Source: Christensenellaceae bacterium (lineage in GTDB: Bacteria; Bacillota; Clostridia; Christensenellales; Borkfalkiaceae). Taken from it: a stretch of 45,100 nt of DNA. Shown here piece by piece: positions 1 through 45,100 of this stretch. Under the pieces are notes generated by a model, which made no database searches, was not told the origin of the DNA, and saw only the letters and a list, made by a program, of their open reading frames with translations. Within the stretch, counting starts at the first letter, position 1. Every line of letters starts with the position of its first letter. Location of the stretch: positions 1 through 45,100 of the forward strand of contig CAOMHR010000001.1 of assembly GCA_948482865.1 (NCBI GenBank). The letters are read 5' to 3'. The position numbers and the translations under genes are program-made.

Positions 1-3000
1 GCTGTGTGATGAATTCCTCGGCTTCCTTCCACCGTGCATAGGCCTGGCAGTACCCTGTACCGATGTTTTCCATCTTTACAATTTCGCTGAGATTCGCACA
101 GCCTTCGAAAGCCGACCTGTCCACGGTAATTGTCTTACAGTTTGAAAGGTCTATTTTTTGCAGGTTAATACATCCTTTGAACGCGAACCGCATAATCGAT
201 TGCAGACCCGAATCGGGTATTTCGAGCGGTTCTTCCTGAACAAAGTAAACGTTTTTCAGGTTTACGCAATCTACAAACGCGTTTTTATCTATCGTCCTGA
301 CCGTCTTGGGAATAATTACGGTTTCAACGTACTTATTTTCCTTAAACGCTTCTTCGCCGATAGTGTTTATATTTTTATCGTCGGGGATTTTAACTACTTT
401 CTGCGTGCCGCTGTATCTCGTCAGCCTGAAATTTGAAACGGTGAACGGGTCCTGAACGGCAAGCATAACGCTTGTGGAGCATTTCAGAATTTTACCGTCG
501 AAAATTTCCGCATAAATTGCCGCGGCTCCCTTTTCGTTGTGGATTACAACGTTACCGTTCTGGTCCACTTCGGCAATAGCCGTATTGCTTGAACGCCATT
601 TGAGTTCGTAGTTGGAAAGGTCGTAATACCAGGGCTGGGCTATTACTTCGAGCGTGAACGTCTGTCCCGCGTTCATTTTTACCGTGCCTGTGGCTTTGAC
701 CAGACTGTCAAGATTGTTTTTAACCATTCCGAACGAAAGCGACGTGGGGAATGTCAGTTTCTTGCCGTTGTCTACTACCGTTACCTTTATTTCTTTACTC
801 TTGCCGTTTGCGCCTGTTACGGTTACGGTAGCGGGGATATTGGGTCTTGTGGGAGCGACGCCGAAAATTTCGCCGTTAAATACTTTTACGTAACGCTCGC
901 TGCCCGTTGTCCAGGTAAAGTTTGAAAGGTTTGCGTTGCCAGCGTACTTCAACGCAACTTTATAAGTTTCGTTTACGCCCACGGTTATTTCACTGTCGCC
1001 GAGAATTTCAAAATCAGAAGGCAGCGTGCTTGCCGTAGAAGATACGAAGTTCAGTTTTAAAACTCTGTGGTTCAAAGCATAGTCGTCAATCTGTATATAC
1101 AGCCTGTCTTTATACTTCGAATACTGTTCCATCAGGTTTGTTATATCTATCGAAACGGTGGTTGTGCCATTCTTTTTAGCGTTGTAAACAGGGGTTATAT
1201 AGTCGGTTACAAGTCTCAATTCGGTTGCGTCGTCGGGGTTTTCGTTCTCGGAATAACAGAGCAGAACCGCCTGCGCATAAGTGTTGTCGTATATATCCAA
1301 ATCGAGATAAACGCTTTGCCACTCTTTGCCGTTGCTGTCCTTGTGATCAACGTATCTTACGCGCGAATCTTCCAGAACGGGAGCTTCATAGTCGACGTAG
1401 AACGTCATTGAGAAAGTGTTGTCTTCGCTCTTTGCGCCCTGCTCGTACTGCTCTTCGTTGAAATAGAAGTAGAAGTCAAGCGCGTACTTGCCGTTGTTCA
1501 CAAGCCCGAGTTCGTCGGGGTCAAATTCCAGAAGTACCTGCGACGGGGTTGAAACGCCGCCGCCCGCATACGCCTTATTGAGACGGTAGACGTTATCGCG
1601 TTTGATAATTTCGCCCGTTTCCGCGTCGTACAAGTCGTAAGTTACGACTGCCGCGTTTCTTAAAAGTCCCGCGTACAACGCGCGTATACCGTACGTCGTC
1701 ATATAGTTCGTGGGGTCGTCTTCGCCGTAGAACCAGTTGTAACGCGACAGAACCGCGTGTTCGGTCGTTGCGTAAATCTGCTCTGCGTTCTCGTCCTGAG
1801 TATACGCAAACCCGCCCATAGGAACAGAGTACAGATTATTGTAGTACATTGCGTAAGCCTGCGTAGCCCAAACGCTTTCCTTGGGTCTGGTATCGTCGTT
1901 CAGCGATTTATCCTGCTCGAACTCGGCGATTTCATACGCGCTGTAATCGAGCATGGGAGCGGACTCCCAGTCGCCGTAGAAGCCCATATAGGGAAGATTC
2001 AAGTCGCACTGTCCTTCCGATTGCGATTTAAGGGTTATAAATCCTTCCACAAACATACCGTTGGGGAAACTTGAATTTATATAATTCTTTTCGCTTTCGT
2101 CAAGTTCCAGCGTTACTGTTATTTTAGCATACTCGCCGGGCTTTACGGTAAACGCTTCGTTTTTGGCGAGCGAACGCGAATTTGCGCCGTTTTCGTTTAT
2201 AGTCCAGACGGGGTCGATTTTGTTGAGAAGATAAGCCTTTTCCGCAACGGTCAGTTTATCGGAAGAAAGGGTTTCGGTAAACATCTGCGAGCTTGCAACA
2301 AAGCTAAGGTCGTTGGCTCCGAAGTTGGAAACGAAGAAGCTGAACGTGTATTTGCCCGCTTTTTTCTCGTCTTCGCCGAGTTCTATTTTGGGTCTGTTGT
2401 CTTCCGCTCCACCGTTCGCTTCGTCCGTCCACAGGTATGCGCCCGTTTCAAACGCGTTTTTAAGGGTCGCAAGTCCCGCGCCCTGCTTTCTGGGGGAATA
2501 GGGAAGACCGTTCATATCGTATACGGTCGTAGATGTACTCATTACAATCTGGTTTACCAGACTGGTAATTTTGAGCGAGTCGTTATTGTGGATTGCCGAA
2601 AGATTGTTTTTTACATAGCTGCGGACAAGCGCGACAAAGCCCGCAAGATTGGGCGAAGCCATGGAAGTTCCGCTCATTTCATCGTAGCCGCCCGCAACGG
2701 TGGAAGTAATTTCGCCGCCGTGCGCGGTTACGTCGGGTTTAAGTTTCAGGTCGGGAGTTGCACCCCAGGACGAGTAATCGTTCATAAAGGGTCCCGCCTG
2801 ATAGGACGTGTTCACTTCTATATAGCCGAACGAAAGTCTTTTGCCGCGGTCGTCGTAACATAGTTTATTTCCTTCGTCCATAGTAATGGATACCGCGGGA
2901 ATGGGATTTTCGATATCGCCGACCGACATACCTATCGAACCCGCCACGTTGTTGTAGACGATGATAGCGTCGGCGTACTGCATAGCCGTCCTTATCTTCG

Positions 3001-4654
3001 CTTCGAAGTTGGTTGAACCGCGGCGCACAAGCGCGATTGTCCTGTACTTGTCGTCGTTCAAAAGATTTTTTATGCTTGAAGTGTAGTCCGCTTCCTGCCC
3101 TACGCCGGGAACGACTACGTATTTGAAAGTTTCATTGGTCTTGTTGCCAAGAAGCTGTTTTGCAAAATTGAATTTTACCGAGTTTGTATCGCTCGATTCG
3201 GTATAGAAAATCGAAGTAGCGTAATTTGTGTCTGCATTCGCGACCATAAAGGGAGCTTTAAGACCGTTTACGCTGGCGACCGAAACGGCGCCGTCAAAAG
3301 TAGAAGGCGAACCTACCGTACCCGAGTCGGGGTTGGTTGCAAGGTTGGTACCGAACGCGCTGCCGTAACCGGAGCTGTAATCGTTGCTCGCCGCGCATAT
3401 AAGGCTTATGCCCGCGCTCTTTACCGACCTGTAAACTTCGTCCAGAAGCTGACCTTCGTCATCCCCTTCCATTGCGCCGGACGAGAAACCCGCAGTAGTT
3501 CCGAGCGACATATTGACAACGTCTACGCCGAGCGAAACGCAGTCTTCGAGCGCGGCAACCAGATTTTCCGTCGTTGCGCCGCCGAGATCGGGATTTTCAT
3601 AATCGTCGGTAAACACTTTACAGATAACCAGCTGCGCGTTGGGCGCAACGCCTATAAATTCGTTATCTATGAGATTTCCGTCTTTGTCCTTATAGCTGTC
3701 CGCGTGTCCCGCCACAATACCCGCAACGTGGGTGCCGTGCTGCGAATACGAAGGATATACGTCCGCGTCGCCGTCGGCATAGTCGTAAGCAAAGGGAACT
3801 TTGTCGTTTACGTACAGGTCGTCCGCGGTGATGTTTTTGCCGTTTGCCGCCGAAAGAGTTACTGCATTGAACTGTTTATCCCTGAGTTTATCGGCAACGT
3901 AGCCTTTGTCCATAGCCAGCGTATTTGCATCGGGCATATAAGTCGTAAACGCTTCGTGCGTGTAATCGAGACCGGTATCGAGTACGGCGACGGTCATACC
4001 GCTTCCGTCGGCGCCGTATTTTTCAAGAATTTCGGAAGAATCGTAAATACCCGTTGCGTAAACGTTGCTGTAATTGTTGGTAGCGCCTGCAACAACGTCT
4101 TCAGCCTTAATAGCTTCGGGCTGGGAATAGGTCTGGGAAAGATAAGCGGATTTTACGCCCGTAATACTCTTTATTGCGGAAATCTGGGAAGCGTCCACTT
4201 CTATCGCTACTGCGTTGGTTACCGTAGTGTACTGGTAGCGCACTTCATAGCTCACGCCGAGCGACGAAAGCGAATTTAAAAAGTTGCTCTGGCTCTCTTT
4301 GATTGACTTAATCTTTTTACTGCCCGAATATGAAGAAATATAATCGGCTACCGTTTCGCCGTCGGGAACGCTTTCCGAAACCGAGTCGGCGCTAAGTCTT
4401 ACAATAACAGTCTTCTTGCCGCTGCTTGAAGTCGTATAGCCTGTGTTTTCCAGTACGGACTTGCTTAAATTCTGCAAAGCAACGCCGCTCAGGTCTACTT
4501 TTCCCGTCACGTCGGTGTATTCTACGCTGTCATATTTTTCATCGGCGAGTTCCTTGCCTTTGCTGCCGGCAAAAGCGAGCAGGTTCCCTGCGGCAAAAGT
4601 TGCCGCCATTACACCCGTAAGACATAAACAAGCCGCACGTCTGAATTTTGTCAT
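1..4654 (-). CDS. Secreted subtilisin-like (peptidase S8) serine protease, >1551 aa, with BspA-type leucine-rich repeats towards the C-terminus; 3' end lies beyond the left window edge
   Basis: Absent from the ORF track because there is no stop in the window. Hand translation of the minus strand from ATG 4654 (GGAGG 6 nt upstream) gives signal peptide MTKFRRAACLCLTGVMAATFAAGNLLAFAG. Triad motifs VAVLDTGLD, QHGTHVAGIVAGH (approx 3700-3742) and SGTSMASPNLAGF (approx 2636-2674) are all in one frame. The same frame at nt 2-220 reads IPDSGLQSIMRFAFKGCINLQKIDLSNCKTITVDRSAFEGCANLSEI (LRR). No complete minus ORF is listed here, so the frame must stay open. Confidence 0.85.
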   Translation of the reverse strand, partial: MTKFRRAACLCLTGVMAATFAAGNLLAFAGSKGKELADEKYDSVEYTDVTGKVDLSGVALQNLSKSVLENTGYTTSSSGKKTVIVRLSADSVSESVPDGETVADYISSYSGSKKIKSIKESQSNFLNSLSSLGVSYEVRYQYTTVTNAVAIEVDASQISAIKSITGVKSAYLSQTYSQPEAIKAEDVVAGATNNYSNVYATGIYDSSEILEKYGADGSGMTVAVLDTGLDYTHEAFTTYMPDANTLAMDKGYVADKLRDKQFNAVTLSAANGKNITADDLYVNDKVPFAYDYADGDADVYPSYSQHGTHVAGIVAGHADSYKDKDGNLIDNEFIGVAPNAQLVICKVFTDDYENPDLGGATTENLVAALEDCVSLGVDVVNMSLGTTAGFSSGAMEGDDEGQLLDEVYRSVKSAGISLICAASNDYSSGYGSAFGTNLATNPDSGTVGSPSTFDGAVSVASVNGLKAPFMVANADTNYATSIFYTESSDTNSVKFNFAKQLLGNKTNETFKYVVVPGVGQEADYTSSIKNLLNDDKYRTIALVRRGSTNFEAKIRTAMQYADAIIVYNNVAGSIGMSVGDIENPIPAVSITMDEGNKLCYDDRGKRLSFGYIEVNTSYQAGPFMNDYSSWGATPDLKLKPDVTAHGGEITSTVAGGYDEMSGTSMASPNLAGFVALVRSYVKNNLSAIHNNDSLKITSLVNQIVMSTSTTVYDMNGLPYSPRKQGAGLATLKNAFETGAYLWTDEANGGAEDNRPKIELGEDEKKAGKYTFSFFVSNFGANDLSFVASSQMFTETLSSDKLTVAEKAYLLNKIDPVWTINENGANSRSLAKNEAFTVKPGEYAKITVTLELDESEKNYINSSFPNGMFVEGFITLKSQSEGQCDLNLPYMGFYGDWESAPMLDYSAYEIAEFEQDKSLNDDTRPKESVWATQAYAMYYNNLYSVPMGGFAYTQDENAEQIYATTEHAVLSRYNWFYGEDDPTNYMTTYGIRALYAGLLRNAAVVTYDLYDAETGEIIKRDNVYRLNKAYAGGGVSTPSQVLLEFDPDELGLVNNGKYALDFYFYFNEEQYEQGAKSEDNTFSMTFYVDYEAPVLEDSRVRYVDHKDSNGKEWQSVYLDLDIYDNTYAQAVLLCYSENENPDDATELRLVTDYITPVYNAKKNGTTTVSIDITNLMEQYSKYKDRLYIQIDDYALNHRVLKLNFVSSTASTLPSDFEILGDSEITVGVNETYKVALKYAGNANLSNFTWTTGSERYVKVFNGEIFGVAPTRPNIPATVTVTGANGKSKEIKVTVVDNGKKLTFPTSLSFGMVKNNLDSLVKATGTVKMNAGQTFTLEVIAQPWYYDLSNYELKWRSSNTAIAEVDQNGNVVIHNEKGAAAIYAEIFDGKILKCSTSVMLAVQDPFTVSNFRLTRYSGTQKVVKIPDDKNINTIGEEAFKENKYVETVIIPKTVRTIDKNAFVDCVNLKNVYFVQEEPLEIPDSGLQSIMRFAFKGCINLQKIDLSNCKTITVDRSAFEGCANLSEIVKMENIGTGYCQAYARWKEAEEFITQ

Positions 4655-4699
4655 TTAATCCTCCGAATTTACTTATCTTTAATTCACTTTAAACACTGC

Positions 4700-4722
4700 A
4701 AAAAGGGCAATGCTGCCCTTTC
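4700..4722 (-). terminator. Intrinsic terminator after the lipoprotein gene
   Basis: Minus strand reads GGGCA-GCAT-TGCCC followed by TTTTT, directly downstream of the stop at 4726. Confidence 0.5.
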
Positions 4723-4725
4723 GCA

Positions 4726-7700
4726 TTAATTATCACTTTCTTCTTCGCCGATTACAAGCGCAATCGTGTAATAATCTGCGCCGTAGTCCGAACTGTAATC
4801 AAGAACGTAAGTTTCCGTTACGCCGTCCTTCGTCAACTCAAGAGTGTACTGCATACGGGTCTGGTCGTGATTTTTGATTACGTAGCTGTAAACCAAGCCG
4901 CTTGAAGTAACTACTTTGCCGTTGCCGTGGAAGGCAAACTCTACCTCGTCCTTATCTTTTGCCGTAACGGTGTACAGATTATCGGGTAAAACTTTTGCAT
5001 AATGCTTGCCGTTTGCCTGATATTCTCCGTCTGCGTCTTCAAAGAAGAGATAGTAAAGACGGCTTTCGTCCGAACGCAACAGAACCTGGTTGAATTCGTC
5101 TATGCTGTAAGAGAAAGTTTCAACAATTTTGCCGTCTTTCACGTACTTCGCCGCGCCGTCCGTAAACAGGCTTAAACCGAAGCCGTCAAGGATAAGCGTT
5201 CCGCCGTCGTAAGAGTATTCGCCCTTATATTCGTCAAACCCGCTTCCGATGCAAACACTGAACAACCCTTCGGTATTGTTGCTTGTGCTTATAGCAAGTT
5301 CGGTTACGTCGTTGCCGTCGAGAACGTTGATATAAAGGGGCAATGCTGTGGGATCCGCGGGGTCGGTGATGGTAACGTAATTTCCTTCGGGATAATAGGT
5401 GAACGTGTAAGACTTGCCGTAATAAGTGCCGCTTGCCTTATAGTCTGCGCTGAAGTTTCCTATCACCAGCTTTTCGCCGTAGCTGTTAGCGATAAACCAT
5501 TCGCCCGTGAACGGGTTATACACATAGAGCGTAGTTGAACCTAATTTGAATTCGTTGCCGGAAACAGTTATTGTACCCGAATTATACGTCTGCGTGGTTT
5601 CAGTGCCGTTGGGTGCGGTTATCGTCATTGTACCGCCGCCCGCAAGGTCGCCCTTGCCGTCGAACGAGTAGACGTTTCCGCTTGCGTCCGTAAGTCTGAC
5701 TCTGTACCACTTGTCGCGGGGCTGAAGTTCGAACGTAGCCGCGCCTGTAACGCTTATCGTTCCCGTTGCTTCGTTGAAACTTATATTATAGGTTTTTCCG
5801 TCGCATTCGAGCACGCCCGTTAAAGTGTTGTTCTGAAGCGTATACGTGCCCGCTTTTCCATTTACGGTAGCCGTTCCCTTTACTGCGACAAATTCCTGAC
5901 TGCCTTCAGTTGCATAATTGCCGAGTCCGTTAAAGGTTACGTCGTAGCCGCTGCTGACCCAGTCGCCCTTGAAATCGTCATACAGATAGAACGTAGTAAC
6001 TTCGCTCTTGCCCGTATCGGGACGGAACACAGGTCCCCAAAGGGTAGCGCTGTTTTCGCGGTATATAAGCGAAGCAATCAGAAGATCGTTTCTGTACAAA
6101 CGGATTACGGGGGTGTTTTCGTAAGTTTCTATAATCTGCTTATTCGTAGCGGAGTCTGTTCCGACCACAACGGAAAGCGTGCTTACTCTCACGTCGTAAT
6201 TTACGTCATAGCTGCCGTACGTCGAGCCGTAATTTATAGTAGCTTCGCCGTAGCCGTCGGAAGTTATTCCTTTCAAATCTATTTCGATAGCGAACATACG
6301 GGCAAAGTTGTTCCATACGCCCGCATGGCTGTTCTGCTTGTAGTAGTAAACTTCACTGCCGAGAACAAGCTGCCCTTCCGCATTGAACGTGAATTTGGTT
6401 CCGTCGCTGAGCTTTATGCCGTCGCCGTCGGGCGAATAGGTGCCGTTCTTGCTGTCAATTACGGTTAAAACGCCGTCGTTGTATCCGTAATAACGGTACG
6501 TCCAGCCGCCCTTGCCGTCAAAGGTATATTCTTTATGCGAACCTGCCGACTTTTCCCACACGCCTTCGAACTTGTCGTATGCGGTAAGGCTTACGCCGTC
6601 CACGGTAAGGTTTCCGCCCGAAACCGTTCCTGTCAAAGTTGCGTCGTTCGTCTTTATTTCAATACTTCCGCCGTTCACGGTAAACGTGAAGTTCTGTTTG
6701 ACTCCCGCATTGACGTATACGCCTGTGCCGTCGGTATTAAAGGTATACTCCACGCCCGTAGCGTAATACTTGCCGTAACCGAAGTTTTCAATTTCTTTTA
6801 CCGCTTTTACGGGATTTGTCGCAGGGTAAAATTCATTATCCCATACGGTCATAATGCCGTTATCTACGGTCGCCTTAAACGACGTATACGCATTATTTGA
6901 CTTTCCGTCTATTATAGCGAGATAGGTGTCGCGCAAAGTGATTGTTGCGCCGTTGTAATAGTAATACGATTGGCTTACAAGCGCGCCGTCGCGGTAAATA
7001 AGCGTTCCGTCGGGTTTGAGTTCAAGATACTTGTCGCCTTCGGCTACCCATTGCAGGGTGTAAACAAGTTTGCCGTCCGTATCGTTTTCACGATAGTTGC
7101 CGGTATTCGCAGACCACTGCAAATAGTATTTACCAGCAACTTCGCCGTAATTCGCAAAGCCTGCGTAAAGTGTAACGCCGTGGGTGGGAACATAACAGTT
7201 GGGCACTCTGACGGCGAGATTCTCGTCAAAGAAGTATCCGAAAGAACGCAGTCCGCCGTCGCCGTTAAGGTATTCGGGAATAGTGTGCGTTTCGGTTTCC
7301 GAAGGAGAAGCCAGATACCAGTAGGACATGGGGAAGTATGCGTTTGCAACGTTCTGTATAACAGAGCTGTTTCCGCCTACCGTAACGTCTTTAAAACTTA
7401 CGGTGATATCGAAAACATTGCTGCCTTCGCCCGTATTTACAGTGGGATAGCCCGTGCCGTTAAACGCCCAGTCGCCTTCGCTCCAACCGAGCGTATTTTT
7501 TATATAATCGTTGTTTATCGTAACGTCTTTATCAGCCGCGGAAACGCAGTTGTAAATAAGTCCTTTTTCTGACTGGATATACGCGCCGCCTTCATTGCCG
7601 CCCTTGCCTATGAAACCGGCAATTTCGCCTTCGACCGCATAGTTTGAACCAGCCGCCGCGCGTGCGCTTACTTCGCCCGTGAAAAAGCTGTTCGCGATTA

Positions 7701-9267
7701 TCGCGTCGTAATTGAGTTCGCCCGCGATACCGCCCGCATAAGCGTAACGGAAATCGCCGTAGTCGGGGTCGTTTCCGAGACGGGTGTAGCCGTCGACGTA
7801 TCCGGTTGCATAGCTGTTTGTTACAGAACCGTAGGGATAAAGCAGACCTACGATACCGCCCGCGCGCATTGCGCCTTCAATGTCGCCCGTAGTGTAGCAG
7901 TTTATAATCATTGCGGCGATATTTTCGTCATAAGACCTTACCGCGCCCGCAATTCCGCCTACGCCGTAAACGCAGCCCGCGTTACCCATAATTGTGACGT
8001 TTGTAGAGCAGGAGCGCACCGTGGAATAGTAGCGCATACCGTTCGTTTCCATTAAAGCCGAAAGCTGGTAACCTATTATTCCGCCGATATAGCCGAACTT
8101 ATTGTTGCCCGCCGTTGCCGTAATGACGCCGCTTACGGAACAGTTGGTGATATTTACGCCCATACCGTAAGCAACCACGCCGCCCGCGAAAAATCCGTTG
8201 TATTCCCTGTTGTCGTCCGTATCGAACTTTGCCGCGTTGATGTCGCAGGTAAAGTTTTCAAGGTTCAAATCGTAAATCTGCGCGCCTGCCGCCACGCCGA
8301 ACAGTCCGATATTGGGCATAAACGCTTCGGTAAAATCGGTCTGGTCTATAGCGGTAGACGAGATATAGTAATTGGAAATAGTGTGGCCGTTGCCGTTGAA
8401 ATCTCCGCCGAAATAGTAAGAGTCCGAAATTCCTATTATGAACAGCTCTTCGCCGCGCATATCGATATCGTTTTCAAGACTGAAATACGACGTGGAAATT
8501 TGTCCCCAATAGAAATCGTTGTTCATAAACGAAGACAGAACGTAAAGGTCTATCGGCTTTCTGAGTTTGTAGGGATTATCAGCGGTACCGTTACCGTCTA
8601 TATAAACATTTTCTCCGTCCTTACGACCGACGAAAGAGTCGTCAAGTTCAAGACCCTGAATGCTTACGTTTATCTTACCGTTGATTTCTATATGATATTT
8701 ACCGTCCGTATCGGGATCGATAATCTGCGTGTTCGAAAGCACTTCGAACCTGGGATTTTCGCCGTAGTAAACGCTTACGTCAATAGTAAACGTAACTTTG
8801 GTGCCGATATCTAACTTGGTGCCTTTCTCGGCGTCGGTATCTATTTCGTGAAGGGTGCCGTCTGCGTCAACATATTCCGCATTAAAAGTCACACGGTAGT
8901 CGTTGCCGTCCTTGTCGCCCTTGTCAAACGTAATTGAGTTTCTTTCCGTAGCATACACGCCGGAAACTTCAACGGTGGTATCTTCTTTTATTTTGAAAGA
9001 ATAAAAGCCTTCTCCGTCCGCTTCGATTTCTTCGCCGTTTACGTCGACTTTCGGTTCGCCCTGGGCGTCTTCGTCAAGTTCGACCTTGAAAACCACCTTG
9101 TAACCGGATTTAACTTCATATCCCGAAGGAATTTCGCAAACAACGTTCGCGCCTTCCGCAGTAGCAAAATAAAGTTTGTAATATTGCGTTTCCTTGCACG
9201 AAGCCGCCGCCAGTCCTACGCACGTAATGCACACGACTGCAAGTATCGCCAATAAAAATTTTTTCAT
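4726..9267 (-). CDS. Large surface lipoprotein with GLUG-type repeats (1513 aa)
   Basis: ORF track. N-terminus MKKFLLAILAVVCITCVGLAAASC has a lipobox-like signal. Repeated GG(I/V)(I/A)G...NSYATG/NSFFTG blocks (GGIIGYQ, GGIAGAV, GGIVGLL..VTNSYATGYV, GGIAGEL..IANSFFTGEV) resemble the GLUG motif. AGGAG lies 6 nt before the ATG. Confidence 0.75.
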   Translation of the reverse strand: MKKFLLAILAVVCITCVGLAAASCKETQYYKLYFATAEGANVVCEIPSGYEVKSGYKVVFKVELDEDAQGEPKVDVNGEEIEADGEGFYSFKIKEDTTVEVSGVYATERNSITFDKGDKDGNDYRVTFNAEYVDADGTLHEIDTDAEKGTKLDIGTKVTFTIDVSVYYGENPRFEVLSNTQIIDPDTDGKYHIEINGKINVSIQGLELDDSFVGRKDGENVYIDGNGTADNPYKLRKPIDLYVLSSFMNNDFYWGQISTSYFSLENDIDMRGEELFIIGISDSYYFGGDFNGNGHTISNYYISSTAIDQTDFTEAFMPNIGLFGVAAGAQIYDLNLENFTCDINAAKFDTDDNREYNGFFAGGVVAYGMGVNITNCSVSGVITATAGNNKFGYIGGIIGYQLSALMETNGMRYYSTVRSCSTNVTIMGNAGCVYGVGGIAGAVRSYDENIAAMIINCYTTGDIEGAMRAGGIVGLLYPYGSVTNSYATGYVDGYTRLGNDPDYGDFRYAYAGGIAGELNYDAIIANSFFTGEVSARAAAGSNYAVEGEIAGFIGKGGNEGGAYIQSEKGLIYNCVSAADKDVTINNDYIKNTLGWSEGDWAFNGTGYPTVNTGEGSNVFDITVSFKDVTVGGNSSVIQNVANAYFPMSYWYLASPSETETHTIPEYLNGDGGLRSFGYFFDENLAVRVPNCYVPTHGVTLYAGFANYGEVAGKYYLQWSANTGNYRENDTDGKLVYTLQWVAEGDKYLELKPDGTLIYRDGALVSQSYYYYNGATITLRDTYLAIIDGKSNNAYTSFKATVDNGIMTVWDNEFYPATNPVKAVKEIENFGYGKYYATGVEYTFNTDGTGVYVNAGVKQNFTFTVNGGSIEIKTNDATLTGTVSGGNLTVDGVSLTAYDKFEGVWEKSAGSHKEYTFDGKGGWTYRYYGYNDGVLTVIDSKNGTYSPDGDGIKLSDGTKFTFNAEGQLVLGSEVYYYKQNSHAGVWNNFARMFAIEIDLKGITSDGYGEATINYGSTYGSYDVNYDVRVSTLSVVVGTDSATNKQIIETYENTPVIRLYRNDLLIASLIYRENSATLWGPVFRPDTGKSEVTTFYLYDDFKGDWVSSGYDVTFNGLGNYATEGSQEFVAVKGTATVNGKAGTYTLQNNTLTGVLECDGKTYNISFNEATGTISVTGAATFELQPRDKWYRVRLTDASGNVYSFDGKGDLAGGGTMTITAPNGTETTQTYNSGTITVSGNEFKLGSTTLYVYNPFTGEWFIANSYGEKLVIGNFSADYKASGTYYGKSYTFTYYPEGNYVTITDPADPTALPLYINVLDGNDVTELAISTSNNTEGLFSVCIGSGFDEYKGEYSYDGGTLILDGFGLSLFTDGAAKYVKDGKIVETFSYSIDEFNQVLLRSDESRLYYLFFEDADGEYQANGKHYAKVLPDNLYTVTAKDKDEVEFAFHGNGKVVTSSGLVYSYVIKNHDQTRMQYTLELTKDGVTETYVLDYSSDYGADYYTIALVIGEEESDN

Positions 9268-9332
9268 TGCTGTCTCCTTCTGTTTTACCTGATTGCCGCG
9301 GAATAAAATGCGGCATTATTCAATATAAAGCC

Positions 9333-9361
9333 ATTATACAATATAATTTATAAAAATTCAA
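9333..9361 (-). promoter_or_regulatory. Sigma-A type promoter for the lipoprotein gene (TTGAAT-N17-TATAAT)
   Basis: Minus strand: TTGAAT (9361-9356), 17-nt spacer, TATAAT (9338-9333), about 65 nt upstream of ATG 9267. Confidence 0.4.
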
Positions 9362-9622
9362 CTGATTTGACCTAAAAATCGAAAATATCTTCAATCCTTT
9401 TAAATACCGCAAAAATGCGCGTTTCAGGCATAATTACCCCTTTAAACGGTAAAAAAATATCGTATTTTACCTTTTTTAGGTCTATTAAACGTTTTTTACA
9501 ACTCTCCGCCGCACCAAAACCCCGCATACCGCCGCAACAATGTTATGCAAGTATTATTGTATAAATGTATAAATGCCCCCGTTTTATTCGCTTACGCCGC
9601 ACACCTGCGCCGTAACGTACGC

Positions 9623-9651
9623 TTGACAGTTTTCAACGATTTGCTTATAAT
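9623..9651 (+). promoter_or_regulatory. Consensus sigma-A promoter (TTGACA-N17-TATAAT) for the YitT-family gene
   Basis: TTGACA 9623-9628, 17-nt spacer, TATAAT 9646-9651, about 55 nt upstream of ATG 9709. Confidence 0.55.
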
Positions 9652-9708
9652 ATAATTAGAATGCTACGATAAGCCGTTTTTAAGGCGATCGGGATTAAAG
9701 GGCGTGCA

Positions 9709-10611
9709 ATGAAGAAAAAAGCACTTTTTTACTTTAAAAGATATTTAATAATCGTACTGGGCTGTATAATCTACTCGGTGGGCGTTTCGTTCTTTCTTGA
9801 CGCAAACAACATTGCGTCGGGCGGTGTTACGGGTATCGCCATTATAATAAGCTACCTTTTAGAGTCCACTCCCGCCGCGTCGATACTCACAACGGGCGTG
9901 CTGATTATCATAATTAACGTGCCGCTCTTTATTCTCGGCTTTATATTCTTCGGTAAAGGGTTCACTCTTTCCACCCTGTTTGCAACCGTGTTATCTTCCG
10001 TATTAATAGAAGTTTGGAATTTAACGCTAAAAAAATTCATACCGGTCACCAACGACATACTTATTTCTTCGTTAGTGGGCGGCGCGCTGTTCGGCATTGG
10101 GCTGGGTCTCATTTTCAGAATGGGCAGCACCACTGGCGGCACGGACATAGTAGTCAAACTTCTGAGAAAGAAATTCCGCTACGTGAATACTGGCGTTATT
10201 TCAATGATTATAGACATTGTAATCGTCTGCTCGTCGTTTGCGGCTTACCGCGACTTTGACCTTTTATGTTACACCGTCATATCCATAGTAATACTCACTA
10301 TCGCTTTCGACACGGTGCTATACGGCGGCAACTCGGCAAAACTCGTCTATATAATTTCGGTTGAAGACAAAGCCGGATTAATATGCGACAGAATAATCAA
10401 AGAACTGGACATCAGCGCGACGATCACGGATGGTAAAGGCGCATACACCGGCGATAACAAGCGTATGATTTTGTGCGCGATAAAAAGTTTCCTTTATCCG
10501 AAGCTGCGCGACGTCGTTAAAGACTGCGACCCCGCCGCCTTTATGATTGTTACGTCCGCAAAAGAAATTTACGGCGAAGGCTACAAAAACCACACCGACG
10601 AAGAGCTGTAA
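9709..10611 (+). CDS. YitT-family integral membrane protein (DUF161 membrane repeats plus C-terminal DUF2179-like domain)
   Basis: ORF track, 300 aa. Multi-pass hydrophobic N-terminal part with GGVTGIAII and GSTTGGTDIV motifs. Soluble tail ...TDGKGAYTGDNKRMILCAI...MIVTSAKEIYGEGY is typical of this family. Confidence 0.85.
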   Translation: MKKKALFYFKRYLIIVLGCIIYSVGVSFFLDANNIASGGVTGIAIIISYLLESTPAASILTTGVLIIIINVPLFILGFIFFGKGFTLSTLFATVLSSVLIEVWNLTLKKFIPVTNDILISSLVGGALFGIGLGLIFRMGSTTGGTDIVVKLLRKKFRYVNTGVISMIIDIVIVCSSFAAYRDFDLLCYTVISIVILTIAFDTVLYGGNSAKLVYIISVEDKAGLICDRIIKELDISATITDGKGAYTGDNKRMILCAIKSFLYPKLRDVVKDCDPAAFMIVTSAKEIYGEGYKNHTDEEL

Positions 10612-10625
10612 TGTTTTAGATGCTT

Positions 10626-10667
10626 AAAAAGCCGCCCGCGGAGTTTCCGCGGGCGGCATTATTTTTA
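10626..10667. terminator. Bidirectional intrinsic terminator between convergent genes
   Basis: Perfect 12-bp stem GCCGCCCGCGGA / TCCGCGGGCGGC with loop GTTT, flanked by AAAAA on the left and ATTATTTTT on the right. Confidence 0.8.
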
Positions 10668-10670
10668 TTA

Positions 10671-11279
10671 TCAGAGCAAATGCTTTCTTATAGCTTTTAT
10701 AGCGGTGTTTGCGATAAGGCGCGAACATCTGTGTGTTGGATGAACACCGTCTTCAGAGTATTCGGTGTAAGGAATACTTTCGACAAGGCCCTGAAACATT
10801 TCGTCATAAGGAACAAACTCGTCCGCATACTCTTCCGCCACGCGGTCGATAATTTTAAGCTCTTCATCAAACAGCTTGCGCATTCTGAGCTTGTCGGGCG
10901 CAGGCAAAAGGAACGGTTCAAGGAATATGACCACTATCCCTTCCTTTTTCAGGCGCGTGAACAGGGTAATGAAATCCTGCTCGAACTTGTCCAAATCCAA
11001 TTCTTTGCCGTCGCTGTACTTGTGCAGAGTATTGTTTATTCCTATCATTATTACAACCGCGTCGGGTTTAAGGTCAATCGCATCTTCGCGCAGACGCACC
11101 AAAAGGTCGCCGAGCTCGTTCCCCGAAACGCCTTTGTTTATAAGTTCGAGATCGGTATCGGGATACAGCGGGCGGAGCTTATCGGAAAGCACTTTAACAA
11201 AACCGTTGCCCAAAGACTTTTCGTCGTTTCTGTCGCGTCCGCTATCTGTAATCGAATCCCCCAAAAATACTATTCTCAT
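10671..11279 (-). CDS. SGNH/GDSL-family hydrolase (lipase/acylhydrolase-like)
   Basis: MRIVFLGDSITDSGRD block I (GDS). Later GINN... and a terminal ...DGVHPT (DxxH) block. ATG 11279 has AAGGAG 8 nt upstream; the ORF-track GTG start at 11288 overlaps the SD and is less likely. Confidence 0.85.
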   Translation of the reverse strand: MRIVFLGDSITDSGRDRNDEKSLGNGFVKVLSDKLRPLYPDTDLELINKGVSGNELGDLLVRLREDAIDLKPDAVVIMIGINNTLHKYSDGKELDLDKFEQDFITLFTRLKKEGIVVIFLEPFLLPAPDKLRMRKLFDEELKIIDRVAEEYADEFVPYDEMFQGLVESIPYTEYSEDGVHPTHRCSRLIANTAIKAIRKHLL

Positions 11280-11406
11280 ATTTCGCACTCCTTAAAATAT
11301 CAACGCCCAACGCACCGATGCTGTTAAGCACAATAATTTTAACATAAATATATAATTTTTTGCAAGCGCACACGCAAAATTATTTTACTAAAAACTAAAT
11401 AATGCT

Positions 11407-11435
11407 TTGACAAAAAAAATATAATATGTTATATT
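11407..11435 (+). promoter_or_regulatory. Sigma-A promoter for tRNA-Ser (TTGACA-N17-TATATT)
   Basis: TTGACA 11407-11412 and TATATT 11430-11435. The tRNA 5' end is 14 nt downstream. Confidence 0.55.
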
Positions 11436-11448
11436 TATTTAGCTTTGA

Positions 11449-11539
11449 GCGGAAGTACCCAAGTGGCTCAAGGGGCTCCCCTGCTAAGGGAGTAGTACGG
11501 GAAACCGTAGCAAGGGTTCAAATCCCTTCTTCCGCGCCA
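11449..11539 (+). tRNA. tRNA-Ser: tRNA-Ser (anticodon GCU), class II with long variable arm, CCA encoded
   Basis: Acceptor GCGGAAG / CTTCCGC plus G plus CCA. Anticodon stem CTCCC/GGGAG with loop CT-GCT-AA. Long extra arm GTACGGGAAACCGTAG. T-arm AGGGTTCAAATCCCT. Confidence 0.9.
11477..11531 (+). repeat. attL core (inside the intact tRNA-Ser)
   Basis: TCCCCTGCTAAGGGAGTAGTACGGGAAACCGTAGCAAGGGTTCAAATCCCTTCTT is identical to 45046-45100. The identity probably continues to the tRNA 3' end, but the window stops. Confidence 0.9.
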
Positions 11540-11545
11540 AAAACC

Positions 11546-11584
11546 GCCTAAAATCGTTAAAAAACACGGTTTTAGGCTTTTTTT
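11546..11584 (+). terminator. Intrinsic terminator downstream of tRNA-Ser (phage-arm encoded)
   Basis: 11-bp stem GCCTAAAATCG / CGGTTTTAGGC (one G-U pair), 10-nt loop, then TTTTTTT. Confidence 0.65.
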
Positions 11585-11681
11585 ATGCCGTTTTTCCATA
11601 TCTACGCAAAATCCATAACTTTTTTTAAGTTTTGTTTGATTTTGTTTGATTTTGTGCTTTATTGATACCGCTATTGATACC
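11584..11681 (+). promoter_or_regulatory. Putative integrase arm-type binding sites, left arm (TATGCCGTTTTT box plus 2x ATTGATACC)
   Basis: TATGCCGTTTTT 11584-11595; ATTGATACC at 11661-11669 and 11673-11681. The same arrangement is at 44883-44943. The tandem TTTGTTTGAT x2.6 (11631-11656) lies between them. Confidence 0.45.
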
Positions 11682-11713
11682 GAACTTGTCCTTTATATTA
11701 TATGGTAATATAT

Positions 11714-12646
11714 TTATTCTTTTTCTATCTGTTTTTTTTGTCCTTTATCAGAAAGATTTTCGCACCAAATCAGGAAATTTTTCTGTTCAACGGCTTTGCG
11801 GTTGAGTTCGGCAGTCTCCATCTCGGCGGTGAGTTTATACCCGCCAATCATCCCCACAACCGCGGAGATGAGTATCGTCAGGATTTTTATTATGCACATA
11901 ACCACCGTGCCGAACGTCGGGTTTGAGATTATTTCCAACGCCAAAGAAGCCGATACGCATACGCCTATAAACGCCGTTAACAGATACTGCACCGTACGTA
12001 TCCCTTCGTACTTAGCCGTATTGATTTCCCCGTCCGGCGACACCCGCCTGCCCGTTTTCAGGCTCGCGGACAAATACCGCTCGTCGTATTTCAGCCGCTT
12101 TATGCGCTTTGCCTTTTTTATTATCTTCAACTGGTACTCGGTCAGCCCGAACTCTTCACGCTTTAATTCCAGTTCCTTATCAGAATAACACAGATACTTA
12201 TTCTCGAATTCTTCCAAGCTGACGTTCGCCGAAGACAGTAGGGTTTTTCTTGCAAACTTCAGCTCTTCCCTTTCCCACTCCCGGCAATACCCCGCTTCCC
12301 TGCCGCGCAAGCCTTTTTCTATAATCTCGCTCTCCTGTTGCGCCACAAGCTCGTACGCTTCTTTATGCGCCTTGGTTTCCCTGCCCTTGCGCTTTGCCAC
12401 CGACCGCGACAGGAAGTTTATTGCCACCGTGAATATGTACAGTATTATAGCTTCGTAACCGAAGTCTTTCCAGGACATATCGATATTTACGGAGATATTC
12501 GTCAGGTACAGCATAGCTACCGATACGAATATGATTATCACCGTCGTTACCGTCATTCCGTCCAGAAGACTTGTAAAAGATTTGTTCTTGAATATTCTCT
12601 GCCGCTGCTGCGGTTGAGACTGTTCGGGATTAATAGGTTCAATCAT
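11714..12646 (-). CDS. Phage membrane protein with central charged/coiled region (310 aa), function unknown
   Basis: ORF track. Two hydrophobic helices near the N-terminus (VTTVIIIFVSVAMLY, AIILYIFTVAINFL), two near the C-terminus (YLLTAFIGVCVSASLALEII, VVMCIIKILTILISAVVGMIGG). 8-nt overlap with the upstream gene. Confidence 0.6.
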   Translation of the reverse strand: MIEPINPEQSQPQQRQRIFKNKSFTSLLDGMTVTTVIIIFVSVAMLYLTNISVNIDMSWKDFGYEAIILYIFTVAINFLSRSVAKRKGRETKAHKEAYELVAQQESEIIEKGLRGREAGYCREWEREELKFARKTLLSSANVSLEEFENKYLCYSDKELELKREEFGLTEYQLKIIKKAKRIKRLKYDERYLSASLKTGRRVSPDGEINTAKYEGIRTVQYLLTAFIGVCVSASLALEIISNPTFGTVVMCIIKILTILISAVVGMIGGYKLTAEMETAELNRKAVEQKNFLIWCENLSDKGQKKQIEKE

Positions 12647-13097
12647 TGCTGTCTTGCTCCTTTTCTTCTTTCATTTTAAACGCGCCGCTCTTAACGTTCG
12701 CCTTAACGGACTGCTGCCACTTCGCGTACTTGCGGTACTTAGACCAGAACACACAACTCACTATGCTTCCTGCCGCCGCCGCGGCTTCTATCCATAAAAA
12801 CCTGTCCACATACGTCCGGAACAAGTCCAGCATAAAGAACGCCGCAAGCGCGAGAAACACAACAGCGAGAATATTGAACATAGGGAAATGCGCGAAGAAC
12901 GATTTGAATACGCCCATTAAAAAGGGTATAGCGTTTATAACCACTATACCCAAACCTATTGCCGCTTTAAACCCGCCGCTCGCCTTTATGAACGGCAGCA
13001 GGCAGCACGTTACTATCACGAATGGAACGAAGTATGCCGTTACAGCTAATACGAAGTACAGCCATTTCTCTTTTGTAAAGGTCCTGTAATTACTCAT
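12639..13097 (-). CDS. Multi-pass membrane protein, holin-like by position (152 aa)
   Basis: ORF track. About four hydrophobic segments and a charged C-terminal tail (KMKEEKEQDSND). GGAG lies 7 nt upstream of ATG 13097. Confidence 0.5.
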   Translation of the reverse strand: MSNYRTFTKEKWLYFVLAVTAYFVPFVIVTCCLLPFIKASGGFKAAIGLGIVVINAIPFLMGVFKSFFAHFPMFNILAVVFLALAAFFMLDLFRTYVDRFLWIEAAAAAGSIVSCVFWSKYRKYAKWQQSVKANVKSGAFKMKEEKEQDSND

Positions 13098-13314
13098 TTT
13101 TAAGCTCCTTTTCCGCCGCGCTCAATTCTTCCACATTGCCCGCAAACCGCGCGTTGTTGCCCAGCAACGCTTTCTGGGCGCGGATTAGCGATACCGTTGC
13201 ATTCGATTGCAAATTAAGCTCTTTTATTACGGGGCTTAGTTTTGTATTGACTATCCTGTCCACTATCCTGTTAAACGTTTTCTTACCTGCAACCGCTATT
13301 ATTATCAGTAACAC
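13090..13314 (-). CDS. Small ORF (74 aa from GTG), possibly the C-terminal part of a protein interrupted by TAG at 13375-13377
   Basis: Same reading frame as 13375..13683. The 57 nt between the TAG and the GTG are open and encode the first half of a TM helix. See findings. Confidence 0.4.
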   Translation of the reverse strand: MLLIIIAVAGKKTFNRIVDRIVNTKLSPVIKELNLQSNATVSLIRAQKALLGNNARFAGNVEELSAAEKELKNE

Positions 13315-13374
13315 TGCCGCGAGCGGCGCCGCCCAGACGGGCGCGTATTCCGTCAGCCAGCCTACGAACTTATC

Positions 13375-13683
13375 CTAGCCCGTCTTGTGTTCTTCGGGAA
13401 GTTTGTCGCCGAACGCTAACAGATAGCCTTCTATACTGCCCCACTGTTCTATTATAGCGTTATAGTACAACTCATACTCTGCGCCGTATCTCGATTTAAG
13501 ATACTCTACAAACTGCACCGCGACGCCGTCTATGCCGTTCTCCGGAGCTTCTGTTTCTTCCGTCTGTACGGGCGGCAACGTTTCCGCCTGCGTCTCCGCG
13601 TTTACCGTAAAGCCTGCACCCGTGCCTACAAAAATTATTATTGCCGACACTATCACCGTGAAAGCCAATTTCAGTTTATTCAT
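13375..13683 (-). CDS. Secreted or signal-anchored small protein (102 aa), ends at TAG
   Basis: ORF track. N-terminus MNKLKLAFTVIVSAIIIFVGTGAGFTVNAETQA is a signal peptide or anchor. Confidence 0.55.
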   Translation of the reverse strand: MNKLKLAFTVIVSAIIIFVGTGAGFTVNAETQAETLPPVQTEETEAPENGIDGVAVQFVEYLKSRYGAEYELYYNAIIEQWGSIEGYLLAFGDKLPEEHKTG

Positions 13684-14233
13684 TGTTTTCTTCTCCTTTT
13701 AAATTTGTTATTTGTTCTTCCGTGAACCCGAATTCTTTTATAAAGTCTTCTTCCGTCCCGCCGCCGAGATACACGTTGTCCTTGTAGTCCTTATACGCAA
13801 ACCTTACAAGCGCGGCAACATTCCGCTCCGTGCGGGATATGCACCGTTCCGTGTCCTGTCTGTATTCCGCGAATGATTTTTTAAGCGCATACAACTCAGT
13901 CTTTAACTCAGCTATTTCTGGTGTCGCCGATAACGTCCCGTCCGCTTCTTTCAACAACAAAGGCTCTATCTTATAGACCTTTATAAGCACACCTTTCAGG
14001 TAATGCTTTACTTCCGCGTTCAGCTCTCCCGCTACAAGTCCGTCCAAGGTTAACGCACCGTCACGCGGCAACAGTTTTTTATACTGCTTACCGTTGTTCT
14101 CCGCTATAATATAGAACTCGCCGTTTACGTTCGGCAATTCAACTTTAAACTCTAAACTATTGTCCGTAACCATACAGGGCGATACGTCGCCGTACCGCCC
14201 TGTTCCGTTGGTTCTCAATTCTATCGTTCTCAT
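13676..14233 (-). CDS. Phage hypothetical protein (185 aa), tail-fibre-associated by position
   Basis: ORF track. Overlapping start/stop with its neighbours indicates operon coupling. No motif recognised. Confidence 0.5.
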   Translation of the reverse strand: MRTIELRTNGTGRYGDVSPCMVTDNSLEFKVELPNVNGEFYIIAENNGKQYKKLLPRDGALTLDGLVAGELNAEVKHYLKGVLIKVYKIEPLLLKEADGTLSATPEIAELKTELYALKKSFAEYRQDTERCISRTERNVAALVRFAYKDYKDNVYLGGGTEEDFIKEFGFTEEQITNLKGEENNE

Positions 14234-14571
14234 TCCAACACCGCCCTTGGTTCTTTGCCTTCAAGTATCCTGAGTTCGTTTATTATCTCCGCCGCACGCG
14301 CTTTCTTTGCTGAGTAGTCGCCGCGCACTATCCCAAAACTTTCCTGCTCTATATCTTCCTTAATTCCCAAAAGCTCCGCTTTAAGAGCTGAATGACGTTG
14401 CTTATTTATTTCATCTTCGTCCGTCAGGACCTTTTTAAGAATACGCCCTTTGACCCGCGTTTCAGTTTTACCGCAAACAGAAATTTCTTCCGTCGCTTCA
14501 TACACGGTCTCGTAATAGTAATCAGGCTTTTCAATTTCTTCCGTGTTTAAATTCATTTCGTTATTTTCCAT
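14230..14571 (-). CDS. Phage hypothetical protein (113 aa)
   Basis: ORF track. Acidic protein that overlaps the downstream gene by 4 nt. Confidence 0.5.
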   Translation of the reverse strand: MENNEMNLNTEEIEKPDYYYETVYEATEEISVCGKTETRVKGRILKKVLTDEDEINKQRHSALKAELLGIKEDIEQESFGIVRGDYSAKKARAAEIINELRILEGKEPRAVLE

Positions 14572-14573
14572 AA

Positions 14574-16268
14574 TTATAATCTCCTGTAAACGTGTAATAC
14601 CGTGCCGTTGCCGGTTGTAACCGTGCCTTTATCTTCCCAGTCGCCGCCGATTAATTCGGCGGGGTTTTCATTGGTTGCGGTTATAAATAACGGAACTTCC
14701 TTTTCCCGTACTATCCCGCCGTTATACCGTTCGTACGGATATGCGCCGCCGCCTTTCTGCACCATTAAATCAGACACTGTGAAATTTGCCGTAACGCCCG
14801 TTGTCCCGACAACTATTAAAGCGTATTCGTCCGTGGCAGTGAACGACGCCATCCAGCTCTGCGATAACTGTTCGTATGAATCGCCGTATTTGTTGTTGTA
14901 ATTATCGGGATAGGTACCGTTTATATCCGGACCTGACGACGGCAGTATATATATCCCGCCAAACCCTGCAATGACGTTATTGCCGCTTTTCGTGTAGGAA
15001 CCGGACCAGCTATATCTTTCACCCGGCGTTGTTTTGGCTACCGCCATAACTTTAAGGTTCAGCGACGTCGTAACCGACGCGAGAACCGGTTTAGCCAGAT
15101 TCAAGCCCTTATCCCGCTCTTCACGCAGCCACTGCTCGCCGCTTTGGTCAAGCGTATGTATAGGCTGGCTGGCTATAACTTTTTCCGTATACGGCGCAGA
15201 TAATTTATACTGCACGTACACCGGATTTTCCGCCAGCCATTCCCTGAATTCCTGCAAATTTATCTTATCGCTGTAAATTCGGATATTGCCGTTACTCTGA
15301 ACCGTTAAGTTGGGTATTGTAGACGTCCAGGAATTTGCCGCGGATGAGTAGAGATTTGACGTTATATCCTGCGTCGGCAAATGTATATTCTCGCAATCGT
15401 ACCACGCCAGCCCGCCGCCGCTCGGATAGCCGTTTCTCGTTCGGATATCCGCGTTGGTTATCTTCAAATATCCCGTTTGCCGCGTAACCGTAACGCTGCC
15501 GTCCCCGTTGTCCGACGCGCTGTCGTACGCGCCGAGATTGTAAAGGTTTTTAATTACCTTGAAATCGGTAGGGTGTCTGTGTAAACCGTCCGCATATGTG
15601 TTAGAATTTCCAATATCCGCTTCACCGTCCATAAGCGGTAACGCCGTGCTTTTCGGCGGTACTTCGTCAGGCGAAGGCTTGCCGCTGTCCGTCCAGCCGC
15701 TCTCTTCATAGGTCCAGATATTGCCGCCCGCTATATACGCGTATGAATGCAACACCGCCGTGTGATACGCCGATTTCAACGCTTCTGCGCTTGTGAACAC
15801 CCCGACAAACAACGTTAAATTCTTAATATCCTGCGACAGTACCGAAAGGTTTTCCAGTATCTGGTCATAAATATCCGCGCTCGGCTCGTCAGGCAGGATT
15901 TCGGGTACGCCGCGACCCACAGTGAAACTTGTCGCGCTCGAAGCCACAACTTTGCCCGCACCCGAGTAAAAGTAAAACTGCGCCGTGACCGTACCGTAAT
16001 ACTGCGTTATTTCATTCGGCAGCGAAAACTGCCAGCCCGCGTACGGTTTACCCGTCTCCTTGTTTATTGCGCCCGTTATCTCTGCCGCCTGAGTCATAAG
16101 ATAACGTTCCGTATACACGCCGTTCGGCAGTCTGAACGCCACCGCTACGTTAAGGTTTACTGCAAACGGCGCTATAAGATAAATGTTGTTCACGTCCGCC
16201 GAACCCTGATACACCGGCGACGGGTACGAGTTTATAACCGTCCCGTCATTGTCTGCAAAAAATATCAT
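14574..16268 (-). CDS. Putative tail fibre / receptor-binding or baseplate protein (564 aa)
   Basis: ORF track. Position distal to the large tail protein. Beta-rich, Gly/Asn/Thr/Tyr-rich C-terminal half. The N-terminus (MIFFADNDGTVINSYPSPVYQGSADVNNIYLIAPF) is reminiscent of baseplate upper protein N-domains. This is a weak by-eye call. Confidence 0.45.
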   Translation of the reverse strand: MIFFADNDGTVINSYPSPVYQGSADVNNIYLIAPFAVNLNVAVAFRLPNGVYTERYLMTQAAEITGAINKETGKPYAGWQFSLPNEITQYYGTVTAQFYFYSGAGKVVASSATSFTVGRGVPEILPDEPSADIYDQILENLSVLSQDIKNLTLFVGVFTSAEALKSAYHTAVLHSYAYIAGGNIWTYEESGWTDSGKPSPDEVPPKSTALPLMDGEADIGNSNTYADGLHRHPTDFKVIKNLYNLGAYDSASDNGDGSVTVTRQTGYLKITNADIRTRNGYPSGGGLAWYDCENIHLPTQDITSNLYSSAANSWTSTIPNLTVQSNGNIRIYSDKINLQEFREWLAENPVYVQYKLSAPYTEKVIASQPIHTLDQSGEQWLREERDKGLNLAKPVLASVTTSLNLKVMAVAKTTPGERYSWSGSYTKSGNNVIAGFGGIYILPSSGPDINGTYPDNYNNKYGDSYEQLSQSWMASFTATDEYALIVVGTTGVTANFTVSDLMVQKGGGAYPYERYNGGIVREKEVPLFITATNENPAELIGGDWEDKGTVTTGNGTVLHVYRRL

Positions 16269-16278
16269 ATTTATCTCC

Positions 16279-16560
16279 TTAATCCTTTGCGGGCTGGATG
16301 CCCGTTATTTTAATGTACTCTTCATACAGAGACTGTACGTGGTTGAGTTCGTCTGAAATCTTTTCTTTCGTTGCCAACTCCAACTCGTCCAGAAACGGCG
16401 ACAACTTTTCATAATCGTCCATTCCCGCACACTTGTCCCGCACTTCGTCTATAATCTTCAATTGCTGATTATAGCCTTCTACGGCTTCCGATTCTTTCTT
16501 CTCATTAGACATCAGCACTCCGAATAAATCATACAAGACTTTCTGTTGTTCTTCGCTCAT
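16279..16560 (-). CDS. Phage hypothetical protein (93 aa, acidic, helical)
   Basis: ORF track. Tightly packed between the tail genes. Confidence 0.5.
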   Translation of the reverse strand: MSEEQQKVLYDLFGVLMSNEKKESEAVEGYNQQLKIIDEVRDKCAGMDDYEKLSPFLDELELATKEKISDELNHVQSLYEEYIKITGIQPAKD

Positions 16561-16562
16561 TA

Positions 16563-19500
16563 TTATCTCCTTTCTTTCCAGACCGTTTTGTCAAAAATTT
16601 CACGCTTTTTGGTAAAATAAACCGGCGTGAACGCCTGTCCCGCCGTTACTTCTATATTCTGTCCTATAAGCAAATCACCGCCATAATACTGCGTTTGCTC
16701 ATACTTCTCTCCCGTTTCGTCTTCCACCGTTTCCGTTTTCGTGTACTGCGGCGTTACTATCGCCCAGCTCTTTCCGCTCGCAGGGAAGTTCTCCGCATTT
16801 AGCTCCCAACACCCGTCGGCTAAATCCCCGCTCTTCAACGCCGCCGACGGCAAGTCCGAAAGTTTTACGTCTTCAAACGCTTCCACGTGGTCCGTAAACT
16901 TGTTAAGCTCGGTGGGGAATACGTACAGCCGCGCTTCGGCAAGCCGCGCGTCCGTGCCGCGTACCGCGGGATTGTACGACGCCAATGCCGAACCTATTAT
17001 CATATTTTCAAGGTTGGTTACAAAGTCTATCTGGAAATTTATCTGCAACGCTTCGCGGTTGTCCTTACGCAATACGTACGGCGTTTGTCCTATGGTTGAC
17101 ACAAACCCCGACGACGCTGCGGGAACACTGCCGCCCGGCAGCTTTTCTCCCACTTGCTGATAATTCTCAGGCGTTATATCCGGTCCTTTCGGCTGTAAAT
17201 CAAAATGGTAATAATACACCCTGCCATAATAATCCGTGTAGCTGTAACTGTTCTGGAAATATCCGCTGACGTTACCTTCAAACGCATTTTCCACGTATTC
17301 CGACGTCGCGCCTGCCGAATAGTTATCCTGATACTTCCAGCTGAACGATATCGAGTTACCGAACGCAGAAGATATTACCGGCAGGTTTACAGCGCCGCCC
17401 GCGCTATTGCCCTGATAGGTTGTACCCCAGGCGCACACGTTTGTTATGCGCCCCAAACCCGATACAGGACTTTCAATCCCCTGGAAAAAGGTCAGTCCTA
17501 CCCAGAACAGGAAAGCGTCGTTTATAAGACAGTCCGTATCCGCCAATTCCTTTTCACCGATTACTATGTACTCGTGGTACAGCGTATTCCGTTCCACCGC
17601 CTGCGTCTGCGATATTTCCGAATACCGCTTGACGGATGATATGCCTATGTACGACGACAGCCTGTTGAAGTCCTTAGACAGCCCTATCGTGCATTTGATT
17701 ACTGTCGGCAGAAATTCAACCGCAACGGCGGATATGTAATAGTCCTTGTCGAACATCTGCCCTGCCTTGGGTATCTGGCTTAAATTAGACAAAAAGTATG
17801 TCAGTGACAGCTCTATATTGCCCAGCCTTGCCACCGCGCCCTTTAAATTCTCGCCGTAATATCGGCTCTCTATCACGTTCGACTGCTGGTTGTAAATTAA
17901 TGCGGCGGGACGGCTGAAGTCCTTATAATACGCCTTTGTCTGCCCCACTCGCGCGTTGTAGAACGGCGTATACGTTACGCGGAAAGCCATTGCCGGATAA
18001 TCTGTCGGAATTATTGCCGTCTTATTGCTTGCTTGGCTTATGATGTTTACGATTGCGTATTTTTCAAACGCTTGCAGCACTGGCTTTTCCAACTTAAAAT
18101 TAAGACCACCGATATTTTTACTGCCCTGAGCGTAATATATTCCGTACGCCTTGGAATAAGGCTGTGCATCAGAGTATGACTTTAACAGCGTATCATACAC
18201 CGACTTTTCAAACAGCCATTGCGTTATATCTAACGATTTCATTTCCCCGCCGTCCGCGTACACGTATTCCAGCTTGTCCACGCTGTATATCGGGTACTGC
18301 GTAGGGATTATCATATTACCTTCTTCGATTCGCACGTACATATTTTCCGTGCGCAGCGTCTTTGCGCCGTCCGCATACGGCTCTACCATCACCCCGCTGT
18401 ATTTATCTAACTGATTCACAAGGTTTTCCGCATTGCTGTCCAAATAAGATGTATAATTCTCAATAACGTGCTGTACGCTTTTAGTGATGTACGGCATATA
18501 TTTAATGTTGCTCTTATCCTGACTTGCGTACATATCGTAGCTTACTTCGTAATACCACTCGTCCCCGTCTTTCTTCGGCGTAAGGCGCGGCTCGCCGTGG
18601 ATTACCTTGCCTATTGCCTGCAAACATTCCCTTAACGTCTGTTTGGTGAACGACATTTCGGGCGAAAGTATCTTATTAAACCGCGCAGCCTGTCCCGCCC
18701 CGTCTTCACCTTCGGGGATTATCTTCCCATCCCCACTCATTCCGTTCAGCCTGAACCGCGGCTTTTCGCCCTTACGCAGCGGTTCCGCCAAATCCAGCGT
18801 GCGGTTTATCACGTCCGTTATTGTCCACTTTTTAAGGGGAACAGGGTTTTCAGTTGTTGCTATGGTGTAAGAGAAATCGTAATATGTAGTGCTACTAATT
18901 CCAGATGAACCAGTATAAGTAATTGTGTATGTACCTAACTGGTCAAGAATTAAAGTTTTTGTATAAGTATGTTTATCATCATATTCTTCTGTTGTCCCGT
19001 CTGGATAAGTAATCTTAATTTTATCTGGCTCGATACCATAATTAAATCCACCATTTAGCACGGTTACCGTGAGAATCTGTAATGAAGTCCCCAAAGGTAC
19101 CGGAGATTTATAATAATCATACATCCTTGTATGCTCATCACGTTGTGGTGCTAATGTTCCAATGGGGGAAACATACTCACCTATATCATCACCGTAAACA
19201 CGCATTACGTTTGTAAATGTCAAAGTATCAACGGCATAACATTCTGCGATTTTAGTCACTTCGATTAAATATAAATCGTGATTGTAATATCCAGAACCTA
19301 TGGGGGACTCTACCGCAGAATCGTTCGCAATAATATAACGCTTTGTTTGCTCCCTTACACGTTCAGATATTTTATGTACTCCCGTCTTCCAATAAATCTC
19401 GTTTGTAAGCTGTATTTCAACAGGCGTAAGCGGTTCAAAATTCTTCTTTTTAACGTGCCTTATTGCCAAATGACACTCGTCTAATCGCTCATCCAAAAAG

Positions 19501-19583
19501 TTGCCCCACTTTATTGGCATTACCGTGCGCGACGTCCTGTTTATGCCGTCTACATAAACGGCTGCTGAATTTAAAATAGCCAT
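16563..19583 (-). CDS. Large tail/baseplate structural protein (1006 aa), compositionally mosaic
   Basis: ORF track. AGGAG precedes ATG 19583. Size and position fit a distal-tail or tail-associated protein. The 5' approx 720 nt are AT-rich, unlike the rest of the gene. Confidence 0.55.
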   Translation of the reverse strand: MAILNSAAVYVDGINRTSRTVMPIKWGNFLDERLDECHLAIRHVKKKNFEPLTPVEIQLTNEIYWKTGVHKISERVREQTKRYIIANDSAVESPIGSGYYNHDLYLIEVTKIAECYAVDTLTFTNVMRVYGDDIGEYVSPIGTLAPQRDEHTRMYDYYKSPVPLGTSLQILTVTVLNGGFNYGIEPDKIKITYPDGTTEEYDDKHTYTKTLILDQLGTYTITYTGSSGISSTTYYDFSYTIATTENPVPLKKWTITDVINRTLDLAEPLRKGEKPRFRLNGMSGDGKIIPEGEDGAGQAARFNKILSPEMSFTKQTLRECLQAIGKVIHGEPRLTPKKDGDEWYYEVSYDMYASQDKSNIKYMPYITKSVQHVIENYTSYLDSNAENLVNQLDKYSGVMVEPYADGAKTLRTENMYVRIEEGNMIIPTQYPIYSVDKLEYVYADGGEMKSLDITQWLFEKSVYDTLLKSYSDAQPYSKAYGIYYAQGSKNIGGLNFKLEKPVLQAFEKYAIVNIISQASNKTAIIPTDYPAMAFRVTYTPFYNARVGQTKAYYKDFSRPAALIYNQQSNVIESRYYGENLKGAVARLGNIELSLTYFLSNLSQIPKAGQMFDKDYYISAVAVEFLPTVIKCTIGLSKDFNRLSSYIGISSVKRYSEISQTQAVERNTLYHEYIVIGEKELADTDCLINDAFLFWVGLTFFQGIESPVSGLGRITNVCAWGTTYQGNSAGGAVNLPVISSAFGNSISFSWKYQDNYSAGATSEYVENAFEGNVSGYFQNSYSYTDYYGRVYYYHFDLQPKGPDITPENYQQVGEKLPGGSVPAASSGFVSTIGQTPYVLRKDNREALQINFQIDFVTNLENMIIGSALASYNPAVRGTDARLAEARLYVFPTELNKFTDHVEAFEDVKLSDLPSAALKSGDLADGCWELNAENFPASGKSWAIVTPQYTKTETVEDETGEKYEQTQYYGGDLLIGQNIEVTAGQAFTPVYFTKKREIFDKTVWKERR

Positions 19584-19611
19584 ATTAAACTCCTATAAAA
19601 AAATTTTAATT

Positions 19612-19633
19612 AAAAAAGCACGGTTGCCCGTGC
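19612..19633 (-). terminator. Intrinsic terminator (minus-strand polarity) immediately upstream of the tail gene start
   Basis: Perfect stem GCACGG-TTGC-CCGTGC (19618-19633). On the minus strand it is followed by TTTTTT (complement of the A-run 19612-19617). Confidence 0.55.
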
Positions 19634-19642
19634 GTGATTTTA

Positions 19643-19671
19643 TTGCAATAGATTGCAATTTAAGTTATACT
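19643..19671 (+). promoter_or_regulatory. Promoter TTGCAA-N17-TATACT for the island membrane-protein gene, giving a leaderless mRNA
   Basis: TTGCAA 19643-19648 lies within the first of two ATTGCAAT palindromes (19642-19649, 19652-19659). TATACT is at 19666-19671. ATG 19679 is 7 nt after the -10 and there is no SD. Confidence 0.5.
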
Positions 19672-19678
19672 GTAAATT

Positions 19679-20335
19679 ATGGAAAAGAAAGCTTTTATTA
19701 TTCAAATTTGTTTGTGTTCACTATTACTAATTTTCTCCGTTGTAACTTTTGCATTTACTTTAAATTTTTGCTTGCCTATTATACAAAGATATATAGAAAC
19801 AACAAATTCTTCATTAGAATATCTTTCTTATATTAAAAAGAGCATTACCATTCATACAATTTACTGGGCAAGTTCTGGAATTGCCACTTTAATATTAATT
19901 GTGCAGTTAATTTATCAAATTACAATTTTTAAAAGATGTAGCACATTAAACAAAAATCAACAAATAACTATCTTTTCTTTTTTAAGTTTTACTTCCATTC
20001 TTTTTTTAGCAATATTTATAGCTGCTTCATATTACACTGCATTTACGAGCGACATTTTTAAAGGGGTATCCGACAAAACATTTATAAACAATGAATTGAA
20101 AGCTACATACCTTAGTATAGCTATTGCTGGATTATCACTAATAATTGTTGTATTTACAGCTCTATCTTTTATAGTAAGTTCTACCCAAAAAGGTAAAAAA
20201 CTACTTGAACAGCTACAAATTAAAAAAAGTTCTAATAATAAATCAAAAAAATTATCTAATACTGAACGATTAATAAAATTAGAATCAAACATTAAGGAGT
20301 TACAAGCCGAATTAGAAGAATTGAAAAAGGATTAA
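19679..20335 (+). CDS. Island protein D: 4-TM membrane protein with C-terminal coiled coil (218 aa)
   Basis: ORF track. Four hydrophobic helices, then a basic linker (KKSSNNKSKK) and ERLIKLESNIKELQAELEELKKD. It lies on the opposite strand to all flanking structural genes and is AT-rich. Confidence 0.7.
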   Translation: MEKKAFIIQICLCSLLLIFSVVTFAFTLNFCLPIIQRYIETTNSSLEYLSYIKKSITIHTIYWASSGIATLILIVQLIYQITIFKRCSTLNKNQQITIFSFLSFTSILFLAIFIAASYYTAFTSDIFKGVSDKTFINNELKATYLSIAIAGLSLIIVVFTALSFIVSSTQKGKKLLEQLQIKKSSNNKSKKLSNTERLIKLESNIKELQAELEELKKD

Positions 20336-20353
20336 CTTTTTTCTCCTTGTATT

Positions 20354-20383
20354 AAAAAAGCACCGATAACTCGGTGCTTTTTT
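20354..20383. terminator. Bidirectional intrinsic terminator between convergent island genes
   Basis: AAAAAA-AGCACCGA-TAAC-TCGGTGCT-TTTTTT. An 8-bp stem flanked by A6 and T6. Confidence 0.8.
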
Positions 20384-20416
20384 ATTTTTGGTTTATTTTG
20401 ATATAATTATATAACT

Positions 20417-20971
20417 TTAATTATAATAAGGGCAACTCTTACAAACTTCAGAAGGTTTTGGCGGTAAATCCAACTTTCTTCTAGCGTAATTGCCCAACAA
20501 TTCAATCGCTACTTTCCCTTTCTCCTTTAAGTCTTTTATTATCTCAATAGCTTTTTTGTTCTTAACTTTATATGTATAAGATATTTTTTTATTAAGTAAC
20601 GCCTGTCTAATTAGCAAAGCTAACTTACCCAACTTCTTATAATTCAAATTACTAATATTATAGTGATATTCTTCAAGTCCGATAATAGCTGTTTTCCCTT
20701 CTTCCGGTGAGTGTTCTAAATTAAATGACTGCTCAATCTCATCAAAAGGCAATAAGACAAACATTATTTTACTGATTCCTGACTCATAACCCGAATAAAT
20801 AGACGCTCCGAACGTATCAAGTTCTCTTAAGTCATCAACTCTCCATAAAGATAATTTATTTCCCTTAGTTTTCAAGTCCCCTATCGCATTAGCAGGAATC
20901 TCATCAAGTGGTATTTCATCTTTATCTTCATCCCAAAAACTTGAAACTATCGTACGAACCAAATACGCCAT
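20417..20971 (-). CDS. Island protein C (184 aa), no recognisable domain
   Basis: ORF track. Its ATG overlaps the stop of the upstream gene by 1 nt (ATGA). C-terminal ...CKSCPYYN. AT-rich. Confidence 0.7.
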   Translation of the reverse strand: MAYLVRTIVSSFWDEDKDEIPLDEIPANAIGDLKTKGNKLSLWRVDDLRELDTFGASIYSGYESGISKIMFVLLPFDEIEQSFNLEHSPEEGKTAIIGLEEYHYNISNLNYKKLGKLALLIRQALLNKKISYTYKVKNKKAIEIIKDLKEKGKVAIELLGNYARRKLDLPPKPSEVCKSCPYYN

Positions 20972-21600
20972 CAGGTATGTTCCTCAATAAATTCTTTCAA
21001 ATCTTCTCGAAGAAATTTATTACCGAGTTGTAAATTTTTTACTGAATTGATATCACTTATCTCATCCCACATTAATAAAGCGTTTAAAGCATACTCTTGA
21101 ACCTGTATGTTAGAAGACGAAAGTAATTCCAATATTAAATTTTCTTCATCAGCTGAAATATAAGCAAAGTCTTTTTGCGATAAAGCTAAAGCAATTGCGC
21201 ATTTAATGCTTATATTCTTTGATTTATTCAACTCATTAAGAAATAAGCTATAAGCATTTTCTTTTCGAAGTAAATATAGAAAATCAAAATACTTATACCA
21301 TTCACCGAACCCAATATCTTCATTATTAACCATAATAATGAAATTATTGAGCCAACTCTCAACTTTCTTCTTGCCCAAACCAGCAAATTCATTTAACTGT
21401 ATTGAAGAATCTTCTCCCATATAGTTAAAAGTATTGCCTATTTGAGCAAAATATTCATCATAAATATTTCCTAAATCATAATGCCTATAATAAGCCATTT
21501 GCTCTGTGGCTTGAATTTTTTGCTCAATATTATCTACCGGAATACTTCCCATTCCGCCAATAGTCAATACTCCCGCCAAAACAGTAGCTGTTGCACTCAT
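20971..21600 (-). CDS. Island protein B (209 aa), hydrophobic N-terminus and HEAT/ARM-like helical C-terminal half (weak call)
   Basis: ORF track. MSATATVLAGVLTIGGMGS hydrophobic start. The helical repeat-like region ...IKCAIALALSQ...ILELLSSSNIQVQEYALNALLMW is a weak by-eye call. Confidence 0.65.
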   Translation of the reverse strand: MSATATVLAGVLTIGGMGSIPVDNIEQKIQATEQMAYYRHYDLGNIYDEYFAQIGNTFNYMGEDSSIQLNEFAGLGKKKVESWLNNFIIMVNNEDIGFGEWYKYFDFLYLLRKENAYSLFLNELNKSKNISIKCAIALALSQKDFAYISADEENLILELLSSSNIQVQEYALNALLMWDEISDINSVKNLQLGNKFLREDLKEFIEEHT

Positions 21601-21613
21601 ATTTTTTACCTGA

Positions 21614-22333
21614 TTATTCTTTTATCAAATATTTTTCTCTATACTCACTACCTATCGAATTAAAAAATTCAATATCTTCTTTTGTAAATATTTTTTCTAT
21701 TCCAGGTTGAGTATTAAAATCATAAGAAATGATTAAGCCATCTTCTTCTACATTTTTAGATGAAATAAACTTTCCACGATTATAATCAATTATTTTATTT
21801 AATCTACATTTGAGTTTTTCGTTTTCTTCTTTATTTACTATACGAAAACGCCATTCGTCTGACTGAAGATCAAAATTGTCAGAAGAATGGATAAGTTTTT
21901 TCAATGCAGAATTAACACTTTCTTTTTCCGTATTAAAAAAATGACCATTCAAAGCTAATCTGTTAAATTTCAAATTCAATTTATCCTGAATTTCGTAAAT
22001 AATTTCAAGCGCCATTGAATTAAAATCTTTATATGTATTATCTTCAAAATCTAATTGTTCAATATGAATACGGCTTGTCCCAAAAAAAACATTTACTCTT
22101 TCTTTTTCATTTTTCAAAATAGGGCGAGTAACAATAGGCATAGGCGCACCTATAAATACACCGCCTTTTAATACATTATTTGGATTAATATTTATTTGCG
22201 GCGAATTTAGATCTTGAGTAGCGTTAATTTGTAACGAAAATTTATTTTTAATTTTTTCAAGTTTTGATACATCTTCAAAACTTACTGAATTAAAATTGCC
22301 AAATACGACAAATTGCCTTAATGCTTCTATCAC
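21614..22333 (-). CDS. Island protein A (239 aa), no recognisable domain
   Basis: ORF track. GTG start 22333 with AAGGG 8 nt upstream. 13 nt separate it from protein B. Confidence 0.65.
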   Translation of the reverse strand: MIEALRQFVVFGNFNSVSFEDVSKLEKIKNKFSLQINATQDLNSPQININPNNVLKGGVFIGAPMPIVTRPILKNEKERVNVFFGTSRIHIEQLDFEDNTYKDFNSMALEIIYEIQDKLNLKFNRLALNGHFFNTEKESVNSALKKLIHSSDNFDLQSDEWRFRIVNKEENEKLKCRLNKIIDYNRGKFISSKNVEEDGLIISYDFNTQPGIEKIFTKEDIEFFNSIGSEYREKYLIKE

Positions 22334-22355
22334 TTAATTAACCCTTTTTTATTTA

Positions 22356-22388
22356 ATTATATCATAAATTATAATACTTGCAAGTATT
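22356..22388 (-). promoter_or_regulatory. Promoter TTGCAA-N16-TATAAT for the three-gene island operon, -35 embedded in a 16-bp perfect palindrome
   Basis: Minus strand: TTGCAA (22383-22378), 16-nt spacer, TATAAT (22361-22356). The palindrome AATACTTGCAAGTATT spans 22373-22388. Confidence 0.5.
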
Positions 22389-22395
22389 TTTTTGA

Positions 22396-22416
22396 TTGTC
22401 AACTATTTTTTGCAAA
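22396..22416. repeat. 21-nt exact repeat shared with the cro promoter region (41770-41790)
   Basis: TTGTCAACTATTTTTTGCAAA occurs at both sites in the same orientation. It contains TTGACA (minus strand) and the palindrome TTTGCAAA. Confidence 0.9.
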
Positions 22417-22459
22417 AAAAATTGACATACGCACATTATTCTGAACCATATTTCAATTC

Positions 22460-22939
22460 CTACTGATTTGCGCCCCGTCTTCCTGTCGTGCCGGCGCGTA
22501 TGTTCTGCATACCGATAGAAACATTTTCAAGCGTATTCCTGGTATTGTATTGCTGAATGCGTTGCAAGAGTCCTATACCTTGGTTTACAGACGACCAAAC
22601 AACGCCAACAGCCGCCACGGGAAGATTACCGCTTACTGCACCAGCCAACAATTGCATACCCTGTCTGCCTACTTGCTGTAACCCCGAATAGACAGTTTGT
22701 AAACGTTGTTCATACTCTGTTGCACCAGTTTCAAGCGATACTTGCGAAATAGAATTACTTATTAAATTATCAGCAGTAGACATTATAGCTTTGTAAGAAA
22801 CGGCTTTGGCTAATACTTCAACCACTCCCATTGAAGACTGGTCAGCATTTGCCGTATTATCTTTTTCACTTGAACTCCCTGCCATAGCTTTTTTCCTTCT
22901 GGTAGGAAGTTCTATTTTTATAACGTACGGATTAGCCAT
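22460..22939 (-). CDS. Virion-associated protein (159 aa) with Gly/Ala-rich hydrophobic segment, function unknown
   Basis: ORF track. Contains ...LLAGAVSGNLPVAAVGVVWSSVNQGIGLL.... Ends with TAG at the island boundary. Confidence 0.5.
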   Translation of the reverse strand: MANPYVIKIELPTRRKKAMAGSSSEKDNTANADQSSMGVVEVLAKAVSYKAIMSTADNLISNSISQVSLETGATEYEQRLQTVYSGLQQVGRQGMQLLAGAVSGNLPVAAVGVVWSSVNQGIGLLQRIQQYNTRNTLENVSIGMQNIRAGTTGRRGANQ

Positions 22940-22940
22940 T

Positions 22941-24089
22941 TTACACCCCCTGTAATACGGTAAACTGTGCAGATGAATCTGATACAGTTACTTTTCTGTC
23001 TGTTACAAGTGTAACATAATATTTTTTAATCGCATCATCATATTCAAACGAGCGATTAGTTAGTGCAATTGTTTGCGCCCCGTTTCTAATCTGTGCCCCT
23101 ACACCGGAAATAAAAGTATTACATTCTTCGGACAATGTAAATGTAAGCGAAGTAATATCACTCTTGTCAAACTCAAATCTTATAACTTGAAAATATTCAG
23201 GAACATTTACAGTAACTGCAAAATCCATTATTTCAATTAATGAAACCGTAATCCCTGCTATATTTATCCCTTCCGCACTTGTATTAATCGTATTGTTCAT
23301 CATAAAGTATAATTTACTTGTAGTAGCTAATTGAATTTTAACAAAATGCGCTGTATTGGGTTCACCGTTTATAAGATAATTAAAAGTTTCACTTGTTGCT
23401 TTATCTGAATTTGCCGGAAATTCAAAGTCCAAAGAAAAGGCTGTTGTTGTCGCAACGTTTTTTGAAATCAATTCACCGGCAGTAACTTCACGGTCCAGCT
23501 GTGCTGCACGGCTTGTTCTCAGAGCCTGATACGGCACGGGTTCGCCGTCGAAGTAGATTTTGACGTCCTTGCTGTTTATGCCGTCCTGTATGAAATAGAC
23601 TTCGATATACACGTTAAAATCTACGGACTGACCGTACCTTGCGGCAATCTCCGCATTACCCGTTACCGCCGTACCCGCCTGAAATGCGACCGAGTACTTC
23701 GCGCCGCTGCCGTCGTAAAGCGTGTCCGCCCAAGCCTTTTGGAAATAACCGTTCAGCGCGTTTGTTATATAGGCAAGATACGGATACTGCCCGTCCTGTA
23801 TCTTCTGCAGTTCTTCCGCCGTCTGCGTAGCGTTTGTGCGCGGCGCCTGCACGGGTATTTTAAAATCGAGCGACAACCCGTTCACGCCCATTACAAGGTC
23901 TGTTGCGTCGTTTGCCGAAGTGCTTGTACGCAGGTTGCCGAGTATGTAATGCGTTATCACGTTCCCGTCACGTTCGGGCTTTTTGTATTCGCCTGCGTCC
24001 GCCCAGATTTTAAACTGTATCTCGGGGTTGCCAAGCGTCTTGTTCAAGCCGTTCTCAAAGTACTCTGCCAATTGTTTTACCGATATCAT
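22941..24089 (-). CDS. Putative major tail (tube-like) structural protein (382 aa)
   Basis: ORF track. Assigned by position immediately after the head-tail connector genes. No motif recognised. Confidence 0.4.
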   Translation of the reverse strand: MISVKQLAEYFENGLNKTLGNPEIQFKIWADAGEYKKPERDGNVITHYILGNLRTSTSANDATDLVMGVNGLSLDFKIPVQAPRTNATQTAEELQKIQDGQYPYLAYITNALNGYFQKAWADTLYDGSGAKYSVAFQAGTAVTGNAEIAARYGQSVDFNVYIEVYFIQDGINSKDVKIYFDGEPVPYQALRTSRAAQLDREVTAGELISKNVATTTAFSLDFEFPANSDKATSETFNYLINGEPNTAHFVKIQLATTSKLYFMMNNTINTSAEGINIAGITVSLIEIMDFAVTVNVPEYFQVIRFEFDKSDITSLTFTLSEECNTFISGVGAQIRNGAQTIALTNRSFEYDDAIKKYYVTLVTDRKVTVSDSSAQFTVLQGV

Positions 24090-24397
24090 TTAATTGTTCC
24101 TCCTAACTTATCGTTAAATCTTTCAATAAAAGTCTGTGCAAATCTGTCCCACCAGTCTAGGTTTGGGTTTTGTTTACCGTTCCACTTCGGCGATATCCAC
24201 GGCTCGTTCGTATAATACACGTACGGCGCGACTTTGGTATCTATATAAATCACTATCTCGTTGTCCGAGATTTTATACTGCAACGCGTTCCGTGCCATAT
24301 TGCCCGTGTCACGCGGCACAAGCTCGTTGCGCAGCTCTTCCACCGTTGACACCGCTGCATTTATTATCTGCTGTCTGTCCATCACGTCTCGCCCCAC
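24086..24397 (-). CDS. HK97 gp10-like tail-completion / head-tail joining protein
   Basis: ORF track. ...VPRDTGNMARNAL... resembles the gp10-family DTG motif. A coupled alternative start, ATG 24382 (TGATG overlap with the upstream stop), is at least as likely as GTG 24397. Confidence 0.45.
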   Translation of the reverse strand: MGRDVMDRQQIINAAVSTVEELRNELVPRDTGNMARNALQYKISDNEIVIYIDTKVAPYVYYTNEPWISPKWNGKQNPNLDWWDRFAQTFIERFNDKLGGTIK

Positions 24398-24771
24398 GGC
24401 TCGTCAATCGCGACAAGCCTTAATACGTATTGCGTGCCTACGGGAACAGGCAGAACCCTGAACGCCTGCTTCGGCGCGGACTGGTAATCCGTCATTTTCT
24501 GCTGTATGGCGTACCATTCCCCGTCCTGCAACCGCACGATACCGTCGCCCGCTTTAAACCTTAACTGGTCGTCAGTGCGTATCGCCGTTTCGCCCGCGCC
24601 GGTCTGTATATTCGCAAACAGCGTGCGCCACGTTTTCGTAGACGGGTCAACGTACTCATAATTAAACGGCTGCCCGCCCACGTCGGGACCGTCGGGGCGT
24701 TCGGGGTAATACGTACCCGAAAGCGTGAATTGCGTGTGCGGATTTAAAATATCCATAATATCGCGTATCAT
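24382..24771 (-). CDS. Head-tail connector/adaptor protein (129 aa from coupled start)
   Basis: The ORF-track frame is 24382..24810. ATG 24771 forms a TAATG overlap with the upstream stop. Assigned by position. Confidence 0.45.
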   Translation of the reverse strand: MIRDIMDILNPHTQFTLSGTYYPERPDGPDVGGQPFNYEYVDPSTKTWRTLFANIQTGAGETAIRTDDQLRFKAGDGIVRLQDGEWYAIQQKMTDYQSAPKQAFRVLPVPVGTQYVLRLVAIDEPWGET

Positions 24772-25214
24772 TAATACACCCCCGTATAAAGTATCGAATA
24801 CCCCAGACACGGCACAACGTCGCCGAGAACGCTCTGCGCGAGATAATCTATCGCCACCGCTCTCTCTTCGGGCTTTGTGGACAAGTACAGATTACCCACG
24901 TTAGCCACGTACACCGCCTGATATTCCATTGCCGTCTGGATTATCCGCCTTAGTTCCTGAACTGTTGCAATAAGGCAGTCCTGCGCCCTGTTATTGACGT
25001 TGTGTTGGTGGATGAACTGATAAACCATATCGCTGACCGTACGTGTAAAGCTCTTTATAGCGACTTCGGGATTTACAAGCGCGGTGTCAGACATTCTCGC
25101 ACGGATATTCAGACCCACGTTTTCCACAAGCGCCTTTTCAGTTAGCACGTAGCGGTTCGTTCTTTCGTCATAGTACAAATAATCGTCCGAGTAGGGACTT
25201 ATCCTGTTTTGCAT
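24771..25214 (-). CDS. Head-tail connector protein (147 aa)
   Basis: ORF track. AAGGAG precedes ATG 25214. It is the first gene after the capsid block. Confidence 0.45.
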   Translation of the reverse strand: MQNRISPYSDDYLYYDERTNRYVLTEKALVENVGLNIRARMSDTALVNPEVAIKSFTRTVSDMVYQFIHQHNVNNRAQDCLIATVQELRRIIQTAMEYQAVYVANVGNLYLSTKPEERAVAIDYLAQSVLGDVVPCLGYSILYTGVY

Positions 25215-25266
25215 TTATTTCTCCTTTCTGTGTTGACTTTTTCAGATTTCGGTGTATAATATAAAT

Positions 25267-25342
25267 AGAAGTGTTGCTTTTGACCCTACCAAGGTGTGCA
25301 TACCGAAGCGGGGCTCCCGTGCACGGGGGGCAACACTTTTTT
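25267..25342 (+). ncRNA. Candidate small structured RNA (about 75 nt) with its own promoter and terminator, antisense orientation in the head operon gap
   Basis: TTGACT (25233-25238)-N16-TATAAT (25255-25260). Closing stem AAGUGUUGC (25269-25277) / GCAACACUU (25330-25338) runs into a T6 tract (25337-25342). The GC hairpin CUCCCG-UGCA-CGGGGG is at 25314-25329. Confidence 0.4.
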
Positions 25343-25883
25343 ATTGTTTATTAAAAGGATTCAAATCATAAAGAGTACTACTTCCGTCTTGCCTTATCCC
25401 CACATTAAGTAGACCGGTATATGTATCTTCTCCAAGTCGGAACGAAACTTTGTAGTACGCAAATTTCTCAAATTTTTTATGTTCAACATCTTTGACGCTC
25501 TCCAATTCACCAGCCTTTATAAACTCTGCAAGATGCGGAGAAACGCGTAATTTAACTTCGATATCTTTATGTGTAATCTTATCTGCGCCAACACTTGAAA
25601 TAGTCACTTCACGTCCGTCTTGCGTTGCGTATTTTCCGCACAAATTATCCATAATATACCTATAAGCTATTTTTTGCCGCTCTTTCTGGCTTTTTGAAGC
25701 GCTTAATTGTTTTTGAATATCTGCATCCATATTGACTTTAACAACTCTTTTCGTTAAAGTCTTTTTTGTTGCATTTTTTATCGTCCCTAACTCATTCCTT
25801 GAATCGTATCCGCTTTTACCGCTGCCGTTTTTACCGGTAAACTTCCCGTCGTTATCGCGCGGGTGTTCTTCTTCCTTAAACAC
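25341..25883 (-). CDS. Phage protein with N-terminal EEHPRDNDGKF motif (180 aa), possible capsid-packaged protein
   Basis: The ORF-track frame 25341..26093 overlaps the capsid gene. GTG 25883 has AGGAG 8 nt upstream and gives MFKEEEHPRDNDGKFTGKNGSGKSGYDSRNELG.... It is a paralogue of the N-terminus of 33141..33485. Confidence 0.6.
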   Translation of the reverse strand: MFKEEEHPRDNDGKFTGKNGSGKSGYDSRNELGTIKNATKKTLTKRVVKVNMDADIQKQLSASKSQKERQKIAYRYIMDNLCGKYATQDGREVTISSVGADKITHKDIEVKLRVSPHLAEFIKAGELESVKDVEHKKFEKFAYYKVSFRLGEDTYTGLLNVGIRQDGSSTLYDLNPFNKQ

Positions 25884-25959
25884 TTTTGTTTCTCCTGTTC
25901 TTTTTAAATTGGTAAGGGGCTTGGTAAAGCCCAAACCCCTGTGAAAGCTGTTTATTGTT

Positions 25960-27630
25960 TTAACCGTTATTTCCGTCCTGTGCGGGAGTTTCGTCTTTTG
26001 ACTCACTGCCCGCGTCAGGCGCGGGGCTATTGGTCTTTGACGAAGTCCTGCTGCGTTTAGCCGTTGCCGCAGTAAGCGTAACAGAAGTTGCAAGCGTTGC
26101 CGTTGCCGTCTGGGTAAGCGTTATCTGCGAGCTGTTGGTCTGATACCCGTCGGCAGATACAAGCACGGTTGCTTCGCTTGCGCGGGGAAGCGTAAACGTA
26201 TAAGTACCGTCTTCGCGGTTAGCTACGGTAGCATACAAACCGCCTTCGCCGCGTACAACCACTTCCGCGTTATCAACCGCCGCGTCGCCCGTACCGTTTA
26301 CGGTAAGCGTTACTTCCGTAACGAGCGTGGGTGCGGTAACGCCTATTCTCTGCACGGTCTTTTCGTTGACGTCTGTCAAAGGAGCATTTGCAGATGCCTG
26401 ATAGCCTTCGATTATGCCTTCCATATTCGCAGGCGAGTTAATGCCGTTGAACTCGGTTACAGGGTTTTCGAAGTCTGCAAGATTGTCCGCGGTTTCGACC
26501 ACAAGCGCGATTGAAGAAGGACGGATAACTTCTACGCCCCAACCCCAGTCGTTGCGGATTATGTAGCCTATGGAAGTCGTAGGCGACTTGTCCACGTCCG
26601 TTACGGTAGCGCTCATACCGAACAGCGTACCGTCCGCGTTTGCGATATACGCGACGACTTTATTCCACTGTGCGTACTGGTCATTTGTAAGGTTGAGCGT
26701 TGCCGCCGCGGTATCGAACATTTCGTCGGGCAATACTTTGATGTAAATGCCCATATACTTGCCGTAGATATACGAGCCGAGCAATCTTTCGCCGCTGTCG
26801 TCCAGATATCCGTTTAACAGAATTTTCTGGGCTATATCGCTGTTTACGAGCGCGCCGTTCTTAATAGTCATAAGTTTGTTGAAGAAGCTCCAACGCATAA
26901 CGTATACGCTCTTGTTGCGGTCGTATGAGATAATACCTTCCTTATACGAACCGCGTACGTTCGACAGTGCCGAAGCAAGCGTGTTCATAATGCCCTGTAA
27001 ATACCCGTCGTCCGTATTATTAGGGTCGTAAGCGATTATGTTCGGGTTGCCGTTCTTTGACGCGTGGGAAAGCGCCGAGCCTATCTGTGCGGCAAGCACG
27101 TCGCCGTCCTGCAACAGCCCTACGGTTTTGGGTATGTACGAAGTATGCTGTCCGAGCAAATCAAGGTCCGCGCCTATCATACGCATATTTACGCGCGAGA
27201 CCTGCGCCGCTTCGTCGTACTCCTGCACAAACTTCATATCATAGCCGTCTGTCTGTAAGCCGTGGGGCAAGTTACGGTTAAACGGCTGGTTATTGCCGGG
27301 CGTTCCGTTGTTGCCGTCATCCGAAGGGCACAGTTTTGTCCCCAACGTCCTTTTAAGACGGGGCGGGAGCATTAACAGCGGGAACCTTAAAAATCCTACG
27401 TTCTCTGCTTCTGCGCCCACGCTCGTTACGCCCATACCGTCTACGAACGCACGTGACGCAAGGTTTACCGCTATCCATCTGTTCGCTAAACGTCTGTTGA
27501 CCAACACGTTACCGACAAGCGGATAATTGCCGCTGTGCGCCTCTACGTTGAAAGGCGCGTCTACATTTGCAACTGCCTGCAAATACATCTGGGAATCGGG
27601 GATTCCCGTTGAAATTAACATTTCTGCCAT
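25960..27630 (-). CDS. Putative major capsid protein with C-terminal Ig/CarboxypepD_reg-like extension and low-complexity tail (556 aa)
   Basis: ORF track. Assigned by position directly after the scaffold-like gene. The C-terminal approx 130 aa (VTLTVNGTGDAAVDNAEVVVRGEGGLYATVANREDGTYTFTLP...VSADGYQT) look like a beta-sandwich decoration domain. Confidence 0.55.
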   Translation of the reverse strand: MAEMLISTGIPDSQMYLQAVANVDAPFNVEAHSGNYPLVGNVLVNRRLANRWIAVNLASRAFVDGMGVTSVGAEAENVGFLRFPLLMLPPRLKRTLGTKLCPSDDGNNGTPGNNQPFNRNLPHGLQTDGYDMKFVQEYDEAAQVSRVNMRMIGADLDLLGQHTSYIPKTVGLLQDGDVLAAQIGSALSHASKNGNPNIIAYDPNNTDDGYLQGIMNTLASALSNVRGSYKEGIISYDRNKSVYVMRWSFFNKLMTIKNGALVNSDIAQKILLNGYLDDSGERLLGSYIYGKYMGIYIKVLPDEMFDTAAATLNLTNDQYAQWNKVVAYIANADGTLFGMSATVTDVDKSPTTSIGYIIRNDWGWGVEVIRPSSIALVVETADNLADFENPVTEFNGINSPANMEGIIEGYQASANAPLTDVNEKTVQRIGVTAPTLVTEVTLTVNGTGDAAVDNAEVVVRGEGGLYATVANREDGTYTFTLPRASEATVLVSADGYQTNSSQITLTQTATATLATSVTLTAATAKRSRTSSKTNSPAPDAGSESKDETPAQDGNNG

Positions 27631-27650
27631 TTTTTATGTTCCTCCTGAAA

Positions 27651-28160
27651 TTACATTATTTTGTGAATTTTTTTGGCTATTTCTTCTTTGGTAAGCTGTC
27701 TTTCGGGTACGCTTTTATCGTCGCCCTGAAACACTCCGTTACCGATTCCGTATGTTTCGTCCATACGCTTTGCGGCTTCGCTGTCTGCGTCCGCCGCTGC
27801 TTCCGCCTGCTTTTCAACGCCGTCAAGGAATTTCTCCATTCTGTCAAAAACGGACGACATGCGCTGTAACGCCGCGTCGAGCTTGGCTTCTTTACTTTCC
27901 TTTTCTTCCGCGCGTTCTTCGTCGGCTTTCTTAGCGCCTTCCGACTCGTCTACGCGGTCCTTTGCGTTCTGGGAATCTTCGTCCCCCGAACGCTTTTCCT
28001 GTTCGCCTACGCTTTCGTCAATACGGTCTTTTTCCGTCTGGCTGTCCGCGCCTTTTTCGGCAACGTCCTGTTTTGCTTTTTCAATTTCTTTTTCGTCTTC
28101 GGTCATTTCCGAATCCTCCTTATTTGATTTTTTCTTTTTGAAAAGATTAAAAAGTTTCAT
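27651..28160 (-). CDS. Putative scaffolding protein (169 aa, highly charged/helical)
   Basis: ORF track. Acidic, Lys/Glu/Asp-rich composition and location between the MuF-like and capsid genes. Confidence 0.5.
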   Translation of the reverse strand: MKLFNLFKKKKSNKEDSEMTEDEKEIEKAKQDVAEKGADSQTEKDRIDESVGEQEKRSGDEDSQNAKDRVDESEGAKKADEERAEEKESKEAKLDAALQRMSSVFDRMEKFLDGVEKQAEAAADADSEAAKRMDETYGIGNGVFQGDDKSVPERQLTKEEIAKKIHKIM

Positions 28161-28183
28161 AATTGCTCCTTTTAAAAGGCATT

Positions 28184-28210
28184 AAAAAAGCGGGGCTTAC
28201 ACTCCCGCTT
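28184..28210 (-). terminator. Intrinsic terminator inside the late operon (between the 66-aa gene and the scaffold gene)
   Basis: Minus strand: AAGCGGG-AGTGTAAGC-CCCGCTT followed by TTTT. The stem overlaps stop codon 28209-28211. Confidence 0.55.
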
Positions 28211-28409
28211 AGTCGTTTTTATTGAGTTCAAGCCTTGCCGAAAGCGTTTCGAAATATACGCACATTCCTTCACGCTGACGGATAAGCAAAGACTTCTGGT
28301 AATCGTCCAGTTCATTGAACTTATTGCTTTTTAAAAACGTATTCAGCTTTACAATCTTTTCTTTAAGCTGCGCCTGTTCTTCAACCATTCTCTGAACAAA
28401 TGCTTCCAT
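28209..28409 (-). CDS. Phage hypothetical protein (66 aa, helical)
   Basis: ORF track. AGGAGG precedes the ATG. Confidence 0.5.
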   Translation of the reverse strand: MEAFVQRMVEEQAQLKEKIVKLNTFLKSNKFNELDDYQKSLLIRQREGMCVYFETLSARLELNKND

Positions 28410-28419
28410 AACTGCCTCC

Positions 28420-29481
28420 TTATAAAATTTTTACTCTGTCGGGGTAATACGCCCTGTCCATTTCTTTGGAATAAGCCTTATACAATTTATAGCGCCGCGC
28501 TGCTTCGGCTTTCCACTTCCTGTACTCGCCGATATCCACGCCTTTATATCCAAGCGCGTTTTCACGCGCTTCTATTACCCCGCGTTCCATTGCCCGCTGT
28601 TTCTGCGTTATTGCATACTCGCGCTTCTGCTGTTCCTTGCGCACCGACGGGATAACCATACCGCTTTTATACTCATACAGCTTATGCCGGCAATTAAAAC
28701 CCAGCAGACCGTTCTTGTACGTCCTGCCTGCCTTGGTTGTATAGTACACATCCGTAGCATTTTCCAACGGCTGATACCGCCGCCCGTCTTCCGTTACGCC
28801 CGACGTGCCGTCAAGCGAATATACGACGCCCTGCCACTTCGCGCACCTGTCCGAACAATCGCCGTGAACAGAGCAGACTACAAGCCGTGTTCCGCGCTGT
28901 TTAAAACCCGCGATACTGTCCTGATGCCTTTCGTACCGCACCTGCATTTCAGCAAGATTTCTTAGCGAATTGCAACCCTTAAAATCGTTAGGGTCGAGCG
29001 CGCGGGTCTTTGCGAGATTATCAAGAGCACGGTCCACGCGTTCCATATACCGTTTCTGAAACTCCTGCAACGGTACGCCTTTGTTGTAGGCGCTATATCC
29101 GAGCTGAACGGCGGCTTTGTTTTCCGCAATTGTGGACGGAGCATAATACTCCCCGCGCTGTTCCTTAGCCGTTATGCCGCGCATAAGCACTATAACTGCC
29201 GCAATTACAGTAGGCGCAACCGATTGCAAATCCTGTATAAACTGCGTATACGCTTTATCCGCAAACTGCATCAGAGAAATCCGCGCGTCTTCTTTCAGGG
29301 TTGGCGAACGTATCCTTGCTATCGCGCGGTCTATTATGCTTTTTATCCGCGCCTTAACCACGTCCCTGACGTTGCCCGATAACACGCCCTGTTTGATTGC
29401 GGTCTTGATATCCGTCTGCGCGTCTACCAGCACGCTCGCCTGTTCATTCAACGGGTCGGGCGCGTAAACTAATTCTTTCAT
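28420..29481 (-). CDS. Head morphogenesis protein, SPP1 gp7 / Mu F-like (353 aa)
   Basis: ORF track. Follows the portal gene with a 4-nt overlap. C-terminal region has a Cys cluster CSVHGDCSDRCAKW and ...GFNCRHKL..., resembling the MuF NCRC-type motif. Confidence 0.6.
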   Translation of the reverse strand: MKELVYAPDPLNEQASVLVDAQTDIKTAIKQGVLSGNVRDVVKARIKSIIDRAIARIRSPTLKEDARISLMQFADKAYTQFIQDLQSVAPTVIAAVIVLMRGITAKEQRGEYYAPSTIAENKAAVQLGYSAYNKGVPLQEFQKRYMERVDRALDNLAKTRALDPNDFKGCNSLRNLAEMQVRYERHQDSIAGFKQRGTRLVVCSVHGDCSDRCAKWQGVVYSLDGTSGVTEDGRRYQPLENATDVYYTTKAGRTYKNGLLGFNCRHKLYEYKSGMVIPSVRKEQQKREYAITQKQRAMERGVIEARENALGYKGVDIGEYRKWKAEAARRYKLYKAYSKEMDRAYYPDRVKIL

Positions 29482-31034
29482 TCGCCGCCCCCGAAGTAGT
29501 CTTTATCGTTAAACAGTCCGCCGCCCTGCGCTGCCTGCTGTTCTTTGAGCTTGGCAAGATATTCGGCGGTTTCCTTTGCCGATATGTTATTGATACGCTG
29601 GACCGCTTCTTCTTTCGGGATAAGTCCCGCAAGATAGTTTTCGCGTATGTTCTCGTCGCGCAGCAACGCATTGCCTATATAGTCCGAAAGCCGTATTTTC
29701 GCTTTACCAGTCATACCCGCCTGATACAGCACTTCCGCCAACATACGGTTTATCATAGGCATTATCGTCTGGTGTGCGGACTGCACGGTTGCTCTCGTTA
29801 AATTTTCTTCCGCCGTTACTTCCGTAGCCGTTTTATTGGACGCATCCTGTAAAAACGGGAATACCGAAGTCGGGGCAAAACCGCAATGAGAGACTATTTG
29901 CCTGAGATACATTTCAAACATACCGCGGTACTGTTCCGAACGGATATCGAACTGCACCGGCACCGGCGGAAAGTCTTTATCATGTTCGGTATAGATATAT
30001 ACCAGCGAATCGTCAGAGTCGGAAAAGTTATCCGTCATTGCCAACAGTCTTGACGACAAATCGTTTGCTCCCTGCCGCCTTAAATCGTCACGTATACTTT
30101 GCAAATATTTCTTAGGCACAAGCACTTTACCGCTGCCTAAAATAACGTCCGTCAGCGAGCCGCTGAATACAGTATCAACAGACCACAACAAATCAAGCAC
30201 GCCGTAGAACAGCGGGTCGCCGAGCGTAAGCCCCGGTACGCAGCTGTTGTTTGCAGTTCTGCGCCAAAGCCATACCCCAAGACCGTCGCGGAACGGCAGC
30301 GCAGTTTCCTTATTGACCGCTATGCCTTTTTTCCTTAATATCGACTTGACCTGTTCAGGCAAGCCCGCTTCGTCAATACCCGCCGAATCCACGGACGGTA
30401 ATATTTCCTTCCCCGCAATGCCGCTTTTGATATGGACCTTGTAAATCACGCAGGGCTTGCGCGAAGCATTGTAATAACGTTCTTCCACCAGCCAGTACGA
30501 ACGATTGATTTTTGCGCTGTATCGCTCAGAATACAGCAGGCTGTTAAACAGCACGATATCCACAACTTCGCCGACGTCGTCGGTGGTAACATAAAAGCGG
30601 TCTATCCTTGTCGCCACAGGATAACACCGCCCGAATCTGTCTTTATTAAGTTTAACTGCAACTGTACCGCCCATTTCCATATAGTCGATTGCACTTTCAA
30701 GAAAAGCGTCAAACCCGACTTTGGGCGACCAGGTTTCCGATATCTTCTGGCAAGCCAAATCGTCGCCGTCGAATATAAGTTTATCGCCCTTTATCAGTTT
30801 CACCGCGGTACTTTTAATCGAATACCCGATATTCATTTTCGCGCCGCTGTTGATAAGGCTGTCCGCCGAACCGCAGGAATACGCCATACAAGGGCGCACT
30901 ACCTTGTTCATATAATCGATAAAGAACGGGTCCAGTCCTGTATAGTACAGTGAACAGTCCACGAAGTTTTCAGGCGGCTTGCGCCATTCTTTATTAAGAT
31001 AATGTTCAAGATATTCAGGCGTTTTAAATCCCAT
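29478..31034 (-). CDS. Portal protein (518 aa)
   Basis: ORF track. Size and position immediately downstream of the large terminase. The family assignment (SPP1 gp6-like) is a guess. Confidence 0.7.
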   Translation of the reverse strand: MGFKTPEYLEHYLNKEWRKPPENFVDCSLYYTGLDPFFIDYMNKVVRPCMAYSCGSADSLINSGAKMNIGYSIKSTAVKLIKGDKLIFDGDDLACQKISETWSPKVGFDAFLESAIDYMEMGGTVAVKLNKDRFGRCYPVATRIDRFYVTTDDVGEVVDIVLFNSLLYSERYSAKINRSYWLVEERYYNASRKPCVIYKVHIKSGIAGKEILPSVDSAGIDEAGLPEQVKSILRKKGIAVNKETALPFRDGLGVWLWRRTANNSCVPGLTLGDPLFYGVLDLLWSVDTVFSGSLTDVILGSGKVLVPKKYLQSIRDDLRRQGANDLSSRLLAMTDNFSDSDDSLVYIYTEHDKDFPPVPVQFDIRSEQYRGMFEMYLRQIVSHCGFAPTSVFPFLQDASNKTATEVTAEENLTRATVQSAHQTIMPMINRMLAEVLYQAGMTGKAKIRLSDYIGNALLRDENIRENYLAGLIPKEEAVQRINNISAKETAEYLAKLKEQQAAQGGGLFNDKDYFGGGE

Positions 31035-31045
31035 TTCCGTCTCCT

Positions 31046-32488
31046 TTATAAAAAGTCATAATAATATTCGTAAGTCGCGTATTTATCCGCGTCTATCGTG
31101 TGGTCGCTCTGCCCGTCGGGTATCTCGTTATTCTCATCCCTGACAAAGTTTTCCATTTCTTCAACCGATACCGAGTTTTCGGGAATATCAAGAATATACA
31201 ACTGCCCCGAACGGTAGCTGTTTACAAGCCTTGCTATATCCCGCTCTATATCTTTATCCGTCACGGCTTTAACCGAAAACCCCGTTGCCTTCTGCCACTC
31301 AAGCATTAAATCCTGTGTAAGCCCTGCGCCGTCAAAACACCAACGCTCGCGCGATGAATCGCATACCGTTATTCCCCACTCCGCAAACTGCTTACGGAAT
31401 GCTGTATACCAATTATGCATTAACTCCACTTGGTCCGTGTGCGATATGCCCTGTATAAAATTCTTCTTACGTTCTTCGGCGATATTCAAATAGAACGTGG
31501 ATAACTTAATTAATTTGCCGTCAGGATATAAAGCCCAAGCAGATACCGCAGTTGCATCGGAAGTAATACCGCTGTCTGTGCCGTAGAACATATATACAGG
31601 CTGATAGTAAATATCCCGTACTATCTTCCGCTGTATTTCGTGCAACGGTATCAGATGCTTATTCCTGTCAAACGACCAGATAACTCGTCCTGCAAGGCTG
31701 ACTATTTCACCGCCGTACCAATACGCATAGTGTAGCGGGTCTTCGGATTTCAGCTTCAATATGTCCGCGATTACTACAGGGTCAAGACATTCCGCTATAT
31801 CTTCCCACGTTGTGTGTATACCTACCGCACCGTTCCTGACAAGCGACGGATAATACCTGTTTGCCCAGTGGTTTAAAGTCGGCGGCGGATTGTAGCGGTA
31901 TGTGAACTTGCTCATTTCGTCCATATATCTCAGTGCAGTTGACCGTAACGCTTCAACGTATATCTTATCGTTCGGCTCGTTCGCTTCTTCAAGCATAACG
32001 CGCTTTAACCGTCCGCTCGGCGGTGTCATTGCCTTGGTTCTGTCTATGTCCTTGTTTATTGCAAAGAACTGGCAGACGTTGCCCGTTTTATTACATTTGA
32101 TTTCAAACGGCGATGTAGAAACTTTAAAATCCGTATCGGTCCTGTTGGATAAAGTAAATCCACGCCCCCTGAGCGTGGATTGCATTGATTGGAATATAGA
32201 ACGCCTTATTGTGTTTTCTTCCGAACGGCAGTACCATATATCGCCCTGCACGCCGAAGAAGTCTTGTATGCTCGCTATCTCGTCGTTCATTGTCTTGCCG
32301 GATATTCGTCCGCCTTTCAATACTATCGTCTTGACGCCCAGCATATCTTCTGTAACCGCTTCGCCGCGCAGCATTCGCCGCTTTAATTCTGATTTATACG
32401 CCGCCGTAAACCTGCCGCTTGCCGCCGCGCCGTGGTTCGGCAGAAACAGTTCTTTAAATTTGTCCGGTATCTCAATTCTCGTTTTCAT
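31046..32488 (-). CDS. terL: Terminase large subunit
   Basis: ORF track, 480 aa. Walker A-like VLKGGRISGKT, Walker B-like RVMLEEANE, C-terminal nuclease-like half. Overlaps terS. Confidence 0.85.
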   Translation of the reverse strand: MKTRIEIPDKFKELFLPNHGAAASGRFTAAYKSELKRRMLRGEAVTEDMLGVKTIVLKGGRISGKTMNDEIASIQDFFGVQGDIWYCRSEENTIRRSIFQSMQSTLRGRGFTLSNRTDTDFKVSTSPFEIKCNKTGNVCQFFAINKDIDRTKAMTPPSGRLKRVMLEEANEPNDKIYVEALRSTALRYMDEMSKFTYRYNPPPTLNHWANRYYPSLVRNGAVGIHTTWEDIAECLDPVVIADILKLKSEDPLHYAYWYGGEIVSLAGRVIWSFDRNKHLIPLHEIQRKIVRDIYYQPVYMFYGTDSGITSDATAVSAWALYPDGKLIKLSTFYLNIAEERKKNFIQGISHTDQVELMHNWYTAFRKQFAEWGITVCDSSRERWCFDGAGLTQDLMLEWQKATGFSVKAVTDKDIERDIARLVNSYRSGQLYILDIPENSVSVEEMENFVRDENNEIPDGQSDHTIDADKYATYEYYYDFL

Positions 32489-32873
32489 CTTTCATTGTCA
32501 TATCCTTGAACACAAACTCAAATACAGGCTGTCCTTTGCTCTCTGTATCGCTATCTTGATTAGATGTAGGCTTATCCACACCGCATCTTTTCGCGAGGTT
32601 CTCAGCTGCTCTTATTCGCTCTTTCCACCCAACTTTCTTATTTTTCATAACTTCTGTAAAGAACACAAGCACTTCTTCGCCGTTTGCAATTCGGGCAGTC
32701 TGTGCAGGTTCTGCAAGCTCTTTTATGTAATTTTGAATGTCAAGTTTTGTCAAGTTCTGACGCCCGATTTCTCTCGCCGTCTTTTCTGAATATCCCGCCC
32801 GCTTAGCCGCCTCGGTCGCATTACCGAGTTCTACGTAATACTCGCAAAACTTCTGCTGTTTTATGGATAGCAC
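32472..32873 (-). CDS. terS: Terminase small subunit (Terminase_2 / P27-like)
   Basis: LSIKQQKFCEYYVELGNATEAAKRAGYSEKTAREIGRQNLTK is the typical HTH N-terminus. GTG 32873 has AAGGAG 9 nt upstream; the ORF-track TTG at 32882 abuts the SD. Confidence 0.85.
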   Translation of the reverse strand: MLSIKQQKFCEYYVELGNATEAAKRAGYSEKTAREIGRQNLTKLDIQNYIKELAEPAQTARIANGEEVLVFFTEVMKNKKVGWKERIRAAENLAKRCGVDKPTSNQDSDTESKGQPVFEFVFKDMTMKDENEN

Positions 32874-32900
32874 ATCTCTCAACTCCTTATTTTTTGCATT

Positions 32901-32924
32901 AAAAAAGCACTTCCAAAGAAGTGC
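32901..32924 (-). terminator. Intrinsic terminator (minus polarity) between the 66-aa gene and terS
   Basis: Minus strand: GCACTTC-TTTG-GAAGTGC followed by TTTTTT. Confidence 0.6.
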
Positions 32925-32939
32925 CTTAAAAAGTTTTAA

Positions 32940-33140
32940 TTATTTATTATGAATTTCTGCAGCTTTCTGAAGTAATTCATAATCTTCTTTGTCAGGATTG
33001 TTTAAACAGTATTCAAGCATTTCTTTTGCCTGCCCGTCTGTTTTGCAACACAAACAAATTGCCACCTTCATTCCTGTTTCAAAATCTTTATCTTTCAAAT
33101 AATTCCCTAATTTTTCTTGATTTTCAGTTGGTGTAAACAT
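32940..33140 (-). CDS. Small acidic protein (66 aa), second gene of a two-gene cassette
   Basis: ORF track. Its start abuts the stop of 33141..33485. AT-rich. Confidence 0.55.
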   Translation of the reverse strand: MFTPTENQEKLGNYLKDKDFETGMKVAICLCCKTDGQAKEMLEYCLNNPDKEDYELLQKAAEIHNK

Positions 33141-33485
33141 TTATCCCCCAAAATACGTAAGCCAATAGTTTATTTCTCTTCTGTCTTTTTCTATATCTAA
33201 CTGCACGATTGGCTTAAAATCGTCATCACCTATTGTGCTGTAAACATAAAAGTAATTTGATGTATACGCAAAATTTGTTGGCTTAACCTTACCTTTCTGC
33301 GCAGAGTTCTTTCGCATTACTTCCTGTCTCAGAACCCCGTACTCTTGCTTGCTTAAATTTATCTTATGCCCCACCGGCAAATAGTTTAAGTCATTACGCG
33401 AGTCATAACCGCGTCTGTCTGATTTAGCCACGAATTGCCCTTTATTATCAGGCTGTCCGCGCGGGTGGTCTTCGTCTTTCCACAT
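33141..33485 (-). CDS. Small protein with N-terminal DEDHPRGQPDNKGQF motif (114 aa)
   Basis: ORF track. AGGAG precedes ATG 33485. The N-terminus (MWKDEDHPRGQPDNKGQFVAKSDRRGYDSRNDL) is paralogous to the N-terminus of 25341..25883. Confidence 0.6.
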   Translation of the reverse strand: MWKDEDHPRGQPDNKGQFVAKSDRRGYDSRNDLNYLPVGHKINLSKQEYGVLRQEVMRKNSAQKGKVKPTNFAYTSNYFYVYSTIGDDDFKPIVQLDIEKDRREINYWLTYFGG

Positions 33486-33515
33486 TTGCTTTTCTCCTAA
33501 AAGAAAAGCACTATC

Positions 33516-33544
33516 ATTATACCACGCTTATTCCGCGCCGTCAA
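33516..33544 (-). promoter_or_regulatory. Strong promoter TTGACG-N17-(TGg)TATAAT at the head of the late region
   Basis: Minus strand: TTGACG (33544-33539), 17-nt spacer with an extended -10 TG, TATAAT (33521-33516). A second copy of the TATAATG(G/A)TAGTG box is at 33661-33649. Confidence 0.5.
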
Positions 33545-33676
33545 TGGTAGTGCTTATTATTTTTCCCTTTAAACCCGCCCCGCTTCGTTGCAGGGCAGGA
33601 AAACAAGGGCGTAGGTTCAACAGCTAACAAAACAATGCTCTCAAACCACACTACCATTATAATACGGCTTTTTACT

Positions 33677-33703
33677 AAAAAACTCCTAATTTTTTGGAGT
33701 TTT
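33677..33703 (-). terminator. Intrinsic terminator after the late-activator gene
   Basis: Minus strand: AAAACTCC-AAAAAATTA-GGAGTTTT followed by TT. Overlaps the stop codon of 33702..34103. Confidence 0.55.
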
Positions 33704-34103
33704 ACAAAATTTTAAAATGTTTAGCCCAATTATACGCCGCTAATAGAATTTGATTATGCCAATAATGATATGTGCTTTCCGGCAGACATAGTTCGTAACA
33801 AATTCGCTTAATGCTTTTGCGTTCTATATACCGTTTCTTAATAAGCTCGTCCTTCTGCTCCCATTTGAACTTTTCAAGCGTTTTTTCAAAAACAGTACAC
33901 CAGCCGCGTAACCGCTCTGTTTCGTATATAGCGCGTATCACCAACTGCTCCGCCCTGTTACCCGTTGATGCCTTTACGCGCTCTCCGTCCGGCGCAGAGC
34001 TATCGTAAGCCACAGCGCAGACCGCGTAGTTCTCCGCCTGGCTTTTATTCCATTTGTATTTGTAAAACTCACGCTCTATCGTCTTCCGCTGTTGCTTTGT
34101 CAT
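33702..34103 (-). CDS. RinA/ArpU-like late-gene transcriptional activator (sigma-70 region-4-like HTH)
   Basis: ORF track, 133 aa. N-terminal TIEREFYKYKWNKSQAENY and C-terminal RYIERKSIKRICYELCLPESTYHYWHNQIL (HTH). It is the last gene before the packaging module. Confidence 0.55.
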   Translation of the reverse strand: MTKQQRKTIEREFYKYKWNKSQAENYAVCAVAYDSSAPDGERVKASTGNRAEQLVIRAIYETERLRGWCTVFEKTLEKFKWEQKDELIKKRYIERKSIKRICYELCLPESTYHYWHNQILLAAYNWAKHFKIL

Positions 34104-34121
34104 TCCGCTTTCTCCTTACGT

Positions 34122-34355
34122 TCATAGATTAATTAATAAATTAAGCTGTTCCGGTTCCTTGCTTTCAAACAAGCTACATTCCATCAGCTTTAATTGGCTA
34201 TCAATGCTTTTGGGACTATCGTTGCAGTCGCTCGGTTTCTCTTGAATGTACATACCGATTTGCCCGTGCTGTCCGCAGCCGAACTTAAACCACGTTTTAT
34301 TGCTGTTGTAGAATTTTTTATCACGGTTAAGATAAATACAATCAAAACAAGGCAT
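34122..34355 (-). CDS. Phage hypothetical protein (77 aa, Cys-containing)
   Basis: ORF track. Confidence 0.45.
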   Translation of the reverse strand: MPCFDCIYLNRDKKFYNSNKTWFKFGCGQHGQIGMYIQEKPSDCNDSPKSIDSQLKLMECSLFESKEPEQLNLLINL

Positions 34356-34359
34356 TTGA

Positions 34360-35040
34360 TTAGCCCCACTGTTCAGCCATTGCTTTGGCTATACCCTCAA
34401 AAGTCTTGCTACGTTGCTTTGCCCTGTCTTTTGTGAATAGTCCCTTATGTTTTTCGTTATGCTTTCCGCTATAACTTCCCGACGGACAAAACGTACCGAT
34501 AGGTTCAATTATGTTGGTCGGTTGCAAATTAGGAAGTCCTTTTAACCACAAGCAGGTTCGTTTCGTATAGAGATGTCCATATTCATAGGGTTGAATCATT
34601 TGAGTGTATTTTGGCAATCCGTAAATTTTACTTGGTATAGGATTTTCTACGCAGATTTTATCTGCATACTCACAGCTGTATAATTTCATAAAAAACTTTT
34701 TCGCTTCAATGCCTTGCAAATAACGCTCATAATTTAGTTTTCCACCTTTGTATAAGTGTCTTGCTCCCGCATTGGAAAGATATGTACAAGGTGGATGTGC
34801 AATTATTAAGTCCCACTTATCAACAAAATGTCTTTCAAAATCTTCCGTTCTAAACCAGATACCAAGACCGACTTCACGAACAAAATAAGGATTTAAAATT
34901 TTTAATACGTCATCCTTAATATGCCACTCAGGATGTCCACCACTGCAATCCAAAATATCACAAGAATAAGCTTCGTGTCCTTTTTCTCTGAAAGCTATAC
35001 AGACACGTTGACTTTCTTCACAAGCAACTAAAACTCTCAT
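34360..35040 (-). CDS. C5-cytosine-methyltransferase-like protein lacking an obvious motif I and target-recognition domain (226 aa)
   Basis: ORF track. AHPPCTYLS (motif IV PC-like), ICVENP (motif VI ENV-like), TKRTCLW (motif VIII-like). The N-terminus VLVACEESQ replaces the usual FxGxG. Confidence 0.45.
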   Translation of the reverse strand: MRVLVACEESQRVCIAFREKGHEAYSCDILDCSGGHPEWHIKDDVLKILNPYFVREVGLGIWFRTEDFERHFVDKWDLIIAHPPCTYLSNAGARHLYKGGKLNYERYLQGIEAKKFFMKLYSCEYADKICVENPIPSKIYGLPKYTQMIQPYEYGHLYTKRTCLWLKGLPNLQPTNIIEPIGTFCPSGSYSGKHNEKHKGLFTKDRAKQRSKTFEGIAKAMAEQWG

Positions 35041-35048
35041 TGCACACC

Positions 35049-35522
35049 TTAAAACGGAATATCCGAATCATCTTCAAGATCTTGAAGACGCGGTTTATTC
35101 CCGAACATTGACTGTTGTTTGGGCGGTGCCACGTAATCACTCGCCGTTCGACTTGCTTGTCCGCGCGGTATATCGTGTCCGACATCATCGCCGAATTCGT
35201 TTGACTGTTTCGGAGTTAAAAACTCTACGTCTTGCACTTGTATTTCATTAGCGGTCTTTTTATCACCGTTCTTATCTTCATAGCTACGGTTCTGCAGACT
35301 TCCGGTTATAGCTATCTTATTGCCTTTACGCACGTATCTGGCTATCGACTCGGCAATACTTCTCCAAGCCTGACAGCTGAAAAAGTCTGTGTCGTAACCG
35401 CCGTCCGCGGTCTTGTAGTTCCTGCTCACCGCTATCGAAAAGCGGCATACCGATACACCCGAGCTTGTTTCCGTTAACTCTGGGTCTCTCGTTAAATTGC
35501 CTATTAAAAATACTCTGTTCAT
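35049..35522 (-). CDS. ssb: Single-stranded DNA-binding protein
   Basis: ORF track. MNRVFLIGNLTRDPELTETSSGVSVCRFSIAVSR OB-fold N-terminus and acidic tail ending DDSDIPF. Confidence 0.9.
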   Translation of the reverse strand: MNRVFLIGNLTRDPELTETSSGVSVCRFSIAVSRNYKTADGGYDTDFFSCQAWRSIAESIARYVRKGNKIAITGSLQNRSYEDKNGDKKTANEIQVQDVEFLTPKQSNEFGDDVGHDIPRGQASRTASDYVAPPKQQSMFGNKPRLQDLEDDSDIPF

Positions 35523-35534
35523 TTTAAATTTCTC

Positions 35535-36572
35535 CTAATATTTAATAAAATTTTTTCCATAAATCTTGTTAATTTCGTCTATACAATGAGCCATACCTAA
35601 CCCGTCTTTTGTTGGTTTCCATAAGCCGTCCGTATCGTAAGCACCGCCACCCATACAATACTCATACTGTCTTGGGTGAGTTTTCTTTAAGCGTTGGAAA
35701 CGGCTTTCGCCTTTTTCAAGGTGTACGCCGAAGCTGCAGAATATGCAGCCTGTCCTCTCGCACTTCGTAGTACATAATTTTTGTCCGCAATCACAAAGCA
35801 AGTCATTGTACTTCTCTGCGCTATCACGCTCTCCATAGACAACTTCCCCATAAACGCTTGCTATGGGTAGATTGTATCTTTTTATGTATTGAAGAATATC
35901 TTGATTAGTCCAAAACGAAAGCGGTTTACTCGTTGGTTTGTTGCTTTCAAAAGCATTACAACCTGTTTTTAACCACGCATTAGTCCTTCGTTGGCTTTCT
36001 TCGGCAAGTGTTCCAACAATACTAACCTTGTTATTTTTCTTACACCAATCGTCAAGTGGTTTTTCTTTCATAATTCCGCAACAATAAGAGCTAATATTAA
36101 AATCTAATTCAGTAAGCGATTTCCATTTTCCATATCTTTCTTTACGAAACTCGCTTACACCCTTTGTTTTGCAATCAATACCGTTTAACCTTTCATTTGC
36201 AAATTGGCTGCCACGCCGAGCATAATAAATTGTCAAAGCTATATCTTTGCTAATAAACGGATAGCCATACTTCCGTATAACTTCGTCAAATCGCGTTTTC
36301 GGTCGCAGTATCGTTACATTATCGAAAGTCTTAACAAACGACTGTATTTCGGGATATTCAAGTCCCGTGTTTACGAATATGGCTTCAATATCGTGATACA
36401 TTTGACGAACGATATGTAAAAGCACAGTACTATCTTTACCGCCGCTGAATGAAACATAAACGCCGTTAGTGCCGTAATAGCTTACCCACTCTCTTATGCG
36501 AGCCTGTGTTTTTTTGATTTTTAAGTCAAGCGGATAGGCTTGTAATATTTTTAATTCATCTTTACTCGGCAT
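35535..36572 (-). CDS. PAPS-reductase-family PP-loop ATPase with C-terminal Cys cluster (DndC-like architecture)
   Basis: VSFSGGKDSTVLLHIV PP-loop. C-terminal CDCGQKLCTTKCERTGCIFCSFG. ATG 36572 (AGGGG 6 nt upstream) is preferred over the ORF-track TTG at 36578. Confidence 0.75.
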   Translation of the reverse strand: MPSKDELKILQAYPLDLKIKKTQARIREWVSYYGTNGVYVSFSGGKDSTVLLHIVRQMYHDIEAIFVNTGLEYPEIQSFVKTFDNVTILRPKTRFDEVIRKYGYPFISKDIALTIYYARRGSQFANERLNGIDCKTKGVSEFRKERYGKWKSLTELDFNISSYCCGIMKEKPLDDWCKKNNKVSIVGTLAEESQRRTNAWLKTGCNAFESNKPTSKPLSFWTNQDILQYIKRYNLPIASVYGEVVYGERDSAEKYNDLLCDCGQKLCTTKCERTGCIFCSFGVHLEKGESRFQRLKKTHPRQYEYCMGGGAYDTDGLWKPTKDGLGMAHCIDEINKIYGKNFIKY

Positions 36573-36574
36573 TA

Positions 36575-36919
36575 TCAACCCCTAAAATATTTCTTAATTT
36601 CTCTTATAGCTGCATCAGCCCCATAGCATACTGTCGCGTAGTATCCGGCGTTATTCAGCTTACCTGTCCACAACAGCTGCTCTTTTGTCGGCTTACACGT
36701 AACGTCGCGTTTAAGCTCTATAAACAAGCCGTGATAGCCATTATTTGCAATGGGGATGAACAAGTCGGGAAAACCCTTGCGCATACCTAACCGCTTCAAT
36801 TTGGCGCCGTAGCGGGCGCTGCGCTTGCCTTCGTTTGCGATATGTATCACGTCTATTCCGCTGTATTCGCAGAACTGAATTACCGCTTCCTGTTCGCTTG
36901 CTTCTGTCTTAACCGCCAT
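36575..36919 (-). CDS. VRR-NUC domain nuclease
   Basis: ORF track, 114 aa. GFPDLFIP...GLFIELKR matches the D...ExK core of VRR-NUC. TAATG coupling with the upstream gene. Confidence 0.7.
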   Translation of the reverse strand: MAVKTEASEQEAVIQFCEYSGIDVIHIANEGKRSARYGAKLKRLGMRKGFPDLFIPIANNGYHGLFIELKRDVTCKPTKEQLLWTGKLNNAGYYATVCYGADAAIREIKKYFRG

Positions 36920-37686
36920 TACTTGTTCTCCTTAACGTCGAAATATCCGCCGCGTACAGCTCTTTTTAATGCTTCCGCTTTTGAACTGTCATCGTTCTGA
37001 TAAGCAAAGTCAAGCCGAACTATAATGTCGTATATCTTGTCGTTTGTGAGTTTTCTATTGTTCATATTACAATGCTGAATAAACGCCCAAAAAGCATCGC
37101 GGTAACTTCCGGTAATGCCGCAACCGTCAAAGATATCGTCGTAACTTTCACGCGCGTACGCGTTTGTTTCTTCTTTCTTACTTACTTCTTTATCATTTAA
37201 TTTAATTTTATTTAATTTTATTTCATTTAATATAGGGCTGGAATTGTTTACACTTTTCCAAAAAATGTTTACACTTTTGCCGCTTTTGTCTACATTTTCG
37301 ATAAAATCGTATACGATAGGTAGTGCGTACTCTTTTTCGAATACCACCTTTTGACTTCGCTTATACGTTGTAAGGTACGTTTCTTGACAGCGTTTACTCG
37401 TCAATATTCCGTGCTTTTGGAACATGTCCGCGTCGAATACTCCACGCCTTACCGCGCATGCTACTATTTCGGATACGCAGTTCCGACCCACCGTGTCCAA
37501 GCACCGTTCACGAATGAACAAGAGCTGCGTATCTATATCCCATTTTACATAGTAACCGTGTTCGCCTATAAATTGTTGCAGTTTCCTTACGGTTGCCCAA
37601 CCTTTTATTCCGAATTCGGCTTCTATCAGTTTGATTTCATCGGCATCATCGACATCAAGCGGAATTGTTTTAACTCCGCGTTTCAT
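36919..37686 (-). CDS. Replication-organiser-like protein (DUF4373 / Lin1244-type N-terminal domain)
   Basis: ORF track, 255 aa. The N-terminal pattern IPLDVDDADEIKLIEAEFGIKGWATVRKLQQFIGEHGYY resembles that family. Position between ERF and VRR-NUC. Confidence 0.5.
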   Translation of the reverse strand: MKRGVKTIPLDVDDADEIKLIEAEFGIKGWATVRKLQQFIGEHGYYVKWDIDTQLLFIRERCLDTVGRNCVSEIVACAVRRGVFDADMFQKHGILTSKRCQETYLTTYKRSQKVVFEKEYALPIVYDFIENVDKSGKSVNIFWKSVNNSSPILNEIKLNKIKLNDKEVSKKEETNAYARESYDDIFDGCGITGSYRDAFWAFIQHCNMNNRKLTNDKIYDIIVRLDFAYQNDDSSKAEALKRAVRGGYFDVKENK

Positions 37687-37695
37687 TGTGTCTCC

Positions 37696-38331
37696 TTATG
37701 CTACGTCTTCTCGTATAGCACGTTCAAGTGCTGAATACAGTTTATTGAACTCTTCGTCGCTAAGGTCGTTCACTTTCTTTCTGGCGCCGAGATTGTTTTC
37801 TATCCATTGCGTTATCTCTTCCGCCTGTATTTCCGTGCCTTTGATAAGGTCCTGTATCTTACGCGCTTTTGAATACTCCTGCTTCTTCCTGCGCTCTTCT
37901 TCTACTGCCGCTTCTACGGCTTGTACGGTCTTGGAACGCGTACCTTGCGGTTGTTCTCCCTGCTGCATATCCAGCGCCTCCGTTTCCACTATTTCATATG
38001 CCAGTAAGTATAAGTATCTTCTTACATAAGTCTCTGCTGCGCCCAGATTCTGAACCGGATGACAGCCCCTAAGCTCCGCGCCGCGCAACGGCGAAGTAAA
38101 GACTATCTTTTCGTTTGAGTCTTCTGTGTTGTAAAGCGTAAGCGTGCCTTCGTCGTCTGAAAAACTTACTACCGACAACAACCCGAGTTCTTTTTCAAGT
38201 TTCGTTGTGTGCGGCAGAATGTCCGACAAATCGAAATATTTATAGCCGACGCCTTTGTTGTTGCCGCTCTGTTTCAAGCCGGCTTCTTTGAGTTTTTGCC
38301 TTGCTTCCGCAAGTTTTTGGTAAATGTTCAT
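37696..38331 (-). CDS. erf: ERF-family single-strand annealing recombinase
   Basis: ORF track, 211 aa. MNIYQKLAEARQKLKEAGLKQSGNNKGVGYKYFDLSDILPHTTKLEKELGL matches the P22 Erf N-terminal pattern (Y..LAE...L.....Y.Y....DIL). Confidence 0.65.
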   Translation of the reverse strand: MNIYQKLAEARQKLKEAGLKQSGNNKGVGYKYFDLSDILPHTTKLEKELGLLSVVSFSDDEGTLTLYNTEDSNEKIVFTSPLRGAELRGCHPVQNLGAAETYVRRYLYLLAYEIVETEALDMQQGEQPQGTRSKTVQAVEAAVEEERRKKQEYSKARKIQDLIKGTEIQAEEITQWIENNLGARKKVNDLSDEEFNKLYSALERAIREDVA

Positions 38332-38903
38332 ACCGTTGTCTTCTCCTTGTTTTTTTTGTTTATATTAAACGGACATCTTTCCGAAGGGAAAGGCTCCGGT
38401 TTAAAACAGTAATGTATTCTCCTTATTACTTGAGGTACGTTCCTTTCTTCAAGTTTTTGTCCCGTCTGCCTGCATATCGGGATATCAACGTCATACGCAA
38501 GATTTATGCACTTGCCGCAGCCGTTCTTGCAAAGCCGCTCCCATTTCTGACGTGCTTCTTCTTCGCGCTGTTGTTGGAGTTTATCCGCACGACGACGTTC
38601 TTTGATTGCCCTTGCTTTGGCTTGTAGCTCCGTATTCAGACGTGTTACTTCTTCGTCTATCTCAACAGTAGGAAACGCCCCACTATCGCCGCACAATTTC
38701 GCACAGGCGACTATGTAGCTTAGATTACGGGCATTGCTTTCAATTGCATAATCGGCGCAGTGTGCGGCTTCCTGACCCAGCCAATACATTTTCTGCTTGC
38801 CGTTTATCGCGCCAGAAAACAAGCCGTAACACTCGTTTAAAAAGTGAATATTCTTGCGCTCTTGCGATAAAACGACTGCGCCGTTTTCTATGCTTAATCT
38901 CAT
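38328..38903 (-). CDS. Phage hypothetical protein (191 aa, Cys-rich C-terminal half)
   Basis: ORF track. ATGA overlap with erf. Confidence 0.5.
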   Translation of the reverse strand: MRLSIENGAVVLSQERKNIHFLNECYGLFSGAINGKQKMYWLGQEAAHCADYAIESNARNLSYIVACAKLCGDSGAFPTVEIDEEVTRLNTELQAKARAIKERRRADKLQQQREEEARQKWERLCKNGCGKCINLAYDVDIPICRQTGQKLEERNVPQVIRRIHYCFKPEPFPSERCPFNINKKNKEKTTV

Positions 38904-39061
38904 ACCCTATCCTTTTCGGTTATACGCTTTGCTTTTTCCTTACCAAACTCGTGCCAGAACCTATCCCACCATTCGTCCGAACGGTTCTTGAAATGGTCGT
39001 CATACAAAGGCAGAATCGTTGTAAGACATACTGCATACTTCGCGCTATTCATTGCTTTCAC
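38900..39061 (-). CDS. Small hypothetical protein (about 53 aa), below the ORF-track cutoff
   Basis: Hand translation: (GTG)KA-MNSAKYAVCLTTILPLYDDHFKNRSDEWWDRFWHEFGKEKAKRITEKDRV*. GTGA and ATGA overlaps with both neighbours fill an otherwise unexplained 154-nt gap. Confidence 0.4.
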   Translation of the reverse strand: MKAMNSAKYAVCLTTILPLYDDHFKNRSDEWWDRFWHEFGKEKAKRITEKDRV

Positions 39062-39363
39062 GATACATTCTCCTGCATATTACGTAATTCTTCTTCTGCC
39101 GCCTGCCGGCACGTGTCTTCGGTCAAAAACCATTCCTTGCCGAGTTCGTTATAATAGTGCCTGCGCCCTGCTTCGGTAAGCGTGCAATCGTCAGTAAATA
39201 CGCAGTCTGCTCCCAAAAACTCAACTGTGTCGGCATAGATATAGATTTCGTCACCGTAAATCTCGTAGACGTGTATTTTGTCGCCTATCTTGCAAGGCGG
39301 TTCAGTTATGAAACCGTAATTTTTGTTCTGCTGAATTGGTTGTCCCATAATCTGTACCAACAC
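39058..39363 (-). CDS. Phage hypothetical protein (101 aa)
   Basis: ORF track. Confidence 0.5.
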   Translation of the reverse strand: MLVQIMGQPIQQNKNYGFITEPPCKIGDKIHVYEIYGDEIYIYADTVEFLGADCVFTDDCTLTEAGRRHYYNELGKEWFLTEDTCRQAAEEELRNMQENVS

Positions 39364-39374
39364 CTTAATAATGC

Positions 39375-40031
39375 TTATTCTTTAATTTTCTTAAAAAAAT
39401 TTTCGAACACAGTGCTACCGAACTGTCCCTTTGTTATTTCAATAATTTCAGCAACCGTATACTTTTCTTTCTTTTCTTTAATGCTATCTAAAAACTGTTG
39501 TGTCCCCGCGCGGCAAGCACCGGTTATGACTCTATACGCTATCACTGCTTCGTTATATGTAAGCTCGCTTTCCAGCATTAAATGGCTGTACTGTTCGGCT
39601 CCGCGATCTTCTGATTTTTTGAACGCTATATCGAGAACTCCTTCTTTAAAAGTTCTGCAATGCGCATAATATTCTCCATCACAAACTACATTCTTGCCTT
39701 TTATCTTTCCGACATAATAGGTGTATTGTCCCATTGTTTTACGCACTTTTATGTGGGTAAGAATACCATCACAGAAAAGATAATTTCCTTCTTTGTAATC
39801 ACCGTCTTTTAAGTGGCGACAGTTTCGATTCGTTATCTGCGTGCCACGAAGGTAAAGCGAACCGCCTACTGTAAGGTTCTCGGGTAAACTCGTTATCTGC
39901 GTGCCGCTAAGGTCGAGCCAACCGCCTACTGTAAGGTTCTCGGGTAAACTCGTTATCTGCGTGCCACGAAGGTAAAGCGAACCGCCGTTTTCTTCCATCA
40001 TTTTTTCAAGTTCTTGCTTTGTGTAATTCAT
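39375..40031 (-). CDS. Protein with three 20-aa LRR-like repeats (GTQITSLPENLTVGGxLxLx) and a conserved-looking C-terminal domain (218 aa)
   Basis: ORF track. AAGGAG precedes ATG 40031. The repeats are near-identical at the DNA level. Confidence 0.6.
   Translation of the reverse strand: MNYTKQELEKMMEENGGSLYLRGTQITSLPENLTVGGWLDLSGTQITSLPENLTVGGSLYLRGTQITNRNCRHLKDGDYKEGNYLFCDGILTHIKVRKTMGQYTYYVGKIKGKNVVCDGEYYAHCRTFKEGVLDIAFKKSEDRGAEQYSHLMLESELTYNEAVIAYRVITGACRAGTQQFLDSIKEKKEKYTVAEIIEITKGQFGSTVFENFFKKIKE
39841..39996 (-). repeat. 2.6 tandem copies of a 60-bp unit (coding, inside 39375..40031)
   Basis: The unit CGTTATCTGCGTGCCACGAAGGTAAAGCGAACCGCCTACTGTAAGGTTCTCGGGTAAACT is at 39841-39900, repeated at 39901-39960 with a few substitutions. 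A partial third copy starts at 39961. Confidence 0.85.
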
Positions 40032-40055
40032 ATTTTGTCTCCTTGTTTTTATTTT

Positions 40056-40373
40056 TTATTCCCAATTATAATTGTTTTCGCACATACTCTTCATCTTCTT
40101 CAATGAGCCGAACGGCATTCTGAAAAATTTACTGCTTTTACTCGCCGCGTAGCGACCAGTCCAACGCTTACCTTCTTTCCATAAAAGAAAATCGCCGTAT
40201 TCGCCTTTGGCTTGCCACTCGCCGTCTGCAGTCTGTTCCCACTCCATACCTTTTGCATTCGATTGCACTTCCGTCTTTTGCTTGGGTTCAAAGTCCGTCT
40301 CGCAGTAGCCTTTGTATGCCATAGGCTTACGACAGCTCATTAACTTATTGCAATTTTTACACTGTCCGTACAT
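40056..40373 (-). CDS. Phage hypothetical protein (105 aa, N-terminal CxxC...C...C)
   Basis: ORF track. GGAG precedes the ATG. Confidence 0.5.
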   Translation of the reverse strand: MYGQCKNCNKLMSCRKPMAYKGYCETDFEPKQKTEVQSNAKGMEWEQTADGEWQAKGEYGDFLLWKEGKRWTGRYAASKSSKFFRMPFGSLKKMKSMCENNYNWE

Positions 40374-40389
40374 TTAACTCTCCGTCCTT

Positions 40390-40557
40390 TTAATTGCTAT
40401 CTTTAAATTTAGCCAACTGCGATTCGCTTATGCGGTACAACCTGCCGCCAACACAGTGCGCACGCAGTTTACCCTTACGTATCCAATCCCACACGGTGAT
40501 ACGTTTAACACTGAACATTTCAGCAACTTCTTGAGCTGTATAAAGTTTTTCTGTCAT
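40390..40557 (-). CDS. Excisionase-family / MerR-like HTH DNA-binding protein (55 aa)
   Basis: MTEKLYTAQEVAEMFSVKRITVWDWIRKGKLRAHCVGGRLYRISESQL. ATG 40557 with AAGGAG upstream is preferred over the longer track ORF, which overlaps the upstream gene. Confidence 0.6.
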   Translation of the reverse strand: MTEKLYTAQEVAEMFSVKRITVWDWIRKGKLRAHCVGGRLYRISESQLAKFKDSN

Positions 40558-40558
40558 A

Positions 40559-40759
40559 TCAGTTCTCCTTTTTTCCAAAGCACTCAGACACTTCATCAAG
40601 AGTTACGCCGAGCGCCTTCGCTATCTTTGCAGCAGTGGTTATACTCGGCGTACTCATACCACGCCTGTACTGCCTTATCGATTCTCTTTCAAGTCCCGCA
40701 ACTCTCGCAAAATTTTTAGGATTAAATCCGCGGGATATTATTAATTCTTCAAACGTCAT
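40559..40759 (-). CDS. XRE-family HTH transcriptional regulator (66 aa)
   Basis: ORF track. FARVAGLERESIRQYRRGMSTPSITTAAKIAKALGVTLDEV. Confidence 0.65.
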   Translation of the reverse strand: MTFEELIISRGFNPKNFARVAGLERESIRQYRRGMSTPSITTAAKIAKALGVTLDEVSECFGKKEN

Positions 40760-40782
40760 TAACTATCTCCTTTGATTGATTT

Positions 40783-40974
40783 TTAATAAGATTTGCTGGT
40801 GTAATTGTTGCTCTTCTCGCTTTTTTGTTTAGAAATTAGTTTTTCATTTTTTTTATCGTAATGTCTATCGACTAACATATTAATTAAGATCGACAACGAC
40901 ATTCCTAAACTTAAACATCCAAGGCAAAAACTTATCCCGCACAGCACTAATGTTGTTATTGAAACTGTTATCAT
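40783..40974 (-). CDS. Small membrane protein (63 aa, one or two TM helices then basic tail)
   Basis: ORF track. MITVSITTLVLCGISFCLGCLSLGMSLSILINMLV. GGAG-rich SD. Confidence 0.5.
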   Translation of the reverse strand: MITVSITTLVLCGISFCLGCLSLGMSLSILINMLVDRHYDKKNEKLISKQKSEKSNNYTSKSY

Positions 40975-41154
40975 TTTTTCTCCTGCTCTCCTTAGTCGGG
41001 GGCTTTTTTTGTTGTTAAATTTTTAAATGCATTGTTTCACAAAAATAGTTTGGTTTTGTATAGTTTTACTTGATTTTGTTTAGTTTTAAAAATCTGTGCG
41101 CTCACAATATATTGTGGTTATAAAATGTTTCACACTATATATTGTGTTTTTATC

Positions 41155-41183
41155 TTGACTTTTACAAACAACCGTTTTATAAT
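41155..41183 (+). promoter_or_regulatory. Near-consensus promoter TTGACT-N17-TATAAT for the small plus-strand gene
   Basis: TTGACT 41155-41160 and TATAAT 41178-41183. Two palindromes lie upstream: CACAATATATTGTG (41103-41116, perfect) and CACACTATATATTGTG (41131-41146, 7 of 8 pairs). Confidence 0.55.
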
Positions 41184-41231
41184 ATAACTATCAATTAGAA
41201 TTAATTGAAATATTAAAAGGAGAACAAAAAA

Positions 41232-41360
41232 ATGAACACTAAACAGACATCTAAGCCCGTTGCTTCTACTGCAAGCAAAGTTCTGAAAGACGGTCGTTAC
41301 AGCCCTGCATCCAAAACTTGTGCTGGTTCCGCTCTTTCTCAAACAAAGAAAGGTAAATAA
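41232..41360 (+). CDS. Small basic Ser/Thr/Lys-rich protein (42 aa), convergent with cro
   Basis: Hand translation: MNTKQTSKPVASTASKVLKDGRYSPASKTCAGSALSQTKKGK*. AAAGGAG lies 8 nt upstream. Below the ORF-track size cutoff. Confidence 0.5.
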   Translation: MNTKQTSKPVASTASKVLKDGRYSPASKTCAGSALSQTKKGK

Positions 41361-41435
41361 CCTATCTTGTCAACCAAACATATAGCAGTAAAAAAGTAAA
41401 AACAAGGAGAGAAATATGTGTTTTGGTTACTGAAT

Positions 41436-41466
41436 CGTCCACGGTATGTGGGCGGTTCTTTTTTGT
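41436..41466 (+). terminator. Plus-strand intrinsic terminator ending the small-gene transcript
   Basis: Stem CGTCCAC / GTGGGCG (one G-U pair), loop GGTAT, followed by GTTCTTTTTT. No U-tract in the minus orientation. Confidence 0.5.
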
Positions 41467-41477
41467 TCTCCGATTAA

Positions 41478-41678
41478 CTAAATTAAGTCTGCAATGCTAC
41501 ACTCTAACGCATCGGCTAATTTGTCGAGCGTTTTCTTTTTAGGAAAACTAACACCCAACTCACACATTGAAAGTGCATTTTGAGAAACGCCTATCTTCTT
41601 TGCAAGTTCTCCTTGAGTAAGTCCTTTCTCTACTCTTTTAAGTTTTAACTTCATCATAGGCTCATATTTTCTTTGCAC
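41478..41678 (-). CDS. cro: Cro-like XRE-family HTH regulator (66 aa)
   Basis: ORF track. KGLTQGELAKKIGVSQNALSMCELGVSFPKKKTLDKLADAL. GTG start with AGGAG 8 nt upstream. Divergent from the cI-like gene. Confidence 0.7.
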   Translation of the reverse strand: MQRKYEPMMKLKLKRVEKGLTQGELAKKIGVSQNALSMCELGVSFPKKKTLDKLADALECSIADLI

Positions 41679-41747
41679 AATTTTATCTCCTTTGCCCTAT
41701 GGGGCTTTTTTTGTTGTTAAACTCCTTTATTGGAGTTTTATGGTTTG

Positions 41748-41776
41748 ATTATAACTCCAAGTTTGGCGTTTGTCAA
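41748..41776 (-). promoter_or_regulatory. Early lytic promoter (PR-like), consensus TTGACA-N17-TATAAT
   Basis: Minus strand: TTGACA (41776-41771), 17-nt spacer, TATAAT (41753-41748). The -35 lies inside the 21-mer 41770-41790. Confidence 0.6.
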
Positions 41777-41795
41777 CTATTTTTTGCAAATTGTA

Positions 41796-41823
41796 TTGCA
41801 ATTTTTGGAGTTTTTTTTATAAT
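41796..41823 (+). promoter_or_regulatory. Repressor promoter (PRM-like) TTGCAA-N16-TATAAT
   Basis: TTGCAA 41796-41801 (inside the palindrome ATTGCAAT 41795-41802) and TATAAT 41818-41823. Back-to-back with the PR-like promoter. Confidence 0.5.
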
Positions 41824-41858
41824 TAAAGCAAGTTGTTAAGCAAAATAAGGAGTTTATT

Positions 41859-42446
41859 GTGGATATAGAAAAATTAAATGAAGAGAGAAAGAAACGAGGT
41901 CTTTCAATTGATGCATTATCAAACCTTGCAGGATTACCCAAAAGTACAATAGAAAAAATACTTTTTGGAATTGTCAAAAATCCACGCCTTGACACCGTAG
42001 AAGCAATTGAACGCGCACTTGGCATAAATGAAAAAAGCCCCGCCGCTCGGCAGGGGAAGTGGATAAATGTATATGGAAATATTGCGGCGGGTATTCCCAT
42101 TGAAGCAATCGAAGATATAATCGACCAAGAAGAAATTACTGCCGAGATGGCTGAAACAGGCGAATACATTGCTTTAAAAGTTAAGGGGAGTTCTATGGAG
42201 CCGCGCATTATGAACGGCGACGTAGTTATTATTAAGTTACAGAAGACGATTGAAAACGGTGAAATTGCCGCTGTTCTTGTAAACGGCAACGACGTAACTT
42301 TGAAGCAGATAAAAAAGGAAGATAACGGACTGTGGCTTATCCCCTTTAACTCGGCTTTCCAACACTTGTTCTATTCCAAAAAAGAATGTGCCGAGCTTCC
42401 TGTTCGGATACTCGGCAAAATGGTTGAACTAAGGGCAAAGTTTTAA
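41859..42446 (+). CDS. cI: CI/LexA-like phage repressor (XRE HTH plus S24 peptidase domain)
   Basis: ORF track, 195 aa. N-terminal HTH LSIDALSNLAGLPKSTIEKILFG. C-terminal S24 motifs VKGSSMEPRIMNGDVVII and the conserved Lys region VTLKQIKK. AAGGAG lies 6 nt before the GTG. Confidence 0.85.
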   Translation: MDIEKLNEERKKRGLSIDALSNLAGLPKSTIEKILFGIVKNPRLDTVEAIERALGINEKSPAARQGKWINVYGNIAAGIPIEAIEDIIDQEEITAEMAETGEYIALKVKGSSMEPRIMNGDVVIIKLQKTIENGEIAAVLVNGNDVTLKQIKKEDNGLWLIPFNSAFQHLFYSKKECAELPVRILGKMVELRAKF

Positions 42447-42470
42447 TTAATATTTCACTAAGGAGAAAAT

Positions 42471-43742
42471 ATGGGTAGGCGAAGTTTTATTTCAGTAACA
42501 GCCATTAACCGTCTTATTTCAGCATCAAGGCGGCGTGACGCAGAACAGCGCAGACTGGATTTAATAAATAGCCAAAAAAGTAACGTAAAAGAACTGAACC
42601 CACAGTTCTTTTTAAAGAGTGTAGATTTCAACGAAAACACTCGCGTAACTAAAATTGAGATAGAACAACAACAAAATTATCGCACAATAGAAAGATACGT
42701 AACCCAAAATTATGTACGCTATCCTATTTATTCCGGTTGGAAACTTCGGACAAAAACAATCAACAAAACAATAAAACTTAATAATGCACAACTTGAAAAT
42801 TTGAACAAAAACGAAGATAAAATAATTGCACTGCTTTCCGACCAAATAGTTTTAGCACTAAATAATAAAGCGCTTCACCCTTCTTGGTTTATACAAAAAT
42901 ATTTAACCGAAGAATATGGTGAAGACATTAAATATTTTGAAAGTCAGAAAAAAGCGTTTTATGCCAATACTATAGAAAAACAAAATAAAAACAAAAAAAT
43001 TATAGACCAAAATAAAATCAATATTGAAAATATTTCCATTAATCTCAAACAAAAGAAAGAGAAATTAGCTAAATTAAATTTAAAAATACAAAAAATTGAA
43101 AATGCAAAAAAATCTGTAATTTTAAGTATTATTACTTTTTTTATTTATAGTTACTATAAATCAAATCGACGCAAGAAAAAGTTAGTAATTAAACAAAATG
43201 AGTTGCAGACTTGTATTGGTAAACTTACTAAATCAATTTTGGATAAACAAGAAAGCATTAACAGTTTAAAGCAAGAAAATCAAAACTTGGAACAAACCTA
43301 TTTAAGAAAAAAAGCAGATATAGAAATTCTTAAAGAAGAAAAAACACGACAATTTCGCTCTAATTCAAATAAAATAAAACCTTTGCCAACTAATTACTCA
43401 AAAAATAACAATTTCACCCCATTAAATGTTTTATGCGGTTTAGATTATGAAAAAATTGTCGGTTGCTATATTGTTCACAACAAAGTAAATGATAAATATT
43501 ATATAGGGCAATCAAAAGATGTAATAAAGCGTTTACGCCAACATTTCAAAGGTACTGTGCCAAATAATATTATTTTTGCAGAAGACTATTTTGCTACACT
43601 ACCTGAAAATAGAGAAAACCTTTTTGAAATAAAAATAATTCCTTGCGAGACTAAGGATGAACTTGACCGCACCGAAAAACAATTAATAGAAAATTATGAT
43701 ACTTTCAATTCAGGTTATAACGGAACTAATGGAAACACATAA
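42471..43742 (+). CDS. Coiled-coil / single-TM protein with C-terminal GIY-YIG nuclease domain (423 aa), in the lysogeny operon
   Basis: ORF track. AAGGAG lies 5 nt before the ATG, only 24 nt after the cI stop. Central hydrophobic VILSIITFFIYSYY flanked by Lys/Arg. C-terminal GCYIVHNKVNDKYYIGQSKDVIKRLRQH...TEKQLIENY...GYNGTNGN (GIY..YIG..R..H..E..N). Confidence 0.7.
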   Translation: MGRRSFISVTAINRLISASRRRDAEQRRLDLINSQKSNVKELNPQFFLKSVDFNENTRVTKIEIEQQQNYRTIERYVTQNYVRYPIYSGWKLRTKTINKTIKLNNAQLENLNKNEDKIIALLSDQIVLALNNKALHPSWFIQKYLTEEYGEDIKYFESQKKAFYANTIEKQNKNKKIIDQNKINIENISINLKQKKEKLAKLNLKIQKIENAKKSVILSIITFFIYSYYKSNRRKKKLVIKQNELQTCIGKLTKSILDKQESINSLKQENQNLEQTYLRKKADIEILKEEKTRQFRSNSNKIKPLPTNYSKNNNFTPLNVLCGLDYEKIVGCYIVHNKVNDKYYIGQSKDVIKRLRQHFKGTVPNNIIFAEDYFATLPENRENLFEIKIIPCETKDELDRTEKQLIENYDTFNSGYNGTNGNT

Positions 43743-43830
43743 ATGCCCAGTTATTCTATAAAGAAAACAAAAGGCAACACCACAGTTGATGTGTGGTTTA
43801 GATAAAAATTGGAAAGATAAATAAATTATT

Positions 43831-44865
43831 ATGAAAAACGGAATTAAAAATCGCGGAAACGGTCAAGGCTGCGCCATTCGCGTCAGAGCGAACAGCTACA
43901 AGGCTATTGCCGTTATCGGGTACCGCGATAAAGAATGTACAAAACCAATAAGACGAACGAAAAGCGGATTTACTACAAAAGCGGAAGCCCTTGCCTATAT
44001 CCCTATTCTTAAACACGAAAAGCCCAGGAACGAAAAAGCGACACTTGATTCACTGTATGAGCCGTGGGCAGAATCTGCTATGCTTAAGCTCTCAGAAAAC
44101 CAGCAGAACAGAATGAAGATTGCAAAAAAACGTCTCGAAGATATCTGGTACATTGACATAAAGCAATTAACGATTGAAGATTTACAAGCCATTGTCGATA
44201 AACAAACAAGCACATTCTATCCGGCGAAAGATATGAAAACTTTACTGTCGCACCTGTATGAAAGAGCGTGCGCTCAACAGTATGTTTTGACAAACCTTTC
44301 AAAATACATAGAATTGCCGCAGCTCGAAGAAACCGAGCAGATTCCTTTCAATTCAGATGAAATAAAATCGTTTTGGGAAGATTACAGTAGTGGCAACTTA
44401 TTCACTGGATACATACTTCTTATGATTTACAGCGGCATGATGCCCGGTGAACTTTTTAAATGCAGAACAGATATGGTTGACTGGGAAAATCAAACGATTT
44501 TAGGTAGCGGACTAAAAACAAAAAAACGCCGCACTTCTCCCATTGTTATTGCTGATGTTATTTTGCCTGTTCTTGAACAATTATTATCTTCTTCTCCTGA
44601 CACACGTCTTCTTCCTTACAGCAAGCGAACATTTTATAAATTGTATTATGACACAATTAAAAGATGCGAAGTACGAGAATTAACCCCCTACTCCTGTCGC
44701 CACACCACTGCCACCGTCCTGGCAGATATTGAAAATAATATTACTGTTATTAAAGAAATTATGCGTCATAGCAAATTCTCCACTACCCAGCGTTACATTC
44801 ATAAAAATACTGCGCCTATGTTGAAAGCCGTTAATAAAATAGGAATGAACGAAGAAGATTTATAA
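43831..44865 (+). CDS. int: Tyrosine-recombinase phage integrase (box-I arginine possibly substituted)
   Basis: ORF track, 344 aa. Box II ...YSCRHTTATVLAD...IMRHSKFSTTQRYIH with the catalytic Tyr. Box I reads YSGMMPGEL where G(M/L)RxGE is expected. Confidence 0.85.
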   Translation: MKNGIKNRGNGQGCAIRVRANSYKAIAVIGYRDKECTKPIRRTKSGFTTKAEALAYIPILKHEKPRNEKATLDSLYEPWAESAMLKLSENQQNRMKIAKKRLEDIWYIDIKQLTIEDLQAIVDKQTSTFYPAKDMKTLLSHLYERACAQQYVLTNLSKYIELPQLEETEQIPFNSDEIKSFWEDYSSGNLFTGYILLMIYSGMMPGELFKCRTDMVDWENQTILGSGLKTKKRRTSPIVIADVILPVLEQLLSSSPDTRLLPYSKRTFYKLYYDTIKRCEVRELTPYSCRHTTATVLADIENNITVIKEIMRHSKFSTTQRYIHKNTAPMLKAVNKIGMNEEDL

Positions 44866-44882
44866 CTTTGTAACCGTATAAA

Positions 44883-44943
44883 TATGCCGTTTTTACACAA
44901 GAACGTAAAATAGATTTATTTCTATTGATACCTTATTGATACC
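44883..44943 (+). promoter_or_regulatory. Putative integrase arm-type binding sites, right (int-proximal) arm
   Basis: TATGCCGTTTTT 44883-44894; ATTGATACC at 44924-44932 and 44935-44943. Mirrors 11584-11681 in the same orientation. Confidence 0.45.
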
Positions 44944-45045
44944 AAACAAAAGTTTGATATTCTGAAAAAATAAAAAAACAGGCAATTTTTTAGCTATTTT
45001 GCTTCAAAACCGCCCATTTTTTACACATATTTAAACACTTGTTTG

Positions 45046-45100
45046 TCCCCTGCTAAGGGAGTAGTACGGGAAACCGTAGCAAGGGTTCAAATCCCTTCTT
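45046..45100 (+). repeat. attR core: displaced 3' half of tRNA-Ser (from the anticodon loop onward), truncated by the window end
   Basis: Identical to 11477-11531. The upstream sequence (..AACACTTGTTTG) does not match the tRNA 5' half. Confidence 0.9.

Follow-up and report, generated by a model that had tools for sequence, protein, structure and literature searches.

In the 45,100-nucleotide stretch of Christensenellaceae bacterium DNA analysed here (the window), a temperate prophage adjoining a tRNA-Ser in a Clostridia-type genome carries 2.9 kb of AT-rich DNA between a late/virion-module gene and a large tail protein gene, which raises the question of what its four genes, A to D, are doing in the middle of a tail module. 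The original prediction described them as one accessory, self-regulated island. Taken as a whole, this interpretation was partly supported: we consider it very probable that the region consists of two accessory units, each autonomous, which occupy a hotspot and are not tail components, and we hold with slightly more than even confidence the complete statement that these are two mobile units in a tail hotspot with a protective function for the lysogen.

Composition and gene content of the AT-rich region

The G+C content of positions 19584-22459 was 28.0% (806/2876), against 47.0% on the tail side (11700-19583) and 44.7% on the head side (22460-41000), and GC3 was 0.16-0.30 in the four genes compared with 0.35-0.60 in the adjoining structural genes. 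The sharp compositional shift predicted for the region was therefore evident (28.0% versus 45-47% G+C in the phage backbone), and the single-line counts given for it earlier (15/60, 30/60 and 34/60 G+C) were all exact on recount. The four open reading frames, the promoter matches and both hairpin terminators were also found where they had been placed (Table 1).

Table 1. Features of the AT-rich region and its flanks (positions in the window)
Feature	Position	Strand	Description
1006-aa tail protein gene	16563-19583	-	Downstream flank
Intrinsic terminator	19618-19633	-	GCACGG-GCAA-CCGUGC then UUUUUU; directly upstream of the tail gene start
Gene A promoter-like site	19642-19671	+	TTGCAA-17-TATACT at 19643-19671
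Gene A	19679-20335	+	ORF, 218 aa
Bidirectional intrinsic terminator	20353-20384	both	Between convergent genes B and A; 14-bp stem, A-run and T-run
Gene B	20417-20971	-	ORF, 184 aa
Gene C	20971-21600	-	ORF, 209 aa
Gene D	21614-22333	-	ORF, 239 aa, GTG start; first in cassette
D-C-B promoter region	22334-22459	-	-35 TTGCAA 22383-22378, 16-nt spacer, TG-extended -10 TATAAT 22361-22356
159-aa late/virion-module gene	22460-22939	-	ORF; left border of hotspot, upstream flank

The idea of a single four-gene island did not survive comparison with related loci. Gene A, an antisense membrane gene, occurs alongside many kinds of cargo and also where D-C-B is lacking, so the region is better described as a pair of independent units, A and the D-C-B cassette. 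The description as an accessory, horizontally acquired insert held for both: A, B, C and D matched no tail, baseplate, chaperone or lysis family in Pfam, PHROG or NCBIfam. The region also bears the marks of a moron, in that its base composition is unlike that of the surrounding genes (as in every other locus), D-C-B is missing from otherwise syntenic related phages, and at the sequence level the region has its own promoter and terminators.

Morons are typified by HK97 gene 15 (Juhala et al. 2000; Cumby et al. 2012; reviewed in PMC3594210), whose product, gp15, is a membrane protein encoded in the tail operon that excludes superinfecting phages (PMC3594210). The present region resembles that example as extra DNA of deviant G+C content with its own promoter and terminator within a tail operon; it differs in that two units stand back to back, one of them a widely travelling three-gene operon.

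Promoters, palindromes and terminators

The D-C-B promoter is, by its sequence, of the sigma-70 type with an extended -10 element. The same arrangement, TTGCAA-16-TG-TATAAT, also occurs 5' of the D homolog in loci L009, L036 and L023 and, in variant form, in L017, and the proteins of the loci sharing it are only 34-45% identical. We regard the minus-strand site (22383-22356) as validated because it is conserved upstream of the homologous operon elsewhere. The gene A promoter-like site, found by scanning the window alone, is only a 9/12 match. Over the region as a whole, the scan gave no excess of promoter-like sites (17 versus 17.8 by chance) and an excess of terminator-like sites (5 versus 1.2 by chance).

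Operator-like palindromes had been reported, and they are present at both promoters: AATACTTG/CAAGTATT at 22373-22388, where the 16-bp perfect palindrome AATACTTGCAAGTATT covers the -35 of the D-C-B promoter, and the palindromic octamer ATTGCAAT, which occurs twice (19642-19649 and 19652-19659) and overlaps the gene A promoter-like site. However, the dyad at the D-C-B promoter showed no conservation in the homologous loci, in which only the -35/-10 part was kept. With no recognizable regulator encoded and palindromes that lack conservation, the term 'self-regulated' finds no support.

The hairpin between genes B and A has a folding energy of -19.6 kcal/mol on either strand (z about -7), and bidirectional hairpins likewise lie 3' of B in L009 (11911-11940) and L036 (10547-10574). 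The hairpin ahead of the tail gene reaches -11.7 kcal/mol on the minus strand and is followed by a U6 tract (z -3.9).

A cargo hotspot at the start of the tail gene

The original prediction had suggested looking for a variable prophage/defence hotspot. Through neighbourhood comparison across about 25 relatives we found cargo swapping at the start of the tail gene. Homologs of the 159-aa protein (28-51% identity) lie directly ahead of the variable region in all related loci. On the other side, the first 141 residues of the tail protein (19161-19583) form a detachable N-domain that marks the hotspot in relatives. In L009 and L036 this N-domain is a separate 143-144-aa ORF 5' of the cargo, with the other 936-939 aa encoded 3' of it, and L037 and L019 carry a copy of the sequence encoding it on either side of the cargo, with 96% and 94% DNA identity, respectively. 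About a dozen relatives (L044-47, L051/52, L054-56 and L059-63) have the g382-g159-tail order with a contiguous tail gene and without D-C-B.

At least seven cargo types were found between these conserved flanks, the g159 homolog and the body of the tail gene. Among them are a HigB-like, HTH_3 and SecB-like trio in L048/L057, whose chaperone matches PD-T4-9_C at 2.5e-16, and, in other relatives, a SocA/Panacea pair, a CapP-like Peptidase_M78 (ImmA/IrrE) protease (7e-16), and LRR or other lipoproteins; recognized defence or toxin-antitoxin genes (PD-T4-9_C, Peptidase_M78, SocA_Panacea, HTH_3 and SecB) are thus part of the cargo. As far as comparison of the loci can tell, the site is a hotspot for cargo throughout the phage family, located at the large tail gene's 5' end. 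It is similar to the hotspots of antiviral systems in P2 prophages and P4 satellites (Rousset et al. 2022, PMC9122126) in its conserved phage flanks and in a content that varies from phage to phage and includes toxin-antitoxin and defence-type genes. It differs from them in phage family, which is Clostridia-associated here, and in position: a tail gene receives the cargo at or within its 5' end, and its N-domain is either detached or present twice, as direct repeats of about 0.4 kb around the cargo; the cargo in the window, moreover, is no known system.

Distribution of the D-C-B operon

A search for the three-gene neighbourhood in other genomes had also been proposed, and it revealed that D-C-B occurs outside phages as well. 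Besides related phages (L009-16, L036-40 and L058), the operon was found in the L017 phage, whose flanking genes have no detectable similarity to those of the window phage, and terminally in an element that encodes PemK and three serine recombinases and occupies different chromosomal sites (L027-30). It also lies between a TraG/DUF2971/radical-SAM block and leuS, in conjugation-type surroundings (L041), between vsr and an IS3 transposase (L021), and on the chromosome next to a polysaccharide locus (L031-35). The same three-gene pattern recurred in seven sampled neighbourhoods of B or D homologs (L009, L017, L021, L023, L026, L027-30 and L020), with gene sizes of about 219-239, 190-216 and 166-197 aa. 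The G+C content of D-C-B was 26-38% across loci and always lower than that of its flanks. Moreover, in its D protein L009 stands nearer to the L017 phage (50%) than to the window (44%), despite the relationship between the L009 backbone and that of the window phage. A divergent trio is present in Acinetobacter baumannii prophages, in which the first gene keeps the YD.NT motif region (hhalign E 6.5e-4). Sequence and comparison together show D-C-B to be a self-contained, horizontally mobile three-gene operon.

Predicted properties of the D, C and B proteins

D has 25 homolog clusters, which share invariant Arg, Glu, Asp and Asn residues (several invariant Arg plus Glu/Asp). By sequence, D matched nothing in Pfam, PADLOC, NCBIfam, PHROG or PDB. 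Its AlphaFold2 model (pLDDT 84.4) predicts a pseudo-twofold beta-sheet saddle of the TBP-like/helix-grip kind, in which two S1-H1-S2..S5-H2 repeats build one antiparallel sheet with the helices behind. In a Foldseek comparison with PDB, 18/19 top matches were phosphagen kinases or McsB (E 6.6e-4 to 3e-2; probability 0.72-0.99, >0.9 for many), and these same matches were weak in superposition (TM 0.27-0.36, rmsd >10 A). Bet v 1/PYL also appeared in the Foldseek comparisons; against BFVD, the best match had E 1.5e-6 and TM 0.52, and TBP was among the viral matches. The predicted topology of D resembles the TBP-like/helix-grip saddles and may resemble the catalytic domain of ATP:guanido phosphotransferases, with invariant Arg plus Glu/Asp in D; the N-terminal helical domain of the phosphagen kinases (arginine kinase, McsB) is absent from it. 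By sequence profile, no Pfam or NCBIfam match to ATP:guanido phosphotransferases was obtained, and a 24-homolog profile found no kinase among PDB sequences.

B is the most conserved and most widespread of the three cassette proteins, with 539 clusters (50% identity) at E<=1e-3 and a match to phrog_10743 at 1.6e-12. Its family has the invariant residues W13, S41 and H103. The 88 members examined hit no Pfam family and gave only scattered single weak matches in PADLOC; B itself had no match by sequence in Pfam, PADLOC, NCBIfam or PDB. The AlphaFold2 model of B (pLDDT 94.1) is alpha/beta and had no fold match in PDB by Foldseek (best E 0.9), suggesting that B may have a new alpha/beta fold. Neither D nor B has a signal peptide or a transmembrane segment.

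C had no match by sequence in Pfam, PADLOC, NCBIfam or PDB. In an alignment of nine homologs, the N-terminal half was variable, with a hydrophobic start in most homologs, and the C-terminal ~70 aa were conserved, helical and HEAT/Arm-like; matches of residues 151-180 to HEAT/Arm/UTP20 stayed below threshold. The hydropathy of the C N-terminus is below the transmembrane threshold, and the N-terminus is missing in some homologs (L027). The stop codon of C and the start codon of B share one base, as is typical of translationally coupled genes. A possible C-B fusion, P0069, aligned to C with an hhalign E of only 0.02.

Gene A and its relatives

Hydropathy analysis agreed with the earlier view of A as a 4-TM/coiled-coil protein, giving four hydrophobic segments and a coiled-coil-like C-terminal tail with the sequence ..KLESNIKELQAELEELKKD. 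No model of PADLOC 2.0, Pfam or NCBIfam matched it. When A was aligned with 11 antisense small membrane proteins of the same site, the N-terminus, the last transmembrane segment and the LEELKK tail were found in common. At the position of A, relatives encode 2-TM proteins or lipobox proteins, and an A-type gene or a lipoprotein gene is present at the site even where D-C-B is absent. On the evidence of these alignments, A is a separate moron and represents the enlarged form within a family of 2-TM proteins that resides at this site; small membrane proteins of this family occur here in most relatives. Being antisense and low in G+C and having a promoter-like site and a terminator, A has the form of a small membrane protein or lipoprotein gene of a prophage moron.

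Superinfection-exclusion proteins that are encoded next to tail or receptor-binding genes include Llp of T5, Cor of phi80/T1, Ltp of S. thermophilus, SieA of P22 and the lactococcal Sie2009. The A family resembles these membrane or lipoprotein exclusion factors (see also PMC11436027 and PMC10883804) in being small, membrane-bound (lipoproteins in some relatives), antisense, next to a large tail gene, low in G+C and variable. A itself has four transmembrane segments and a coiled-coil tail, and the likeness is one of architecture and position, with no sequence similarity established. With HK97 gp15 it likewise shares the character of a small inner-membrane-type protein and has no sequence relation to gp15/YebO.

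Possible functions of the two units

No model of PADLOC-DB 2.0, which covers systems described up to 2023, matched A, B, C or D, and 24 D-family members gave only scattered single weak matches, in line with the earlier statement that no named defence system is recognizable. Since PADLOC, Pfam and NCBIfam gave no match for A-D, the argument for defence draws on the association with mobile elements and on the cargo of the same slot. The most likely function, as suggested by these associations, would be that both units protect the lysogen against other phages. We propose that D-C-B would be transcribed from the repressed prophage and that D, C and B would form a cytoplasmic complex, in which C could be the helical-repeat scaffold, D an Arg-rich beta-saddle binding nucleic acid or a phosphorylated ligand, and B, with its invariant Ser and His, the executing activity; these roles are guesses from conservation patterns. 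The complex would shield the lysogen, or the carrier element, from other phages or mobile elements as an abortive-infection or toxin-antitoxin-like immune module, and A may act in superinfection exclusion at the membrane. In the lytic cycle, late transcription would arrive at the tail genes only after passing both terminators. A comparable compact, mobile three-gene operon is CmdTAC, the anti-phage system PD-T4-9 (Vassallo et al. 2022, PMC9519451; bioRxiv 10.1101/2024.02.24.581848), and a TAC-like trio occupies the same slot in L048/L057; D, C and B differ from it in size, and no SecB, HTH antitoxin or toxin family, sequence or domain was found in them.

D-C-B might instead be a tripartite addiction module, toxin-antitoxin-like, that stabilizes its carrier and has no role in phage exclusion. 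Such a module would explain its carriage by many types of mobile element, the true toxin-antitoxin-type modules in the same slot of relatives (the HigB-like/HTH/SecB-like trio and the SocA_Panacea pair), and the compact operon with its one-base C/B overlap and a promoter that looks strong and constitutive. However, D, C and B are unlike any known toxin, antitoxin or SecB chaperone, they are similar in size and fairly large (184-239 aa) whereas typical antitoxins are small, and addiction and abortive-infection defence can coincide, as in PD-T4-9/CmdTAC (PMC9519451); we consider this reading rather unlikely. That the cargo serves lysogenic conversion, altering the surface of the host (polysaccharide or envelope, for example) or its physiology for a benefit in the gut that is not phage-specific, is improbable. 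The trio does adjoin large glycosyltransferase/polysaccharide genes in two independent non-phage contexts (L023 and L031-35), most C homologs have a hydrophobic start, the product of gene A is a membrane protein, and the phage-borne unit adjoins the probable receptor-recognition part of the tail. Yet D and B lack export or membrane signals, the N-terminus of C is too weakly hydrophobic and absent in L027, signatures of glycosyltransferases, acyltransferases or transporters were not detected, and the other contexts of D-C-B are unrelated to surface polysaccharide.

Protection of the lysogen must also be weighed against a use of D-C-B for the lytic growth or transfer of the phage or element itself, as counter-defence or takeover cargo that would, for example, inhibit host immunity. 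Its place inside the late operon, where read-through would co-transcribe it, its diverse mobile carriers, all facing host immunity, and its lack of likeness to known defence proteins would fit this use, which is nevertheless distinctly improbable: a sigma-70-type promoter of its own and insulating terminators suit expression from a repressed prophage, in keeping with the definition of a moron (PMC3594210), D-C-B also occurs in apparently non-mobile chromosomal settings, and the slot in relatives holds toxin-antitoxin or defence-type genes and not known anti-defence genes. Hardly credible is the proposal that D, C and B serve the tail in particular lineages as accessory or assembly factors, such as chaperones of the large tail protein, with an incidentally low G+C content. 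Although the phage-borne trio always lies directly 5' of, or inside, a large (837-1073 aa) tail-type protein gene and recurs there in several sub-lineages, about a dozen relatives share these tail genes but lack the trio, others have toxin-antitoxin modules or a protease instead, the trio is also found with no phage genes nearby and with its own promoter and terminators, and D, C and B resemble no tail, baseplate or chaperone family; the comparative data thus largely refute this proposal. Within the phage family this site often holds the trio, in at least three sub-lineages, so a benefit specific to the phage is conceivable.

An AT-rich insert in the tail module

The prophage lies between tRNA-Ser(GCT) and an integrase gene, and its late genes, from terminase, portal, minor capsid protein 2 and a 556-aa capsid-type protein onward, are all on the minus strand. 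The 2,876 bp separating the stop of the 159-aa gene (22460) from the start of the 1006-aa tail gene (19583) have 28.0% G+C, compared with 47.0% and 44.7% in the flanks. The original prediction of an AT-rich insert in the tail module was therefore borne out, and its three manual G+C counts proved exact on recount. The four predicted open reading frames are present as described, namely A, a plus-strand membrane protein gene, and the convergent minus-strand operon D-C-B (the trio).

The predicted promoter-like sites (19643-19671, plus strand; 22356-22383, minus strand) and both terminators were likewise found, and promoter-like matches as a class are no more numerous in the insert than by chance (17 versus 17.8). 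Terminator-like sites are enriched (5 versus 1.2 by chance), and the two hairpins, one folding at -19.6 kcal/mol on either strand and the other at -11.7 kcal/mol on the minus strand, greatly exceed shuffled sequence in stability. The essential tail genes, starting with the 1006-aa one, lie 3' of two minus-strand terminators, so late transcription would have to read through them by antitermination or re-initiate. An Rfam scan of the insert returned no RNA family. Self-regulation via palindromes found no support: the dyads overlying the promoters lack conservation, and none of the genes encodes a recognisable regulator. This part of the earlier interpretation was rejected; the observation itself was correct and the interpretation as a whole mostly so.

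Morons are defined as extra DNA of deviant G+C with its own promoter and terminator (PMC3594210), and having all of these the insert falls under that definition. Morons in prophage hotspots are already known as a class; here the content is new and the architecture of the hotspot unusual.

Features of the prophage, the insert, trio-bearing loci and the tail-gene site (positions refer to the window unless a homologous locus, L, is named)
Feature	Location	Strand	Remarks
tRNA-Ser(GCT)	11449-11539		prophage limit
Integrase	43831-44865		prophage limit
A	19679-20335	+	218 aa; four hydrophobic segments, coiled-coil-like tail
B	20417-20971	-	184 aa
C	20971-21600	-	209 aa; stop and B start share one base
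D	21614-22333	-	239 aa; GTG start, confirmed by aligning homolog N-termini
Two strong intrinsic terminators	19618-19633 and 20353-20384	-	between upstream late genes and tail genes
N-domain of tail protein	19161-19583		fused to tail gene
Split N-domain	L009 9386-9817 and 12303-15113
Duplicated N-domain	L037 7411-7785 and 11044-11418
Duplicated N-domain	L019 6001-6177 and 7719-7895
Cargo	L048 7614-8717, also L057		HigB-like + HTH_3 + SecB-like trio; chaperone matches PADLOC PD-T4-9_C at 2.5e-16
Cargo	L066 7449-8076		HigB/HigA-like pair only
Cargo			SocA/Panacea antitoxin + partner gene
Cargo			Peptidase_M78 (ImmA/IrrE, CapP-like) protease + membrane protein
Cargo			LRR_5 lipoprotein
D-C-B trio	L009-16, L036-40, L058		phages related to the window's prophage
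D-C-B trio	L017		phage with flanking genes not detectably similar to the window's
D-C-B trio	L027-30 (element 1373-8745)		end of small recombinase element, various chromosomal sites
D-C-B trio	L041		Clostridia MAG, between TraG/LRR/DUF2971/radical-SAM genes and leuS
D-C-B trio	L021		between vsr and IS3 transposase
D-C-B trio	L042		near SIR2 gene
D-C-B trio	L031-35		between vanZ and polysaccharide locus
D-C-B trio	Ab105-1phi (L020, KT588074.1 38458-40396), AbTJ		lysis-side end of Acinetobacter baumannii prophages

D-C-B recurs as a cassette in diverse settings

Relatives of D are always followed downstream by a C homolog and then a B homolog. The layout of ~219-239, 190-216 and 166-197 aa recurs in seven sampled neighbourhoods of B or D homologs (L009, L017, L021, L023, L026, L027-30 and L020), and the trio is also carried by L031-35, L036-40 and L041-42. 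Its settings range from phages to a small element (L027-30) that ends with the trio and also encodes three large serine recombinases in a row, a PemK toxin and a sigma-70 region-4 protein. In every locus compared, the trio has 26-38% G+C, below that of its flanks. The D protein of the L017 phage is nearer to that of L009 (50%) than the window's D is (44%), so the phylogeny of the cassette departs from that of the phage backbone. The cassette brings along an extended -10 promoter, TTGCAA-16-TG-TATAAT, seen in the window, L009, L036 and L023 and, as a variant, in L017; the bidirectional terminator 3' of B accompanies it too. Taken together, the diverse settings, low G+C, discordant phylogeny and travelling signals identify D-C-B, at the level of sequence comparison, as an autonomous, horizontally spread transcription unit and not a tail component. 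The earlier view that the genes of the insert are foreign to the tail module thus held, and the alternative that D-C-B is a tail accessory factor is largely excluded.

An exhaustive HMMER search showed that the B family comprises 539 clusters (50% identity), and a D profile search of GTDB genomes returned three Clostridia MAGs only. Word-indexed homolog searching was insensitive here, with three proteins found from D and two from B, improving only with a six-sequence profile, and IMG/VR pattern scans for D and B gave no match.

A low-GC trio of 226, 215 and 197 aa, the last gene a B homolog, lies 3' of the lysis genes at the prophage end in Acinetobacter phage Ab105-1phi (also AbTJ and MD-2021a). 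Its first two genes are very divergent, D being detectable only in the YD.NT region (hhalign E 6.5e-4); the 215-aa protein as a C homolog is suggestive only (hhalign E 0.02-0.035, low probability). At least 1,000 contigs of A. baumannii encode proteins of this trio, every one of which carries the annotation hypothetical. A search of plasmids with B matched only mislabelled A. baumannii chromosomes, and searching the literature with the Acinetobacter homologs' accession numbers turned up nothing.

Gene A belongs to the site

A aligns with 11 antisense small membrane proteins encoded at the same position in relatives, with which it has in common its last TM segment and, at the N-terminus, an MKK..IINILL helix; the C-terminal ..LE.ELEELKK tail is common to A and a subset of them. 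A-type genes accompany the trio, TAC-like cargo and protease cargo alike, and one stands alone in otherwise empty sites. A is a separate unit, the enlarged four-TM member of the antisense membrane-protein family of the site. The idea of a single four-gene insert was right as to the four genes and wrong as to one unit, since A is independent of D-C-B. Judging from context and by analogy with HK97 gp15, A would most likely mediate superinfection exclusion at the membrane.

Conserved residues and predicted folds

None of the four proteins matched Pfam, NCBIfam or PADLOC, in agreement with the earlier failure to recognise a named defence system among them; in PHROGs only B matched (phrog_10743, unknown function), and all their homologs are labelled hypothetical in the source databases. 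PDB sequence searches with B, C and D, singly and as profiles, yielded nothing credible. The model of B is an alpha/beta protein (pLDDT 94.1) for which Foldseek found no fold match in the PDB (best E 0.9), and W13, S41 and H103 are invariant across 88 diverse members. D is modelled (pLDDT 84.4) as two S1-H1-S2..S5-H2 repeats forming a putative TBP-like saddle. In the PDB it matched phosphagen kinases and McsB best; the Foldseek probabilities were high and the TM-scores only ~0.3. TBP and Bet v 1-type folds were also among the matches. Profile searches gave no sequence support for a guanido kinase or McsB-like enzyme, which we downgraded to a fold-level resemblance. The invariant residues of D, including R6, R70, R88, R125, E160, N179, Y204-D205 and R232, would suit binding of nucleic acid or a phosphorylated ligand. 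In C, the N-terminal half is variable and the C-terminal ~70 residues are conserved and HEAT/Arm-like. P0069, a protein of 404 aa whose C-terminal part is a B domain, was considered as a C-B fusion that would prove interaction and is suggestive only (hhalign E 0.02-0.035, low probability).

A cargo hotspot at the 5' end of the tail gene

Defence hotspots mapped so far are mostly in E. coli phages and satellites. A search seeded with residues 1-141 of the tail protein gave ~25 related loci. In about a dozen the tail gene is contiguous and the trio absent; these loci still keep one low-GC antisense gene, for a 2-TM or lipobox protein, between the homolog of the 159-aa gene and the tail gene. The remaining loci carry other low-GC cargo in the same slot, including several unknowns and the systems in the table, among which PD-T4-9 corresponds to the anti-phage system CmdTAC (PMC9519451).

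The N-terminal ~141 residues of the tail protein (1006 aa) behave as a detachable module, the N-domain. In six loci (L009, L036, L048, L053, L058 and L066) it is a separate ORF of 143-144 aa upstream of the cargo, with what remains of the tail protein (936-939 aa in L009 and L036) encoded downstream. Elsewhere its coding sequence flanks the cargo as direct repeats (96% DNA identity in L037, 94% in L019), L060 keeps a remnant, and in the window the sole remaining copy is the downstream one. The simplest reading is that cargo would enter or be exchanged by recombination duplicating the 5' end of the tail gene, with later loss of one copy on either side. The site behaves like the defence hotspots of P2 and P4 (PMC9122126).

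Possible functions of D-C-B

Given this context, D-C-B most likely protects the lysogen or its carrier element by a multi-protein abortive-infection or toxin-antitoxin-like mechanism. The competing explanations are that it is a pure addiction module, that it is counter-defence cargo, or that the cargo of the insert brings about lysogenic conversion of the host surface. Protection of the lysogen or carrier is the reading we prefer, and D-C-B is a widespread, uncharacterised and experimentally tractable candidate system. We more tentatively propose, with somewhat less than even confidence, that it is an undescribed three-component immune system spread through prophages and other elements from gut Clostridia to A. 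baumannii, in which B, with a fold without solved relative, would be the effector, the TBP-like or guanido-kinase-like saddle of D would sense or modify phage nucleic acid or protein, and phages of this family would swap such systems by recombination, with the start of the tail gene and its duplicated N-domain as the landing pad.

If so, ~1.9 kb with three genes and their native promoter would constitute a clonable candidate immune module, unannotated anywhere, whose most conserved component comes from a large family (the 539 clusters). It would matter for phage therapy, a divergent version being common in clinical A. baumannii prophages (the at least 1,000 contigs). The cargo hotspot, in a family of temperate phages from Clostridia MAGs and metagenomes, could be mined for further systems, and the split, duplicated and fused states of the N-domain would form a series showing how cargo enters and exits without destroying an essential operon.

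Other features of the prophage and its surroundings

A DNA search of GenBank phages with the insert and 24 kb of backbone gave no match, tblastn with the tail protein gave one weak match only, and comparison of the 1006-aa tail protein with PDB sequences gave nothing credible. The integrase end of the prophage (41000-45100) is strongly AT-rich (23-39% G+C), and next to the integrase lies a gene (42471-43742) for a 423-aa protein whose C-terminal domain is a GIY-YIG nuclease. At 23001-23500, the 3' third of a 382-aa gene falls to 33.6% G+C, compared with 48-53% in the rest of the gene, and the C-terminal domain encoded there may be mosaic or exchanged. Beyond the tRNA, the DNA flanking the prophage (4726-11327) carries host genes for a GDSL lipase, a YitT/DUF2179 membrane protein and a GLUG/DUF5640 protein of 1513 aa; they are consistent with a Clostridia-type genome, with a copy in MAG GCA_949935875.1. 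An LPD3-domain protein gene (25341-26093) overlaps the end of the 556-aa capsid-type gene, and its HPRD.NG.F motif is also found in a second short ORF just before the hotspot in L019 (5357-5731).

Follow-up and report, generated by a model that had tools for sequence, protein, structure and literature searches.

Genes A, B and C, which lie in the tail module of a temperate phage, constitute a cassette whose three protein families occur side by side, in a constant order, in distantly related bacteria. In the window (the whole 45,100-nt stretch of DNA from a Christensenellaceae bacterium that was analysed), the cassette forms a transcription unit that is autonomous and has a foreign composition, and no description of it was found in the literature. 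On balance, we lean towards reading A-B-C as a horizontally mobile three-component accessory system, most probably an undescribed anti-phage or inter-element conflict system. Its defence function is what we infer from context, and the roles proposed below for the individual proteins are conditional in the same way.

A foreign transcription unit between two conserved tail-module genes

The three open reading frames of the preliminary description are present and co-directional on the minus strand (Table 1). The 13-nt spacing between A and B and the 1-nt overlap between B and C were both recovered; the letters of the overlap, which had been given as ATGA, read TGATG, with a single A shared by the TGA stop and the ATG start. 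All three genes are under purifying selection. Comparisons of related cassette copies gave a dN/dS of 0.04–0.33 in seven of nine cases, and the values for the L056-L057 pair were 0.27 for B and 0.53 for C. The low dN/dS, together with the recurrence of homologs in many loci, indicates that A, B and C are real genes. The promoter-like site ahead of A matches the consensus at 10 of 12 positions in a consensus scan, in which the regional total of such sites was not above that of shuffles. At the other end of the unit, the terminator-like hairpin has a perfect 14-bp stem (inverted repeat I14, 100% complementary) with T-runs on both sides, and represents a strong putative terminator.

Table 1. Features of the cassette and its surroundings in the window.
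Feature	Position	Strand	Description
Low-GC cargo island	19590..22459		A-B-C and gene D; ~28% GC against 45-47% in the flanks (composition)
Upstream anchor gene	22460..22939	minus	159 aa; conserved in related phages
Promoter-like site	22356..22383	minus	TTGCAA-16 nt-TATAAT, extended by TG; 22 nt ahead of the A GTG start
Gene A	21614-22333	minus	239 aa; GTG start; ORF call
Gene B	20971-21600	minus	209 aa; ORF call
Gene C	20417-20971	minus	184 aa; ORF call; most conserved component
Bidirectional intrinsic-terminator-like hairpin	20353..20384		Between the C stop and the convergent gene D stop
Gene D	19679..20335	plus	218 aa; ORF call; hydrophobic N-terminal two-thirds, charged C-terminal tail
Downstream anchor gene	16563..19583	minus	1006-aa tail-module protein; conserved in related phages

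The cassette and gene D make up a 2.8-kb cargo island inside the tail module, with a GC content 17–19 points under that of the surrounding genes. The upstream anchor is 43% identical to a 166-aa protein of L004 and 41% identical to a 164-aa protein of L072, and the downstream anchor is 60% and 53% identical to proteins of 936 aa and 1031 aa in the same two phages. Related phages bear different cargo between these anchors, which suggests that the insertion site is a hotspot, with its turnover judged from three phage lineages only. In L072/L073, two unrelated low-GC genes on the opposite strand occupy the equivalent slot; in the related phage L004, a cassette 35–44% identical to that of the window was observed in the same region with a different small gene.

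Gene D gave weak membrane-protein matches only in the Pfam and NCBIfam scans, is the sole member of its own 90% cluster and is absent beside the cassette in every other version examined. It was considered as a fourth component and rejected, since A-B-C lacks it elsewhere; in the window, it is cargo that shares the island with the system on the other strand and is not counted in it. Terminal repeats were also discarded as a general boundary of the cassette, being absent from most other loci; the imperfect direct repeat of 31–45 nt at both cassette borders in the window is marginal (p about 0.02).

A structural or tail-assembly function, for example as chaperones encoded between tail genes, would account for the location of A-B-C on the same strand as, and between, two conserved tail-module genes and for its presence in the same region of L004. 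This function is effectively excluded by the GC difference from the module and by the promoter-like site and terminator of the cassette's own. Moreover, other cargo takes the place of the cassette in related phages that share its flanking genes, and the cassette lies elsewhere beside integrases, after lysis genes and at chromosomal sites outside phages.

The A-B-C families keep a constant gene order in distantly related bacteria

The same-strand order A→B→C was observed in about 27 diverged versions. B and then A lie upstream of every C homolog with enough upstream DNA, except at three loci: L044, which is disrupted by an IS, L065, in which A is fragmented, and one locus whose first gene is not an A gene. 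The preliminary description had proposed an undescribed multi-component system, and this proposal is supported by a co-occurrence that is near-absolute and not random, as well as by HMM and structure searches that gave no high-confidence link to a characterised pathway. Iterated HMMs recover A in 16 of 17 cases, B in 20 of 20 and C in 22 of 22, with zero decoy matches (997 ORFs). In the natural fusion protein P0081, a B domain (E=4e-25) is joined to a C domain (E=8e-36) with A upstream, and in a second fusion, C is joined to an ASCH domain that scores above the Pfam cutoff, with A and B still upstream.

The cassette is hosted by prophages of Acinetobacter and Pseudomonas, by one prophage of the Clostridia, by other phages and by chromosomal islands, and its distribution extends over the Pseudomonas putida group, the Clostridia and uncultured taxa with Bacteroidota-like gene neighbourhoods. 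An A. baumannii version is carried by the prophage Ab105-1phi (KT588074, 38458–40396), and the P. putida version corresponds to KPM65524–KPM65526. An identical protein is present on at least 1000 contigs of Acinetobacter baumannii. When the region was compared by megablast with 50,697 phage records, no match was obtained. The GC content of the cassette is always below that of the host, at 28–31% where the host has 39–47% and at 43–48% in a host of 55–57% GC. Its position within phages differs: it lies between the integrase and the early-left genes in Pseudomonas lambdoid prophages, after the lysis gene and close to the prophage end in Acinetobacter, and behind a tape-measure-sized gene near the integrase in the Clostridia prophage. 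Three chromosomal copies (L050, L056 and L058) are located between housekeeping genes without defence neighbours, and the L065 copy is on a 906-kb contig with no phage genes nearby. Two further chromosomal copies (L048 and L052) adjoin apparent PIN/RHH and nucleotidyltransferase toxin-antitoxin genes, as judged by eye from N-terminal sequences, and one adjoins a Pfam-labelled AAA_14/DUF4143 ATPase.

This distribution bears on two alternative explanations. A module that benefits the phage by acting against the host, through counter-defence or host takeover during lytic growth, is consistent with the majority of copies residing in phages or prophages; anti-defence genes likewise cluster in variable accessory regions, often without known domains. 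We nevertheless regard it as improbable, given the chromosomal copies without nearby phage genes (L050, L056, L058 and L065) and given that a promoter-like site and a terminator of its own inside a late operon are the layout expected of morons expressed in the lysogen. A three-gene complex would also be large for anti-defence.

The second explanation is that the cassette stabilises its carrier elements as a tripartite addiction or toxin-antitoxin module, in which one protein would be toxic, the others would neutralise or regulate it, and any phage exclusion would be secondary. The tight operon with overlapping genes, the carriage on mobile elements, the apparent type II toxin-antitoxin genes beside L048 and L052 (by eye), the patchy distribution with foreign GC and the decaying copies (L044, IS-disrupted; L065, with A fragmented) all fit such a module. 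It remains unlikely, however, since the proteins show no likeness to known toxin or antitoxin families and carry no HTH; when 12 proteins, drawn from four variants of the cassette, were scanned with Pfam, NCBIfam and PADLOC, no toxin, antitoxin or DNA-binding autoregulator domain was detected. In addition, A, B and C proteins are similar in size (all 165–270 aa), whereas antitoxins are usually small and labile, and the fusion of B to C would be unusual for a pair that needs separability.

Sequence and predicted structure of the three protein families

The window proteins A to D and nine diverged homologs were scanned against Pfam, NCBIfam and PADLOC, and the window proteins also against PHROGs; the Pfam scan was widened to all 108 C sequences and the NCBIfam scan to all 15 A sequences. 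For the three families, these scans gave nothing significant except phrog_10743 for C, plus one sub-threshold TIGR04255 match for A; window A and B had no significant match in any of the four libraries. Against PADLOC-DB 2.0.0, window A, B, C and D matched 0 families at E<=1, and the nine homologs gave two chance-level matches only (E 0.017 and 0.06). PDB sequence profiles for the three families at two depths returned nothing below E=0.067. The absence of recognisable domains in A, B and C, reported in the preliminary description, thus holds apart from a PHROGs family of unknown function that C matches, and no high-confidence match in the HMM libraries, PDB or Foldseek places any of the three in a characterised pathway. 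Nuclease, NADase, protease, pore or NTPase chemistry was not recognisable in the scans of the cassette proteins. A defence reading is opposed by this lack of effector chemistry, by the lack of any homology or PADLOC match that ties a component to defence, and by the chromosomal copies without defence neighbours.

C comprises an alternating beta/alpha domain. Trp13, Ser41 and His103 are invariant in 108 sequences, and Arg6, Thr35 and Trp43 are at least 93% conserved. The N-terminal pattern singled out earlier belongs to the conserved family core (alignment A10); the CKSCPYYN end noted with it is present in window C, and a Cys-pair tail is limited to 8 of about 150 members of the family. A Ser-His-Asp triad was considered and weakened: the family has Asp at positions 28 and 105 in 91% and 77% of members, and window C has Asn at both, so that a simple Ser-His-Asp catalytic reading fails for this copy. 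The family is large, with at least 545 clusters at 50% identity (representatives at E<=1e-3). C matches phrog_10743 with E=1.6e-12 over nearly its full length (residues 1–160 against profile positions 1–161 of 178), which places it in that family, and the Acinetobacter phage C homologs found by tblastn probably belong to it as well. This PHROGs entry is a sequence cluster only, in which the conserved A and B partners are unrecorded. The AF2 model of C has a pLDDT of 94.3 and a pTM of 0.86. With fold neighbours defined as Foldseek matches at E<=0.001 or TM>=0.5, none was found in PDB (best E=0.54, TM<=0.22) or BFVD (best E=0.13, TM<=0.31), suggesting that the modelled fold of C is apparently new among the structures of these two collections.

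B is divided into a variable N-terminal half, the most variable part of the protein, and a conserved, helical C-terminal half. The EYAL motif to which attention had been drawn earlier is the conserved core of the family in the alignment (EYAL...W...L...WL..Y). In contrast, the hydrophobic N-terminus is shared by the closest relatives only and was rejected as a signal or anchor of the family as a whole. All variant groups of B are linked by HHalign, with E values of 4e-5 to 6e-11 compared with 0.1–0.4 for controls. Faint signals suggest that the C-terminal half is HEAT-like: B matches the Pfam families Arm (E=0.012, 16.1 bits, cutoff 20.6) and HEAT (E=0.11, 13.2 bits, cutoff 23.5), the fusion protein matches HEAT with E=0.019, and the B profile detects CAND1, Utp20 and designed repeat proteins in PDB with E values of 0.07–0.2. 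Membership of the HEAT/ARM repeat proteins would call for several tandem repeats at or above the gathering cutoffs; all of these matches stay below the cutoffs and span a single repeat-length stretch of about 20–30 residues.

A is predicted to consist of two repeated beta-alpha-beta4-alpha-like lobes. Arg125 and Asn179 are invariant in the family, and Glu160, Asp205, Asn207 and Thr208 are conserved (alignment A12); homologs were found at 42–44% identity, and a family of 16 was built by iterated HMM with no decoy matches. The earlier impression of a likeness to TIGR04255 receives weak support from other members of the family and none from window A itself. The A homolog of L057 gives a sub-threshold match (19.2 bits, E=8.8e-4) that is co-linear and nearly full length (residues 28–200 against profile positions 31–212 of 252), and UniRef labels a P. 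putida A homolog as a 'TIGR04255 family protein'. L057 is one of the 14 full-length A members in A11, the 15th row being a stray 50-aa fragment (L052 gene 1); window A gave no match at E<=1 on its own or at E<=10 as the first member of A11, 13 other full-length members likewise gave none at E<=10, and even L057, the best member, falls below the curated cutoff of 30 bits. By sequence, A is at best a sub-threshold relative of this family, which NCBIfam describes as 'sporadically distributed' and which resembles A in length (about 250 aa). No account of TIGR04255 was found in the searchable literature, and membership would give A no function because the family is itself uncharacterised.

A model of A built from 3 sequences is of low confidence (pLDDT 49). 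Its top Foldseek matches are McsB, arginine and creatine kinases and AdoMetDC, with a probability of 0.9–0.99, E values of 1e-3 to 1e-2, TM scores of 0.25–0.38 and an rmsd above 9 Å. The guanidino-kinase and AdoMetDC-like folds are internal duplications of beta-alpha-beta units, and the duplicated units of the phosphagen/protein-arginine kinase domain and the AdoMetDC-like sandwich resemble the predicted secondary structure of A. A 17-sequence A profile found no guanidino kinase or AdoMetDC-type protein among the PDB sequences, and the likeness of the model is a lead, not a finding. Such a lead, together with copies amid housekeeping genes and with the Arg, Glu, Asn and Asp residues conserved in A, which an enzyme could have, would suit a non-conflict cellular function. 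A-B-C would then be a small complex for metabolism, the stress response or regulation, and mobile by chance. There is little probability of this, as the cassette is sporadic across phyla, consistently foreign in GC and preferentially found in prophage cargo slots, and no association with metabolic operons was observed in the sampled contexts.

Proposed function and comparison with antiviral hotspots

The reading of A-B-C as defence cargo is based on its promoter-like site, terminator, foreign GC, conserved synteny and purifying selection, and on its accessory positions in prophages, the alternative cargo at its insertion site, the apparent toxin-antitoxin and the ATPase neighbours, and the B-C and C-ASCH fusions. 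In this proposal, a prophage would express A-B-C from the promoter-like site of the cassette. The HEAT-like C-terminal half of B would serve as a scaffold that binds C, and its fast-evolving N-terminal half may contact the trigger. The output would come from C, through a pocket that its invariant Trp, Ser and His form together with Arg and Thr; its target may be nucleic acid or a nucleotide-derived ligand, as suggested by the C-ASCH fusion. The two-lobed A, with its conserved Arg, Glu, Asn and Asp, could be a sensor or a partner that handles a small molecule or nucleotide. If a different phage infected the cell, the complex would act by blocking the newcomer or by bringing the cell itself to arrest.

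A more specific version, which we put forward tentatively and with some doubt, is that A-B-C is a new three-component immune system of uncharacterised families, in which the conserved core protein C, with an invariant Trp/Ser/His site and a fold that has no known structural relative, works in a complex with the HEAT-like adaptor B, and the TIGR04255-like A contributes sensing or a small-molecule or nucleotide signal. If true, this would supply a first function for the TIGR04255 superfamily. As an immune or conflict system, the cassette would be a widespread system wholly missed by current annotation tools; it would bring with it a protein fold and presumably a biochemical mechanism that are both new, and would offer a first functional handle on the orphan TIGR04255-like proteins. 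Practical relevance is possible, as the Acinetobacter and Pseudomonas versions are in prophages of species targeted by phage therapy.

Antiviral hotspots have been defined as small high-turnover loci of 1–5 kb between two conserved phage genes, on the basis of P2 and P4 of E. coli, in which they lie beside the cos site (Rousset et al., 2022; PMC9122126). The window slot has the size and flanks of such a locus, with 2.8 kb between the 159-aa and 1006-aa genes, and it also has the turnover, with contents that differ in L072/L073 and L004. Three hypothetical proteins ('3HP') reportedly made up one of the systems in that hotspot study. A-B-C resembles no model of PADLOC-DB 2.0.0, a library in which the presence of 3HP models is unconfirmed. 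Our analysis documents a cargo hotspot within a tail module, which could be mined for further systems. It is similar to the P2 and P4 hotspots in the foreign composition of its cargo, in its small size and in the variation of the cargo among related phages, and it differs from them in its location, which is the tail module of a prophage in an uncultured host.

Gene organization and phage setting of the cassette

Genes A, B and C are the three co-directional ORFs at the positions given in the preliminary description, and all are on the minus strand. The 13-nt spacer between A and B and the 1-nt overlap between B and C were likewise read from the sequence, but the overlap motif is TGATG and not ATGA. 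The promoter-like site and the hairpin make the A-B-C unit look transcriptionally autonomous. Judged by dN/dS in comparisons with related copies (0.09 for C and 0.17 for B versus L003; 0.33 for A versus L004; 0.04-0.10 for A, B and C between two Pseudomonas versions), all three are real genes.

Features of the cassette and of its surroundings in the window
Feature	Position	Strand	Remarks
Gene A	21614-22333	-	ORF, GTG start, 239 aa
Gene B	20971-21600	-	ORF, 209 aa
Gene C	20417-20971	-	ORF, 184 aa
Promoter-like site	22383-22356		TG-extended, TTGCAA-16-TATAAT; directly upstream of A
Hairpin	20353-20384		perfect 14-bp; T-runs flanking on both strands; between C end and D end
Gene D	19679-20335	+	218 aa; convergent with cassette
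Flanking gene	22460-22939		159 aa; in related phages too
Flanking tail gene	16563-19583		1006 aa; in related phages too
tRNA-Ser(gct)	11449-11539		adjoins host-like genes
Tyrosine integrase	43831-44865		

An imperfect AT-rich direct repeat brackets the cassette exactly (20396-20440 and 22346-22388; 31-nt core with 23/31 identical, approximately 45 nt with one indel). Its two copies overlap, respectively, the stop codon of C and the promoter of A. The repeat is marginal against shuffles (p ~0.02), and most other loci are without it. At L048, an apparently Bacteroidota-like chromosomal locus, a palindromic CACAGGTTC...GAACCTG motif is located on either side of the cassette (3404-3434 and 5674-5704; 23/31 identical, p ~0.007), by appearance a REP-type repeat rather than a feature of the cassette.

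Its gene content marks the window as a temperate phage or prophage. On the minus strand, scans of the window ORFs and the precomputed Pfam labels of L012, a near-identical contig, identify a terminase, a Phage_min_cap2 minor-capsid gene, LPD3 genes and a putative capsid gene (556 aa) whose sole match is a weak CarboxypepD_reg. The probable left prophage limit (9709-11539) comprises a YitT/DUF2179 membrane protein gene, a 235-aa gene and tRNA-Ser(gct). The probable right limit (42471-44865) is a low-GC stretch (29-37%) in which the gene for a 423-aa protein carrying GIY-YIG at its C-terminus is followed by the integrase. The early region encodes a PAPS_reduct-domain protein (35535-36578, minus strand) and a Lin1244_N-domain protein (36919-37686, minus strand); phage PAPS-reductase-like proteins are often tied to DNA modification pathways. 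L012 also encodes a 66-aa protein with a precomputed Pfam match to PF21825 'Sequestin' (3192-3392). Its gene is flanked by the minor-capsid gene and by a 151-aa ORF that itself lies upstream of the putative capsid gene; the equivalent in the window is between ORFs 28420-29481 and 27651-28160.

The cassette and gene D form an island (19590-22459) of 28% GC versus 45-47% on either side. Both flanking genes are 41-60% identical in related phages, and the content between them varies. Loci L004-L009 carry an A-B-C cassette with 35-44% identity and a different small gene in the same slot. L072 and L073 carry two opposite-strand genes of 27-30% GC that are unrelated to the cassette (L072:10685-12026, with the same coordinates in L073). 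Their products, of 265 and 151 aa, have a lipoprotein-like and a hydrophobic N-terminus, respectively. Because the slot content changes between conserved flanking genes, the cassette is cargo and not part of the tail machinery; this other cargo, together with the non-phage contexts of the cassette, essentially excludes a role in tail assembly. The slot could be mined for more accessory genes.

L004 has its homolog of the 1006-aa tail gene in two parts, with the cassette between a 143-aa ORF (L004:7386-7817, equivalent to residues 1-141) and a 936-aa ORF (L004:10303-13113, equivalent to residues 191-1005), unlike the window, where it lies upstream of the intact gene. The insertion points are therefore ~430 bp apart, pointing to separate acquisitions or to local rearrangement at this hotspot. 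In the window, the first ~260 codons of the tail gene (18800-19583) have 35-40% GC, compared with ~49% deeper in the gene; the shift in composition thus reaches past the intergenic boundary of the island. The product of gene D is hydrophobic over its N-terminal two-thirds and ends in a charged, K/E-rich tail. It has no other member in its 90% cluster and was not found beside the cassette in other loci; gene D may be an independent moron, for example one for a superinfection-exclusion-type membrane protein.

Protein families A, B and C

Searches with the window copies, nine diverged homologs and the family profiles against Pfam-A (2025), NCBIfam r20, PADLOC-DB 2.0.0 and PDB sequences recognized none of A, B and C, in agreement with the earlier impression of no recognizable domains, and public sources label all three hypothetical.

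C is the most conserved component. Searched exhaustively with HMMER, 1.84 billion representatives yielded 545 C clusters at E<=1e-3, nearly all of which are stand-alone (median 171 aa). Trp13, Ser41 and His103 are invariant in an alignment of 108 sequences; Arg6, Thr35 and Trp43 are at least 93% conserved, and Asp28 is 91% conserved. The AlphaFold2 model from this alignment is of very high confidence (pLDDT 94.3, pTM 0.86) and exhibits alternating strands and helices, and Foldseek found no neighbours for it in the PDB (best E=0.54, TM<=0.22) or BFVD (best E=0.13, TM<=0.31). A simple Ser-His-Asp triad is argued against by the window copy, which has Asn at 28 and 105, positions that are usually Asp in the family. 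The CxxC tail previously noted in C exists in the window copy but in just 8 of ~150 members.

In A, Arg125 and Asn179 are invariant, and Glu160, Asp205, Asn207 and Thr208 are also conserved. The AlphaFold model of A, derived from three sequences, is poor (pLDDT 49) and predicts two repeats of roughly beta-alpha-beta4-alpha. The Foldseek matches of this model scored weakly but were consistently of the same kinds, guanidino/protein-arginine kinases and AdoMetDC; we regard this possible resemblance as a lead only. The preliminary description had loosely likened A, by eye, to TIGR04255, a family without known function that is not mentioned in the literature searched. This likeness is weakly supported: one A homolog matches near end-to-end at 19.2 bits, below the cutoff of 30, and the P. 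putida homolog bears the name TIGR04255 family protein in UniRef.

The N-terminal half of B is poorly conserved (mean pairwise identity 0.14), and its hydrophobic N-terminus, noted earlier, belongs to the window copy but not to the family. The C-terminal half is helical and better conserved (mean pairwise identity 0.23), contains near-invariant Trp and Leu residues and gives repeated but sub-threshold HEAT/ARM signals. In P0081 (404 aa), encoded downstream of an A gene, B and C are naturally fused (E=4e-25 for the B domain and E=8e-36 for the C domain), implying physical cooperation between the two. In P0044, C is fused to an ASCH domain (30.7 bits versus a cutoff of 21.2), and A and B still precede it. 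Since ASCH domains are members of the PUA-like superfamily, whose proteins bind RNA and modified nucleic acids, the fusion hints at a nucleic acid or nucleotide derivative as the partner or substrate of C.

Distribution and genomic contexts

The first tblastn matches of C were in Acinetobacter phages, in which a row of three genes (226, 215 and 197 aa) ends with the C homolog. C-profile scans added an uncultured Clostridia MAG (L018), many Acinetobacter prophages, 20 metagenomic loci and Pseudomonas elements of 55-57% GC (L019, L020, L045, L055), and look-ups of representative proteins supplied further cassette loci; the distinct cassette versions number ~27. Iterated profile searches gathered 16/17 A, 20/20 B and 22/22 C candidates, with 0 cross-family or decoy matches among 997 background ORFs. 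HHalign between variant groups gave E values of 4e-5 to 6e-11 for B and ~1e-5 for A, compared with 0.1-0.4 for cross-family controls.

When loci with a C gene and enough upstream DNA were surveyed in six frames with the HMMs of the families, A, B and C followed in this order on one strand at every locus except three. In an Acinetobacter prophage (L044, 4961-6522), A, B and the start of C have given way to a 309-aa ORF resembling an IS transposase; A is broken into two pieces in L065 (3613-4307), a chromosomal contig of 906 kb; and the first gene of L052 (816-1463; 215 aa) is not detectably A-like (HHalign E=0.1).

At the great majority of loci where flanking DNA suffices for a comparison, the cassette has a lower GC content than its host: 28-31% where hosts have 39-47%, 43-48% in the Pseudomonas elements, and 28% versus roughly 51-60% in flanking genes at L056. 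The cassette lies between the integrase and the excisionase/early-left genes in lambdoid Pseudomonas prophages beside purC, at the prophage end after the lysis gene in Acinetobacter, near the integrase after a tape-measure-sized gene in the Clostridia prophage, and after a ParB-like gene in one further prophage. It also stands at chromosomal spots, where some copies adjoin genes that, judged by eye from N-terminal sequences, resemble PIN/RHH and nucleotidyltransferase toxin-antitoxin genes, or adjoin a Pfam-labelled AAA_14/DUF4143 ATPase. These are classic accessory positions in unrelated elements.

A putative conflict system

A-B-C is more likely than not an undescribed anti-phage or inter-element conflict system, because it combines an autonomous operon, foreign composition, location in prophage cargo slots and toxin-antitoxin-type islands, sporadic distribution across phyla and strict three-gene co-inheritance. 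These five traits combined are the signature of mobile element-host conflict systems. Among the other readings of the cassette, a tripartite addiction module is unlikely, and a phage counter-defence or takeover module and a non-conflict cellular function are each quite improbable. In the proposed arrangement, B would scaffold C via its HEAT-like half, C would give the output via its invariant Trp/Ser/His site, and A would be a sensor or ligand-handling partner.

No characterized family was found to include A, B or C, no model of PADLOC-DB 2.0.0 (dated 2023) matches the cassette, and no paper in the literature searched mentions these proteins. C, moreover, has no fold neighbour in the PDB and BFVD. 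The preliminary proposal of an undescribed multi-component system is supported by these negative results and by the co-occurrence in the census, with its three exceptions. On the available evidence, the cassette is neither a member nor a variant of any described system.

Follow-up and report, generated by a model that had tools for sequence, protein, structure and literature searches.

A membrane-bound GIY-YIG nuclease that defends the cell against phages has been described in E. coli, namely, SNIPE (PD-lambda-1), which consists of a membrane anchor, a central coiled-coil/DUF4041 part and a C-terminal GIY-YIG domain needed for defence (Saxton 2026, Nature, PMC13190303; Vassallo 2022, PMC9519451). 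SNIPE cleaves DNA during injection, it is toxic and bound to the nucleoid when it has no transmembrane (TM) segment, and it leaves prophage induction unaffected; about 66% of the SNIPE homologues have an N-terminal TM anchor (PMC13190303). Another single-gene GIY-YIG system is Uzume (UzuA; Millman 2022), listed in bioRxiv 10.1101/2024.10.26.620412. The family that we describe here is analogous to SNIPE, is weakly similar to Uzume and, as judged from library HMM scans for SNIPE/DUF4041 and UzuA, is probably a member of neither. By analogy, SNIPE is the closest functional precedent.

Phage exclusion genes in a lysogeny module are exemplified by rexAB of lambda, Rex being a two-component membrane-depolarising system. 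A further example is Ltp of S. thermophilus TP-J34 (PMC3952083), a surface lipoprotein that acts from outside the membrane to block DNA injection. The protein described below has no sequence or structural relationship to Ltp or to RexAB and, unlike them, has a nuclease domain. In the literature on GIY-YIG proteins with coiled coil, prophage, superinfection exclusion or Lactococcus Abi we found no description of the family, and this coiled-coil GIY-YIG family appears to be previously undescribed.

The DNA that was analysed in full, called the window, is 45,100 nucleotides long and belongs to a Christensenellaceae bacterium (contig CAOMHR010000001.1) with a prophage of about 33.6 kb integrated at tRNA-Ser. 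The nuclease gene lies on the lysogeny strand, apart from the replication and lytic genes of the prophage (Table 1). It has a GC content of 28% and more than 290 full-length homologues with 40-71% identity and is therefore a real gene. The first-pass annotation had described a gap of 24 nt without a hairpin between the stop codon of the cI-like gene at 42446 and this gene, a strong Shine-Dalgarno sequence and an integrase gene 88 nt downstream, and all of these were verified, int starting at 43831. The scan of 42447 to 42470 gave no hairpin and no terminator-like site on the + strand, and the RNA fold of this spacer is merely -4 kcal/mol. The AT-richness pointed out earlier was also confirmed, with 11 G+C in the 60 nucleotides from 43021 to 43080. 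What had been missed is a weak terminator-like hairpin between the gene and int; the terminator scan places it on the - strand, while the RNA fold of the + strand gives CCACAC/GUGUGG followed by UUUAGAU. On the side of the Cro-like gene the consensus scan found a promoter-like TTGACA-17-TATAAT (12/12) at 41776-41748 on the - strand. The nuclease gene would be co-transcribed with the repressor gene in lysogens, the indirect signs being the 24-nt gap, the Shine-Dalgarno sequence, the lack of a terminator and the promoter-like site upstream of cI (Table 1). No methyltransferase-sized ORF adjoins the nuclease gene in the window, as judged from the ORF list and Pfam, and a restriction-modification system with an Eco29kI-type GIY-YIG restriction enzyme was rejected on this ground.

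Table 1. Features of the prophage ends, the lysogeny module and the nuclease gene (positions in the window; aa, residues of the nuclease protein; AF2, AlphaFold2 model)
Feature	Position	Strand	Basis and remarks
attR partner copy	11477-11531		Inside tRNA-Ser gene 11449-11539; with attR, bounds of the prophage
Cro-like HTH_3 gene	41478..41678	-	Divergent from repressor, lytic side of switch; Pfam HTH_3 E 3e-14
Promoter-like site upstream of repressor operon	41796..41823	+	TTGCAA-16-TATAAT, 10/12; consensus match only
cI/LexA-like repressor, 195 aa	41859..42446	+	Pfam PF00717 (Peptidase_S24) E 3.6e-27, PF01381 (HTH_3) E 2.7e-9
Repressor-gene spacer, 24 nt	42447..42470	+	Shine-Dalgarno AAGGAG at 42460-42465, 5 nt before ATG
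Nuclease gene, 423 aa, 1272 nt including stop codon	42471..43742	+	ORF list
Basic N-terminal helix region (MGRRS...), aa 1-40, helix 9-34	42471..42590	+	AF2; charge analysis
N-domain, aa 41-137	42591..42881	+	AF2: five-stranded antiparallel beta-sheet (45-102) and small helices
Coiled-coil arm 1, aa 138-211	42882..43103	+	AF2 helix 138-211; variable sequence, invariant length
Hairpin tip, aa 212-231	43104..43163	+	AF2 break, two short helices 216-221 and 225-229
Coiled-coil arm 2, aa 232-300	43164..43370	+	AF2 helix 232-300, antiparallel to arm 1
Conserved linker (PL...F.PLK...G.EYEKIIG), aa 301-330	43371..43460	+	Alignment
GIY-YIG nuclease domain, aa 331-417	43461..43721	+	Pfam PF01541
Hairpin, 6 bp, in gene-int interval	43779..43797	+	Weak terminator-like element
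Tyrosine integrase, 344 aa	43831..44865	+	Pfam Phage_integrase E 1.6e-15; start 88 nt past gene stop
attR	45046..45100	+	55-nt exact repeat of tRNA-Ser(GCT) 3' part; direct-repeat search, ARAGORN

The full GIY-YIG signature that had been read at the C-terminus is borne out by Pfam PF01541, which matches aa 331-417 with an E-value of 6.6e-11 and a score of 42.8 bits against a cut-off of 22.6, so that a failure of this domain to align with GIY-YIG profiles, which would have spoken against the earlier reading, was not seen. PF01541 is matched by all 117 of the 117 homologues. Among these 117 sequences the catalytic-type residues Y333, G346, R354, H358, E402 and N417 show no variation, and at least 90% of the sequences retain Y344. 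The peptides quoted earlier are all present, namely, KKSVILSIITFFIYSYYKSNRRKKK at aa 213-237, CYIVHNKVNDKYYIGQS at aa 332-348, KRLRQH at aa 353-358, TEKQLIENY at aa 401-409 and GYNGTNGN at aa 415-422. Foldseek found the catalytic domain of I-TevI (1ln0/1mk0) with a probability of 1.0, a target TM-score of 0.65-0.69 and an E-value of about 2e-3. The PDB profile search matched I-TevI with an E-value of 2e-7 and returned only the GIY-YIG domains of I-TevI and UvrC, and Foldseek with the full-length protein against the PDB returned only I-TevI and generic coiled coils. Judged by its sequence, the C-terminus is an I-TevI-type GIY-YIG nuclease domain with all catalytic-type residues conserved.

The AlphaFold2 model of the 423-aa protein has a pLDDT of 90.3 and a pTM of 0.73. 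The first 40 residues have a mean net charge of +5.4 in the family, and it is this region that TM helices replace or precede in some variants. The N-domain is conserved and specific to the family, and its aa 41-104 are also basic (mean net charge +6.1). The structure search of the N-terminal part that the first-pass annotation had called for gave no assignable fold: Foldseek with a separate high-confidence model of the N-domain returned noise from the PDB and BFVD, with best E-values of 0.02 and 0.004, respectively, and TM-scores below 0.32. Aa 1-330 have no match in Pfam, PHROGs, NCBIfam and PADLOC; the weak hit to Phage_FRD3 was set aside because its 18 bits are below the cut-off of 28.

The long coiled coil noted earlier is an antiparallel hairpin in the AlphaFold2 model, with about 70 residues and a predicted length of roughly 10 nm per arm. 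The arm lengths are nearly invariant: the spacing from W139 to S231 is 92 aa in 161 of the 183 homologues and that from R234 to L305 is 71 aa in 174 of them. The central hydrophobic helix, which had been taken for a TM helix, did not hold up. It is the tip motif VILSIITFFIYSYY, 14 residues at aa 216-229 (43116-43157), which is hydrophobic/aromatic and conserved with Lys/Arg on both flanks. Its Kyte-Doolittle mean over 19 residues is about 1.0-1.3 against the usual TM threshold of 1.6. Since this stretch is too short and too weakly hydrophobic and lies at the turn of the modelled hairpin, it is not a classical transmembrane helix; values of about 1.0-1.3 are found in nearly all homologues, and a classical TM helix was rejected for the window protein. 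The Kyte-Doolittle scan also gave no N-terminal TM anchor in the window protein, in which the highest mean over 19 residues is 1.06. The tip is conserved residue by residue (T 75%, G 68%, I 76%, Y 77%, S231 92%, R234 86%), and the conservation of T, G, I, Y, S and R would equally suit a dimerisation 'hook'. It has a weak sub-threshold similarity to DUF4234, and in one homologue, P0120, the tip segment is absent altogether.

N-terminal TM helices, one or two each with Kyte-Doolittle values of 2.2-3.5, are present in 19 of the 220 complete family representatives. They were found in 12 of the 22 members without the tip motif as against 7 of the 197 with it (Fisher p 1.3e-9), and on a rough NJ tree the gain of TM helices is paired with the loss of the tip in about seven separate places. 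This inverse pattern could mean that confinement to the membrane takes the place of dimerisation. The geometry of the two kinds of anchor would differ, since the model puts the head about 10 nm from the membrane if the protein is anchored by its tip and at the membrane if it is anchored N-terminally. Thus, of the membrane tethering proposed in the first-pass annotation, the central helix as a classical TM anchor has to be given up, while an association with the membrane is plausible for the family through the variants that bear TM helices and lack the tip. The C-terminal part varies as well. In P0171 the N-domain and stalk are fused to an RNase_T exonuclease and not to GIY-YIG, and P0138, P0201 and P0243 have other C-terminal domains in its place; such swapping is the modularity typical of defence proteins.

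The resemblance to SNIPE is in the overall plan. Both are encoded by a single gene without an immunity partner, are elongated, have a central coiled coil and a C-terminal GIY-YIG domain, have a membrane anchor in part of the family, possibly bind DNA through a basic module and are carried by mobile elements. In addition, cutting at the stage of injection, which spares an induced prophage, would suit a gene borne by a prophage. On the other hand, neither DUF4041 nor PADLOC PD-Lambda-1 is matched by the window protein (E <= 1), and in the scans of the 117 members neither is among the 25 families listed. An N-terminal TM helix is missing from the window protein, its family-specific beta-domain is without a known relative, and in its family the coiled coil forms an antiparallel hairpin that is length-locked and conserved at the tip. 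The family nuclease matches PF01541 in 117 of the 117 members and T5orf172 weakly, in 20 of the 117, and the hosts are Firmicutes whereas that of SNIPE is E. coli. Like the family, Uzume is a single-gene system with a GIY-YIG domain, and the stretch of about 150 residues in front of that domain aligns with arm 2 and the linker of the family. The PADLOC UzuA model PDLC03975 is weakly matched by 91 of the 117 members at E < 0.1 (best 1.7e-8), scores which the coiled-coil composition may inflate, and the window protein matches it insignificantly (E 0.032, 11.9 bits, aa 158-362 with 29-189 of the 277 model positions). The aligned part, about 17-191 of 277, is mostly coiled coil and the first GIY motif, and since the UzuA model falls short of the window protein by about 150 positions it cannot span the whole architecture of N-domain and hairpin. 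As for other PADLOC models, the examined matches to the candidate PDC-S14 cover only about aa 331-375, the region of the GIY motif, and PD-T4-3 is not matched by the window protein. The first-pass annotation did not recognise the architecture as a named system, and in the PADLOC search the window protein had no significant match to a named defence system.

The family comprises 229 representative clusters among the 1.84 billion proteins searched, all from Firmicutes MAGs and prophages and nearly all of about 423 aa. All members come from uncultured MAGs and so offer no host-phage pair. The order repressor-gene-integrase or gene-repressor-integrase is found in the window and at loci L001, L003, L016, L022, L044 and L085/86, and L026, where the contig ends, has gene-integrase. 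Together with the window, seven further lineages thus fall in the positional class of lysogeny-module cargo ('moron'/exclusion genes). The first-pass annotation had likened the position to that of rex and had suggested a survey of where homologues sit; they lie beside a repressor and/or an integrase in eight prophage lineages and are otherwise solitary. Recurrence of the same slot in eight lineages is compatible with an exclusion or defence cargo gene. About three-fourths of the examined loci are outside prophage lysogeny modules, and many of the neighbours are housekeeping genes. The nuclease gene is AT-richer than its flanks in all 36 loci compared (36/36; mean GC 0.29 against 0.40). No conserved partner gene adjoins it across the loci, and the reading as a toxin-antitoxin pair was rejected for want of a partner ORF conserved across loci. 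In 50,697 deposited phage genomes the nuclease domain alone was matched and the family as such is absent; similarly, among deposited phages and plasmids the DNA search for close relatives found only the tRNA-Ser part and the protein searches only the nuclease domain.

The most likely explanation, as far as sequence can tell, is that the nuclease protects the lysogen from other phages in the manner of SNIPE. We see about an even chance that the gene codes for a single-gene anti-phage (superinfection-immunity) nuclease that is membrane-associated and is carried as cargo of a temperate-phage lysogeny module. It would be transcribed together with the repressor in lysogens and, as the coiled coil turns back on itself, the base of the stalk would carry the N-domain and the nuclease together as a single 'head'. 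The tip of the stalk, or the N-terminal TM helices in the variants, would tether the protein to the cytoplasmic membrane and so keep the nuclease off the nucleoid, which would account for why an immunity partner is not needed. The basic N-terminal module would bind DNA or an injection-associated protein, and incoming phage DNA would be cut at or near its entry, as by SNIPE in E. coli. Cutting at the entry site would spare the resident prophage on induction. Against this explanation stand the lack of a classical TM segment in the window protein, the lack of a match to DUF4041 and to the PD-Lambda-1 model, the insignificance of the UzuA match of the window protein, the unlike geometry of the two kinds of anchor and the location of about three-fourths of the examined loci outside lysogeny modules. 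A bolder form of it, about which we are doubtful, is that the family is an independently evolved Firmicutes counterpart of the SNIPE-type 'spatial' discrimination between self and non-self, in which a length-locked 10-nm stalk would bear a GIY-YIG nuclease together with a new beta-domain that senses DNA or injection and would have its conserved hydrophobic tip in or at the membrane, so that only entering DNA is cut and rivals are excluded without harm to the phage's own induction.

Direct exclusion and abortive infection cannot be told apart by sequence. If the protein is an abortive-infection effector, the N-domain packed on the GIY-YIG head would auto-inhibit it until a phage protein or nucleic acid is sensed, and the released nuclease would degrade host and phage DNA, killing the cell before phages are released. 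The evidence from position, cargo character and modularity is identical to that for the preferred explanation, the modelled hairpin puts the N-domain beside the nuclease in a geometry suited to auto-inhibition, the loci have no immunity partner, and exchange of the effector, here for an RNase_T exonuclease, is what sensor-effector Abi proteins typically show. However, the sequence indicates no trigger, the recurrent gain of TM helices and the conserved tip would be superfluous for a cytoplasmic sensor, and the studied single-gene GIY-YIG analogue, SNIPE, is a direct defence (PMC13190303). Abortive infection is in our view rather improbable. The family could also be imagined to have no role in immunity and to be a phage life-cycle or housekeeping nuclease for host-DNA degradation or recombination/repair, or an SMC/Rad50-like bridging factor that dimerises through its tip. 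Indeed, the hairpin with its conserved tip is like the arm and hook of SMC/Rad50, Foldseek matches SMC/Rad50 arms with E-values of 0.02-0.06, and the basic N-terminal module could bind DNA. These Foldseek matches cover the arms only; neither an ABC-ATPase head nor any ATPase family or Walker-type match was found. Moreover, the gene is on the lysogeny strand away from replication or lytic genes, many solitary chromosomal copies have no phage with them, and in its patchy distribution and AT-richness the gene is like accessory cargo, which leaves such a role a slim chance.

The same solitary copies have to be weighed in considering a free-standing GIY-YIG homing endonuclease, that is, a selfish gene whose product cuts alleles without the gene and which is then copied in by recombinational repair. 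Homing would explain the scattered, AT-rich, solitary insertions, many of which are between unrelated housekeeping genes. In fold and motifs the catalytic domain agrees with that of the I-TevI/Seg-type enzymes, and in sequence the nuclease domain is best matched by homing endonucleases (I-TevI, PHROG 7168/5123/314 and the PADLOC HEase model). But the domain order is reversed, with GIY-YIG C-terminal and not N-terminal; no DNA-binding module of the NUMOD, HTH or zinc-finger kind was found; and TIGR01453, with a score of 28.9 below its cut-off of 56.05, extends over the catalytic part alone. Unlike the I-TevI/Seg-type enzymes the family has a coiled-coil stalk, and we know of no homing endonuclease with a length-locked coiled coil of 140 residues. 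The gene lies neither within an intron nor within a split gene. Homologues flanked by the halves of a target gene, the sign of homing named in the first-pass annotation, were not found: the neighbours are intact in the window, where repressor and integrase are whole, and at the solitary loci, and the insertion sites are unrelated to one another. Variants that have a membrane anchor or no GIY-YIG domain would be senseless for a homing enzyme, and the absence of the family, save for the nuclease domain alone, from the deposited phage genomes does not fit it either. An integrase-based search for an 'empty' site gave relatives that are merely 34-38% identical, too distant for a homing test. Homing is thus unlikely, and we would give it little weight.

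If the preferred explanation, an anti-phage nuclease of the lysogeny module, is true, the membrane-associated GIY-YIG defence nucleases would have a second lineage with a structure of its own, and one of gut Firmicutes and their prophages, in which tested defence systems are few. The SNIPE logic of cutting DNA where it enters would then have evolved more than once, and the basic N-terminal beta-domain would join the repertoire of defence sensors or adaptors. The system would be a compact one of a single gene with the length of its coiled coil under unusually strict constraint. There would be a role to test for about 230 clusters that are now annotated as 'hypothetical' or 'GIY-YIG nuclease family protein', and the cI-int slot of these phages would be a site for defence cargo. 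If the reading as spatial discrimination is true, the N-domain would represent a sensor of phage entry with a new class of fold, and the stalk would serve as a molecular ruler.

Some of the solitary copies adjoin candidate defence genes, namely, PDC-S01 (E 5e-111) and a gene for a PIN_12 protein, and another is in a neighbourhood with a MazG-like gene and an SLFN/NERD helicase gene that have weak PADLOC matches to PDC-S41, Nhi and AbiO; other solitary copies adjoin the borders of mobile genetic elements. Related proteins are also encoded on Lactococcus and Bacillus plasmids. The one at L072 (WP_338998216.1), annotated in Lactococcus as 'GIY-YIG nuclease family protein', is uncharacterised and has 234 aa. 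Proteins of this type have the same GIY-YIG subtype, GQSK[DN]V.KRL..HF ... GYN..GN, with 42% identity in the domain and a charged coiled coil before it, and they are encoded on a mobile element with a recombinase and an IS as neighbours. In contrast to the window family, the L072 protein has an N-terminal TM helix and has neither the beta-domain nor the hairpin tip. Its layout of TM helix, coiled coil and GIY-YIG was counted toward the membrane link of the family.

The gene lies between a cI-type repressor and an integrase, as the first-pass annotation had described. The repressor stop is 24 nt from its start, AAGGAG sits 5 nt 5' of its ATG, the repressor-gene interval has no terminator-like hairpin by sequence scan and RNA fold, and int begins 88 nt after the gene ends, with a weak 6-bp hairpin in between. 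This observation was confirmed as a whole and all the peptide strings quoted with it were found in the protein. The switch region showed, on a consensus scan, divergent promoter-like sites: TTGACA-17-TATAAT on the minus strand, facing a Cro-like gene, and TTGCAA-16-TATAAT on the plus strand, ahead of cI. The prophage, about 33.6 kb long and carrying at least one recognisable minor capsid protein gene, is bounded by a 55-nt exact repeat. The GC content is 28% in the gene against 42% in the prophage and 47% in the host flank. The insertion is in the 3' part of tRNA-Ser(GCT), the first repeat copy falling inside that gene; the 55-nt att core is exact at both ends and the last base of the window is the last base of attR.

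Features of the window (nt) and of the 423-aa protein (aa)
Feature	Position	Strand	Basis or remark
tRNA-Ser(GCT) gene	11449-11539		
55-nt exact repeat, first copy	11477-11531		
55-nt exact repeat, second copy (attR)	45046-45100		
218-aa ORF in late-gene block	19679-20335	+	
218-aa early-region protein	39375-40031	-	
Three tandem 60-nt repeats	39830-40009		in early-region protein
63-aa ORF	40783-40974	-	
Switch region	41679-41858		consensus scan
HTH_3 + Peptidase_S24 repressor (cI), 195 aa	41859-42446	+	Pfam
Coiled-coil GIY-YIG gene	42471-43742	+	ORF, 423 aa
Tyrosine integrase (int)	43831-44865		downstream of gene
N-terminal helix	aa 9-34		AlphaFold2
Five-stranded antiparallel sheet	aa 45-102		AlphaFold2
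Small helices	aa 105-130		AlphaFold2
Two very long helices, short broken segment between	aa 138-211, 232-300		AlphaFold2
Linker, then GIY-YIG domain	C-terminal to long helices		AlphaFold2
GIY-YIG domain	aa 331-417		Pfam, 42.8 bits

The AlphaFold2 model of the protein, built on an alignment of 117 full-length homologues, is confident (pLDDT 90.3, pTM 0.73). The C-terminal GIY-YIG nuclease claimed earlier is borne out by Pfam and by this alignment, in which Y333, Y344, G346, R354, H358, E402 and N417 are invariant or near-invariant. The coiled coil also stood; the long helices are antiparallel in the model, and the structural matches in this middle part are antiparallel coiled-coil arms (SMC, Rad50, HP0958). 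The central transmembrane (TM) helix did not. Averaged over 19 residues, its Kyte-Doolittle (KD) hydropathy comes to about 1.0-1.3 in the family, short of the usual TM threshold, and since the model has two long helices joined by a short broken segment, the hydrophobic core of the supposed helix, aa 216-229, is predicted to be the tip of a hairpin. Despite its low hydropathy the tip is conserved, approximately as K-S-[IVL]-x-[FLI]-x-S-I-[FIL]-T-[LF]-G-I-Y-x-Y-L-x-S-x-K-R-K, with basic residues on either side. The arms are variable in sequence (about 35% column majority) and nearly constant in length: W139 and S231 are 92 residues apart in 161 of the 183 homologues, R234 and L305 71 residues apart in 174. 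Over the first 104 residues the net charge averages about +11. When the N-domain was modelled separately (pLDDT 90.8) it gave no significant structural match in PDB or BFVD, and it matched no Pfam family.

The protein search returned more than 290 relatives, almost all of 415-427 aa, that align end to end at 40-71% identity. An N-domain profile run against 1.84 billion representative proteins found only 229 clusters, almost all of one architecture if shorter entries, probably fragments, are set aside. The carriers are metagenome-assembled genomes (MAGs) of Clostridia, Bacilli, Christensenella, Oscillospiraceae, Acutalibacteraceae, Selenomonadales and Defluviitaleaceae, with a few viral contigs, and Mycoplasmataceae have degraded copies. 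Among 50,697 deposited phage genomes and 72,556 plasmids there were no full-length members, and the matches were to the nuclease domain only. The family appears to be undescribed so far. In two Mycoplasmoidaceae/Mycoplasmataceae MAGs (L035, L036) the matches, at 30-36% identity, are broken over two or three short ORFs and look like decaying copies; alternatively, the breaks may be an artefact of reading UGA as stop (table 11), which is Trp in Mycoplasma.

We surveyed the context of about 35 distinct loci, L081-84 being the window's prophage in other samples. In 8 of these the gene is part of a lysogeny module and is co-oriented with repressor and integrase. The first-pass term Rex-position is sound as a description of position. 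The order is repressor-gene-integrase in the window, L016, L022, L044 and L085/86, gene-repressor-integrase in L001/2/42 and L003/4, and gene-integrase in L026, at a contig end. In L085 (1853-5043) and L086 (1629-4819), prophages that both adjoin clpB, an identical protein (P0010) is encoded downstream of the same 219-aa S24 repressor and the integrases 3' of it differ (333 vs 379 aa); therefore, the repressor and nuclease genes seem to move as a unit, with exchange of the integrase. Other copies are solitary amid housekeeping genes (mnmA/glyA/rarA, rpsI, ppdK, cca, smpB, spoIIE/degV), and some adjoin mobile-element borders. Two genomes (L077, L078, 5001-8525) share an identical protein, P0028, and a rubrerythrin gene, next to a serine-recombinase element in one and a tyrosine-integrase/MobL element in the other, which looks like an integration hot spot adjoining the family gene. 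No conserved partner gene was found across the examined loci, and in each of the 36 loci where composition was measured the gene has a lower GC content than its 10-kb flanks (mean 0.29 vs 0.40). Neighbours that are defence candidates include an AAA_14-DUF4143 protein (PADLOC candidate system PDC-S01, E 5e-111), a PIN_12 protein and, at two loci, a MazG-like gene with an SLFN-g3/NERD helicase, which may be a recurrent defence neighbourhood. These two loci, L007 (6438-8692) and L015 (2050-4259), are unrelated, and in both the family gene is directly followed by the MazG-like gene (106 aa) and the helicase (about 630-645 aa); the L007 helicase has weak PADLOC matches to PDC-S41, Nhi and AbiO.

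In 19 of 220 complete representatives the beta-domain is preceded by one or two N-terminal helices of strong hydrophobicity (KD 2.2-3.5), and 22 representatives have lost the tip motif or its hydrophobic character. TM helices occur in 12/22 tip-less and 7/197 tip-retaining members (Fisher p 1.3e-9, relatedness ignored). On a rough neighbour-joining tree the two traits co-occur at about 7 separate places, and by parsimony the TM state must have changed at least 10 times and the tip state at least 14 times. In four representatives the N-domain and stalk are retained without GIY-YIG: P0171 (852 aa) has an RNase_T exonuclease (E 1.1e-7) in its place, plus about 350 further residues, and P0138, P0201 and P0243 have other, helical C-terminal domains. 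On Lactococcus formosensis plasmid NZ_CP141726.1 (L072, 3581-4285), a gene adjoining a recombinase and IS1216 encodes a 234-aa protein with the same GIY-YIG subtype, laid out as N-terminal TM helix, charged coiled coil and nuclease; it may represent a smaller membrane-anchored class in Lactococcus, and Bacillus plasmids have similar GIY-YIG matches.

Three single-gene defence systems with GIY-YIG have been reported, PD-T4-3, PD-lambda-1 and Uzume (bioRxiv 10.1101/2024.10.26.620412). PD-lambda-1, now named SNIPE (PMC13190303), is constitutively membrane-bound, associates with the tape measure protein and cuts phage DNA while injection proceeds; without its TM segment it is nucleoid-bound and toxic, it leaves prophage induction unaffected, and about one-third of its homologues have other membrane-targeting modules instead of TM (PMC13190303 and preprint). 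Our family has its logic and general layout in common with SNIPE but differs from it in library model scans: the window protein matched neither DUF4041 nor PADLOC PD-Lambda-1, and both models are absent among the families listed for 117 members. The PADLOC model of UzuA, the Uzume protein, gave weak matches in 91/117 members (best E 1.7e-8; window protein 0.032). These use only about positions 17-191 of the 277 in the model and are confined to stalk arm 2, the linker that follows and the first GIY motif. The family may be distantly related to Uzume, of which it is at most a candidate member. The PDC-S14 matches examined cover the GIY motif region only. In position the gene is comparable to ltp of Streptococcus thermophilus phage TP-J34, a lysogeny-module exclusion gene transcribed in the prophage (PMC3952083).

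Judged from sequence, the best-supported reading, which we hold with moderate confidence, is that the gene is cargo of the lysogeny module and encodes a single-gene anti-phage nuclease, because its repressor-strand position recurs in eight prophage lineages, it is AT-rich, partner-less and patchily distributed, defence-candidate neighbours occur occasionally, and its active site is conserved while the effector domain is interchangeable. The family would be best filed under a known kind, the single-gene GIY-YIG defence nucleases. The main rival is abortive infection. The C-terminus does match the I-TevI catalytic domain structurally, and the PHROGs, PADLOC and NCBIfam matches, limited to the GIY-YIG part, came via homing-endonuclease models. 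A homing endonuclease is nevertheless unlikely because the domain order is reversed, a DNA-binding module is absent, the genes on both flanks are intact, and there are variants with membrane anchors or swapped effectors.

The protein may associate with the membrane, because N-terminal TM helices were acquired repeatedly and are concentrated in tip-less members, because the tip is of interfacial type, its aromatic and aliphatic residues being flanked by Lys/Arg clusters, and because SNIPE sets a precedent. By analogy, cutting at the injection stage is suggested with less confidence than defence itself. The same TM and tip data could be explained if the tip is a dimerisation hook, and for this reason our confidence in defence is only moderate and that in a SNIPE-like mechanism lower. 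The first-pass interpretation is partly supported, in position, nuclease and coiled coil, and not in the TM helix.

Three other ORFs of the prophage, all without a Pfam match, deserve mention. The tandem repeats of the early-region protein, whose other copies match the first at 92% and 70% identity, encode 'GG(S/W)L(Y/D)L(R/S)GTQITSLPENLTV' units. The 63-aa ORF is on the side of the lytic strand and its surroundings are AT-rich, with a GC content of 0.26-0.30 over about 40800-41250; its N-terminal half is strongly hydrophobic (MITVSITTLVLCGISFCLGCLSLGMSLSILINMLV...). The remaining 218-aa ORF is the sole sizeable plus-strand ORF amid the minus-strand late-gene block; it is a possible second cargo gene.
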